From Guillardia theta CCMP2712 (lineage: Eukaryota; Protista; Cryptophyta): a DNA stretch of 64,000 nucleotides. The translations under genes and the position numbers were made by a program. Below the pieces are notes generated by a model. It saw only the letters and a list, made by a program, of their open reading frames with translations. It searched no databases and was not told the origin of the DNA. The stretch lies in NCBI RefSeq assembly GCF_000315625.1, contig NW_005434551.1, positions 128,228 to 192,227 of the forward strand. Reading direction: 5' to 3'. This document shows positions 1 to 64,000 of the stretch, piece by piece; position 1 is the first letter of the stretch; every line of letters starts with the position of its first letter.

Positions 1-480
1 GGTCGAATATCTGCTTAACCGTGTGGAAACGCACTTGAAGCTGATTCGATTCTTATTTTTCTTGATCTTTGAGTAGGATCAAATGGAACTACCAGGAGAT
101 CTGGCGGAAGTTTTCATGTCATGGAGCTAGGCTGTGGCATGCATAACTGGAGCTACTTCTGGATCGGCGAACAAGGTACAACTGCACAACAATCTTCGAA
201 TGCCTTGAAACGGATGTTCCAATCTCGCGGCAGCAATCTCTGGTCACAAGTTCTTTACGGTTCAAAATTTATCTTTTGGTCTTCAAATGCCGGCGGGCAC
301 GCTCTCTCTCTCTCTCTCTCTGTTATCTGAACTCCGAAGTTCTCTCCTCAGACTCTCTTATCTTATCCTCCTTCTCTCGTCACTGACTTGCATCAGCTCG
401 CCAGGCATCTCCCTTATCTCTGCACTGCACATCTAATAGCCCTGCATGAAAATCTTCTTCAGAATGGACTATCCTTGAAT
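1..480 (+). CDS. Possible 3' part of a SAM-dependent methyltransferase (METTL18/METTL21-like), multi-exon, cut by the window edge
   Basis: FHVMELGCG (~112-138) resembles class I MTase motif I (VLELGCG), and a downstream segment reads SPGISLISALH (~397-430). Splicing not resolved. Confidence 0.3.
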
Positions 481-939
481 GGTTATTGCCCACTCAGCAT
501 GACTGTGAACTTGACGTTGTATCATCGTATCTTGACTTGGATCTGCTGACATTCTTGTTTGTGTGACTTTCTGACGTCCGATGTAACGTACTATTTCAGA
601 AACTCGGGGGGAGGATGGAACGTATGCCAGCCGTGCCAGTCAGATAGCGCCGAGTTAACAAAAACTCTCCTGTAAACCAAGACGACTTACGTGGCGAGGC
701 GGCATGTAGTACGTGGGATGAAGAGGGGACTTTCCTAGCCGTCTTGCTAAGGTCCTCTCATGTCTGGATGCTTGGGTTTCACATCCTAGCATACAGTCTA
801 TCTCTCATGTGCTCCTCAATGCTGGTTTTTGTGTGCATTAAACTCGGTCTTGAGCAAAAACTGTCTTGTTACAACTAAGGTCGATGTGACGTCTGCGTGA
901 CTTTGGACTAGTACAAGTCTAACAAACTTGTATTCCGTC

Positions 940-1380
940 TACAGTGACTCACGGTGATCCGATCGGACTCGGACCGGTGAGCCCGGCCCCGGGCCGCCGG
1001 GCCGGGGCCCCGCCGGGCCGGCGGCCACCGTGCCAGGGCCCGGCGGCCTGAGCCCCGGCCGGTGACCTCACAGAGTCAGTGGGCCCGAGTCGGACCGTAC
1101 TACGCCGTCCTACCGACGGTCACGGTCCGGGCCACCGTTGCCCCGCCGGCCCCTGGCAGTGAGTCTGCCGCGCGCCGCCTGGCCCCGGGCCGCGGGCCGG
1201 ATCACACTGGTGACCTAGTAGGCTGCGGTGAGCGCTGCGGCAGTACTACCGTCTGTACCACGGCCCGGAGTCAGCGAACTGCCTCCCGGGCCCACCGCCA
1301 AGTCCGATCGGGAGGCGGCACTGACTGATGACGCGGCCTACTGCCAGTCACGGTAAATTCACAACCGTGACTAACAACGG
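940..1380. other. GC-rich intergenic island made of short palindromic words (CCGG, GGCC, CCCGGG, GTAC, GTGAC/GTCAC, GACTC/GAGTC)
   Basis: Abrupt GC rise; dense ccgg/ggcc/gactc words; no credible ORF. The same texture recurs at several other intergenic sites. Confidence 0.75.
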
Positions 1381-2497
1381 TTCGTTAAAAAGATATTTTA
1401 ATGCTATATCGTTTTTAGTTGAGAGGAGCGGCCCGGCCGGGTAAATCCTAATGACCGGTGAGTGGGAGGTGGCGTCTACTAGGATTGCCTCTATGTGCGA
1501 GGGTAGGGGTGTAGCGATAAGAAGTTGCAGGTTAAATTAAGAAATTAAGAGCACATTAACGAGTGAAATCATTGGATTACCTGGATTAATTCAAGGTGCT
1601 CTTGATTAAGATCAGGGTCTCCAGGAATTAAGAAATTACAAGGTGAGTCCCTCGATGCACGTGCAGGGGTTACAAGGGGTGTAGACCACGGGCGGTAGGG
1701 TTGTCATCCAAATTGTATTAGGTGGGCAAGGAAATCTGCCAACTTGCATTAGAATAATATATTAAAGAGGCTCACATAAAGTCACGTTTGGCGTATCTGT
1801 TGTAGTCAGCGATGGGGTCAGGTTGGATCACCCTACCCCTAGATTGATACTTCAATGCCCCAAGCTCCCAAACCTGTACCTCCAATCCGCTGCCTGCAAG
1901 TATCACCCCACCCCCTTGTTTCCCATGGAGTACCCTCCAAACTGTACCTTCACCTTCCCACTTCGCATCGCCTTTCAATCATCAAAAGCAAGGCTACAAA
2001 CACCCACCTTCCGATCAAAATAGTACCCTAGTACCCCGAATTTTGCCTCGTGAAAGTACCGGTTTAAAGAGGATGGACCCCTACAATTCATCATCAATCT
2101 CGTGCACCCCTACCCCACACCCTCCGCCCTTCCCATGCGTTTTTTTCCACCACTTGCCCGCGCGCAGTGCCACAAAGCTCAGCATGCAACTTGTTCGGCT
2201 CCTGTAGCTGCTCCTCCATTTCGATCAAATGCATGCATGCATGCTAGCGAGCCTGTCTGCGACTCTTCTCATCTTTGTCAGTCTTTTGTTCCTCGTTTCT
2301 TATTCACTGCCTTGTCTTGAAGAATTCTTGTTTTCTTCGTGCTTCTTGTAGCACCCATCTTTTTCCATTGATTTTATGGGTTGTTGTATTACGTGCTCTT
2401 CGTTTGCCTCCTTTGCTTTTACAGCTTTCTCATCGTTTACGTTCTTTTTGCCCGAATTCTTATCTTTGCTGAATGGTATCAACAGGAATTATCCAAG

Positions 2498-5400
2498 ATG
2501 AGTGCTGAAGAAGAGTCCAAGGCTCTCAAGAAGTCGTATTCCTTCGACAATGTCAAGTTCTCGGCCGTCGATCTTCACGAGGTCGATATGAAGGACATTG
2601 GTGCCATTCAGAAGGCAATGACGGCTCTTGCTTCTGAGATGCCTGCTGAAATGGCTCGTTTCACTGCTGATGACATGGCAAAGACGGTCAAGGCAGCGGG
2701 ACCGAGATCAATGACCCAATCTGGAGCTCTTGAGAAGATTAAGACCATGATCGAAGACAACAAGACCAAGGAGAATGCCTTCATCGTGATCTCTTCTCTT
2801 GCTTCGGAGGCGGGTACTGTTGTTGAGCCCTTCATGGTATCGTTTCTTCCAGCTTGCTTAGAGGGAACTTCGCACAAAAAGAACGAAGTCAGGGCAGCGG
2901 CCGAAGATGCAGCTAGCGACATTGTAGACATGGTTTGCAGCTGGGGAGTCAAGGCAATGCTTCAAATGTTGATGGTAGGTGCCAAGGAGACCAAGTGGCA
3001 GACAAAAATGATCTCCCTGAGGCTTATTGGCAAATTGGCTGAGAAGCACCCTTACTCGTTTTCTCGTTGCTTGCATGAGGCTATCGCAGTGATCAGTGAA
3101 GGTATGTGGGATACAAAGAAGGACGTGAAAGAAGCAGCTGCTTCTGCTATGCAAGCAGCTTGCGACAGCGTCTCGAACCGTGACATTAAGCCTTTCGTTC
3201 CAGCTTTGATCAATGCCATCCAGAACCCGGAAGAGGTTCCCGAGACTGTTCACAAATTGTCTGCCACTGTTTTTGTGCAATCAGTCGATTCGCCAGCACT
3301 TTCCATCACGGTTCCTATTCTCTTGAGAGGCAGCACTGAAAAGAAGACAGAAATTAAGCGGAAAGTGTGCGTCATCGTCGACAACATGTCAAAGCTGATT
3401 GATGAGCACAGAGAGGCTAAACCTTTTTTGCCTGAACTCATGCCTGCTATTAAGCGTCTGTCGGATGAGATGTCTGATCCAGAGGCAAGGACTATGGCAA
3501 ACAAGGCGCTCAAGACCTTGCAGAATCTTCAGGAAGCAATCGAAACCGAAGAAAGCGCCAAGTCGATGCCACCAGATGTATGCATGGCTGCACTTCTTGA
3601 AGTTCTTTCTGCGACTGTCCCAAGTGCCCCTCTGACTGAGAATACTTTCACTGCTTTCATGGAGTACATTGCAGTTGTTATTAGCTCTATGGCCTGCGAT
3701 TTGTACTTCGATGAATTCGAATGGAAGTTCATCGCCGTTTGCCCATATCTTGCGCCTTTTATGCCGGAGCAAGATGCTGTCAATGTGTTCACAGCTCTTC
3801 ATGCAAGGTGTTACAAGGAGGCTATGCCCAGAGATGCTGCTGAGGACGAAGAAGATGAAGGCGAAGACCTCTGTAACTGTGAGTTCTCACTTGGTTATGG
3901 TGCCAAAATCCTTCTCAACAACACTCGTCTTCATTTGAAACGGGGTAAGAGGTATGGTATCTGTGGCCACAATGGATGCGGCAAGTCAACCCTGATGCGA
4001 GCAATTGCGAACGGACAAGTTGACAACTTTCCTCCTCCAGAAGTTCTGAAAACTGTGTATGTTGAGCATGACATTCAGGGTGACCTTTCGGATTTAAACA
4101 TCGTTGATTACGTCTGCAAGTTGGTTCCTGACCGCAGCAGAGACGAAATCGTTGCAAAGCTCGATGAATTCGGCTTCAAGGATGATGACAGCTCCCCTGC
4201 CTGGATTCGTGCAAACATTTCTGGCCTTTCTGGAGGTTGGAAGATGAAACTTGCGTTGTGCAGAGCTATTTTGATGAATGCAGACATTTTGCTTCTTGAT
4301 GAGCCAACGAATCACTTGGATGTTAAGAACGTTGCTTGGCTCGAAAATTTCCTTGTCAGCCAGGACAAAGTGACGTCATTGATCATCACCCATGATTCTG
4401 GATTCTTGGATCGCGTTGTGACTCATATCATTCATTATGAGGACAATCGTAAGTTGAAAAATTACAAGGGCAATCTGTCCGCTTTTGTCAAGCGCGTTCC
4501 CAAGGCCAAGACCTACTACGAGTTGAGTGATGAGAACATCAGCTTCACCTTCCCTGAACCTGGTCTCCTTGACGGAATCAAGTCGAAGGGCAAGGCTATC
4601 ATCAAGATGGACAAGTGCACATACCAATATCCAGGTAGAGACAAGCCGACTGTATCCGACATCACTCTCCAGGCATCTCTGTCATCGCGTGTTGCTGTGA
4701 TTGGACCTAATGGCGCTGGAAAGTCCACCATCATCAAGATGTTCTGCGGTGAGACCAAGCCTACGTCGGGAATCGTATGGCGCCACCAGAACATGCGTAT
4801 CGCTTATGTTGCCCAGCATGCATTCCATCACTTGGAGAACCACCTTGACCAGACGCCCAATGAGTACATCCAGTGGAGATATTCCTCGGGAGAAGATCGT
4901 GAAGCTAATGAGCAGGAAGGCAAGAAGCTTACTGAGCAAGAAGAAGCTGATCTTCAGAAAGTTCACGTCATCAGGAACGAGGATGGTACCGTGGAGAAGA
5001 AGATCGTTGAAGCCCTCCGCTCACGTCGCAAAACGAAACGTTCGTACGAATACGAAGTCAAGTGGTTGAACAAATCTGAGGAGCACAACTCCTGGATTGA
5101 GAGGGAAAAACTTGAGGAGATGGGATGGGCTAAGATGGTACAGAGGTTGGATCAGCAGGAGGCCTTGAGATTGGGTCTTGCCGCCCGTCCTTTGACCACC
5201 AAGTTCGTGGAGAAGCAGTTGGTCGACATGGGCCTGGAGGCTGAGTTTGCTACTCACTCTCGCATCCGAGGCTTGTCGGGAGGACAGAAGGTCAAGGTGG
5301 TGATCGCTGGTGCTATGTGGAACAATCCTCATATCCTGGTTATGGACGAGCCCACCAACTACCTCGACCGCGACTCCCTCGGGGCCTTGGCTGGAGCCAT

Positions 5401-5701
5401 CCGCAAGTACGGAGGAGGCGTCGTTCTTATCTCCCACAACCGCGAATTCACCGAGGCTCTCTGCCCTGAGCGCTGGGTTGTTGAGAACGGCAGGCTTCTT
5501 AGGGAGGGAGAGGTTGCCGCTGATGAGAAGATTGACCTCAATGGCAATGCCACACCCGACGAGGTCACCGACTCGCTCGGCAACGTGATCAAGGTGAAGA
5601 AGGAGAAGAAGCTCACGGCCCGCGAGCAGAAGAAGCTCGAGAAGAAGAAGGCTCAGCGAAGAGCCGCCGGCCTCCCCTCCGACTCCGAGGAGGACGATTA
5701 A
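2498..5701 (+). CDS. EF3: Translation elongation factor 3 (eEF3; HEAT repeats + two ABC-F ATPase domains with chromodomain insertion)
   Basis: ATG at 2498 (MSAEEE). HEAT region (WQTK, WDTKKDVK, PETVHKLSATVFVQSV); CNCEFSLGYGAKILLNNTRL; Walker A GHNGCGKST; LSGGWKMKLAL; LLLDEPTNHLD; second ABC GPNGAGKST...YVAQHAFHH; chromo-like insert (YEYEVKW); LSGGQKVKVV; DEPTNYLDRDSLGALA; Lys-rich tail. No intron in the CDS. Confidence 0.96.
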   Translation: MSAEEESKALKKSYSFDNVKFSAVDLHEVDMKDIGAIQKAMTALASEMPAEMARFTADDMAKTVKAAGPRSMTQSGALEKIKTMIEDNKTKENAFIVISSLASEAGTVVEPFMVSFLPACLEGTSHKKNEVRAAAEDAASDIVDMVCSWGVKAMLQMLMVGAKETKWQTKMISLRLIGKLAEKHPYSFSRCLHEAIAVISEGMWDTKKDVKEAAASAMQAACDSVSNRDIKPFVPALINAIQNPEEVPETVHKLSATVFVQSVDSPALSITVPILLRGSTEKKTEIKRKVCVIVDNMSKLIDEHREAKPFLPELMPAIKRLSDEMSDPEARTMANKALKTLQNLQEAIETEESAKSMPPDVCMAALLEVLSATVPSAPLTENTFTAFMEYIAVVISSMACDLYFDEFEWKFIAVCPYLAPFMPEQDAVNVFTALHARCYKEAMPRDAAEDEEDEGEDLCNCEFSLGYGAKILLNNTRLHLKRGKRYGICGHNGCGKSTLMRAIANGQVDNFPPPEVLKTVYVEHDIQGDLSDLNIVDYVCKLVPDRSRDEIVAKLDEFGFKDDDSSPAWIRANISGLSGGWKMKLALCRAILMNADILLLDEPTNHLDVKNVAWLENFLVSQDKVTSLIITHDSGFLDRVVTHIIHYEDNRKLKNYKGNLSAFVKRVPKAKTYYELSDENISFTFPEPGLLDGIKSKGKAIIKMDKCTYQYPGRDKPTVSDITLQASLSSRVAVIGPNGAGKSTIIKMFCGETKPTSGIVWRHQNMRIAYVAQHAFHHLENHLDQTPNEYIQWRYSSGEDREANEQEGKKLTEQEEADLQKVHVIRNEDGTVEKKIVEALRSRRKTKRSYEYEVKWLNKSEEHNSWIEREKLEEMGWAKMVQRLDQQEALRLGLAARPLTTKFVEKQLVDMGLEAEFATHSRIRGLSGGQKVKVVIAGAMWNNPHILVMDEPTNYLDRDSLGALAGAIRKYGGGVVLISHNREFTEALCPERWVVENGRLLREGEVAADEKIDLNGNATPDEVTDSLGNVIKVKKEKKLTAREQKKLEKKKAQRRAAGLPSDSEEDD

Positions 5702-5833
5702 GTGTTGCATGCATGGACTGATTTCAGCATTGCTGTGTCGTTGGTTCTGTTTGGTTAAAGTAGCTGCTCGAGAAATACATCATAGCAAGTTCCAATGCTG
5801 TGTCGTCGCTTTGACTGAGTGCGAGCTCAGTCC

Positions 5834-7418
5834 TCACTTCAATGTCTCTGCAAGGGTAGTAAACATCTTCGTCCCCCACCCTCCTCCCCTCCATCTTGTT
5901 CTCACCGTCTCGACAATGTGACCACCAGCCTTGGCCATCTCAAAGAGACTTGCAAGCTCATCTTGTGCGCGAGAAGGAGCTGAAGCTGCGGCAGTCGGCG
6001 GTGCTGGGAAAAGGTGAAAAGGCGAAGTGGAAGAAGCTGCAGGACCTTCCTCCACCACCTCAACTCCTTCCACCATCTGTCTGCATGATATGCCCTTCCT
6101 CACAAGAGCGCGTTTGAGCCGCTGCAGATGGGCCCTTGCCTCCTCGACCTGTGAGATTTGGGGAATATGAGAGAAGCCTCGTCCATCTTGCTGTGCTACC
6201 TCCAGTCTCAGATCTTCCAGATCTTCGATTTTCTGCTTCCTTTGAAGGTCATATGACTCCTTCAGAGTTTGAAATATCTCCATCGCTGTTGCGTACTGCT
6301 CTCGGGTGCTAACATTGTTGTCAGAATACACGGCAGAATGGCAAGTTGCCCTGACCTTTCAAACTCCTCCGACTTTGCCTGTATCTCTTCCTCGCTGCTG
6401 CGAGTTCGAGAGATGGATGGGGTATAACTTCTTGTTCTGATGATTTTCGTGTTGTCGCTGGAGAAGCTGGAAGTGGTCCTCGGCACGGCCACCAGACTTT
6501 CAGACCTTGAGAAGAGATCGCGATGAGAGAACTTGATCCTGACGCTCCTTGCCTCCTCGTCAAACTTCAATCTCGGCCTGCAAGAGAGAGAGGTGACTCA
6601 AGTCGAGACAAGCCCCCGACAAAGCAACAAGTCATCGACCTGGAATATGTGACCTTGGAGACGAAAGGAATCTTCTGGATTTGGACGCAAACATCTCTGA
6701 TGTCAACTAGCCGAACGGGTTTGCCTTCCCTGCCAACCACAATCACGTCTTGCTCTTGATTGTCTGCCCGTCCATGACGAAGTATCCCAGCATTGACTGA
6801 ATACTTCCCGCCAGGCTTCGACAGCAAGAAATCTCGAAATTCAAGCGAGTCAGACTTGAGCTTGTCCAACTCAACATCTTGCAGTTCACAGAAGCAGTTG
6901 TAATAGGGCCAATACACCTCTTCATGCATCGCATTCAATGTCTCGTTTCTGCTTGCTCCTTCGCTCTCCGAGCTGTGTGCGGATGTAGTTCGGTTTGGGC
7001 GAGTGACTGCCATGCCGGGGAAGGTGTACGTCTCATCAGCCTTGGCCTTGGCTTGCATGGCAGAACGGCTGAAGGAGGAGCCGGACAGGGAGGAAGAGCG
7101 AGCAAAGGCTGACTTTCTCACCCAAGTTCTCGTCGGCTCTGCCTCTTCCCGTCTGCTCTCAGTGCTGGGGGCTGGTTGGGGTGACAAAGTCCAGCTGGAC
7201 TCTGAATTTGAATCTTTATGCTTAGAGCCCGAGGCCATGTTGTCAACATCAGAAGCACTCAACGACCTCCCGATCTGCATCCCGTGACTTCGCTCTCTCT
7301 CATCGTGCTTTGAACGATGCCGCCCATCGCTCTGTTCTGAAGATCTCATAGATGGCTTGTCATGGAAAGAGTATCGAACATGTTTCTCCCTATCCTCCCT
7401 CGCCGACCGATAGCTCAT
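5834..7418 (-). CDS. Hypothetical Ser/Arg-rich multi-exon protein
   Basis: Consecutive minus-strand ORFs 6567-7418, 6262-6570 and 5834-6331 with protein-like composition, separated by intron-sized gaps. No family recognised. Confidence 0.55.
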
Positions 7419-7469
7419 CTACGACAACAGAGACTCAGAGGCAGATGTTTCTCGAGTACTACTCTCCCA

Positions 7470-7790
7470 TCCTATCTCTGCTCTCCTCTCCCCTACCCCC
7501 TCTCTTTTCTCTTCTCACTGTTCTCTCTTCTCTCTTCTGCCCTACCCTCTCTCTTTTCTCTTCTATTTCTGATCTCTTCTCTCTTCTCTCTCCTCTCTCC
7601 TCTCTTCTCTCTACTCTCTACTCTCTTCTCTCTCCTCTCTTCTCTCTTCTCTCTCCTCTCTCCTCTCTTCTCTCTCCTCTCTTCTCTCTACTCTCTTCTC
7701 TCTTCTCTCTTCTCTCTCTTCTCTCTCCTCTCTTCTCTCTTCTCTCTTCTCTCTTCTCTCTGCTCTCTTCTCTCTTCTCTCTCTCGTCTC
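7470..7790. repeat. CT-rich low-complexity / microsatellite tract (TCTCTCT/TCTCTTC units)
   Basis: Near-pure pyrimidine tract on the + strand between divergent genes. Confidence 0.9.
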
Positions 7791-8112
7791 ATTCCACCTC
7801 AAATCGCGGTTTCACGAAGGACAAACATCAAAGTCTTGACTACCCTAGGACCTCCACCCCTTCCATCCCCTTTAAAACTACCCCTTCTTTGTTTGCACTC
7901 TGAGATGGAACATGAGCGGGCGCAACAGAAGCCATGGTGAGAGGAGAAAGGAGGGAGGGAGGAAAAGGAGGAGACCAGTCAGGGAGAGAGAGGAGAAGCA
8001 TGGTAGACGAGTGAAGAGGAGGAGAAGCATGGTAGACGAGGGAAGAGGGGCAGACTAGACCTCAGACTCGATATCAATCTCTTCCAAGAGTATGTAACTG
8101 GGTCTTGACTCC

Positions 8113-9724
8113 ATGACAGGGGCTGATGTGGGAAGGAACTTGGCAGTCTTCATCATGCTTGTCTCGCACCTGAGGGAAACTCTTCAGTTCAGCACCATGA
8201 CCATGACTCCCAAGTTGAAAAGCCTCTCTGCCGGATCATCGTCAAGATTGCTTGCAGGGAGGCCAACAAGAAGTTCTCACTTGAACACTTATGCGAGCTC
8301 ATGGGATAGACCACACCTCAAACCAGAGCTCGAGAAACATATCAAGTATCTTACAGATCACGTCGTGACAGAGAGAGTCAGCTTCCTCACGAGTCAAGTC
8401 CATGCTCCGGTCATCAGGTTGAAAGATCGCTTCCTCGACAAGCACGGCGTCGAAGTGTATGTCAAACGAGAAGACATGATCGACCAACACATCTCAGGGA
8501 ACAAGTGGAGGAAGCTCAAGTACAACATGTTGCATGCACTTTATTCCGGTCGTGAGGTAATTCTACAACCACATTGGAGGTCGCTCACCGAGTTACCCAG
8601 TGCATCATTACATTTGGAGGAGCTTTCTCGAATCACATAGCGGCAACAGCTGCGACTGCCAGCAAGTGTAAAATGTTGTCGAGATCCGTTGCTGGTGAGT
8701 GCGGCTGACGACAGTTTGTGAAACATAGGAAAGCTATCGGTATCATACGAGGAGAAGAGCTGTCGGAGCAGCCTCTGAACCCCACACTTGCTGCCGCCGC
8801 CGCCAACGGCATGATCTTCAAGTTCATCAACAGAGAAGAGTGATACGGGCGCAATGGAGCGATTGAAACACTCATGTTTGGGCAGATATCGCCTGTTAAC
8901 AAGCAAGAGCGAAGATGTTCGCCTACATCCTGCTATTCGCGAGCTAGAGCTGGAGCATGGGCCATGTCGCAAACCTGAAACAACAGACGTGACGGTCGTG
9001 TAACTACTTGGCAGGCCATCTTGTTCCCGAGGGAGGAGCCAACTGGCTCGGAATGTACGGCTGTTCTGAAATCCTTCGGGACGTAGAACTTGCCTCGAGC
9101 TCGCATGATCTTCGTGAGTTTGACATCGTGTGCACTGCTTGTGGCACTGGATCAACCCTAGCGGGTCAGTGAAACGCATCTGCTCTCGTGGCATGAGGAT
9201 GAAGGGAGTACTTTGCAGGAATGTCTCTTGCAGCAGCTCCCGAGAACAGACTGATCGGTTTCCCTGTGTTGAAGGGAGCACAGTTCTTAGAGAGCGACGT
9301 AGAGGAGCAGCTTCAGTGGTGAGCTTTTGCCCAATGTTGTTCTCCAAGTGAGTAGAGCTCTCGGCATGGCATGGCAGGTGGGTAGATGATGCCGCTTCTT
9401 TCCAAACGTGCAAGGACAAGATCACTTTCGATTTCAATGCTCACGGGGGTGGATATGGGAAGTACAACACGGGACTGCTCAGCTTCATCAGCACGTATAA
9501 GTTGTGAGATGCTGTTTCAGCATTTGATGACAGAGAGCAGGTTCTACGAGACCCATGGGATCAAGCTGGATCCTATCTACACGGGAAAGATGATGAAGGG
9601 CATCTACCAACTCATCCAACAAGGTCAAATCGCAGACTCTCGCGTGCTGGCGATCCACACGGGCGGGTTGCAAGGGATCGCAGGCGTGGAGCTCAAGACA
9701 GGAAAGAAGTTGTTCGACTCTTGA
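8113..9724 (+). CDS. PLP-dependent ACC deaminase / D-cysteine desulfhydrase family protein, multi-exon
   Basis: VYVKREDMIDQHISGNKWRKLKYN (PLP Lys); next exons ITFGGAFSNHIAATAA, AIGIIRGEEL..PLNPTL, VPEGGAN, ACGTGSTLAG, GGGYGK, LDPIYTGKMM, IHTGGLQG; stop at 9724. Start uncertain. Confidence 0.9.
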
Positions 9725-9894
9725 GCATGACGGGAGAAACATGCAGGAAGTGAGGAGGAGCGGTGTGCCGCACAAAAGGGATACGAGAGGCCTTGCTGAG
9801 AAGACGATTGTAAGATTTAGAAAGCGATTCGAAAGGAGGAGAGGGTAGAGAGGCTCATGGTACACAGCTGGACAAGGAGCTGGAGTAGCTCGCC

Positions 9895-12160
9895 TCATGA
9901 TTCAGCTTGTTGATTGTCTTCGTCTACTTCCATGGCCTGTACCGCTAGATCGCCCTCCAGCTGCTCCAGGTGGTCCAACATGTTCTGCGCCTTGCCCTTC
10001 AGCACCTACAAGCCATGTGACTCGGAGAGGAGACTGGGAGGAGGAGACCTGCAACGCCTGCTTGAAGAGCTGGGCGGGTTTGATGATGCCTGTGCTCTCG
10101 ATGGTGAAGATGAAATGGTCTTTCTTCCTCGCAAGACGAACGGCTAGCTCGTCGTCAGCAGGGGACGCAAGTCAGTCGGGTCCGCCTCACCTTTCGCCAG
10201 CTCCGGCTCTCTGATGCATTCACGGCACAGCGTGCAGTCTCTGACCTGCGATGCCATGAGGGGTGGTATGAGGGGCCAAGAGACAAGGGACGTGACAAAC
10301 AAGACAAGAAGCACAAGGGCAGGAGTGCTGGATCAAGACAAGTCAACGTCAAAGCGATGACGATCAAGGACAACAGTCGATGACTATCAAGGACAACAGT
10401 CGAATTGAAGTGGCGACGGCACGTGCAATATCGAGGTAGATGAGGCCTGAGATACATTTGCGCATGAAACAACAACAAGGCCGAACCTTGTCCGACACAA
10501 TGGCTCTTCGTCCTCCTGGGACTCCATGAGCTTCTTCGATATCGAAACAATCCATGGGGCATTTCTTGACCTAGCAAGCGCATGAGAACACTATACCTCG
10601 TCTCTTCTCTCTCTTCTCACCAGCGAGTCCGCAAGATCACCGGTCACCTCTTCAACGAGATCGATGCGCGGAAGAAGCCTATACCTGCACAGACCATTTC
10701 TTTTCAGTCCTCTGCCCTCGGCTCCCATTCTTTTCTCCCTCTCCCGAGCCTTCTCTTTTTCCTTCCTCTTCTCTCACCAGGCGGTGGCCACAGGTGACCA
10801 CTTAGCATGTCCGCGGTCTCCGCAGTTGTTTCCTTTGTGGCAGTGCATTTCCATGTCCAGCTCCTGCAGTAATCATGCGCGTCACTCGAGGAGGAACCTC
10901 GTCGCGCAAGGGACTGAACCTGCCCGGGGCGCAGTCGGGTGATGAGGATGTCGTCGTGAACAGGAGCAGGAGGTGAGCTCTTGAAGGTTTCCTGCAGCCG
11001 CATCACCCCATGCACGCGAAGAGAGGATCGTCACACCGCTTGCTTGCCAATGGGGATCCACTCGAGCTGGGAGGAGAAGACCTGACTGACTGTGAGGAGG
11101 GGTTGTTGCAAGACAATTAAAGAAAACGACAGGGGAGGGAAGAAAGGAAAATGCTGCAGAGATGCACTAGCATGGGAAGAAGCATCGAGATCAGGAGGAT
11201 CTGAATGCAAGACACGGAATTGAGCAACCAAACACATACAATCGAAATGACCAAAATGTGAAGAAACATAAGACTTCGAACAGATAAAGACGCAAGGCTT
11301 GCCACGAAAGAGCACCTTTCCGTTGATGGGCTCCTTGTCTGCGCTATCGTGTGGTGGTTTCTTGCACTTTACTTTCAGCTTGAACTTGATGACTTCCTTT
11401 TCCAACTTGTCAAGATTCGTTGTTTCATCCGCGCCCTTAGCTTCTGCAAGTTCAAACGAAAGATATCAACGAAACGATCCGGGGACGACAAGCAAGACAA
11501 GGGAAAACATCAAAGACCTGCAGATGGCCAAGAAAAGATTTCAGGATCCGCCATGATCGGTATCAATCCCAATCTCTGAGCTACCAGCTTTGAAAACAAA
11601 CAAGTAATGTTAGGAGAAGAAACAGCAGAACAGAGAGGGCAAGTATTCCTCACTTCATCTCTCAACACTCCTGTGTTGTTATATACAAATACTTTCTCGA
11701 TGGCCATTGTAGGAACCTGAGACAATAAGTGAAACTAGTCGCCACAGTGAGTTTTGCTGTACCTCTGCCAGAAGGACACGGCGGATAGAATTTGCAAGGG
11801 CCACTTCAATGCCAGAGAGGTCGAAGGACATCTTACAGCTCAATCAGCTCGTATCGCACGCCTTCTACTATCTTACCTGGTCCTCTTTGATCTCTAAAAT
11901 TTTCATCTTCACTCTATCCCGCCATTTGTTGATGTCCAGCACCTCGTCCTCAGGGAATGTTCCAGGGGCTTCACGTAAGAGTCATTGATAGACGATGAAT
12001 GAGAGATGCCCTACAATATGTGGTTGTGTGGGTTGGTGCGGTTCCATTGCAGATTACATACTCCTTGAAGAAACTGCGTAGATTTGGTTAGATCAATGGG
12101 TAACTAAGCCTAGTATCAATCCAAACCGTAGATCTGCACTCATCTTCTCGGACTTCATCA
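9895..12160 (-). CDS. RPC40: DNA-directed RNA polymerases I and III subunit RPAC1 (AC40), multi-exon
   Basis: Exons read [13 protein letters not shown] / [21 protein letters not shown] / [12 protein letters not shown] / IKFKLKVKC / [10 protein letters not shown] / [11 protein letters not shown] / [11 protein letters not shown] / [11 protein letters not shown] / [14 protein letters not shown]. Stop TGA at 9895-9897; start approximate. Confidence 0.92.
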
Positions 12161-12477
12161 TCGGCTGTTTCGATCCGGATTTAAGATCTGAGGCAGTGTA
12201 AGTGCAAACATGAACAATGCAAACCTCCTCGTCTTCCGCGCCTCCAACTCAACTGGTCCCTATCTGAACAATTCTACCCTCCTTTCCATGCCCTCCCCTC
12301 CCCTCCCCTCCCCAACTCGATGACACTACAATGCGTCAATGTGATGACCTCATCTAGTTGACCCAACAATGCGTCCATGCCATGATTTGGGCACGTGAGG
12401 TTGGCCCTCAAACTTTGAGATTTCAAACTTTGTGTATTTCATCGAAGCTGAAAGTTCTGAACTTGCCAACTTATTAG

Positions 12478-12730
12478 ACTCAGTCTCGTTGGCGGCGCGG
12501 CCCGGAGTCCCCGGGCCTCCCCTCCCTTCTCCCCTCCCCGGGGGGCTGTCCGTACTGCCGTTCAACGGTTCGGTCCCCGGCCCGCCGCGCCACCGGGCGG
12601 TCGGCCCCGGGCGGGCCACCGGCGGGCCCAGTGACCGTACGGCCGGGCAAGAACCGCACCGTGACCTCCGTGGCGCGGTGACCGTACCGTTCCGTACCTC
12701 GGACCGCCGGTCACATCAGTAGTCAGTGGA
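12478..12730. other. GC-rich palindromic-word intergenic island
   Basis: Same ccgg/ggcc/gtac/gtgac texture as 940-1380. Confidence 0.7.
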
Positions 12731-12969
12731 GTATAACGCCAAGGGCAGCGCACATGATGGGTCGCTATCAGTGCTCTAGCTTCAAGCGCGGCCCACCGTG
12801 GCACGCGTCTAGGCAGGAGAAGCTACCTCGCTGCCCTCACTTGCACCTCAACTCAGCTTGTTGCTGTCAAACCAATAGGATGACATTGCGCCTCTCACCT
12901 TGAAGGCTTCACAAGCCAGTCGTCATGACGAGCGATATAAAAGACTCGGCGCGGACTTGCTATTTGTTT

Positions 12970-14356
12970 AGTTGTTCAACAAAGCTTCTGGCTCAATCTC
13001 TTGCTCTTGCCCTTGAATATCCTCCAGATTGAATTGTTACGCTGTAGAGTCATCACGGTCATTAAATAGAAGTGGACCAGACAATGTATACCAGCAGCGG
13101 CTCAGACAGGACGTTCCACACAAATCCTAGTGTCTTCCAGACAGTCATAGATAGAGGGAGCACGGAAGATCAAAAATCACATTAAGTTTGTCTGTTCGTT
13201 TCCAACACAACCTTCCCAATTTCTTTTCTTTCCGTTGGTTTCTCACCCAGTACAGCAAGCTTGATGTGCCCATGAACCTCTTCCCACCGGCGTGAGTTAA
13301 GAAGCAAAAGGGAGGAAGAAGACACGGAAACGAACCTTTGAAACAAGACAATGTCCCAGATGCATCTTGAAGAAGAGGAGCTCGCGGAAGAAAGATTCCC
13401 AAACGTGATCCTTCCATAACAATCATGGACATGTACATTCAGCAGCAGCACAAATCACACCTTCCAATTCCAAACAAATCCTATCTCCTCGAGCAACGAT
13501 TGCTGCAAGTTGCATTGCTCAAAGATGGAAGGATCTCAACAGAGGTCTTCACACCTGCTTCTCAAGGAGCGCACCAGTCCGAAAAAGTCTGCGCAACCGC
13601 CAGACCCAAACCCCCAGCTCATTGTCCCAATGGTCCCATGCTCCCTGTAGCTGTGCTTTCCTTTTCGTCTCACCCAACTTCGGAGATCCCCGCCAGTGTT
13701 GCGGAACGTTGACATGTCCATGGATCTTGTGAAAGCGATCAAGGCAAACTCGTCTGGCGATTCTAGGTTGATACCATCCGAAAACGAAGAAGCCGCTGGT
13801 ACTGGAATGAAAAAATGGCATCATCTGTAAAACTATATCAAACTTTGGAATAGATTCGAGGAAATAATACCTCCATGTTGAGCCCGCCATTGGAACCCAA
13901 GACTCAGAAGCAAATTGTATTTACGTCGATCGACCAAACCAGCTTGACACGTCAAAACAATTATGCCAACGTCCACATTTCAATGATCAATGTTTACCTT
14001 GATTCAGTTGTTGCAGCCTTTCGCTGCAAGACTGCAGCATTCCGTCTTCCAGGCCGGATTTTTTCATCCTGCTTTGTTTGTCATTGCTGACTCATGTACA
14101 CCACTTCATGCAATCTTCTGCATATTACAAGCATCCGTGATGCAAGCGAGTTTTTAGAATAATGTCCATGAGCCTAGGCAAGTCTTCGGCTACCGCGGGT
14201 TGAATCTGGTAGGATCAACTCACCTCATCGCAACTCATTCTTACCAAATTCTGCACTCACGCTCTGCTGATGGTTGACCGACAAAGATCCACGGAAGCAG
14301 ATGAGCATACCAAGACCGATGAAGATGGCATTGAAGAGGGACAACCACGTCCTCAT
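12970..14356 (-). CDS. Helicase-associated (HA, PF03457-like) repeat protein with putative N-terminal signal peptide, multi-exon
   Basis: HA-type motifs on the minus strand: LLSLGFQW; FHKIHGHVNVPQHW..LGVWVWRLR; EEIGFVWN; HGHIK; YWVRNQRK..GRL; TLGFVWN. Upstream MRTWLSLFNAIFIGLGMLICF (ATG 14356) is hydrophobic. Ends approximate. Confidence 0.65.
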
Positions 14357-14603
14357 CTTGCCATCTCCTCATTTTGTTTCAGCAGTCGCATGTAACCATG
14401 GCTACCACCACCATCTCAGTTCACCTACCGGGCCCCGGCCAGGCCCCGGCTGTGCTCCCCCGGACTTTCCAAAAATGGAAGGCAAACCGTTACACGAATC
14501 ACCCCGTTCAATGGTAGTAGCACTTGTACCGGTTTACCACCCCTACCCCCAGAATTTTCAAGTTTCTGTACAGGCGGTACCCACCTACCCAATCCAGTCG
14601 CCC

Positions 14604-15497
14604 ATGGACATGCTGGCTGCGGCAGGGTTCAGGGCAAGGAAGGTACGAGATCGTGCACGAGGGAAGAGCAAGCGTGAGGATTTAGAGGTGGAGGAAGAGC
14701 ATAATGTCAGCAGCAAGAAATTGATTCTTGGCATCGACGTGCCATGTTCCGTCGTCGAGTATCACACAGAGGACAAGCTCCATAGACCCCGAGTGTTTGG
14801 AAAGAACAAGAACGTTCGTCTGCCTGCTCTTCAGCTACGCCGTTCGAATATCCCGTGAGCAAAATGCGTCTTTTCTGATGAATCTGATGTTCTTTTCCCC
14901 AGATTTGGCGGACTTGGGGTATTTGCAAAGGAAAGGATTGAGAAGGGAGCTTGGATCACGGAGTATGGAGGGGAAGTGATCGGTTGCAAGGAGGCCCGAC
15001 AACGGAGAGCTAGCAGACAAGATACGCATATTCGCTCAATAGGGCGGGAAAACCTTTGCATAGACTCAAGGTTGAGGGGCAAATGGAATTTAGATTACTA
15101 TGTTGGGTAATCGCTGTTAAGTGCGAGGTCCACGCTGATCTGTTTTTTTCTCTCAGAAATCATATGCTAGGAGGTTTTTTCAATGATGCATATGGAACAC
15201 CATTCTCATTGAATTCTACGTATGGGCTTTCTAGTGGTGACTCTCTCGACTTTCTTGACTCTCTTTTCTTTCAGGTATGTTGAGGTGGAGGGGAAAGTTG
15301 GATTCCAACCACCGTAACACCATCGTTGCACAAGAGATGAAGAAATTGACGATGATGGTAGGTATGCGGGAGCCCCATACATATCAAAGAGAATCTTCCT
15401 TAGGGCAACGGCAGACATCGAGGCGGGCGAAGAGCTGTTTGTGTCTTACGGACAGACGTATCATGTACTGCATTTTAATCCAACACACGAACATTAA
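14604..15497 (+). CDS. SET-domain lysine methyltransferase, multi-exon
   Basis: After the intron ending ~14902: GGLGVFAKERIEKGAWITEYGGEVI; then GGFFND (NH-equivalent motif); final exon RIFLRATADIEAGEELFVSYG, stop TAA 15495-15497. Start approximate. Confidence 0.85.
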
Positions 15498-15549
15498 GCA
15501 AAGAATAGAAGTTATTTAGGCAAGGAACAGCATGCTATACAAAATTTTC

Positions 15550-18500
15550 TCAATATTTCCAAACGCATTGACTGTCGAGGAGATTGTTGTCGAAAGTGAA
15601 CCCCATGACTTTACACGCGCTCCCTGTTGTCTTCGTGCAAAGATTGCTACTTGTGCAGTCACTGCAAGGTACTCCATTCCCAGAAGGTCCACAATATCCA
15701 TCCCAGCTGCAACACGCAAACATGGCGCACACCTGCTGATCTGTGATGGACGTGCACCATTCCGTGACATTCGCCGAGTTGTCAAATACCACGATTGCGC
15801 TGTCGCTCCAGATCGTAGAGGAATTGATCAACATGGCAACCGGGGTGGTAAATGTCTCGTTCTGAACGGAGAAGTTGGAAAGATTCAGCTCAGACTGGAC
15901 GAGATAGAATGCCAGGTTGTACAATCCCGCTTTCCAGCGTGAACTTTGCATGGACGCGTATGAGTTTTCGAGTCGCAAATCCGCTATGTAGGAATCCTGT
16001 GACGAGTCGAGGGTTACCCCGATCATTGCTAAGCTTGAGCTCATCATACTCAACGCGGAAGAGGAAGAAATAGAACATCGCTCAAGCACCACGTCGATCA
16101 AGGTCACACTGCTATGTGAGGCAAAGAGACAACCTGCCTCAGAAGCATTGCTACCGTTGCGGATAGTCAGGCCTTGAAGAGTCACCGTTGCATGATGGAT
16201 CGTTGCGAAACTCGACTGAAGGTTGCAGTCAATCACTGTGTTTGCAGCTCCGTCTATCCCGACGATGGTGATGTTCCTTGAAAACCATGAGCCGCATACA
16301 CCCTCGTACAAGCCTGGAGAAACATAGATTGTAGTTCCATCCAAGGCTTCTTCGACGAGCGCCCATGACCCAGCGCTTTTGATAGCAATATCTGAACAAA
16401 CAGAGGCGGCTGCAGGGCAAGTGCAAATATAAGATCCGATCGTGTTTTCACATTGCCCCCTTCTGTTCTCGTACGTTAAGGTGAGCGGGTCCCACTGCTT
16501 GTACAAGTTGCATGCCGGGCCTAATGCACACTCGTTTATGTCCTCGCAAACTGCTTCCCCTCCTTGGTAGTACCCTGTTTGCATGTAGCCTTGCGCGCAT
16601 TCAAACACATAATGCGAACCTCGGCATGCACAGCAAACTTGCCGTGGTCCAGGGCTGACCAACGAATCTGCATAAGGAATATTGCACCAGGGTGTCCACA
16701 AGGACAAATCTTGCATCCACGGACTGGAAACATCACTGTAAAAGATGGCACTGAAGCCGGTCGCGACATTCGAGAAATCAGAGATAAAAATCAATTTCAA
16801 TGCTTTATGTCCCGGCAAAGTAGTGAATGAGCGTGCCGTATCGACCAAAATACCATCTTGTATGGTTATCAAAGTAGAATTGATACAGAGCGAATTTGGG
16901 CAAGAGAAAAGGAAAACACGATCAAATTCTGGTTCGGTTGTAAACTCGGTGAAATACAAACTGATTTGATTTGCTCCAACCGGGGCGATGATGAATTCGC
17001 ATTCTTGGTTATTATTGTAGTCACCTTGACCATCTGTGATGGTCCCGGAGTCAGCGGTGATAATTCCTCCATTGAAACCACACTGGTATAATCTGGCCAA
17101 AGCTACAGCATTTTCTGTGTAATTTTGGCAGCCAAAGCCATTTGAGTCTCGCCATTCTAGATCGTCTACACATGACAAAGAATTTGAATTACCAGTGATG
17201 GATAGTTCAACCGGGGCATCGACCCTGCAAGAAGAATTTGACGAACATGTTTGACCCCATGCTGTTGAAGGTATACTGCAGGATATTGCAGTTTCAGAAT
17301 ACCACTGAACAGCCGAACAACTCGAGTCTCCAACCTTCAAGACTGGAGTAAAGTCATCCTTCCCAAAATTGTAACCAAAGACTGTGAGAACGTCAACAAC
17401 GGAGTAGTTGCCAGGAAATACCTCGGTATACTTAAACCATACAGAAGAGTCGCCGTACAACGATTGCAGACCCCATACCAAGGGAGATTCATATGATAGA
17501 AATTGAGTAAGGCTGCCAACAACGGAACCAGAAGTGACAGCAACACGAAGTTGAGAGCCAGAGCCGTGTGAAACTTTACATTCAATTGACGATACTGACG
17601 ACCATAGTGTACTTTCACATCCGGAGTGACCTACCCGTACAGAAAGAGAGGTGGCACCATCAGCACTACTCGAACCATACACAAAAAATGAGCTATCAGA
17701 AAAGAATCCAAAATTCACAGAAGAACTAGAGCTTATCAGCAAGATTCCAAAACTAAAAGATAGACTCTGACTTCCTGATGACCCTGCCGTCGTCACCGAT
17801 ATCCGCCCCGTCCCCCCGACCCCGCCTCCCCGCTGACACCGCACCGACGTCTCCGACTCCCACTCCGTCGCCTCGCACCCCGTGTGCCCTCCCCGCCCTG
17901 CCCCCGTGTACGTCCCGAGCCCCATGCCTCCCCCGTACACCGTCATGCTCGTCGACCCCGTCCCTGCCCCGTTCGCCCTCCCTGCCCCGCTCGCCCACCC
18001 CCCGTCGTAGCTCGCCCCCTCCGTCCCGCTCCCCCTAGCTCCGGCCGTCGTCACCGATATCCGCCCTGTCCCCCCGACCCCGCCTCCCCGCTGACACCGN
18101 NNNNNNNNNNNNNNNNNNNNNNNNNNNNNNNNNNNNNNNNNNNNNNNNNNNNNNNNNNNNNNNNNNNNNNNNNNNNNNNNNNNNNNNNNNNNNNNNNNNC
18201 ACCCCGTGTGCCCTCCCCGCCCTGCCCCCGTGTACGTCCCGAGCCCCATGGCCCCCCCGTACACCGTCATGCTCGTCGACCCCGTCCCTGCCCGGTTCCC
18301 TTGGCCCACCGTCTTCCAGGCGTAGTAGATGACCTCCGCCCCGGCCTCGTGATCGCCCACGCTCGTCCCGAAAAGCCCCCGCGCCGTCAACCGTAGCAGG
18401 TACGGGCTATAGCTCGAGTTGACGCACGTGAACGCTACGTACTCTTGGCCCCCAATCAATGCTACGTATGCTGTGCTCGGGGGCATCTGCCTCACTGACA

Positions 18501-21500
18501 TAACAAACGAAAGACGTGACAGGTTTGTAGAAAGACTCGACGAGATTGAAGTCGTCAATCGGTCTATAGTGTCCATAAGAAAGCACGAGGAGTCCGCCCC
18601 CGTCTCGTTACATCGATCGAACCTCGCCCTCCGATCCTCCCCAAGACTCAGCGTGTACACCCCCGGCCCGTCCCACGACACCGCCTCGCTCCTGCTCCCG
18701 GCCCCTCCCTGCCCCCCTGCCGTCAGCGACACCTGCCCGCTCCCCCGCGCCCCTAGCCCTGCCTGACACCGCACCGACGTCTCCGACTCCCACTCCGTCG
18801 CCTCGCACCCCGTGTGCCCTCCCCGCCCTGCCCCCGTGTACGTCCCGAGCCCCATGGCCCCCCCGTACACCGTCATGCTCGTCGACCCCGTCCCTGCCCC
18901 GTTCGCCCTCCCTGCCCCGCTCGCCCACCCCCCGTCGTAGCTCGCCCCCTCCGTCCCGCTCCCTCTAGCTCCGGCCGTCGTCACCGATATCCGCCCCGNN
19001 NNNNNNNNNNNNNNNNNNNNNNNNNNNNNNNNNNNNNNNNNNNNNNNNNNNNNNNNNNNNNNNNNNNNNNNNNNNNNNNNNNNNNNNNNNNNNNNNNNAC
19101 TCCGTCGCCTCGCACCCCGTGTGCCCTCCCCGCCCTGCCCCCGTGTACGCCGACGCCCATCGCCCCCCCGTACACCGTCATGCTCGTCGACCCCGTCCCT
19201 GCCCGGTTCCCTTGGCCCACCGTCTTCCAGGCGTAGTAGATGACCTCCGCCCCGGCCTCGTGATCGCCCACGCTCGTCCCGAAAAGCCCCCGCGCCGTCA
19301 ACCGTAGCAGGTACAGGCCATAGCTCGAGTTGACGCACGTGAACGCTACGTACTCTTGACCCCCAATCAAAGCCACGTAATCATTGCTCGATGGAAGAGT
19401 CAAGGTAAACAGCACGGTGTCCAATGAAGAAAGATTTGCTTCAAGATATGACAGTCCGGAAAACGAAAGCAAATCTGTCCATAAGAAAGCACGAGGAGTC
19501 CGCCCCCGTCTCGTTACATCGATCGAACCTCGCCCTCCGATCCTCCCCAAGACTCAGCGTGTACACCCCCGGCCCGTCCCACGACACCGCCTCGCTCCTG
19601 CTCCCGGCCCCTCCCTGCCCCCCTGCCGTCAGCGACACCTGCCCGCTCCCCCGCGCCCCTAGCCCTGCCTGACACCGCACCGACGTCTCCGACTCCCACT
19701 CCGTCGCCTCGCACCCCGTGTGCCCTCCCCGCCCTGCCCCCGTATATGTGACTGAACCCATATTGCTTGCAATGATAGTGATGCTCCGTGATCCTGTGAC
19801 TGGCCCATTTTTTACTCGATCGGCATTGCTTACCATCACATTGTTGAAAGAAAATATTTCGGACATCGTCCCTTCTATTCTCGTTGTTGTGATGATAATT
19901 TTGTCAGTTAAGCCTTTGCCCATCGCAGTATTTGCTTGAATTGAGGTTTCAGAAATCCACAAGGTATTTTCGCAAATAGTATTGTGGGTCCTTAGCATGC
20001 TTGTAAAAGCAGACTGTCCAATATTTGAACCCACGACAGTCAAGCTGAGTGATCCGGTCGATGCGCTATTGCACGGAAGTGAACGGTTCAAGTCAAGACG
20101 AGCAATGAGATCCGAAGTGAAAGCCTCTGTGTTAGTGGAAACTGAGTTGACGCATGTAAGGGAGACTCGTCCGCTTTTTAGAAGCAGATGGGCTGTTCTG
20201 GACCGAACAGCAGTATCCGATTCCCAGTGAGTTGACTCACAGTCCGTCAAACCTATTGACTTAGCAATACTTTTTTGCATGTGACCAAAACTACCTCCAA
20301 AAACGGTGACACTGACAGAACCAGTACCTGCAACATTCCCTGAACTAAGAGTTTCACTGATACCCAAAGTATCAAAAGACCATCCTTGGGTTAAGCTTCC
20401 AGATAATGAACCAACTGTCAATTGTAACTTTGATGATGCTGAAGTGGATGCAGGTGTCAAACTCCTTATTTGTGTGTCTGATCCCCATACTTGAAGATTG
20501 CAATGTAAGCATAAAAGACTATCCATACTTTGCCACTCCGTTGCCTCGGCTGCAGAACCATGAATTCGAAATTGAGAACTACTCTGATACTTCCCAATAT
20601 TTATGCCATGGATCGTCAAAGAAATAGACCCTGAGCTCGCTCTATTAGCTTGAAGCACCATGGAAATAGAGGGGAGATCCAAAGAGAAAGCAAATGATAT
20701 CGTTCCAACGACAATTCCGACCGAAACTATGTTCTTTTTAGACGCTCGAATAGCACTTGTTGCACGACATACAAGTGAAGAATCGGAGCTCCAGACTGTA
20801 AAAGCGCAACTTGTCGAGTGCGACCTAGACATGGGAGTAAAATCGTAATTCATCAGATTTTGCCCACGTACAGTCATCTGAATTCCACCGACAGCCCATT
20901 GATTGCTATGTTTTGCAATGTCAAATGGTCGAAAAATGTTAACTCCAAGAAAGTAGGCTTCTTGACTAGCAGCTGTCCATAATCCGAATGTAGAATTTTC
21001 CAACCTTGTCTGATAAAAGTGACTGCAAAGCTCACTCGTTGGAATTCCATCATTGACCGTCGAATAAGGATCCATGAAGACTCGGATCAAACCGTCCAAA
21101 TATTGGATTTGAATCAGATACAGAACTGCAACATTGTATCCAATCGAATTCTGTTCATCCCACAAGATTGTTACATTTCCACCAGACAAGCGCTTCAATC
21201 TTCTTACTTTTCTTGAGAATTCATTTCAAATCGGAAATAATTGTTGTCATCTTGGTACAAAAAGCTGACCCCAATCCAGTCATCATTAAAATTGATTAGC
21301 AAAACGTTCAAGATGTACTGGTTCCAAACGCTAAAACCAGAAGAATAAGACTGCATCGAAGTGTACACGAGCGTGGTTCCTTCTACATCTTCTTTGCTGT
21401 ATTTTCCGTATATCTTGCTCGATTGCTGATAAGCAGAGTATGGCTGCAATTCAATTGGAACAGCTTGCTTCAACTTGACACAGCCAAAGCAACTTTGGAT

Positions 21501-24500
21501 AGAATTGAGGTACTGCCATGAAGAAGGCCCATCATTAATCGCTTTGGGATGATCTCTTATCTCCCAATTCTTGAAATACTTGCATCCACCTGCAGAATAC
21601 TCAGTGAGAAATGTTGGGTAAAAAAGTTTCTACTCACCATTTGGCAAAAATTCAGAGCATTGCTCTGAAATTTTGGTGTAAACTTCGTAATCTTTCGAAG
21701 GTGTATTCGTATCTGTCTTTATACCTGTGTCAATTTTGAAAGAACTGCTGATCAGAGACGGGAGGTCGATAGAAAAAGCGGACGATAAAGTAGCATCCTG
21801 ACTACCCATCGTCATGCTCATCCGTTTGCTGAATCCTAACATTCTGCTTGAGTGTGCTTGGACTGAAGTGTACGATACCCACTCTGTTGATTCCGCTCCT
21901 GTTCCTCCCATCCGTGAACCTGCCGTATGAGAAACCCAAGATCTTGCAGATTGAATGTATGTTCCAGCAAACAGCATGGAAGCACGATTCCTCACACTCA
22001 GGAGAGATAACGAAGGTTCATTATACGAGACGAGCTGTGTGGCCGAAGAGATCGCTTTATCTGACAATGTCATCACGACACCGATGGTCTGCAAGTAGCC
22101 AGAGGGAAGGTATAAGTTCAGAGATGTATCGGATTTCCAAAATGTCCTTTCAGCAGATGTTGAACCAAATCGTACTTGCACGGTCCATCGAGTTGAACTT
22201 AAATCTGAAGCGATCAAATATCGCACATCACGACGTGATTGAGAGTTGGATGGATTATCTCTGTTCATCAAGCCTGCTTTTCCAAGACAATATGCAGGAT
22301 ATGACCAAGAGATATTCTCCTTGGAATGATTTAGCATGGCGAGATCGCAACTGCGCAAGACGCCTTGATCATATGACAGTGCACTAGACAAAGTAGAAGT
22401 CACGGATGTAGGAACAACCGTGAGAGCAACCGTACAAGAACAGCATGGACCGGAAGGGACCTTGACCTGTACTGTTGTTACTGACAGCCACTTGGTCACC
22501 TCTGCTGCTGTTCCCTGTACTCTGGCTGCATGCGTGCTATCAAAGTAAGAAAATTGTGATCCAACAATCCTTACAACAGCGAGGGCAGGTGCATTGCCCA
22601 CGCTTGTACTAGAAGTGTATGGGCCATCAAAAGTGAATGCAAAGCTTTGTGACCCAGCACGGAATGGGACGACAGATACAACCACATCAACACTCACGAA
22701 ATCCGCCGCTTTTGATGGTTGCTTGCATAAAATCTCTCTTGAAGAAATCCATCTTGTAAATTCGCAACCTGTGTCCCCAATCCTTACTTTTGGTGTAACA
22801 TCTTGAAATCCAAAGTTCTGTCCAAAAAGCGTCAAAGTGTTCGATCCTTGAATGGGCCCATTTAGATTTCCATTCTCCAACAGCGGTTTGCCTTGAAACA
22901 TGACCTTTGTACTTCCATCTGACACATAAATCTGACTTATTCTTTGGGGAGGATTCCCAATCAACCAGAGCGAGAAAAAAGCCTCAGGGTTCTGGAAAAT
23001 CCAAATGGGAGTATAACATGTAACAGTATTCCAGGAGTCAGCATGACCGATTGTAGCCAGATACGGGTTGGCAGTAAAGAAAGAGGACGGCGAGGACTCT
23101 GAGGTTGTGAATCGACACTCAAATTGCACTGAAGAATTGGCTGGAAAACCGCCGCCAATCACCTCGATCAGTTCGCCACCACTGAATGAGGGATAAAGCA
23201 CATCATCTGCATTGTTTCTTGCTGTACCAGAAATGTTCAAATCTAGCCATGCCATGTCAAGATAAAAAGAATCTAAACCTGGTATATCTTCTAAGTTTTC
23301 AATCAGACTCACATTTACTTTTGTGGCAAGATATTGCCATCGACCTATGCGAAACTCGATTATTGTTGGGGACGAGTAAAAATAGTCCGAGCTGTTCAAC
23401 ATCATAGACCTGTCGTCAGAAGCAGTGATACTGCAAATATAGCGTGCATCATCACTCCATCCTATTCCACTGAGAATGAGAATTCCACCAAAAACCGTTC
23501 CAGAAAAAGATCTAATTGCCGTAAAGACTGCTCGAAAGATAAAAAAGAGTTGCCCGGCATCTTCTTTGAGCGTTCCGTTTTCGATCAAAGAAACATTCGC
23601 CTTGCCGCCGCTGTATTTCCATACGGGCACATTGAAAACTAGTTGAGAATGAGAAGGTATTACATGTATGGTCACGGCATATTCCACATCAGACCTTCTT
23701 CTGATCAATAAAGAGTAAGTATTTTCCAGCGAGAAACCACCTCCACGAACAGTGACGAGATGACTCAAAGAAGAAAACCCGGCAGATGGCTCAATGCTCT
23801 GGATGGTCATCGTGTAGGTCACTTTCACGGAGCCTGCTAGAAAGAGGCCTTGAGACACATCCTTCACTCTGATCTCAGCGTCGCCTGCGGTCTCATTCCA
23901 TGGGGGTAACGAGCAATACAACAGGAAAGTGCTCGCCGCAGCAACAGCTTCCGAAGTTTCATTTCCACGGACGCAAAGGTATGACGCGTTCTGTCTGCTG
24001 ACATCAAATCCAGCCCCATATACGATGTAATCACCTCTAACTCCTGACAAATATTTTGCTGGTTCTATTGAGGAAATGGCACTGAAAAACTCAAATGGAA
24101 ACAGAGGGTTCATTCTTACATCATTCCTCCAGAGGCTGAAATTACCCTTGCAGGCGCTGTGATTCCATCGAGCTTCGCTACAACGGACATATGACCAATT
24201 TAGAACGTCTGCGTTCGTTTTCAGCTCATGACCAAAGCACTCCCAACTGCATGTAAACGATGCAAGGGAAGTGAAACCTCCTCCTGTCACTGTCACATAT
24301 TGCGGTAAAAGGGAGCTGCCAGATTGAGGAAAGATGTCGCTAAGACCGGCAAGAGGTTTCAATTTAGCCACAAGACCGGGGACCAAGGTAGAGTTGCGGA
24401 AGATTTGCAAACTTGTAATAATGTTGTCTGTCGGGGGAAAGGGGGGGATTTTGCAACGGATTTTATCAATGCCAAGGATCGTGCAATGACCAAAGTCTTC

Positions 24501-27500
24501 CGAAACCAAGAACTTACAAGTGTAGCTAGCACCCAGCAAAAATCCAAATCCTTCCAGCTCGATCGTATCACCGGTGGCAAGAACATCAGAAATAGCATCA
24601 TGCAAGACTTCTTGGATGGTGATAAATGAAACACTTGTCTCAGAATAAAAAAAGATATTATCATTATTTGACATCAAAAAAACTTGCACCTCTCCTGCAT
24701 GGAAAGATTGCAGTGAACCTGACACGTTGAATACAAGCTGACTGGCATTTTCAAATGAAGCTCTCGAGCTATTGACCAAAACTCTCGTCGAGCCCTGTTC
24801 TAATCGAAGATTGTATGCCTTGTCTGCAATAAAACCATACCCACGAATTGTTATGGACTCTCCAAATGCAGAAAACTGTTTCGGCTCCAACAAATTGTAA
24901 ACTTCAATGATTTGAGAGCTGTAATTCAGTAAGACTGCTGATTGGTCCTTCAGTATGAAAGTCACGGCCCCAGCTTCATATTCCCAAATGAAGCTGGTGA
25001 AGTGTACGAAGATATCAGATGAGGCAGGAGCAGATATCGTTTTGACTTTCATCCCATGTTTGTAGACTTCCAAGCCATAATGTTTTCCAGCAGTCAAGCC
25101 TGCACCGTCAAAGCTCAATGCAACGTCAATTGCGTATAAGGGTTGGGGATGTGAAACGTTCACTATATGCTCCATCATGTAAAAAACTTTCTGTTCGGTA
25201 TCTCCAAGGAACTCAACCAAATCATCAGTTGCTGTCCATATCTGCAATGATGTCTGGCATGATCGAAACTCCCAAGGTTTCGTCTCAAAAATTAAACGCG
25301 TATTTGACTGAAACTCGACTTGATACTTTCGACCAAAAGTACTGTTGCTACAATTAAGTCCAACGTAATAATCGCGCGACGCATTGAATCCAACACCGTC
25401 CACGGTGACTGACACCCCACCACTGGCCACTCCCTGACAAGGCGAAACTCCACGCCAGACAGGAAGAAACTGAAATTCCGAACTAGAAAAATTCTGAACC
25501 AGCCGAGTTCCAAAGTGTATCTGAAAGCTCTGTTTTCCATAGAACAAATCAATGGTAGATGTCAAATCAAAGTTGCAGACAACTTGAGAATAATTGGTCA
25601 CATGCAAATGACCAGGTGAATAGACAGTAGGAGACTGTATAAGACTGCAAGTGTAAAGCGTGCTATTCGGACGAAATCCTGATCCTACAACTGTGATATT
25701 CACCATTTGCATGAGATAAGATCTGGTCGGATAAATCAAATTCCAACTCTCCAAGACTTCAAAACTTTGTATTGCAGAAAAAGAGTCGGAAACGGATCCA
25801 TCTCTGAATATCAAATTCTTCTGCTTATATAATACATTGAACGTGATGTTATCTGCTTGATAAGGCCAACCAAGAAAATGGCACCTGAGAAACCGTATTG
25901 ACTGAGCTTCTCCATTCGAAGTCAGGGAATTTGAAGGAAGCGATGTGCTTGCGAAGTCACAAGAATAGTTCCTTTGCGGATTGAAACCAATCCCCACTAA
26001 GATTACATCAAAAGAATTGGAAGCAAAAGTTGTATTTGGAAATGTTGGCAGCACAGATTCCCAGCTTTCCATGAATTCGAATGTCTGATTCTTTGAATCA
26101 AAGACAGGTACAACTTGCCTGACAATGTTTTGTGCTCCATCGCTTCCAACAATACACAAGTAAACCAAACAAGATTCGGCCGGAAATGGCCACATCGGTA
26201 TTGCAAAGACTAGTTCACGACGGCTCCAAGATATGGGTGGCTTGCTTATTACAGAGCCTTCACTTCCTACAAAGAGACACCTGTAATTCTGAAAGGGATC
26301 GAGAAAGCCCTCACCTCGTATTGTCAATGGAAGAGAGCCGTACCCAATAGGTGCAGCGAGAGGATCAAGTAGAAACCAGGTGTGCACTAGCGTTGCAGCC
26401 ATCATGGCAGAAGACTGCAATTGACCAACAGTGACAGAGTACGAAATCAACTGAGCTTGACTCTGCAGCAAAAGAGCCGGCAAGACACAAATTATGTCTT
26501 CATTCGATCTCCATTGGGTTTCTGAGCAATCCATCCCATCCAATTGAACTTGTTGTTTCATTCTTCTGTGTCCAAAATTCTTTCCTCTGATGAAAACTGC
26601 GAAATGCATTTGTAAGTTCTCTGAGGGCGAGATAGCTTCAATCTTGGGGTGTTTGTCTTCGTTCACACCTGCAAAAATTACATTCTTGTCGAAAGCGAAA
26701 GAGCGATCAACAGTCTGATTGGTATCGATTGAAAATTCAAGTAATTTGCCATTGGACTGCACTACTAGGATTACATTCCTCTGCAAATCGATACAGAAGT
26801 GACCACCGTGTGAAATCCATGAGGTTTGAAGTGAAGTAATCCGAGACGTCATGGTATGAAACGGAAACGATATGTAAGTGAGACTCACAAAATCGTCAAC
26901 TTCTGGCCATGAACTCTCTAGAAGAATCAATCTGCATGATTCATCATCATACTTGACTCCAACAATCTTTTTTCCAACTTGTGGATGGTAGTCGAGGATT
27001 TCAGTAGTATTTGATTCAACATGGAAGCATAAAATGCTTTCGTCGGTCTGAATGAGAAAATAAATTCCTAGCCCACTGCTGAAGGCACACACATGTAGAC
27101 GCACCGAATTTTCCAACTTTCGCATCATTGAAGACTCCCCCGAGCTCACATTGAACACGACGATGCTCTGACCAGACTCTCGCACATCGATTGCAACAAG
27201 AGCGCTCCGTGCGTCATCGAATTGCACATTTCTTATATTCGATTTGCTGCTTATATCTAGATCTTGGGAACCAAAAGAGCCAGACTCTAGATCTACATGT
27301 AAAATTGACCATCGTCCGCTGTTACCTTCAACATTCAAAACTGCATACATGGACTTTGTGAAACTGTCAATAGTTATAGAGCTCTCAAAAACTTGATCAC
27401 ACCAAACTTCAATTGCGATTTCTTTGAATTGCAGGTGATCATTCTCCTTATAAATGCGCAGTCTCTGACTATTCCATGCTGCTACGATTGCGAAGGGGGA

Positions 27501-29369
27501 CGAGAGCTGATTGTCACCATAAACATTCAATGTGTTTGAAGGTAACGAAGATAAGACCTGTGTTCCTATCTTAAAGCCCACTCGAAACAAGAAGCTGCTA
27601 GCATTGCTCGCAGCATTCCAAAACCCAGAAAGCAAATCCTTCCTCGAAATTGCAACAAAATCATCAGTTTTTTTCAGGAATGGTTCTGGTACGGTGTAAA
27701 ACTGCAAGAGAGCACTGTTGCTCACTTGAATTTCATATGACTCGCTTCTGGATAAATTGATACCTGAGAATCGAATATTGATCAAAGTTTGCGATGAACA
27801 TTGACTTTCTGTTAATGTCACGTTTGGAGGCTGGAAGAGGATCTGCCAGGTCAGCCTAGGCAACAATTTTACGAGGAAGCAAAGAGGAGCACTTTTGCAG
27901 TTCTCACAGCCGCCATAGTCAAGAGCAAAGGTTACAAAACACCTCAAGAATTCTTCTTCATGAGCAACTATATGTGAGCTTGAGGTTTTGAAATTGTAAA
28001 TACAAAATAAAGTCCCTTGTCCCACACACCTCGTCCCATTGGGTTGAATAATTATGCTATGTTCCGCAGAGCTGGAACCAATGACCGATTCGATAGATAT
28101 ATCACGAGGCGTCAAACTCGACGCCCATGGTTGCGGGTCACGCGCATACAAAAGAATTTCACAATTTTCTGAATAATAACAAACTTGAAAAGTGTTCGTT
28201 GGCAAAGAAGTAGAATCCAATCCTTGGATGAAGTAAGGAGTGTCATGACGGAAGGAATGTATTACTGACATGACAATGAAGGAAGTTGTCGGATTGGAAC
28301 TCAGTTGATCATTACTGATAGACCCAGAATAGCTGATTAACAGAGCTTTTTGTTGAAGAAGATAATCGGGGCAAGTTTGCACTGTACCTTGCCGGGAAAC
28401 ATTCACGAAGTGTAAGTCGTAGATCAGACAGGTGGATTCATATATGATATTCACATCGCTTCGCTCTCCGACAAAGGAAAAATCACTTTGAAAGGAAATC
28501 TTGCCTGACCAGGCTTGTTGTGAGTCAATGCCATTTGTGCTGGAGGTGGTTTGGGAATAAATAAGAGGCAGCTCGAAAAGTGGAGATGGAGAAGAGTAGG
28601 AAGTAAAATTGCAAGATTCGTTGTGCAAAGATGTTTCTTTGCATAATTTGACAAACGATGATGTAGTTGGATTCACGGTCCTATCACTCGAAAAAATCTC
28701 ATTCCAGAATGGACAGATTTCTGGAAACAAGGAGCAATGAGATTGCTTTGAAGCAAACCCACTCTGATTGCTTGATCCAGCAAATTCGGTGATGGGAATC
28801 CAGGCAAGCAATCCATCAACCTCCGGAAGAACCTCAACCTCATGTTCTAGAACTCCGTAAGTAGCATTCACGTGTTGTAAGTACCCACTTTCATTTGCGG
28901 TAGCAATCAAGAAATTTTCGATCACTTTGAATTGATTGACCTTTCCGACGATTCGACTGGATAAGGCAACATATTGCCCTCCTAAGTCTTTTGCAGACAC
29001 GGTCAGATCACTCAAACACTTTGACCCATCACTCGACATATAGTGAAATTGCGGAATACCATCGTTCAACTTGATCTGACCAATGCAGAGAATACCGAAG
29101 AGTGAAGCTATTGTTGAAAGACTAGTCGCATCGTTCTGTGGGCAATTCACTTCTTGACCCAACTTGTAATCACATGCAGGGTGCATGACATGAGAACTAT
29201 GAAGTTCGAACTTAACGGTTCGGTTTCCACGAACAAAATCCGGATTCACATACCATCTCAGTGAAATGCCGATGATAGGTGTTGAGATTTCTGTATAATT
29301 TGCGAGAACATTGCCCCCGAAGGGTAGAATACTGAAAATGAACGCAAAAAAACTTAGCTTTGATATCAT
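15550..29369 (-). CDS. Giant (~4,600 codon) secreted/cell-surface protein: signal peptide, many IPT/TIG-like repeats, LamG/TSP_C-like domain, CUB, Ca-binding EGF, pectin-lyase-like beta-helix; one intron and two apparent frameshifts
   Basis: MISKLSFFAFIFSILPFGG signal; repeated 'TIxGxGF/NFG...CxxTxW.SxTxVxC' IPT units; 48-nt intron 21590-21637 rejoins in frame; NDDWIGVSFLYQDDNNYFRF; CUB (GTITDGQGDYNNNQECEFII..FTEFTTEPEFDRV); EGF (CEDINEC..CENTIGSYICTC); beta-helix (TIYVSPGLYEG..TVIDC..LQGLTIRNG). Two N-gaps fall in the repeat region. Confidence 0.8.
17780..19745 (-). repeat. Very GC-rich, near-identical intragenic tandem repeats encoding GTGSTSMTVYGGAMGLGTYTGAGRGGHTGCEATEWESETSVRC modules
   Basis: Identical DNA blocks recur (e.g. 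18570-18840 vs 19477-19743; 18250-18460 vs 19160-19370). Both N-gaps of this gene fall here. Confidence 0.9.
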
Positions 29370-29869
29370 TCTGAATTACTTCAATTGGCGATCGATTTCA
29401 GTTTCACACGGAATCCCTTATTGTGAATACCTCAAAGAAGTACTTGAAGAGAGTTCTCACATCAAGTAGCTTGCCATTCCTGTCTGTCATTCAGACTGCT
29501 TGCAGGCTACACCTTGGCTCCACCTCGCCAAATCTATTCCCTCCTGCTTTCCCCTTCCTTTGCCTGCTGCTTCATCACCATCCCGCCGCTTGAGGTTTTC
29601 GTCTTCAATGACCCCTCTCTATATCAGTACCCCATGTCCACCACCCCACGCAATGTTTCCTTGACACAACGATGGTAAATGATAACCCCGTCATACTCAA
29701 GTAAATGATGTGAAATTATGTGGTAGGGTCATTACCCCACCCTATTATATTCACTACCCACAAGAAAATCCTTCGGAGCAGGAGCTTGTCATGTGTCACA
29801 GTGTCTCTCCACGATGGATGGGTAAAGATTACTCCGCCTCAGAGCGATGACTACCTTGATGTGAAAGGC

Positions 29870-30400
29870 AGGACGTGACTCACGATCACTCAATCCGGCA
29901 CTGTACGGTACGAGCGGCGGCCCGTCCTACTAGCGGCCGCCGGTTCACTCACTGCCGAGCCTCCGTCACTCGCGGCCGCCGCACTTGCCGCCTGGCCCAA
30001 CGCGATGACGGACCGTGCCATCGAGTCGGAACTCGGATCATGTCACAGTGTCATGATAGGCTCAGGTTTCAAGCCTAGTTTAGCAGTGACGGTCGGACGG
30101 TTCAACTCATTTGTCGGCCGGCATTGCCCCGGGGCCCGCGTTAACCGTTGAAACGGCGTGCGGTCGGGGCTCAGTCAAGTCCGACGGTCCTACCGTACAG
30201 GTACTTAAGTTGCACGGCTGACACGGTGCTGGGCGCGGCGCTGACCGGATTCGGAAGTCACACGAGTCGAGCCGCCCGGCCACCGTGGCACTCGTCCGGG
30301 GCCCGGGCCGGGGCCCGGCGGCCGGCGGGGCCGCGGGGCCGCTTGACTGAGCGGCGGACTCTCAGGACTCTGGAACCCGCCGGCTCATTTGTCCCGTGTT
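29870..30400. other. GC-rich palindromic-word island between divergent genes
   Basis: Same word texture; lies between the 5' ends of the giant gene (-) and the LRR gene (+). Confidence 0.7.
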
Positions 30401-30596
30401 AGGGCCATGGCAAGTTTGTCAGACGGTCTGTTGCCTGGTAGGCAGCGCAGTTGAAAGTTGGGCGACTAGATGCAAGCTTGCCAGTTGCCATGCCGCACTC
30501 ACCGTCATGGACTTGTCGCTGTTAAGCTCTTCTCAATGGCCGTGAATCATGCTTGAAAGCTGTTTATCAGTGTGAACACTTTCAAGTGCTGAAGAA

Positions 30597-33500
30597 ATGT
30601 CTAATCCTAGCAGCATCGCACGTCCTGTTCAGCGAGCCTGGCAACAAGATGAGTACATGGAATTTTGTGAAGAAGCAGAGCCGATTCTCCCAGGAGCGAT
30701 CAGAGTGCAGCCATTAGATGCACCTTACACGTGTGGCAACTTTCTTATACCTGTCAAGGCTCTTGAAGAAGCTCCAGATGGTTTCCGGTGAGCGAAGTAT
30801 CGATGTTGGTGCATTCGTGATAGTGTGTTGCAGTCGGCTGGATTGGTCGGGAAGGGGGATGAACTTCATGCCTCAGATTCCTCCTGAATACAAGAATGCA
30901 CAGAATGTTTTGTTGAATGACAACAAGCTAACAGCGTTTCCACAAGAGCTGAATCAGTTGGGGATTCTCCAAAGCTTGCGAATCGACTCGAATTCAATCA
31001 CGAATGTGCCTTCGTATGTTGCTCACTTTCCAATGTTGAAGCATCTTCGTGCTCATGACAACACGATCTCATCGCTCTCTTCTAACATAGGGCAGTGCAA
31101 GCACCTGCTATCGCTGGATCTACAAAGGAACCAATTATCATCGATTCCGTTGTCACTTGCTGCCTGCACTGGACTAACAAAGCTTTGGCTCAGCGAGAAT
31201 CGAATCGAACAAATTCCATATACTTTTTCACACTTGCAAAACCTCAAATCATTTAGGATAGACAAAAATCGATTGAAAGAGATCGAACCAGGGATCACAA
31301 AAATGAAAGCCCTAGTGCAGTTTAGGGCGAGCCATAATCAGATCAAAGAGATCCCTGTTGATTTCGGAAACGCTTCACAATTGACAGAATTATCCTTGAA
31401 CCACAACTCTATCGAAGCTCTACCTCCCTCACTTTGTAAATTGAACTTGAAAATATTGAGACTCGACCAGAATCCTTTGAAAAGGCCCCCAATCAATGTG
31501 GTAATCCGTGGTATCCAACGTACTTACGACTATCTGAACCGTCTTGAGCATGCTTTGGTTTCGTGGGATCTAGACTTGCACAGGTTTGACATGCATCAAG
31601 TACCTTTTCCTTCTGCAACTTCCCAACAAACTTCCGAAAATTGGGAATTTGATATGTGGTGTCGTATCAGATACATGGTGCTTGCAGAGAATAGACTGCA
31701 AAGCTTTCCGATGGAACTTGGACTCATGACAAATCTTACAATTCTAGATGTTCGTCAAAATCGAATCTCTGCTGTTCCTCCAGCAGTTGGTTCTTTGCGA
31801 AACCTTCAAATTTTTGATGCATCCCAGAATTTTATTCAAACATTGCCCACGCAGATGAAGCAAAATGTCGTATTACAGGAACTACTCTTAGAAAGTAACA
31901 GATTGTCAGTTGTACCCGATGTTGTGGCAGAGTTACAACATCTAAAAGAGCTGAGACTTTCAAATAATCAAATATTGACTCTTCCGGACTTGTCAAATTC
32001 AGCAGGAAAATTGGAAATACTTTTCTTGGATCATAACAATTTGAGGAGCCTTGCCCATGATCTATTTGTACTGACACGATTGAAAATATTGAAGTTGAAC
32101 AATAACTCGTTGCTTGAAATTCCAAGTGACTTATTCAAAATACGTGGTCTAGGTCTGAGTATATTTTGTATCAATCATTGCAGGACAATGAAATCTTATT
32201 TGCAGATCATCCTGTAAATTCGAATCCAGCTGAAGAAGGAAAAATGATTTTGGGCTCTATCATTGATCCTGCGGTGAGAGCTTTGTATCTAGCTTTATGA
32301 AGGATAACATGGCTAAGCAGATAAGAAGAAACAGAATCCATAACATTTTGAATGGGATAAGACTATCTTCATACCGCGAGATATCCAAGATTCCTTTAGA
32401 TCAAAGGGAATACAGCAAACCACAAGGTGATTTCACTGTCCATTTCAATCATTTTCTATGTTTGGTCATTTGTTGACAAGGCTCTGGGACGAAGAAACGA
32501 TGGGACTTGGTCAGATTTGCTCTGTTCGGCAACGATGGGCCGCGCATAAAGTCGAAGCCTCGGATGAAGGGCGTCAAGCCAAGTGCTGAGACACTGTGAT
32601 TGTCATAGTCTTACACTTGGACAGATCTACCGAAAGGCAAAGCAGAAAAAGAAGAAGGCATGCCTGAGACACATGTTCAGGTGTTGTGAATTGATTGCCA
32701 TTGTATCTGACTCTTGGATCAGCCGACAAAGAAGGGATTCGTTCAGAGGTTAAGAGAACTTTTCCGGTCTCAGAAGACAGAAGTCTTAGTTGAAGAAGAT
32801 ATGAATGTGATTTTTTTGTCAAACTTGGAAATGAATAGAAATTGAGGCAAAGAACAGGATGCAGAAGGCCGAATGCAAGATGATGCATCTGCTGGGGCAC
32901 CTAGCGATGCAGCATCGTCAAAAGATGAACAGAATTCTCCGAGGGTTGCAGAGGAACAGAAGACAGGACCTACAATTTTTAGCAACTTGATAAATCAATT
33001 TTCTGCAGTTGTAAGGATTGTGGGGGTCCAAAATCGTTGAATCACATCTTTATTGCAGGTATCAAGATTTGGGACAAAAACCCAGGACGACGATGAGGAA
33101 GAAAATGTTTTGAGTGATGATTATGGGGCTTATTGGCAGGAGATCCAAGAGATTGATTTAAGGTTCAATTCGCTGTATTCTGCTGTGCTTCTTAGGCAAT
33201 CTGCAGTTACAACAGGCTTGAAAATATTCCGGCACAAATTGCTAACATCAGCTCACTCACAAGTTTGAAAATTCACGGAAACAATATAGACCAGCTGCCC
33301 AGAAGCATTGGACAACTGGTATTCTGTAGCTTGGTTCAATTGTTTGCAAAGTTTTATTCTATACAGGAAATGATGAAGTATTTGAATTTGTCTTCGAATG
33401 TATTTTATAAGGTGCCTCGTGAGCTCGGTTTGCTTTTGCAAATGGAAAAGCTAGACCTATGCAATCAGGTATTTTCTGAAGAATAACATCTGCCTCTCGT

Positions 33501-34405
33501 AACGAGTCGTAGGGGGGGGGTGAGCTGCTTGACGATCTCCCAATCGAACTGAGAAAGCTAGAGCGATTGGAAGAGTTGAGGCTGAGTAGAAACAAGTTCG
33601 AGTATCTTCCTCAATGCATCCTCCCAGCCCGTATATCTTGTTTGACAATCAATTATCTATTTTACTGATTTGCGTCTTGCTGACTATCCCTCAGTCGAAG
33701 GGTCTAAAATCAAGGAGCCTGGAATGACAAGTCTACGGATCTTGGCTGTAATATTCCATTCTTCAAAATGAGGTGTTTGTGACTCATTTGGCAAAAATTA
33801 GTTGGACAACAATCCATTGCGTGGTCTCGATGAAGATCTGGCTTTCTGCTCAAAATTGGAGAAATTGTTACTTCACAGCACTAATGTGAAACGTCTGAAT
33901 CAATCAATCTCGTTAGTCTCTTTGCTCGAATAGCCTTCAGCTCAATGGTATGAGAACAGATACATGTACCACTTGCAGGAAATTTGGATAGCTGATACTT
34001 ATATTCGCAAGATCGATCCAGGCATTCTTCTTTGCCATTCCCATTGGGCGCTAAATCTTTCGTGATACAGCCATTGCAGCATTACCCCATCTGAAGAAGA
34101 TCATTCTTTCGAACGAAGATCAAATCGATGACTTTGCTGGTCTTCCTGATACTTGCATGCTTGACTCGATCTCAACGTTGCAAACAGATATTCGACGGTC
34201 CATGAAAGCAGAAAAATGGTCTTTTCTCAGCGTTGGCGAAGGGGATGTTGCCATGATTGCAGGTGCATTGATGACGATCTTTCGAACAATTCTAACACAT
34301 ACAGGAATGAAACGGATAAAGAGAATGAAAGAGAAAGAAGCGGCTGCGGCAGTTCTATCAAATGAGCAATCCAAATTGAAAAAGGCGCAAAAGTCTGGCC
34401 GGTAA
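30597..34405 (+). CDS. Leucine-rich repeat protein (SHOC2/Scribble-type 23-aa LRRs), multi-exon
   Basis: Many LxxLxLxxNxLxxLP units in 30850-32150 and further LRR exons to ~34150; stop at 34405 (ORF 34157-34405). Confidence 0.85.
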
Positions 34406-34731
34406 ATGCGATGTGATCTCAGACATCAAAGATAAGAACATTGCAGATCTCTATCGTATGACAAACATGCGATGGTAAAAATTGAAACAGTGAAAAATAC
34501 GAGTACTGACGACCGGCAATGCAGGATTCAGCCTCAAAGACCAAAAAGTGATGACTTGATCTTTGGATCTTCTTTTTTATTTGTGTTCTGTTTCGGAATA
34601 CTTACTTTCGCTTTACAGTTCTGTCGTAACGTTTGAATTGGAATGACGGCAATGAATTCATGTGAAAAGGTTTGCTGTTCGATAGTTTCAAGAATCATAC
34701 AAAAGGTGCAGTTACTTATAAGAATTCCAAA

Positions 34732-36339
34732 TTATATTGGGTTTTCAAGCTCTTCTTGAAGCTGAAGCTCAACAGAACTTTCGTCATCTTCGTTATGGAC
34801 CTGTACAACAGTCATGATTTCGCATTTCCAGTCCAAACCGCAGCTTGTACCATCAAATAAGGATTGTCAAAATCCGGTCTAAATTTGTATCCGACGAGCA
34901 TGTAGAATATAAGAGAAGCTGTCTCCGAGATAGCGCTGTAATGTCTTATGGAACACACAACCCTTACCATGTAACTTTACCTGGCCACCCACGATAGCTC
35001 ACAAGGGAGAGTTGCCTTGACCAGGTAAATAATCTGAGGTACAGTCAGTTAGTGTACATTTCCCAAAGCAAAATTCTCAATCATATAAATTATTACGATT
35101 CGTGAGAAATAAATGTAGCAAACCACTAGAACGTAGAATTCACGGAACATCTATAAAAGCAAAAAAATTAGGAATAATATGACCATTCAACTTTAATCCA
35201 CCTTTAATTTTGCCAGTATCCTCTTAGCCTTCCCATCAGCTTCGGCAGCATCTCTGTACATGTATTTTCAGTAATCGTCTCATATTCATGAACATGATCA
35301 AACCTCAAGTGTTTGATGGACCATACTATGGGAAATAAGATAGCACAACAGCAGACCACTGCTCATTTTTCAAACAATTATAAACATTTCTACAAGTATT
35401 CAATTGCTCACCATCAAAAAAATGAAGAATATCTCTCCAAGTCATCCAACCAGCAGTACCCGGAGGCGTTTCATCAACGACCACCATTGCAACGTTAACC
35501 AAAACCTGCATAGGCAGAACAATCAAGATAATCCTTTTTTCTCTATCAGCCAGAAAGGGCTTCATGATAGACCAGCCAGTGCCAATCAGGAGAATGACAG
35601 CAAACAGCATGGTACCCTTCACAAACGTAAGGATGTGAAAAAGTGTTGCCCAGGCATATCCATCTCCAAACGATTTGAGTGATTGATACCGAAAGGCTTC
35701 AAATCCCACAGATGCAGCTTTGAAAAAACATAAAAGACCCATTAGATACTGAATCTTATGGATTGGAGAACTGCTGGTCCTCAGCATATAAACCCAATAC
35801 ACAAAAGCGAACAAGAACAACAAGCTTGCACCAGCATAAACAAGCGGAAGAGGCACTTCTCCTTCAGAAATGAAAATGCCGTCTTTGTTCATAAGCACGT
35901 AGTGGATTTGAAACGAAGCTTTGGAACCATAATTGCAGTTGGAATATAGTATAGAGTACAGTCCCTTGCCATTTGCAGCAATCTGATGTGTGTATGTTGT
36001 GTTTGGACCCGCGATCGGGATTATGACGTCATTAGGCTTCTTGGTGTTCAGCATACAGCCAGCTTCATTTACATCCATCATACTGGAAACGGAATATGCT
36101 GGGCCTTCTGTTTTGCGAATAAGAAGACCAACATTGGATGGTGTCAACCTCTTTCCATCTCTGGTCATCCGAAAATCAGATATTTGAATATTCATGCTTC
36201 CTCCCTGTCCGAAGCAGAAAGGCTCCACGAGGAAAGCAGAGCGATCATCGCTCTGCACAGTCAGGGTTGAAGCTCGTGCTCGTGCTTGACCTGCTGTCGC
36301 CGCCACCGCTAATGCTATCAGCGCCCACGACGACACCAT
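34732..36339 (-). CDS. GPR107/GPR108-like (lung seven-transmembrane receptor, GOST family) protein
   Basis: Signal peptide; FCFGQGG; ISEGEVPLP; HKIQYLM; KGTMLFAVILLIGTGWSIMKPFLADREKRIILIVLPMQV; later exons ADGKAKRILAKLK, FREFYVLVVCYIYFSRI, GYKFRPDFDNPYL; stop at 34732. Confidence 0.92.
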
Positions 36340-36465
36340 GTCCAGGAGCAGGTGGAAGAGCTCTACCTTATCAGGAAGTCTGCCTCAGGACGTTTTTACG
36401 CTAAAAGTTAACTAAACTACAAGGCGAGGCGAAGTGAAACAATGGCGTCCTAAGGGGAGCACTGG

Positions 36466-37350
36466 ATGTTGAGCTGGACATTGATGATGAACACGTCGCC
36501 TTGTCACGGATGGATTTTGGTCTTGCTTCCTCACTTGCTTCTTGTCTGCTCGCTTGACCATCATGTATCGTGCATGCAATCTCTTCCGCAAGACGCCATC
36601 GTATCTCAAAATAGGGAACGAGCCAGGATTTCGATGGAAGTCAATAGGCATCAGCAAAGCAGAGATGTAGCCACGATTCAAGCACACTATCTTCGGTCAG
36701 GCTTGTGATCTGAATGTGGCCTGTTTGCCGTTGCATGACAGTTTTCAGTGATGTGTATTCACTGTTCCGGAAGAACTCAAGAGACGTAAAGAATGTGTGT
36801 GAAGAACAGTCACAAGAACGAGGAGGTAGTGCAAATTATGGTTGTAATTGATAATTGAGATTGCTGCTGCCAGGTTGCGGAGGAGTGTGGTACAAACCAA
36901 AACATCCAGTCATAGTCCAATTCAACATGCTGGTTGGAACTGACATGAATCCCCAGATGCAGCAAGCTTTTGACCTGCATACAAGACGCTACGAGGTATG
37001 CTTTTGCGGGAATGAATCTTTGTGTTCATCACAGATGTATATTTCTCCTGATAGGAACGTGGATTTCCTGACTACGATAGTGAGTACGATGAGATCCCAC
37101 AAGCGCAGATCAAGTAACAACAATCTTGAAGACAACTTGTTTTTCTTTATCAATGACTCTAGTGCAGAATGATCGAGCAAATAGTTTCTGATTTGAAAGG
37201 GACCATAAAAAAATCTGATTCAATGCGAGGTAATTGAGCATGCATCACTGTCTCATATGCTTTCTGCTGCAGTTGAAAACAGAGAAAGCATCGTGAGCAA
37301 GTAACTTTGCAAATCACTTTGGAGAAGGATACAAGAATGAGATGGATTTC
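36466..37350 (+). CDS. Hypothetical protein, multi-exon, possible signal peptide
   Basis: Hydrophobic N-terminus (GWILVLLPHLLLVCS) and short exon-like ORFs divergent from GPR107. No family recognised. Confidence 0.35.
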
Positions 37351-37449
37351 TGCCTGAAAGAATGATTTGCTTTGGTTGTAGGATCAGCATACATGTGAAT
37401 TGAAGGTTGAAATGCAGAATGAACGTAAATGTTTGGCGTCTGATTTAGG

Positions 37450-38692
37450 CTTCATGGCTTCTCCTGAGTGGCTTGATTCACCAGGACCTGAGAGTTTTGC
37501 GCATCGAGAGCAAGCAGCAAATGCACCTTGAAACATCCCATAATTTCCACACCTTGGTCATTGGTCTTTGCCTTTATGAATAACTAAGTGTGCACTGAAT
37601 AGATACTGCACCAAGTGAGCTTTCAGATCAGAGGAGAGCATTTCCACTTTGGTCTCTTACGCTTCAAGTGAAACGCAACAAATTCCTGACAAATATTTTC
37701 ACTTTTTACCGACATCGAGTGATGAGCTTACATCTGATGGTTGAATTTCACGGACATAAACTTCCATATTACCTTGAATCAAACATGTCAGCATCACCGT
37801 GTCACTTGTTTAGCAATGTAGCAGTTCAATGTAGCAGTTATTCTTGCTTACAATATCTGGTCCTGATGATTCCTGTCTTCCCACGACCTTTAAATTCGAT
37901 CCTCTTTTCAGTGTGAGTATCAGTTCTAGCAGAATACTCAGTCGCACAATCAGACCTTCTTGATTTCAGATCGCCCAATCTTAATCTCGTCTACTAAAAG
38001 ATTGTCCGGATCCATACCTGCAGGGATATTCAAAAACACACAGTTCAATTCTTCACAAATCAACATTGAGAAACGGGATTCAACGATGTGCACAAGTTCA
38101 CCATACCGTGAATATTTGCAGCATTGAATTTGGCATCATGAATACAACGGCGAACTTTATCTGCTACCCTCTTGCGTGTCAAAGAAAGTTGCATGAGTGC
38201 TGCATCCACCCTTGCCCTGCGTACAAGTTTGCACACCAAGTTGAGCTTTTTCATTGATGTGCGGAATCGCTTCAGGACAGCTCTTGCACGTGGAAAATCG
38301 TGGTGCTCTGCATTGTGTCTTGAATTAGGCTTCTTCTCTACCAACGGAGTTGTCATTCCTACTGGCTCGGTTGAAGCTACCACGGCATCCGTAGCAAGCA
38401 ATCGTTTATGGACGATATTGGGCGTGCATACCCAAAGTCCCGATAGTTGCCTGTCAAGTGAGCTAACACTCGGTAAGGATCCTTCTCCCACTCGAGTCAC
38501 TGCACTTGCATTTGCACGAGGGAAGAAGTGTGAACTGGTGGGCGAAAGTCGCATCTTCACAGGTCTCACAAGAGACGAGAGGAGATGATTTGAAAAGAAA
38601 GAGAGATTATGAGGAGCTTGTGGTGGTCTCTTTCCCAGCATCCTCCAAGTCCCTAACTTCATTGGCTGTATCACCGCACGCGCGCTCCGCAT
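37450..38692 (-). CDS. MRPL22: Mitochondrial ribosomal protein uL22m, multi-exon
   Basis: Arg/Ser-rich presequence; ARAVLKRFRTSMKKLNLVCKLVRRARVDAALMQL..AKFNAANIHGM; next exons DPDNLLVDEIKIGR and RIEFKGRGKTGIIRTRYC. 3' end approximate. Confidence 0.85.
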
Positions 38693-38759
38693 GGCGCCCA
38701 CCGCGGCTGAAACCGTTACAATCAGGTTTGTAACCGTTCAAGCAGACTTTCAAGCACGG

Positions 38760-39265
38760 CTAGCGACTTAAAACTTTGAGTAAAGCTAGCGGCCGTCCGG
38801 CGACCATACGGTCCGATCACCCGGCACTTAAGCCAGTGCGGCCCGGGCCCCGGGGCGCCCGGGGGCTGCTAGCCTCAGGGCAACAGCGGTCGGTAACCAT
38901 TATGCCATTCCAGGCCCGGGCCTGCCCAGTTCCGGGGCCCGGGCCGTCAACGGTAACTTTGAGCAAAGAACTTCGAACGGTCACCGTCACCGTGCCGTGC
39001 GTGACCGTCACGGCGGTGGCACCCGGAGTTAAAATCAGTACGAGGACAATCAGGAGAGGCGAGGAGGCTTGACCCTGACCCAACTGTCGCACAGGCCAAA
39101 CGGCGAGAAGAGAAAAGACAGCGAGAACCAAACCCAATCCTGCCGACTGCTGTCCCCCAAACTTAACTGATACCTTCACTTAACGGAGTCAGTGAGGCCC
39201 GCGGCCGCGGCTCTGAAAGCGGTGACCCCGCGCCGGGCAGCCTGCTGATGCCGGCCACAGCATTC
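38760..39265. other. GC-rich palindromic-word island containing a MITE-like repeat copy
   Basis: Word texture as at other islands; contains copy A of the dispersed repeat. Confidence 0.7.
39028..39184 (+). mobile_element. Dispersed MITE-like repeat, copy A (least interrupted)
   Basis: GTTAAAATCAGTACGAGGACAATCAGGAGAGGCGAGGAGGCTTGACCCTGAC...CGGCGAGAAGAG matches the reverse complement of 57692-57790. The right end ACTGATACCTTCACTTAAC is an imperfect inverted repeat of the left end GTTAAGTTAAAAATCAGT seen in other copies. Confidence 0.7.
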
Positions 39266-39469
39266 CGTTGTACTACGGCGTTCGAAGAAACTATTTGCTA
39301 TTTACTATTTCGATCAAGTTCTTACAAAACCCTTTGTTGCCAACAATCTTCAAGACTCCGCGCCAAACACGATGCAGCAACATCCAAGGAGCTGCAAAAG
39401 TTCAAAATCTGACATACAAGGAGTTACAAGATGTTCAAAAGGCGATATGATGATATAGTACAATGCAAA

Positions 39470-41342
39470 GAGAGTTCTCATCCAAAATTCGTAGACGGGA
39501 TTGTTGTCCCAGGCGAGGATGTTGAGCCATGAAAATTGCGACCACTCGTTCCTGAATTTGTAGCGAGTTCAAGTAGAACCAAAACTCTCATGATAAGCCA
39601 ACCTGAAGGTACCATGCAGACCAATCCAGATAGCGAATGGGAGGATTTCGATCTTGTCGAGAATCGGATGGGGAAATAGTCCGAAGAAGGCAGACGATTC
39701 CATGCTTTTTAGCTTCTTGTCTAGAGAAGTGACGATCAAATCATGGGGAAAAACAAAACATTCACTATCACTCACGCCACGACAGTCCTTGACTGAAAGT
39801 CATGCGACAGATTTGATAGCCCCGCGAGTGCCAGTTCTACCTCTTCATGCTTCACAGTTCCATTCAATGATTCTGTATCAAAACCAATTGTGTTTTCGGA
39901 TGCCGAAGTGTGGTTCTCTGCGATTACCAAAAAAAATCTTTTTCATGAATGACAAGGATTTTGCATATAACTTACCTGTATCCTTCGAACAATTCTCGTG
40001 TGATTTCAGTGCAGCTCTCTCCAAATGGTTTACTTCGTACTTCCTCTCAGCTTGTGAAATCCATTTGGAGAATATCCTTGCATATAACTGGATAACTTGA
40101 GCATCGATCAAGCATCGGCGATTGTCGCGACAAACGGAAATATTTGCAAGAGCTTTCAGGCCTTATCATCGCTGGTATCAGATATGAGGAATCAACAAAA
40201 TCTGACTTACAATCTATTGGTAGGAAAACGATCGAGGGGGTCCCCCATGCCTGTAACCCAGAAGTCATACATATTGCACAGTGTGTTTAGGCTTCTTCGT
40301 CACCTCGCCATTCAGAGAGTGGCGCAAAGCATCTGTCGCATCAACAAGCACATCTTTACCCCTGTCGAATCGTCAGCATTTTATCACATGTGTGAGGAAT
40401 AGGCGATCACATGTGCATTGATGGAAGCTCCCGATGATCAACCAACCGAGCTAGAGCCATCATCGCTGCAAGGCGTGTAGTCTGGCTATAAAGTACAGAA
40501 GAGTCCTGCGCCGTCATTGCTTCTTTCAACGCGTCTACTGCTCTTGCTTGTCGCAGCATCGGAACCTGAGAATGCAATATGTGAAAACCTTGGATTGAAC
40601 AGTCGTAAGCATGCAATGGCATCATCACCACATGTTCCTGATGACAAAACGCTTCTATTACAGAGACGCCAAGGTAGTTGCTCCAGTTGTCTTTGGATAT
40701 ACAGAGTCCTTTGAGTATAGCGAGAACATTGTCCAGTCCGAGTACAAGTTGGGCAGCTTCCTTGTTGTAATAGACGATGTTGCACAAGACACCACTTGCA
40801 CCGTCTCTCGACTCATCGGATCCAATGTTTAGACCCTCGAGCAACGTTTGTATCATGCCTGGGGTCTCTGCAATTCGAAGACAATTTTCGGCATTGTCGA
40901 ACGAAATTGACATAAGCGCATTGAGGGCTGCATTCTTGGTATGAATCGATCCCTTGTCCAATGCAACAACAAATGCTTGAAAAAGACCAGGGAAATTTCC
41001 TATCATTGCACGGTTCTGAACATGTGCCGCGCAAGGATTATCAAAGGGCCGTTCCGGTTGCGACATCGATAACATGAAGAGAAGATTGCACGCAGCTTGC
41101 CTACCGTCATCGTCGTCCGACAAGATGAGTCTGTTTATACCTCTAAGAGTCTTCTCTTGTTTACAAATGCTACTTAGCAGGGAGATGTCTGGAATGGGTT
41201 CGCGAGCAATGAGCTGGGAGACTTCTTCTATTGCCTCCAACTGCTCGTCAGCTATTTCAGAATCGATGAGAGCTGCGAGCTCTGCAATTTCCTGATTGGA
41301 CGACTGCGAATTTTCATCCAAATGGTCTGCCTGAGAGGGCAT
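39470..41342 (-). CDS. Armadillo/HEAT-repeat protein, multi-exon
   Basis: ORF 40407-41342 with ARM-like helices (GRQAACNLLFMLS; TKNAALNALMSIS..NCLRIAETPGMIQTLLEGL..SRDGASGVLCNI); further minus-strand exons to ~39500. End approximate. Confidence 0.7.
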
Positions 41343-42719
41343 CGAGAATCAGAGGACGAGCTTTGAACAACAGCAGGTATCGCAGGGTCTGTGTGTGTTC
41401 GACGTGTTCACTGGTGAAAGACAAGATCTCCTGCGTTCGACGTGTTCGACTTGTTCGACTTGTTGACAGCGGCGGTGAGTGGATGGATGGGATTGGTTGG
41501 AGGAGTGAAAAATGCAGAAGAAATGCAGAGGATGACCTAGGTGAAGAACACAAGACCGACGGTTTGGAAGGACAAAGAAAGGGGGGCGGGTTTTGGTTGA
41601 TGTTTCGGTAGAGGGAAGGAGAAGGGGTACTGTCGGGGGCCAATGAAACTGCAGGAACGGGTGGGGTGTACAGTACTGTAGAGTATAGGTGGTACAACGA
41701 AGATCCAACAGTTTTTAGTCAAAAAGAGGGAGGGGTACTCGGGAAGCCCATATCAGTACTGTATAAGCTGTTCCTACCCCTTCCCCGCACAGTACGACAG
41801 AATCTCACGAGCTCACTACCTTTTAAAGGGTGCATGGAAGGACCCACATTTCACGTGCTTACTTCACCCCACCCCCGTCGGTCGCCCGCAAATTCCGAGG
41901 AGGGTGGGGGTAAAGGAGGATCGTAGGTCTTATCCCTGTTCGCTTTGTGTCAGGAATGAGGCGTTACCTCGGATCTAGCCAACAGATCGCTCTTGAACCT
42001 GCACCTTTCTAGGCTCCGATACCTGCCAAGAGCCTACACTGCCCATGGCAAATGGAAGGAACAGACTTGTCTCATGTTTGTGGGTGAGGTTGGGCTTTAT
42101 TCCGGTGACTTGAAAGAAGGAAGCGAGGATTTAACGAAGGAAGGAAAGCAAGCTTCGAGACAGAGAGAAGCTTGCTTCGATTCAAGAGAAAGAGTCATTT
42201 CACGCACCGTACAACGAGCTTCTGATTTTGATATCGATTTCTTTTTTAAGATGAGATTTACGGTGAAGACACGACATCCCCTGGAAGCAGAACATAGTTG
42301 AGAGGACTTATCGCTTGAGTAAAGGGCCCATTCAAGATGTGCCTAGGCCAGCACCCAGTGTAGAATGCACTCCTCTAGATTCTCATTTCTTCAAACCCCG
42401 GCTGTGCTCAGTCTGATAGGTTGGACTAGATACTAGATCGTGTCTTCACTGTGACTATCCTCTCAAAAAGTCACTCAGACTCAGAGGACGATGTCACTTG
42501 AAGCTGCAGGCACAAAAGAATCAGTGTGCAACATATCCACAGCTTGTTTGCATCTGGCAGCGAAGGGAGGCTCATCATCACATATTTGAGGCATTGAATA
42601 CGCGTTTGGAAATGAAGATGCAACAGTTGCCTGTTACCATGGTGGGATAATGGCACCCCAAAGCAGTCTTTCACTCTATCTCACTCTCTGCTTGGCAAAG
42701 CTGCTGCAATGCTTCCGAA

Positions 42720-44170
42720 TGAGATTCACGCCGGGCCGGGCCGCTTCACTCAGGACTGGGAGTTTCAACTTCGGAACGCAGCGGTGCAGTCAGCCTACCG
42801 CTGCACCGGCGGTGCAGCCGCTGAGCCGCTCAGTCAGCGCCGCTCGGACTCTATGCAAGGCTCGGATACTCACGGTGACTGCTCAAGTGCACCGCTCTCA
42901 GAGTCCCAGGCCGTTGAAGCCTTGCCGTCATCCGGTGTCAGGGAGTAGACTCTGCAGAATCACGAGTCATGATGATCTCAGCCTAGGCTGAGTGAAGCAG
43001 AGACTCGGCGAGTAGAAATATCACAGCGCTTTAGATAGCACGCACGGGAGCTGAAGAATGACCAAGTGGAAAGCTTAGAAGTGAGATTAAACTTCATGTT
43101 CACTTGAAGAACCGTTGCTACAAACACGGCACACAGGTCACTGAGAACTTCCGAACTCTTCCCTGTAGTTGTCTCGACCCCGGCCCCGCCGGGTTCTTGA
43201 CAGCGCATGCCGCAGTGTTCTCCGGGCCCCGGCACCAAAAGGATATTCGTGTTATAATCCGTTCCCGGGAAGTTCAAGCATAACAAGCCTCCTCGACTCT
43301 CGGAGGCTGATTGTCCTCGTACAGGCTGATTTTTAACTCACGCGGCTTCAAGTTTGATTAAAGATCGGACTGCTCAGGACGGTCGACTCTTTCAACCGAC
43401 ATCCCGCCGGCGCTGTTAGTACAGGCACCGGGCCGTTAGTACAGGCACCGGCGGGCCGTTCAAGGTTAGTACAGGCACCGGACCGTTCCGTGACGGTCAC
43501 GGTCGCCGGGACCGTGCGCCGCGGGTGGCCGCACGTGACAGTCACGTCACAGAGTCACAATGATGCGCCGGGCCCGGCCACTCGGAGACACATTGAACCC
43601 GGCGTTGAACACTCAGTGACCCGGCCCGCGCGGCGTGCACTGAGCCGGGCTGCGCTGACGGCCGGGACGGTGCCCGGCAGCCGCCGCGGCCGCCGGGCCG
43701 CCGGGCTTAGCCTGGCCCGGCCCCGGACCCCGGTAACGGCGCTTCAAGTCAGTGAACGCCGCCGGGTCAGTGACCCTTCAAGGCTTGAACGGGCCGGGCC
43801 GCCTCCGGCGGCGAGCCTCTGTTCACTGATCGGATCGATGATTCACGGTCCGAGTCACGTACCGCCGGGCCCAGGGTCACTCAGCGGCCAGGGGCCAGGC
43901 TCCGGCGTAGCGGCCTACAGCGGCCGGGCCACTGCCACAGCGGCCCGGTGCGGCGGTCACCGGGCACTCTCGGCCCACTTTTTCCCGTCGGATCGTTCGG
44001 GTGCCGGTGCCACGGTCCCCGACGGATCATCTCAGTCCCGGCCGCCGGATCCTGGCCTCGCCGCGGCCGGGCCGGGACGACCGTCATGATCCGAGCAGCG
44101 GCCCCGGCCCGGAGTGCCCCATGTGGGCGGCCGGCGGTCGGGCGGCAGCGCGGGCGCTGCCGGGCTTCGC
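42720..44170. other. Long GC-rich palindromic-word island (MITE copy B at 43284-43338; 17-bp triple repeat at 43415-43481)
   Basis: Dense ccgg/ggcc/tcag/gtcac words upstream of the CBM20 gene. Confidence 0.75.
43284..43338 (-). mobile_element. Dispersed MITE-like repeat, partial copy B
   Basis: CAAGCCTCCTCGACTCTC[GGAGG]CTGATTGTCCTCGTAC[AGGC]TGATTTTTAACT aligns with 57730-57775 apart from two short insertions and one substitution. Confidence 0.75.
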
Positions 44171-44181
44171 TTTTACTGCCA

Positions 44182-45850
44182 ATGATGTCCGCAATACAAT
44201 GGTTGGGTCGGCGAGGAGGACAAGGACGGAGAGTAGCACAATGCTCAGGGGCTCCTGTTCACATCGGCTATGCTTCTTGGCTACAGACCTTCGTCTCTAT
44301 CGCTTTGTTGCCCGTCATACTGTCTACTTCTCTTAAATCTATGGTGGAGAAGAGGAATATCTACAGGGACACTATGCAACGTCCAGGTCTTCTGCGACTG
44401 AGAGGAGGGCAAGATCGATCATCCCTGTTTGAGCCACACTTCATGCTTCGAGTTAAATGTGCAAACAGCAAATGGGGCGAGACAGGTTAGATATGTAGAC
44501 CAAACCTAAGATCAAGTTGACAATGTGCAGTGGGTGTTGTTGGAAATAGTGCCAGTCTAGGGACATGGAGCTCCCCCATGGCGATGCGATGTGATGGCTC
44601 GGTAAGTTCGACACCTTTGCGCCACATGACTGAACCTATCGTGTCCTCAAGTGGCCCCAATGGAGAGTGGAGCTGCCCTGCCATCAAGGAGTGGACGTGA
44701 TGGAGTATAAGTTCGTCAAAATGAATGATCATGGCCAAATCATTGAATGGGAGCCTGTGGAAAGCAATAGGTACTTTAGCAATGCTTCTTCAAATGAGAG
44801 TGAATTCGTTATTTTCTAGGCAACTTCTTCTCTTGAGCAATCTTGAGGGCAAGAGCGTAGACGATGGAGAGTATGGAAGAGTCTCTCGGATGGAAGTATG
44901 CACTTCGTGTCAATTGTTGCATGAATCAGGTTTACAGCTTAATTATCCCTTTCAGGCAATAATACAGGAACAAGTACGAGCGAAGGAGGCTGTTTACGCG
45001 GTCGATGAAGGTCTTTCTAATGAGCCAGTAGCTCCCTTACTTCTTTGCTGTCAGAAACGCAACCGCATGCCAATGACAAAGATGAAATTTTTTTGAAGAG
45101 AGCAAAGAAGAACAATGACAACCTCAAGGAGCAGGATGAGGAGGAGGCAGCCAGGAAGAAGGCGAAGGAGGAGGAGGAGGAGGCAGCCAGGAAGAAGGCG
45201 AAGGAGGAGGAGGAGGCAGCTAGGAAGAAGGCGAAGGAGGAGGAGGAGGAGGCAGCCAGGAAGAAGGCGAAGGAGGAGGAGGAGGAGGCAGCCAGAAAGA
45301 AGGCGAAGGAGGAGGAGGAGGAGGCAGCCAGGAAGAAGGCGAAGGAGGAGGAGGAGGCAGCCAGGAAGAAGGCGAAGGAGGAGGAGGAGGCAGCCAGGAA
45401 GAAGGCGAAGGAGGAGGAGGAGGAGGCAGCCAGGAAGAAGGCGAAGGAGGAGGAGGAGGCAGCCAGGAAGAAGGCGAAGGAGGAGGAGGAGGCAGCCAGG
45501 AAGAAGGCGAAGGAGGTTTCAGTAGGGGAAGTGTCGTCTGGAGCATCTTTGGATGAATCAGCTAGAATGTATAGTTCAAAGCAAGAGATGTCCTTGGTAA
45601 CTTCCTTGTCGATGTGTATTCAATTTGCTTCTGATTATTTTGGCTTAGTTTCATGATGAAAGGTTGAAGGAGGAGGTGGTAAGATTACTTGCTTCCTGCA
45701 TGCCATGTGAATTAATTTTGCCCCTCTTCCGATTGGCAAGGAAAACTCCCATGCGGTTAGAGCTTTTGATTCATCGATTAGAATGACCGTCTTAAGACGT
45801 ATTCTAGGATGAAGTCAGGGTGGCCGAGTTACAGAGACAAAAGATTGAGG
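44182..45850 (+). CDS. CBM20 (starch-binding) domain protein with N-terminal hydrophobic segment, LRLRGG motif and C-terminal EK-rich repeat, multi-exon
   Basis: ...LLRLRGGQ..FMLRVKCANSKWGET / VGVVGNSASLGTWS..AMRCDG / WPQWRVELP / EYKFVK matches the CBM20 pattern; downstream (AARKKAKEEEE) repeats. 3' end approximate. Confidence 0.7.
45135..45515 (+). repeat. Coding minisatellite, 11 units of 33-36 bp (AARKKAKEEEE[E])
   Basis: GCAGCCAGGAAGAAGGCGAAG(GAG)4-5 tandem units. Confidence 0.95.
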
Positions 45851-46588
45851 GCAGGATGAAGAAGGCACAACCCATGGTATCCCATTGCGACCCCTATCTC
45901 TGCTTGTGCTCCCTCACTTCACTCTCAAATTCATTTGTGTTTCTTTCATTTCTCATTTTTTTTTCAAGAACAAGAGAGGCTCGGATTTGCCATCGCTGAA
46001 GGTTATTATCATTGGTCTTCCTCTTGATTGCAATCATTGTGATCGTCCAATCGATAGAATCGCATCCCGCGTGTTGTGGACGAGGTATAAGGCGATCAGT
46101 TTGTTTCCCCGAACTTGGCGAAAAGACTTGACCTTACGGACAGGTGAGAACTGAGAGCCCAGGGCGCAGAGTAGCAAGCATTTCTCCCGTCAAGGCTGCT
46201 GGTATCAGCACGGTCCGAACAGGTGAGTGACCACCTCGGGATCATCTGCACCTCACGACATTCGAAGAACAATCGCACGCCATCTCAGACGTGGCTCAAA
46301 TCGATTCAACTGCAACAAAGAAGACAGTTAGAAGAAGGAGCGGGAATGCCTCGAAATCTCAGCATAGATCGTGAGGCTGTCAATTCCCTCAGAAAGCAGA
46401 CAAACCGAATTGTGAATTGCTCGATCTGTCGCAGTCAGGCCAAGAGGGAGAGTTCATACCACTGCTTTCTACAAGTAATGTTATAGTGATGAAAGTCTAC
46501 AGCATGCCGACATTTTACTTTCACTGTATTGATAGTATCACTCCGATCTCCTTATATCATGAGGTGTATTTGAACAGATACATCCTTG

Positions 46589-49092
46589 CTAGTCGAGAGC
46601 CAGTACTACAAGAAGATCCCCTGGTTGCCACTTCCTTGGCACACCCTTATCACTTGGGTTCAATACTGTCTTGCATTCAGGAAATGTCTCATTGACAGAC
46701 TTGAATCCAAGCAAAACTTCTCTGCGTTCTCTCACTCTCACAGATAAATCCCAGAACGAGAATTTATCCGACCTCTTGATATCGACGTAGTCTTCGACTT
46801 GGCGCAAGTATAATTCAGTTCCGTCTGCTGAAAGCAGCTCCGATAGGATCATGTTCAAGTCACGGCATTCAGCAACTTGTGCAATAACAGCACTTACGAT
46901 TTGATTGGACATCACGTAACCCTTGCAATTCACAACACTTAATAAACTTCGAGTTCGACTGTCAAGAATTTCACTAATCGGATCCTTTGCCCGGAGTGAG
47001 TTGGCCTCATCAATTTTTCCTTCAGCGATTAGCTCTTGCTTGCGTTTCTCCAGTAATTTTGACTGAATGTCTTGAATAATCAACAAACTGGCCAATGATC
47101 TACTGTCTGACGTCTGAATATTTGTTTGATCGGCATGATCAGCCAAAATCAACAGAGAATCAAATTGGTCTACAGTGATTTCATCCCCCGAATAAAAAGA
47201 GTTACCATCCCTATCCACACGGACTTCTTTGATAACCATCAGATCACGTCTGATAATAGGATTTCCGACTGCATTCTTGATCACAAGATTCTTACATTTG
47301 AGCTCATCCTTGTTTCCCTTATCTTTCAAAAGCTCTACTCGCTCCTCGACTGGAACCGTATTGAACAGCCATAACTCACTGCCAGAAGTGACATATGCAT
47401 CCAGTTGCATGATCATATCTGCCATGTCACGGCGCCATCCACAGAAAAGCATTTTTTCCGTTTTCATCGGCAGCCTCTGCGGTACAGAGGAAACGTTCTT
47501 TTTCACTTTGTATGTACCATCATTCACGGTGTACGAATCGTTATCCTCCGCGAGAACTATGATCTGATCACCTTGTTCAATTCGCAAAGTGCTCAGAGGA
47601 TTCAAGAGAACTCTTCCATCAACGCTCTTTTTTACCCCAATCGGAATTGCGTCATCAAATCTGCAGATTATGTCGCTGAATTGAAGCCCCTCAAGCTGTG
47701 GCCAATTTTCCAAATAAAACTCTGCACCTTCAAATCCCATCAAGCTTTCCAAGATGTATGCAAGCCCTGGCTGACGCGCGCATTGTATCATCAACCTTCC
47801 AATAATGTCGTGTGCAACGATGACTTCCGCAATGTCCACGGCGACAAGATTGACCAATTCTCGGTTATCTACGTCTTGCATCTCCACAACAACATGGCCT
47901 GCAAGGTTTTCCATTCCTTTTAGCGACAGAACCTGCCTGACCATTCTCGAATCAGACTCATCTGGAGAAATATTGTCCGAAGCAAGCATAATGATACTCC
48001 TTGCAGAAAGCACACCAACTTTCAACAGGTCGTATTGTACCAAAGGGTTCCCACTGCGGAAAATCACTTCTGTACCCATCAGATTCAACGCATTTTCACG
48101 ACTTTCGATAGCAGATTCCAATGTATCTTCCAAATCATTTTTGTCGTGCTCTGCGAGAACTACAATAACTCCACCTCCTTCACTCTCATTCGCAAATGCA
48201 ATCTGCTGGATAATTGGAAGGCTTTTATCGTTCCATCCCAGCATCAAGGTATGTCCACATTCTATCACTCTACTCTTGCCTTTCTTCAGATTATCGACTT
48301 GCTCTCCAATAGATTCTGAGATGATTCCGATCATCAACGCGAAAACCAACATCCCGCCAATCGTGACACAGAAGGCAATAATTCTCTCAAGAGTTCCTTC
48401 AGTGTCTGCGTGGGTACCTGGGTCAGCAACATATGTCCACGACTTCCAAAGAGTAACAGATATGTCCTCTCCAGTCGATATGAGTAAAATGAATCCACCG
48501 AGTACAATCAGGACAAACGTAACCATTAGTAGCAATACTGGCTTTGCGAATTCACTATTTGTGAAGTGATAATCTAGCCGATATTGCAATAATTCGCTGA
48601 GCGTGAATTGCATGGAAGTTACCTTTTTTTTGCGGATAAATGTGCAGTATTCGTTGTAGAGGAACCTCGAAATGTAGCCGCAACCAGAAAATATAAGCAA
48701 CATTGTAAGGTACGGGGGTCCAGCCTCCATCTCCTTTGGCTGGTTTTCACAATTCCTCTCTGGAAGCAATCTATCGTTGTGTTTTGATGATTTGTCTTCG
48801 ACCAGTCTTTCGTTCTCTAATTCAAGCTTGGCAAGTCGATCATTTAGCAACGCATTTGAATAATATGCTCCTACGACAACAGCTGTGTACGCAACTATCA
48901 AACAAGAAAGTACAAAGAAAACTCTTGGTTTCTCAAACATGAGTCCTCCAATCTGTAATTTGGAGAAAAACGAAAGGAAACTCGTCACAGGTCGCAGAAG
49001 TGAAACTACACTCATACCTCTGATTGAAGCGATTGTTTCTTAGGGTCATTCTTTTCTGATTTGCAGTCGGCATCAACTTGAAAAGAAGCCAT
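46589..49092 (-). CDS. CASTOR/POLLUX/DMI1-like cation channel (pore + two RCK domains)
   Basis: WKSWTYVADPGTHAD pore; IGGMLVFALMIGIISESIGEQVDNLKKGKSRVIE.GHTLMLGW; ESEGGGVIVVLAE; VIFRSGNPL; VAHDIIGRLMIQCARQPGLA; FEGAEFY; SDSRSLASLLIIQDIQ; ISEILDSRT. Exon 1 from ATG 49092 joins in phase 0 via a GT-AG intron 49017-48953. Confidence 0.92.
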
Positions 49093-49719
49093 CACCCTTC
49101 GCCCCCTGTACGAGGATGCTAGCAGCGAGACAGGAGAGGAAACCTGAGGCAAATGACAATCAGGACGAGCTATGGAATAAGAGGATGATTGTCCGAGTTG
49201 GATGGAAATCAACCAGACATTTTGGATTTGAGTGAGAAAATCTTGAAACAAATCAACATTGTCATGTAATGCTCAACGACATAAAACAGGCATGTAGCTG
49301 ATGACTGTGTGAACTCACTTGTGTGTTGCTACTGCGATCTTTTTCTTGCTTTTTTTTCTTGCTTTTTTTTCTTCTTCTTTCCCCCTCACGCTAATAACAA
49401 TCACGCGTTTCTAACACGATGTTCTCGGGGTGGGGTGTATACCCCACCCCTGCCAATCAGAGTACCCCCTAAAATTAAAGAAAACCGATCAGAGGCCACA
49501 GGTAGAGCTTGGAGGGTGGGTGTCCTGACATGTTTGAGTGGGCAGGGTAGGGTCAGCAGGGACGTGTTTCATCAAAGTGGGTGGGTACTAGAAGCCCGCG
49601 GCACTCCGCTGGTGAGCTGTCACCCCCTCCTACCCCACCCGTCCGCAAGGCTACAAGAAAGGAGTACAAGACTGTGTGGGTACCCCTCCACCACCCTTTA
49701 AGTTAAACACCGTACTGTA

Positions 49720-50490
49720 CTTCACTCAAAGTTAAGTTAAAAATCAGTACGTGAAGGAGAGGCTGACTCGGAGACTCGAGCCTGAGGCTCCCGAGCCGGG
49801 CCCCGGCGAGCGGCCTGACCCTGCAGAGGCTGCCCGTCACACTCAGACTGCTCTTTACTCAAAGCTCGGTGGGCTACCGAGCTTTGAGTAAAGCCTAGTA
49901 ACTGATACCTTCACTGCCCGGCAGGCTTACCAAGTTCGCCGGCTTGACCCTGACCGGGCCGGCGTACGGTACCGTCAGTTGATCGCCGAGCGGCGGCAAG
50001 TGACTGAAAAGATCTGATGATCGGACAGTGAGAACTCGGAACCGTAACCCGGCCGCAGGCTTATCCCGGCTGCCGACTGCTCAGTGTCCCCCCCCAAACT
50101 TAACTGATCATGGCGCCCGGCCCGGGCCAGATACCTTCACCGTCAGCCCCGTGTACGGTACATGATCACCGGGCCGGGCCTCCCCCCTCCCGGGCCCCGA
50201 GTGGGCCAGCCCGGCCGCGGTCACGGTTGAACCTTTGTTCAAAACTCACTGAGTTGACTGACTCAGCGCACGTACGGTCTAACTTGCGGCCCTTTACTCA
50301 CTCAGCGGCCGCTGGAAAAAAAAAAACAGTGACGTCGGAGAGTAGAGGAGGCTTGACCCTGTGCGACATACGGCGAGAAGAGCCTCGGAGAAAAGACAAC
50401 CCGGCAGAACCAACCCTCATCCTACTATCCGATTCCCGATCGGACACACTACTGCTGTGACCGTACGGTAACCTTGAGTCAAACTTGGGA
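49720..50490 (+). mobile_element. Two heavily interrupted copies (C 49720-50140, D 50292-50490) of the MITE-like repeat within a GC island extending to ~50900
   Basis: Collinear blocks of copy A (AAAATCAGTACG, GGCTTGACCCTGACC, GAAAAGA, TGCCGACTGCT, CCCCAAACTTAACTGAT, ATACCTTCAC) are separated by inserted GC-rich words. Confidence 0.7.
49853..49893. repeat. Perfect 18-bp inverted repeat with 5-nt spacer
   Basis: CTTTACTCAAAGCTCGGT-GGGCT-ACCGAGCTTTGAGTAAAG. Confidence 0.95.
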
Positions 50491-51001
50491 AATAGGCCGG
50501 CGCGCTGAGCTCCGCGGCCCGGGCCGCCGCCCGCCGGCGCCCTCCGAGCCGGCCCTGAGTGCAGATGAAGGTCACAAGGTTTCTTACAATTGTGACCGTA
50601 GCACTGCCGGGCTGCGGCGGCCGCGTGAGCGGCGACTCCGATACGGTGCTCGGATGATCCCGGCGATAGTATCCCGGTCGGATGCCGGGGCCAGCCAGTG
50701 AATTTAACCGTGACTTCAAACGATGTCTTTGCACGGGGCCGGCCGGGCCACCCGGTGAGTAGCCCAGGCCCTCAGCCGGGCTCGGACTCGGTGGCCGCGT
50801 GCCACGGTGACCCGGCGCCGTCGGACTCCCGGCAGGCACGGTCCGATCCGGCGGCCGGGGCGCCGGCCGGGTCACGGGTCTGGCATGCGGCACAGACTCC
50901 GACATACAAGCCTCTGAAACTCGCTGTTACATCCCTTTCTCATTGTATGCTGAGTTCTGAATCGACACTGCACAAACCTTGAATCAAGGGCTTGAATGAT
51001 T

Positions 51002-52204
51002 CTAGCTCTCTTCTTGCAGCTTGAAGCCTGAGGATGCCAAATTTGAAAGTTCCCTACAGAAGGAGTGAAGTGGAAATCCCATCACCTGCCACAAAGACTC
51101 GTGACACTACAACCAGAGAAAAGCAAGAAGGAATTAGGATTCGGATAGACACGGAGCTAGACTTAGAATAACAGTATGGCCGACAAGTCGCTATGAGCGT
51201 ACATTGTAATAGCATCCACGTATTCCTTTCACAAAACATCCACCGAGAGATTGGATCCCATATGCTCCAGCTTTATCCATGGGTTCGCCTGAATCAATGT
51301 ATGCCTGCAATATGATAAGTCGTAATAATGTTTCAATTTGCCATTGTTTTCACATTGATATCAGCATCTGTCAAATCAGCGAAAGAAACGCTCGTTTCCT
51401 CTACGAAACAATGCTCCTTAAGCTCTTCATTCTCACAATATCTTGGAAACGAAGGTGAGGAAGTCTTGACTTGTAGCAACAAGGCATATCACATTAGCGT
51501 CACTCCTGTGTAAACTTTATGCTCATTCCCGCTCAACATCCTTAGCATGCGGAATGCATGTGCATTGTCCTGTCCAGCTTGTTGAGAAAAAGAACAGCGA
51601 TGATTAGCTCATACAGATGGTTTTTCAAGAATTTCTCCAGCGTAGACGACCACCTATTCGTCAATACTCGTTTCAAATACAGTCATCACAAATATCGCAA
51701 ATATGACCGTATCACCACCAACAACCATGCCTGGTCGATCTCCAAAGGAGCAGAGCCTGGTATAAATTCACAAGAGGCTATCTGGCATGGGGCTTTGCAG
51801 CACAAGCGAATCATACAAATCTACCTTTTCCAAACCTCCAATGATTTTTGCCTTGCGTTTTCTATCACATAACCTTGGGGCGAATATTTTGATTTGTCAA
51901 GGTTCTCCTCGAAGGTCGATGGAATTACTCTGACATTCAATCCAAGAATGTTTGATAAGATCTCCTTTCTACGAGGTGAGTTTGAAGCTAGAACGAAATC
52001 TACCTGTTTCAAACTTTTCAAACGATCGAGGATCATTGAGACTTCTCCTGTCTTTGTTGTACAACGGATTGAACAGGACAATCGTGGGAAATGTCCAGAA
52101 GGATTCAGAGCAAAGGGGAGCACAGAAGGGACGTGAGCTAGAATAGAAGCAACGGTCAGCAAGGACAACTTTGCGATGCTAGAGCGCCCCGGCTGTGTCC
52201 TCAT
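51002..52204 (-). CDS. maf: Maf/YhdE-family nucleoside triphosphate pyrophosphatase with possible bipartite (plastid) targeting leader, multi-exon
   Basis: [14 protein letters not shown]; [11 protein letters not shown]; ENARQKS; later exons [41 protein letters not shown]; stop at 51002-51004. Confidence 0.9.
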
Positions 52205-53748
52205 CGCACCACTTATTAGTGCCGTTATAAAAATAATTCTGGTGCTTTGAGTGAAAGGTATCAACTGGTGGTGATCGCTGATGAGTGTACTCTACCGCGG
52301 CCCGGCCGGTCATATTAATAATAACAAATATTTAAAAGAGGTATATATTCTATATATTTATAAAAATGATACGTTAAAAAATTTTTAAAAGAGTTTTGAC
52401 TTCAAATAGGTGGTAGGCTAGAGGAAGTTGGTAGAAACGCCAATCGTAGTCCGAAGATTTCAGAAAATAACATCTACAATTGTTTAGTACGTGTGGAGTA
52501 ATAATCAGATAAAACTCAATTTATTATCCATTAACGTCTGGGCGGGCCCGAAAAGGTTGGGCAGTCGTAGCCGGAATGGGGGAGGCGAGGGGCAGGGGTA
52601 CTTGGAACCGATGATGAGGTAGGTAGTTGCAGTGAGGGGTGGTCCGCACAGGGGTAAAACCTATCAAAGGCGTCGCAGGGGTCAAACGCTGGGGGTGGAA
52701 TAACCTTTCACTCGGTTAATAGGCCTTTCCTCAAGATAGAGGTTTATCAAGGGTTATACCTAGAATTGGCTAATAATAGATTTATTGGATATGGAGGGTT
52801 GTAGAGAATGGGGTGGGGTGGGATGACTCATCATAATGGACGGTGGTGCTTGACGATCGTGGGGTGGAGGGACGATGAGACGTAAAGGCTGGGTTGTAAG
52901 AACGGGTTATGCACCTGAAGGTAGGGGGTGTGTATTCCTCGGTACCAATTGCACAGAGGGGTAAGGTGGTGGTGAAGAGAAAAGGAAGGTGGGGTAGTTT
53001 GTTCATGCCACCAGGGTGGGTGAAACAACGTTCCGCCGGCGGATATTCGCTATGCAGAGGATTGAAGGAGATACCGTAGGACGACCATGATGCAGGAATG
53101 AGGACAAAGCGTGGACAACCATACGAGATTGATATGTAAGGTTGTATTTGCAAGATCGAGCAGGTTCGGATCGATATAGTCAAAGACAGAGCGAAAGAGA
53201 ATGGTCGAACAATGTAGGTCAGGAATGTGGAATCTTAACCTAAAGAAGATTCATTTCCTTGGTATGATCAGATTTTGGTGCAAGGGACTTCTTATATTTT
53301 AGATAGGTATGTAAAGAATTTCGAAACAAGATTTATGTGCAATAAGTGCCATCGTAGGGTCTGAACGAGTCGATATGCTTCAGAAACGAAAGCTTGTTTT
53401 GCTGTGTAAAATCTAGGTTGGCTGATGGGCATTTATGATAATTGGATATGCTAGCATTTCCCATGATTGTGAGGTTGATATGCAAGAGCTTGTGATCAGC
53501 TTGTGCACAAATCACGATTTGTGAAAATCGAAGTTTTGACGTTCACAATGCTCTCGTCTTTCATTTTGTATTCGTGGCTAGGAATGATCAAGACTTTTTG
53601 GCAGTCATCGGAATTTGCTCAAGCTGGTCAATATTTTTGCAGGCGGTGACGACAGCTGATAGAATGTATGTCCTTCAAAATTGGATTATTGAAGCATCTG
53701 ATTGTGTCATCAATACAGAAAGAAGCGGCCCTACAATTTTTTGCAAAG

Positions 53749-55257
53749 ATGATGAAATTATTCAAAAAACCGAGTACTAAAGCTTCTCATGCTGACGAGC
53801 TTCCTGTGAAGCTTAGTGAGGAATTTGTGAAAGAGGAGGAGGCAAAAAGGATGGAGCTGAAAGGATGCTCCTTCGCTGACTTCGAAGTCAAAAAAACACT
53901 AGGTATCTTTAACTATCTCCGATACTTTGTTACTGATGCATTTTTCGAAAGGAACTGGCTCATTTGGTAGGGTCAGATTAGTGAAACACAAGAAGTCTGG
54001 TCGTGTATATGCGCTGAAAATGCTGTCCAAGGCGCTAGTTTTGAGAACAAAGCAATTGGACCATGTTTTGTGCGAGAAAGAAGTTTTAGAAGCCCTCTCT
54101 TTTCCATTTATAGTGAATGTGTAAGATTCACAGGATACAGATTTTTTTTAGTTGATTTTTCAAACAGGTATGCTTCTTTTCAGGACGAGTTGTATCTGTA
54201 TCTTGTGCTTGAGTATTCCATCGGAGGTGAATTTTTTACACACCTGAGGAAGGCAAACAGATTTCCAAATGATACTGCAAGGTAATTTACTTGTAAGTTA
54301 CGAAGAAATAGATTTTTGACTCTTCTTTGCTCAGATTCTATGCGGCTGGTGTGATTTTGACTTTCGAATATCTTCATAATCGCAATATTGTTTACAGGGA
54401 TTTGAAGGTAACTTTGTTTTTGGGGACTATGCAATTTGAGCAATGTATAGCCTGAAAACTTGCTCTTGGATGCACATGGACATTTGAAAGTTTGCGACTT
54501 TGGATTTGCGAAGACTGTGGAACCTGGAACCAAGTGAGTATTTGGAAAGTCCTTCCTTTCAATTTCCTTCCTGTGTATGTTTCATGATGCTAACCAACGT
54601 CATGGCGTGTAACCCATTGGTTCTTACTTTGGAACCCAGTACGTGGACACTCTGTGGGACTCCAGAGTATTTGGCTCCAGAAATCATCTTGAATAAGGGG
54701 CATGGAAAGGCTGTAGATTGGTGGGCGCTCGGAGTTCTAATATTTGAGATGCTTGCTGGATATCCTCCATTCTATGCCGAGGACAGGATGCAACTCTACC
54801 AAAGCATTTTGGCTGGCAAGATTGACTATCCGCGGCATATCAAGAAAGAAGCCAAGTATGTTTCTGTTCCCAAATTGCGAGTTGATTTATTTTTAGGGAC
54901 CTTATCTCTCGTTTACTGACCTCCGACCTTTCTCGCCGGCTTGGCAACTTGAAGGGAGGAGCCCTTGATATTCGTACACATGCTTGGTTTAAGGTCAGCT
55001 TAGTCCAACACATATCAAGGTGAAATGAATGCAGGGATTCGACTGGGAGGCGTTAATCAATCGAACCATGTCTGCCCCTATTTCTATCAATGTTCGTAGT
55101 GCCGACGATGCTTCGATGTTTGATGACTACGATGACGACGATGGTATTGTTGTTCGCTATATCGCTTTTGGTGCTTTTCTCAAAGTTTTGTTCAGGTCCT
55201 GACATAGGTGCTGGAAAAGTCCGACCTGATCAGCAACAGCTTTTTGCAGGATTCTAA
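53749..55257 (+). CDS. PKA: cAMP-dependent protein kinase catalytic subunit (PKA-C like), multi-exon
   Basis: [13 protein letters not shown]; YALKML; [13 protein letters not shown]; IVYRDLK/PENLLLD; DFGFAK; [44 protein letters not shown]; RRLGNLKGG; FDDY; C-terminal FAGF* hydrophobic motif. Confidence 0.95.
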
Positions 55258-55333
55258 GCATGGTTAATCTCAAGAACGTCACATGATCGCACAGCCGAAG
55301 TAATTTATTGTTGATATATTAACTGGTCAATCA

Positions 55334-56200
55334 ATGGACAACATCTTTCCTTTCCTCCGACTCAGATACACTGGCCATAGTGCCAACAAAAGTTCGCGAG
55401 TGGTGTTTCACTGCTTCTCCACCCTCATTTTCGGTCCGACCCTCAATCTCACCCGCAATCTCGCTCGCTCTTTTAGTTCCGAGTTCCTTGTACGTGTATG
55501 GTTCATGCGACGCATGCAGAAAAGCTTGGCTGAGATGTTGACATCGGCTTGTTTGCAGCGCATGGGTGGCGGTGGCCCCTTGGCAATGTGAGGGAGGAGC
55601 CTCATTTCTTGATACAACACGCGACATCGGTCCGAGCCTGGCCGTATCCAACTGGACATTTCGTGAAGAGTTATGAAAAGCTCTGAAAGTTCTTACTTCA
55701 AAGACAATGACTGGGGTGATATTTCGAGCTTTTCGTGCGTTCGACGCTCAAATCGAACAAAGCAATGTCAATGATAATGGCAGCCTGCTACCTCACAGGC
55801 ACGAAATGAGTGGCGAGTGCACAATAGATATGAGACCTCTGAGAGGGTTCTCGCAGGTTTTGTCTTAAATCCAAGGTAAGCTTCGAATCTTATTACTTCG
55901 AATCTTCTGACATTACCCTTTAGTGCGCTTCAGTACACTGGTACACTAAACCAATTTATGCTTTTTTCCACGGCACCCTTTTCAACGTGGAGGACCCGAT
56001 GAATGCAATCTGGTTTGACGCCTCTCAAGAAATATACCCCGAAGACAGACATGGATTGTTTAGATCTCAACGGTAGACGGATTAAACTGGTTTGTCACAG
56101 TGAACGGGCCTGTATCTCCTTCTGACCGAGGAAGGAAAGAACAATATGTAGTTTGCTTTCCCGGTTTATCATGCCATTGGAAATTGCTCTGTAATGATTG
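55334..56200 (+). CDS. Hypothetical protein, multi-exon
   Basis: ATG 55334 followed by exon-like segments and GT-AG introns (e.g. ~55876-55923). No family recognised. Confidence 0.35.
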
Positions 56201-56335
56201 CTTTGAACATCTGAAATAAATCCCACTGAGCATACATGCCTACTTCCTTTCTCAAGGTTCTATGAGCGTCGGAATTCTCTAAATCTGCACCCGAGCTGCT
56301 AGCCTACACCGGAGCGTGAGATCTCAGATATGTAC

Positions 56336-56400
56336 GGAGAGAGCGAGAGAGCGAGAGAGCGAGAGAGCGAGAGAGCGAGAGAGCGAGAGAGCGAGAAAGA
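56336..56400. repeat. (GAGAGAGC)n microsatellite
   Basis: About 7 tandem octamers. Confidence 0.9.
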
Positions 56401-56689
56401 CAGGGAAATGCAGGTAGGTCACGAAGAGGCTGAAACAGAAAGACAGGCGGGAGTGAGGAACGATATCTTGCGCTTGCCATGGCAGTTGCACTTGCTGGTA
56501 GGCAAAGGAGGAGGAGGAGGAGCGCGTGGAGGAGAAAGTTGAATGAATGAGGAGGCTTTCTCCCACTCCTTTGGGATTACCAATCTCCTGCGATTTCAGC
56601 ATAGGTTCAAAAGAAGATAAAAGAGGTTACGAGAATGGTGTGAGAATTTCGCCAACAAGGCAAGCCAAGGTAAGGCAAAATCATTGCCC

Positions 56690-57331
56690 TCTTTCTCCTT
56701 CTCCTTCTTCGTCCTTCTTGCCCATCCCCTTCCATCTCCCTCTCCTCTCTTTTCATACACTCCCTCCTCCTCACAATCTCTACCCCTCGCTCTCTCTTCT
56801 CCCTCTCTTCTACTTCTCTATTCTCCCTCCCTCACTCTCTCATCCTTCCCCTTTCTTCCCCTGTTCTCTCGTTTTCTTGCTCCCTCACTCTCCCTCTCCA
56901 TCTGTCTGCCTCCTCTCCCTTCTCCCTTTCTGCCTCTCTCTCCTTCTCTCTCCTTCTCCTCTTATCTCTCACCGTCGCTCGCTCGCTCTCATGCCTTCGC
57001 TCTCTCACTCGCTGTCTATCTATCGTTCTATGGGAAGTCTTCCACGCGCACTGTTTCTTTCGTTTCCTTTATCTTCCTTCCCTCCCTCGCTCCCTCCCAC
57101 TCCCGAGCGAGAGAGACAGAGAGAGAGAGACAGAGAGACAGAGACAGAGAGAGAGAGAGAGAGAGAGAAAGAGCGAGTGAGGGAGTGAGAGGGAGTGAGA
57201 GGTTCTCTTTCTTCCTCCCTTTCTGTTCTCCTCAGAGAGAGAGTGAGTGAGTGAGGAAGAGAGAGAGACACACACACACACAGACAGAGAGACAGAGACA
57301 GAGACAGAGACAGAGAGACAGAGACAGAGAC

Positions 57332-57408
<77 letters not shown>

Positions 57409-57535
57409 CAGAGAGAGAGACAGACAGAGAGACAGAGAGACAGAGAGACAGAGAGACAGAGACAGAGACAGAGACAGAGACAGAGACAGAGAGAGATACA
57501 GAGACAGAGACAGAGACAGAGACAGAGACAGAAAT
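56690..57535. repeat. CT-rich tract followed by (GA)n/(GAGACA)n microsatellites
   Basis: Pyrimidine tract 56690-57100 switches to purine GA/GAGACA arrays 57105-57535. Confidence 0.9.
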
Positions 57536-57691
57536 GGTAGAGGGGCAAAGACAGAGACAGGGAGAATCGGAGTGAGAGAGAAGTAGAAAGGCTGCAAGTA
57601 TCAACCGATGTCTACCTACATCGCTCCCACTGACTCCGACGGGCCGGCCGGGCAGTCAAAGGAGGATGAGATTTACTCTCATAGTTTATTG

Positions 57692-57790
57692 CTCTTCTCG
57701 CCGTTTGGCCAGTGCGACAGTGTCAGGGTCAAGCCTCCTCGACTCTCCTGATTATCCTCGTACTGATTTTTAACTTAACTTTGAGTAAAG
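57692..57790 (-). mobile_element. Dispersed MITE-like repeat, copy E including the terminal CTTTACTCAAAGTTAAGTTAAAAATCAGT end
   Basis: Reverse complement of 39028-39112 plus the terminal motif also seen at 49720. Confidence 0.75.
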
Positions 57791-58148
57791 AAGTTTATCA
57801 GGGTGGTACCTGAGAGCCAACCGCCGTTCTTCCAGGCGTTAGTCCGTCTCGGAGTCCCCGGGGGGCTGGGCTGGAACCGCTAACCCGATTGAGTGAGCAT
57901 GCCAAATCAACAAATCAGGCTGAGGCATTGGCAGCCAGATGATTTCAACATGCCGGGGGCCGAAGCCTTCAACATCACTGAAGCCTTCCGGGCCGGGCCG
58001 CGGCCGTCGGGCCGCCCCGGCGGCCCGCCGATGGCACGGATCATAGTAACTTCGAGTCTGGATGGTCTCCGTCCTACTTTCCTGTGCAGTACGGTGCCAT
58101 GATTGTCCACGTGAAACCGCAGGGCAGGGCCCGGGCAGTCCGCCGACA

Positions 58149-61100
58149 ATGACTCAATGACTCTATGACTCAATGACTCAATGACTCCATGACTGAGCCT
58201 CTTACGCCGGGTGACTCGGTAGGCCTGAGGCAAAGGCTCAATGACTCAATGAATTATGGTGACTCAGTTGGCCTGAGGCCTGAGGCCACGGCTAGACCGT
58301 GTGACTGAATGAGCGCCGGACAGACTCAGTACTGACTCAATGACGCAATGACTTCATGACTCAATGACTCAATGACTCTATGACATGACTCCATGACTCC
58401 ATGACTCAATGACTCTATGACTCTATGACTCTATGACTCAATGACTCTATGACTCTATGACTCTATGACTCTATGACTCTATGACTCTATGACTCTATGA
58501 CTCAATGACTCTATGACTCTATGACTCTATGAGACTCTATGACTCAATGACTCTATGACTCTATGACTCAATGACTCAATGACTCAATGACTCTATGACT
58601 CTATGACTCTATGACTCTATGACTCAATGACTCTATGACTCAATGACTCTATGACTCCATGACTGAGCCTCTTACGCCGGGTGACTCGGTAGGCCTGAGG
58701 CAAAGGCTCAATGACTCAATGAATTATGGTGACTCAGTTGGCCTGAGGCCTGAGGCCACGGCTAGACCGTGTGACTGAATGAGCGCCGGACAGACTCAGT
58801 ACTGACTCAATGACGCAATGACTTCATGACTCAATGACTCGTACGGTGACTCGGTAGGCCTGGTTTCAGCAAGACCATCTCCGTCAGCATGAAGTCCACG
58901 GTGCTGAAGAGGGAGCAGCTGCCGGCGTCCTGCAGTGCAAAGGTGCAGTCCTGCGAGGAGGAGCAGCTGCAGATCTCACTCATCGCCTCGGAGAACATTG
59001 CGACCGCCCTGCGATCCTCCCCAGTAATGCATCTCCCGGACGGGGCAGGCCCACCAGTCTGCGACCCCGTTGCCCGAGGGGCTGTAGTCGCTGCGCGAGT
59101 CGATGTCGTAGGTCTTGAGCCAGTCCATGGTCTCGGTGCTTGCAGCCCTCGGCATGCACTTGGGGAGGAGGTTGTAGGTGGAAGAGGCCCTGTCTCTGGG
59201 TGCAGGTGTCGTTGCTCCTTATCCCCGGCTTGCAGAGGTTGTTGGAAGTTCCTGCTGACGGCATTGAGCGTGATCCACAGAGGGAGGATAGTGCCAAAGG
59301 TGGTAATCTGCTTCGCCAGCAGTGGTGCACCAGCCGGAACGCGTCCTTGTGGGTGTAGCCAAGGGCCTTGCTGCTGCATGAGGTCAGGCCGATCAGGTGT
59401 TGCGGTCCGATCCGTCTTGTTGCTAAGGATGACGGAGATGGCGTGTACGAGCACGTCGGCCATCCTCACGTTACAGGTCCCTCCCAGGTGGTGTTGACAT
59501 CCAGTTCGTTATCGAGGAAGCGAGCCGTGAAACTAGGATGACGTCGAGGCTNNNNNNNNNNNNNNNNNNNNNNNNNNNNNNNNNNNNNNNNNNNNNNNNN
59601 NNNNNNNNNNNNNNNNNNNNNNNNNNNNNNNNNNNNNNNNNNNNNNNNNNNNNNNNNNNNNNNNNNNNNNNNNNNNNNNNNNNNNNNNNNNNNNNNNNNN
59701 NNNNNNNNNNNNNNNNNTGGGGCTCGTTGGCGCTCTCGATCGATGCGTAGCCCAGCATGAGGTTGTAGAGGTTGTCGTTCACCAGTGTGGCGATGGTGTC
59801 TACGCTCCTCCTCGCGTAATCGAACCTGTAGTAGTTGCACAGGCTCTGCAGGTTGACGGTGTAGCAGAACATGTGGGCCAGGGGTGCGACCATGAGGTCC
59901 ATCCAGCAGGGTATCCCGTCGTTGAGCTCGCGGTCGGTGGGGTTGAGTTGCCGTTGTTCGAGATCCGGTTGATCTTCCGGCTCTCCACCGAATGACTCTA
60001 TGACTCTATGACATGACTCCATGACTCCATGACTCAATGACTCTATGACTCTATGAGACTCTATGACATGACTCTATGACTCCATGACTCAATGACTCAA
60101 TGACTCTATGACATGACTCCATGACTCCATGACTCAATGACTCTATGACTCTATGACTCTATGACTCTATGACTCTATGACTCTATGACTCTATGACTCT
60201 ATGACTCTATGACTCAATGACTCTATGACTCTATGACTCTATGACTCTATGACTCTATGACTCTATGACTCAATGACTCTATGACTCTATGACTCTATGA
60301 GACTCTATGACTCAATGACTCTATGACTCTATGACTCAATGACTCAATGACTCAATGACTCTATGACTCTATGACTCTATGACTCTATGACTCAATGACT
60401 CTATGACTCAATGACTCTATGACTCCATGACTGAGCCTCTTACGCCGGGTGACTCGGTAGGCCTGAGGCAAAGGCTCAATGACTCAATGAATTATGGTGA
60501 CTCAGTTGGCCTGAGGCCTGAGGCCACGGCTAGACCGTGTGACTGAATGAGCGCCGGACAGACTCAGTACTGACTCAATGACGCAATGACTTCATGACTC
60601 AATGACTCGTACGGTGACTCGGTAGGCCTGGTTTCAGCAAGACCATCTCCGTCAGCATGAAGTCCACGGTGCTGAAGAGGGAGCAGCTGCCGGCGTCCTG
60701 CAGTGCAAAGGTGCAGTCCTGCGAGGAGGAGCAGCTGCAGATCTCACTCATCGCCTCGGAGAACATTGCGACCGCCCTGCGATCCTCCCCAGTAATGCAT
60801 CTCCCGGACGGGGCAGGCCCACCAGTCTGCGACCCCGTTGCCCGAGGGGCTGTAGTCGCTGCGCGAGTCGATGTCGTAGGTCTTGAGCCAGTCCATGGTC
60901 TCGGTGCTTGCAGCCCTCGGCATGCACTTGGGGAGGAGGTTGTAGGTGGAAGAGGCCCTGTCTCTGGGTGCAGGTGTCGTTGCTCCTTATCCCCGGCTTG
61001 CAGAGGTTGTTGGAAGTTCCTGCTGACGGCATTGAGCGTGATCCACAGAGGGAGGATAGTGCCAAAGGTGGTAATCTGCTTCGCCAGCAGTGGTGCACCA

Positions 61101-63925
61101 GCCGGAACGCGTCCTTGTGGGTGTAGCCAAGGGCCTTGCTGCTGCATGAGGTCAGGCCGATCAGGTGTTGCGGTCCGATCCGTCTTGTTGCTAAGGATGA
61201 CGGAGATGGCGTGTACGAGCACGTCGGCCATCCTCACGTTACAGGTCCCTCCCAGGTGGTGTTGACATCCAGTTCGTTATCGAGGAAGATCCACGCAGAG
61301 GATGACGTCGAGGCTCCCCGCCGTGAACCCCGTAACGTCCACCGTGTCGTGCAGCAGGATGCACTGCACCCACCACTTCATCGGGATCTCGATCTGCGAG
61401 GCGTCGCTGAAGGCGTACAGGGTCGTGTGCGGGTAGAAGAAGCTAGCCACCCCGGGCTGGAGGTCGTAGGCGTACCAGCCCTGGGGCTCGTTGGCGCTCT
61501 CGATCGATGCGTAGCCCAGCATGAGGTTGTAGAGGTTGTCGTTCACCAGTGTGGCGATGGTGTCTACGCTCCTCCTCGCGTAATCGAACCTGTAGTAGTT
61601 GCACAGGCTCTGCAGGTTGACGGTGTAGCAGAACATGTGGGCCAGGGGTGCGACCATGAGGTCCATCCAGCAGGGTATCCCGTCGTTGAGCTCGCGGTCG
61701 GTGGGGTTGAGTTGCCGTTGTTCGAGATCCGGTTGATCTTCCGGCTCTCCACCGAATGACTCTATGACTCTATGACATGACTCCATGACTCCATGACTCA
61801 ATGACTCTATGACTCTATGAGACTCTATGACATGACTCTATGACTCCATGACTCAATGACTCAATGACTCTATGACATGACTCCATGACTCCATGACTCA
61901 ATGACTCTATGACTCTATGACTCTATGACTCTATGACTCTATGACTCTATGACTCTATGACTCTATGACTCAATGACTCTATGACTCTATGACTCTATGA
62001 GACTCTATGACTCAATGACTCTATGACTCTATGACTCTATGACTCAATGACTCAATGACTCTATGACTCTATGAGACTCTATGACTCTATGACTCTATGA
62101 CTCTATGACTCTATGACTCAATGACTCTATGAGACTCTATGACTCTATGACTCTATGACTCAATGACTCAATGACTCAATGACTCTATGACTCTATGACT
62201 CAATGACTCAATGACTCAATGACTCAATGACTCAATGACTCAATGACTCTATGACTCTATGACTCTATGACTCTATGACTCAATGACTCTATGACTCAAT
62301 GACTCAATGACTCCATGACTGAGCCTCTTACGCCGGGTGACTCGGTAGGCCTGAGGCAAAGGCTCAATGACTCAATGAATTATGGTGACTCAGTTGGCCT
62401 GAGGCCTGAGGCCACGGCTAGACCGTGTGACTGAATGAGCGCCGGACAGACTCAGTACTGACTCAATGACGCAATGACTCTATGACTCAATGACTCGTAC
62501 GGTGACTCGGTAGGCCTGGTTTCAGCAAGACCATCTCCGTCAGCATGAAGTCCACGGTGCTGAAGAGGGAGCAGCTGCCGGCGTCCTGCAGTGCAAAGGT
62601 GCAGTCCTGCGAGGAGGAGCAGCTGCAGATCTCACTCATCGCCTCGGAGAACATTGCGACCGCCCTGCGATCCTCCCCAGTAATGCATCTCCCGGACGGG
62701 GCAGGCCCACCAGTCTGCGAGCCAGTCCATGGTCTTCCTGGCGCAGGGGTCCACACCGGAGAGGGAGGGGGCGGTGCTTGCAGCCCTCGGCATGCACTTG
62801 GGGAGGAGGTTGTAGGTGGAAGAGGCCCTGTCTCTGGGTGCAGGTGTCGTTGCTCCTTATCCCCGGCTTGCAGAGGTTGTTGGAAGTTCCTGCTGACGGC
62901 ATTGAGCGTGATCCACAGAGGGAGGATAGTGCCAAAGGTGGTAATCTGCTTCGCCAGCAGTGGTGCACCAGCCGGAACGCGTCCTTGTGGGTGTAGCCAA
63001 GGGCCTTGCTGCTGCATGAGGTCAGGCCGATCAGGTGTTGCGGTCCGATCCGTCTTGTTGCTAAGGATGACGGAGATGGCGTGTACGAGCACGTCGGCCA
63101 TCCTCACGTTACAGGTCCCTCCCAGGTGGTGTTGACATCCAGTTCGTTATCGAGGAAGATCCACGCAGAGGATGACGTCGAGGCTCCCCGCCGTGAACCC
63201 CGTAACGTCCACCGTGTCGTGCAGCAGGATGCACTGCACCCACCACTTCATCGGGCTCTCGATCGATGCGTAGCCCAGCATGAGGTTGTAGAGGTTGTCG
63301 TTCACCAGTGTGGCGATGGTGTCTACGCTCCTCCTCGCGTAATCGAACCTGTAGTAGTTGCACACGCTCTGCGAACATGTGGGCCAGGGGTGCGACCATG
63401 AGGTCCATCCAGCAGGGTATCCCGTCGTTGAGCTCGCGGTCGGTGGGGTTGAGTTGCCGTTGTTCGAGATCCGGTTGATCTTCCGGCTCTCCACCGAATG
63501 ACTCTATGACTCTATGACATGACTCCATGACTCCATGACTCAATGACTCTATGACTTCATGACTCTATGACTCTATGACTCTATGACTCTATGAGACTCT
63601 ATGACTCAATGACTCAATGACTCAATGACTCAATGACTCAATGACTCAATGACTCTATGACTCTATGACTTCATGACTCAATGACTCTATGACTCAATGA
63701 CTCTATGACTCTATGACTCTATGACTCTATGACTCTATGACTCTATGACTCTATGACTCTATGACTCTATGACTCTATGACTCTATGACTCAATGACTCT
63801 ATGACTCTATGACTCTATGACTCTATGACTCAATGACTCAATGACTCAATGACTCAATGACTCAATGACTCTATGACTCAATGACTCTATGAGACTCTAT
63901 GACTCTATGACTCTATGACGCAATG
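58149..63925. repeat. Higher-order tandem array: ATGACTC(T/A/C) octamer satellite + ~150-180 bp conserved linker + ~1.0-1.15 kb GC-rich insert; period 1768/1888 bp
   Basis: Linker GACTGAGCCTCTTACGCCGG... starts at 58191, 58661, 60429 and 62317. Inserts at 58841-59990, 60609-61754 and 62497-63496. Satellite blocks at ~58340-58660, 59991-60428, 61755-62316 and 63497-63925. Confidence 0.95.
60609..61754 (-). pseudogene. Frame-broken fragments of an unidentified Cys/Trp/Tyr-rich high-GC3 gene (repeated 3x in the array)
   Basis: Minus-strand reading with strong C/G-ending codons (e.g. LNDGIPCWMDLMVAPLAHMFCYTVNLQSLCNYYRFDY...PMKWWVQCILLHD); the preferred frame changes several times and there is no start outside the satellite. 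Confidence 0.6.
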
Positions 63926-64000
63926 ACAGAGATAGGACTCAATCCAGAGATAGGACTCAATAAGAGAAGGGGGGGGGGGGGGGGAAAAAGGGAGGAAAGG

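Follow-up and report, generated by a model that had tools for sequence, protein, structure and literature searches.

The span 49720-50490 of the window (the whole 64-kb stretch of Guillardia theta DNA that was analysed) consists mostly of three decayed relics of the 3' end of one LINE, all lying in the same orientation. We regard it as an even bet that these decayed relics were later riddled by a genome-wide micro-insertion process that writes palindromes, and that the cause of this process is a hairpin-type processing of broken DNA ends. An earlier note on this DNA had proposed that a process of repeated insertion writes the GC-rich island in which the span lies; the insertions are indeed iterative and GC-enriching, but the island is made for the most part of the three retrotransposon relics and was not written from nothing.

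The window is nuclear DNA of an intron-poor eukaryote, in which the long ORFs correspond to an EF3-type factor, a Castor/Pollux-type channel, TIG-domain giants and an LRR protein, and in which GC-rich islands of 0.4-1.3 kb sit between ORFs of about 41-45% GC. A tRNA scan and an Rfam scan of the 64-kb window gave no matches, which rules out an organelle or RNA-gene feature. For the genome-wide searches we used an assembly of 87,145,349 bases in 669 contigs.

The repeat from which the earlier note started is the 3' end, read in reverse, of a non-LTR retrotransposon of about 3.65 kb. The family looks recently active, since two full copies (L032:945-4588, G000:C4; L033, G000:C22) are 99.8% identical over 3,645 nt and an ORF of 1138 amino acids is intact (L032:1106-4522, minus strand, opposite to the repeat as read). 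This ORF matches RVT_1 (E 4.7e-8, 33.4 bits against a cut-off of 29.6), which is the sole Pfam domain reported, and a self-comparison of a full copy with its flanks revealed neither long terminal nor inverted terminal repeats. A search with copy A of the window gave 713 first-look candidates, of which 40 were scored, mostly with 92-100% identity; all copies have one boundary in common and the far end is variable. Genome-wide, the 3'-terminal anchor has 1011 matches and an anchor 144 nt further in has 256, a decrease expected from 5' truncation. A site-specific LINE was ruled out, as the flanks at the common 3' end vary from copy to copy. Many of the genomic 3' ends of the element are merely 25-60 nt long, and one copy (L031, G000:C39) has an internal deletion of about 1.9 kb. 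With more than 1,000 copies in the genome, the family is a ready, polarised ruler with which the insertion process can be measured genome-wide.

The copies of the element in the window, and the palindromic features that lie in them, are the following:

39027..39224, plus strand: copy A, a young 5'-truncated LINE 3' end in the short reference state, 97-100% match to the common 3' end
43284..43338, minus strand: copy B, a LINE 3' end fragment with the clean inserts GCCT and CCTCC
49721..49869, plus strand: heavily decayed LINE 3' end relic, reference positions 1-172, local alignment score 103.5 against 33±6 for shuffled sequence
49853..49893, no strand: perfect inverted repeat (arms 18 nt, spacer 5 nt) formed from the LINE terminal word CTTTACTCAAAG and the CTCGGT that follows it, read from the sequence
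49941..50140, plus strand: copy C, LINE 3' end, reference positions 55-165, score 101 against 33.5±5.5 for shuffled sequence (maximum 51)
50012..50022, plus strand: ATC-T-GAT-G-ATC, an instance of the insertion grammar inside the first insert of copy C
50321..50468, plus strand: copy D, LINE 3' end relic, reference positions 19-172, score 109.5 against 35.7±5.7 for shuffled sequence
50380..50390, plus strand: GAG-C-CTC-G-GAG, the canonical 8-nt insertion in copy D (triplet, C, inverted triplet, G, triplet)
57652..57789, minus strand: a further LINE 3' end copy, 87% identical

Copies A to D all align to one LINE 3' end, and the observation that otherwise collinear copies of the repeat contain extra short words is thus borne out: the six inserts that had been listed for copy C are present in its alignment (49941-50140), and those of copy B, on the minus strand, and of copy D, CCTCGGAG, were also recovered. 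At least eight micro-insertions have lengthened copy C to 200 nt, from 111 nt in the reference. The relic at 49721..49869 stands at the start of its GC island. The inverted repeat at 49853-49893 resembles a fold-back of the element end, on a larger scale than the micro-insertions. Sequencing depth spikes at 49667-49863 because the element end is present in many copies.

We read the extra words as derived insertions, and not as sequence that the short copies have lost by deletion, since the short state is that of the young, near-identical copies, including the two full-length ones; the case that the earlier note had named as refuting its reading, a consensus that contains the words, is thus not borne out, which speaks for that reading. 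At the site of the CAGT insert, 77 of the 79 genomic copies that retain the surrounding anchors have no insert, and the CAGT itself is unique to copy C. Across the island, the window agrees letter for letter with contigs of three further, independent sequencing runs, so that an assembly error is ruled out. Runs from 2011 that are filed under a different organism label are likewise identical to the window (47500-53400 compared). In a freshwater metagenome there is one low-coverage contig of a close relative, in which the adjoining Castor/Pollux-type channel gene has about 2.7% substitutions; over copy C, this contig shows 26 gap letters and only 6 substitutions, which suggests that indel turnover at copy C may be ongoing.

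For the count of small insertions and deletions, 91 distinct genomic copies with an exact match to a 17-nt anchor (reference positions 144-160) were used, and the 160 nt upstream in each were aligned to a reference that is a real genomic copy of the element, not a consensus. An event was called small at 30 nt or less and clean when flanked by six exact bases on either side. Polarised in this way against a genomic copy, insertions exceed deletions: there are 51 clean insertions and 25 clean deletions, 12 of these deletions being 1-nt changes in A-runs. All small events together comprise 318 insertions (1,900 nt) and 176 deletions (972 nt), counts that the gap-friendly alignment inflates in the most scrambled copies, and stricter gap scoring gives 176-199 insertions against 122-128 deletions, so that the ratio in the 91 copies is 1.4-2x. 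The inserted bases are 60% GC (73% in clean events) and both the deleted bases and the reference are 48% GC. The net growth that the earlier note had inferred is not shown by these copies, the length between two anchors being greater in 23 copies, smaller in 18 and equal in 18, with a mean change of -5 nt; length is balanced because the deletions are fewer but larger.

The number of insertions per copy rises with the number of substitutions (rho 0.47, p 2e-6), and the insertions therefore accumulate after integration. Small insertions per substitution amount to 0.81 in the gap-friendly alignment and to about 0.15-0.17 under stricter scoring, in which substitutions are about 3x more numerous. 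The load is strongly overdispersed (index of dispersion 7.3 for insertions and 2.2 for substitutions), with some copies showing 2-4 substitutions and 10-13 insertions and others 5 substitutions and no insertion, so that hot copies exist. Across the 91 copies, the insertion load correlates neither with GC nor with palindrome density in the 400-500 nt next to the copy; a locus-restricted process is not supported here, and the comparison of load with neighbouring palindrome density does not demonstrate a link from the insertion process to the location of the islands. Insertions occur all along the element and peak only mildly, at positions 44-55 and 68-79, and a single hotspot at the element's own palindrome was ruled out on this ground. 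Those longer than 30 nt were considered as MITEs and rejected, as they have no MITE-like ends and look like stacked GC palindromes or nested element pieces. At one locus (L050, G000:C5:1001293-1001612) two element 3' ends lie head to tail, the inner one insert-rich and the outer one almost clean.

The inserted words obey a rule that can be written X -> X-C-rc(X)-G-X, where X is a target of 2-3 nt that is kept on both sides, the gain being 8 nt when X is 3 nt long. In the one-sided forms, which also occur, a C comes next after the ancestral arm in the 5' to 3' direction, and behind it stand 3-6 adjacent bases copied in inverted orientation. Eleven of the 51 clean inserts have exactly the general form X-p1-rc(X)-p2-X, where shuffled inserts would give 1.9; nine of these 11 full events have C as p1, and three have C in place of G as p2. 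A further 7 clean inserts are one-sided (2.6 expected) and 3 are tandem duplications (0.7 expected). The remaining 30 of the 51 have no simple one-step fit and may be nested events, which is an assumption on our part. Typical examples are CAG-C-CTG-G-CAG, GAG-C-CTC-G-GAG (found twice, and again in copy D), CTCGAC-G-GTCGAG, and CAGGG beside CCCTG. That the inserts often are the reverse complement of adjacent bases had been noticed on a few copies and is confirmed on this larger set, where at least 4 bases match the reverse complement of the immediate flank in 30% of inserts (13.5% when permuted) and at least 5 in 16% (4% when permuted), the observed mean match being reached in none of 300 permutations.

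The pivot base of these palindromes shows polarity with respect to the ancestral arm. With this arm on the 5' side, 11 of 15 events have C as pivot, and with the arm on the 3' side, 14 of 23 have G; in other words, C is the pivot once the strand is read so that the ancestral arm precedes it. Twenty-five events obey this polarity and 9 break it (p 0.009), and the pivot is C or G in 34 of the 38. It is not the complement of the neighbouring ancestral base, the next base being A both at position 108 of one copy (L088) and in copy D. Genome-wide, the C..G form is 4-5.5x commoner than its mirror image (G..C) for the three triplets counted, with 407 matches to CAC-C-GTG-G-CAC against 101, 901 to GAG-C-CTC-G-GAG against 239, and 127 to ATA-C-TAT-G-ATA against 23. 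Even ATA, an AT-rich target, thus acquires a C and a G, and this accounts for the rise in GC. Matches to the CAC and GAG forms also occur in pairs 8 nt apart, which shows repeated events at one site. The sequence of each insert is set by its local target, X differing from site to site, and the rule holds at GAG, CAG, GGC, CCC and ATA; a mobile palindromic GC cluster or MITE was ruled out because the insert varies in this way with the local target.

The same signature fills the seven GC-rich islands of the window, for which observed and expected numbers of C/G-pivot palindromes are given (no strand assigned):

841..1380: GC island, 14 against 2.1 expected
12401..12860: GC island, 11 against 1.4 expected
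29781..30520: GC island, 12 against 2.0 expected
38661..39280: GC island, 7 against 1.8 expected
43321..44320: GC island, 20 against 4.2 expected
49741..51000: GC island with the span 49720-50490, 22 against 3.6 expected
57801..58200: GC island, 8 against 1.1 expected

The seven islands described earlier are therefore real, each of them, scored singly, being enriched 4-8x in such palindromes, and no enrichment was found in the GC-rich coding stretches of the window. As a negative control we used the GC-rich coding repeat at 17721-19840, which contains no C/G-pivot palindrome at all; this is a tandemly duplicated region coding for proline and cysteine inside the TIG-domain ORFs, and it is interrupted by assembly gaps (N runs) at 18100-18199 and 18999-19098. 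Six of the islands (4,620 nt) together contain 97 palindromes whose arms are 4 nt or longer and whose spacer is 1 nt, against 25.6±5.1 expected, with C as pivot in 42, G in 44, A in 5 and T in 6. Enrichment is mild for spacers of 0, 2 and 4 nt, there is no excess for a spacer of 3 nt in these six islands, and coding DNA shows no excess of 1-nt-spacer palindromes. The full form X3-C-rc(X3)-G-X3 occurs 19 times in the islands against 0.22 expected, other pivot pairs being few. When the rule is iterated on GGC or CCG it yields strings such as GGCCGCCGGGC, which are the commonest words of the islands, and the view that the inserts (60-73% GC) are iterative and share the vocabulary of the islands is upheld. 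At two island edges (1345-1380 and 50565-50600) we observed short hairpin-like words with longer AT-rich loops, CACGGT..ACCGTG and GGTCACAA..TTGTGACC.

In the scheme that we favour, the three LINE 3' ends would have landed first and would then have been riddled by the genome-wide process. DNA would break, and a hairpin-type intermediate would form at the broken ends, be it a covalently closed hairpin whose tip carries one extra C or the product of a turn-around copy. Opening of the hairpin at a distance of a few bases from its tip would leave short complementary tails, through which the ends would be rejoined. The full form could arise in a single step if both ends carried X, both formed C-tipped hairpins and the rc(X) and X tails annealed to give X-C-rc(X)-G-X, and the one-sided forms could result from the loss of one side. 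Were two one-sided events to follow each other, the pivots would be CC or GG, and these are in the minority. Iteration of the rule on its own products would then build up the palindromic, GC-rich vocabulary of the intergenic islands. Hairpins formed by transesterification can be as tight as a 1-nt spacer. More tentatively, with a degree of belief clearly short of even, we suggest that the lineage may possess a specific DNA-end-processing activity, such as a hairpin-forming nuclease or recombinase or a very active transposon, that writes C-pivot palindromes at breaks at a rate comparable to that of point substitution and, by iteration, makes GC-rich islands.

An alternative that we consider unlikely, with perhaps a minor chance of being right, is that the insertions are the excision footprints of a cut-and-paste DNA transposon with a 2-3-bp target-site duplication and C...G termini, whose flanking hairpins would carry the terminal C at the tip, so that each cycle would leave X-C-rc(X)-G-X. 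Such an element would produce the whole grammar in one step, with the duplicated X, the constant C and G and the joining through rc(X)/X tails, and would account for the excess of the C..G form over the CC and GG forms expected from sequential one-sided events. There is precedent in Ac/Ds (hAT) excision, the footprints of which are P-nucleotide palindromes centred on a single base and derived from resolved flanking hairpins (PMC5873905; PMC5499845), and hAT, Transib, MULE and RAG all make hairpins on the flanking DNA (PMC5499845). The likeness to Ac/Ds extends to the short palindromic insertion, the retained flank, the single-nucleotide pivot, the microhomology joining and the variable arm length, and, in our full events, to a direct target duplication flanking the scar. 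The pivot, however, is a constant C here (G on the other strand) and the complement of the bordering base in hAT footprints, and the duplicated target is 2-3 nt long here and 8 there; in our full events the direct duplication that flanks the scar varies between 2 and 3 nt, and in the one-sided events it is absent. The scale is also far larger here, events coming near the substitution count in the gap-friendly alignment and whole islands being built. As for a resident element, the CACTA (PF02992) and hAT (PF05699) transposase profiles had no match in the genome, in searches run without a positive control; a screen of 360 kb brought up no TIR family that recurs with a 3-bp duplication, and in 14.5 kb of element copies none of the roughly 300 insertions is an occupied site. 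The P nucleotides of V(D)J coding ends, where RAG hairpins are opened off-centre, similarly add an inverted copy of the terminal bases to an end that is kept, but they are even palindromes without a pivot and belong to somatic cells and immune loci.

We hold it equally improbable that the words stem from replication template switching or from a snap-back of the polymerase-theta type, in which a nascent 3' end copies a few bases of the complementary strand and then returns. Both mechanisms are documented (PMC5453318, PMC4912351, PMC2943611), and the excess of inserts that reverse-complement adjacent bases, together with that of tandem duplications, is what they would produce. They are disfavoured because a 1-nt spacer, dominant here, is too tight for fold-back, intramolecular priming, a spacer of 3 nt showing no excess in the islands, and because the neighbouring base does not serve as template for the constant C/G pivot, as the copy L088 and copy D show. 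Short template-switch mutations as described by the four-point model (PMC5453318; PMC8794818) do resemble our events in that perfect inverted repeats arise in one step from adjacent sequence and can form hairpins de novo; they are, however, fully templated, without a fixed pivot or a 2-3-nt direct duplication, and are rare relative to substitutions, whereas here an untemplated C or G is constant and events approach the substitution count in the gap-friendly alignment. That all new bases be templated, the hallmark of a template switch, is not what we found, the C/G pivot being left unspecified by the flanks. Polymerase-theta end joining likewise makes flank-templated, sometimes inverted insertions at repaired breaks, among them snap-back insertions (PMC4912351; PMC2943611; PMC5728401), but it usually deletes flanking bases and involves loops of several nucleotides, whereas in the present events the flanks are kept, or even duplicated, around a 1-nt spacer. 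The earlier proposal of fold-back or templated repair was therefore close to the mark, and what it leaves aside, an untemplated constant C pivot and a 1-nt spacer, fits the hairpin-type end chemistry better than a plain template switch.

It is very improbable that the words were made by the reverse transcriptase of the element at integration, or that they mark older subfamilies and are not later mutations. Template jumping and the addition of untemplated bases are known from reverse transcriptases, and some inserts do recur at one site across copies (CCCCGGG at 141, CAGCCTG(G/C) at 77, GC at 79). Against this, the insertion count climbs with substitution age, one word type is found at different GAG sites along the element, the signature fills island DNA outside the element and is absent from GC-rich coding DNA, and the metagenome relative (one low-coverage contig) differs by indels in copy C.

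The idea that the pattern is an artefact of alignment noise, of assembly error or of short copies that are deletion derivatives has next to no chance of being correct and is already largely refuted: the most scrambled copies do align uncertainly, but the clean events, with their six exact flanking bases per side, show the same pattern, the contigs of the three other runs match, and the short state is held by young copies.

Among described systems, the mobile GC clusters and other palindromic elements known from organelle genomes, such as the yeast mitochondrial GC clusters (PMC4478555), are comparable in that GC-rich palindromes accumulate in intergenic DNA and inflate it. They differ in being discrete mobile sequences with a consensus of their own, whereas the local target dictates the insert here, and in residing in an organelle and not in a nuclear genome. 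In the literature we found no published description of a C-pivot insertion process, and nothing relevant on GC-rich palindromic islands in cryptophyte nuclear genomes.

Should the rule hold, most of the odd intergenic sequence of this organism would be one repetitive repair signature and would not stem from selection or mobile elements. It would also be a natural case in which small insertions exceed small deletions and GC is gained, both against the usual mutational biases. The scar is readable, as the fixed pivot base and its polarity constrain the chemistry of the enzyme and put the agent within reach of genetics; cultures of the organism exist, and so do ChIP-seq data under its species label. 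If an end-processing activity of the kind suggested above does operate in this lineage, it would represent a new mutational route to regulatory-region sequence and to satellites with an 8-bp period.

A satellite of this kind lies at 58149-63925, where octamers form units such as ATGACTCA. Its A-variant reads TGA-C-TCA-A-TGA, with an 8-nt period and a C pivot like those of the micro-insertion rule and with A in place of G as second pivot. The genome-wide rule matches that lie exactly 8 nt apart suggest that octamer arrays could start by way of the rule.
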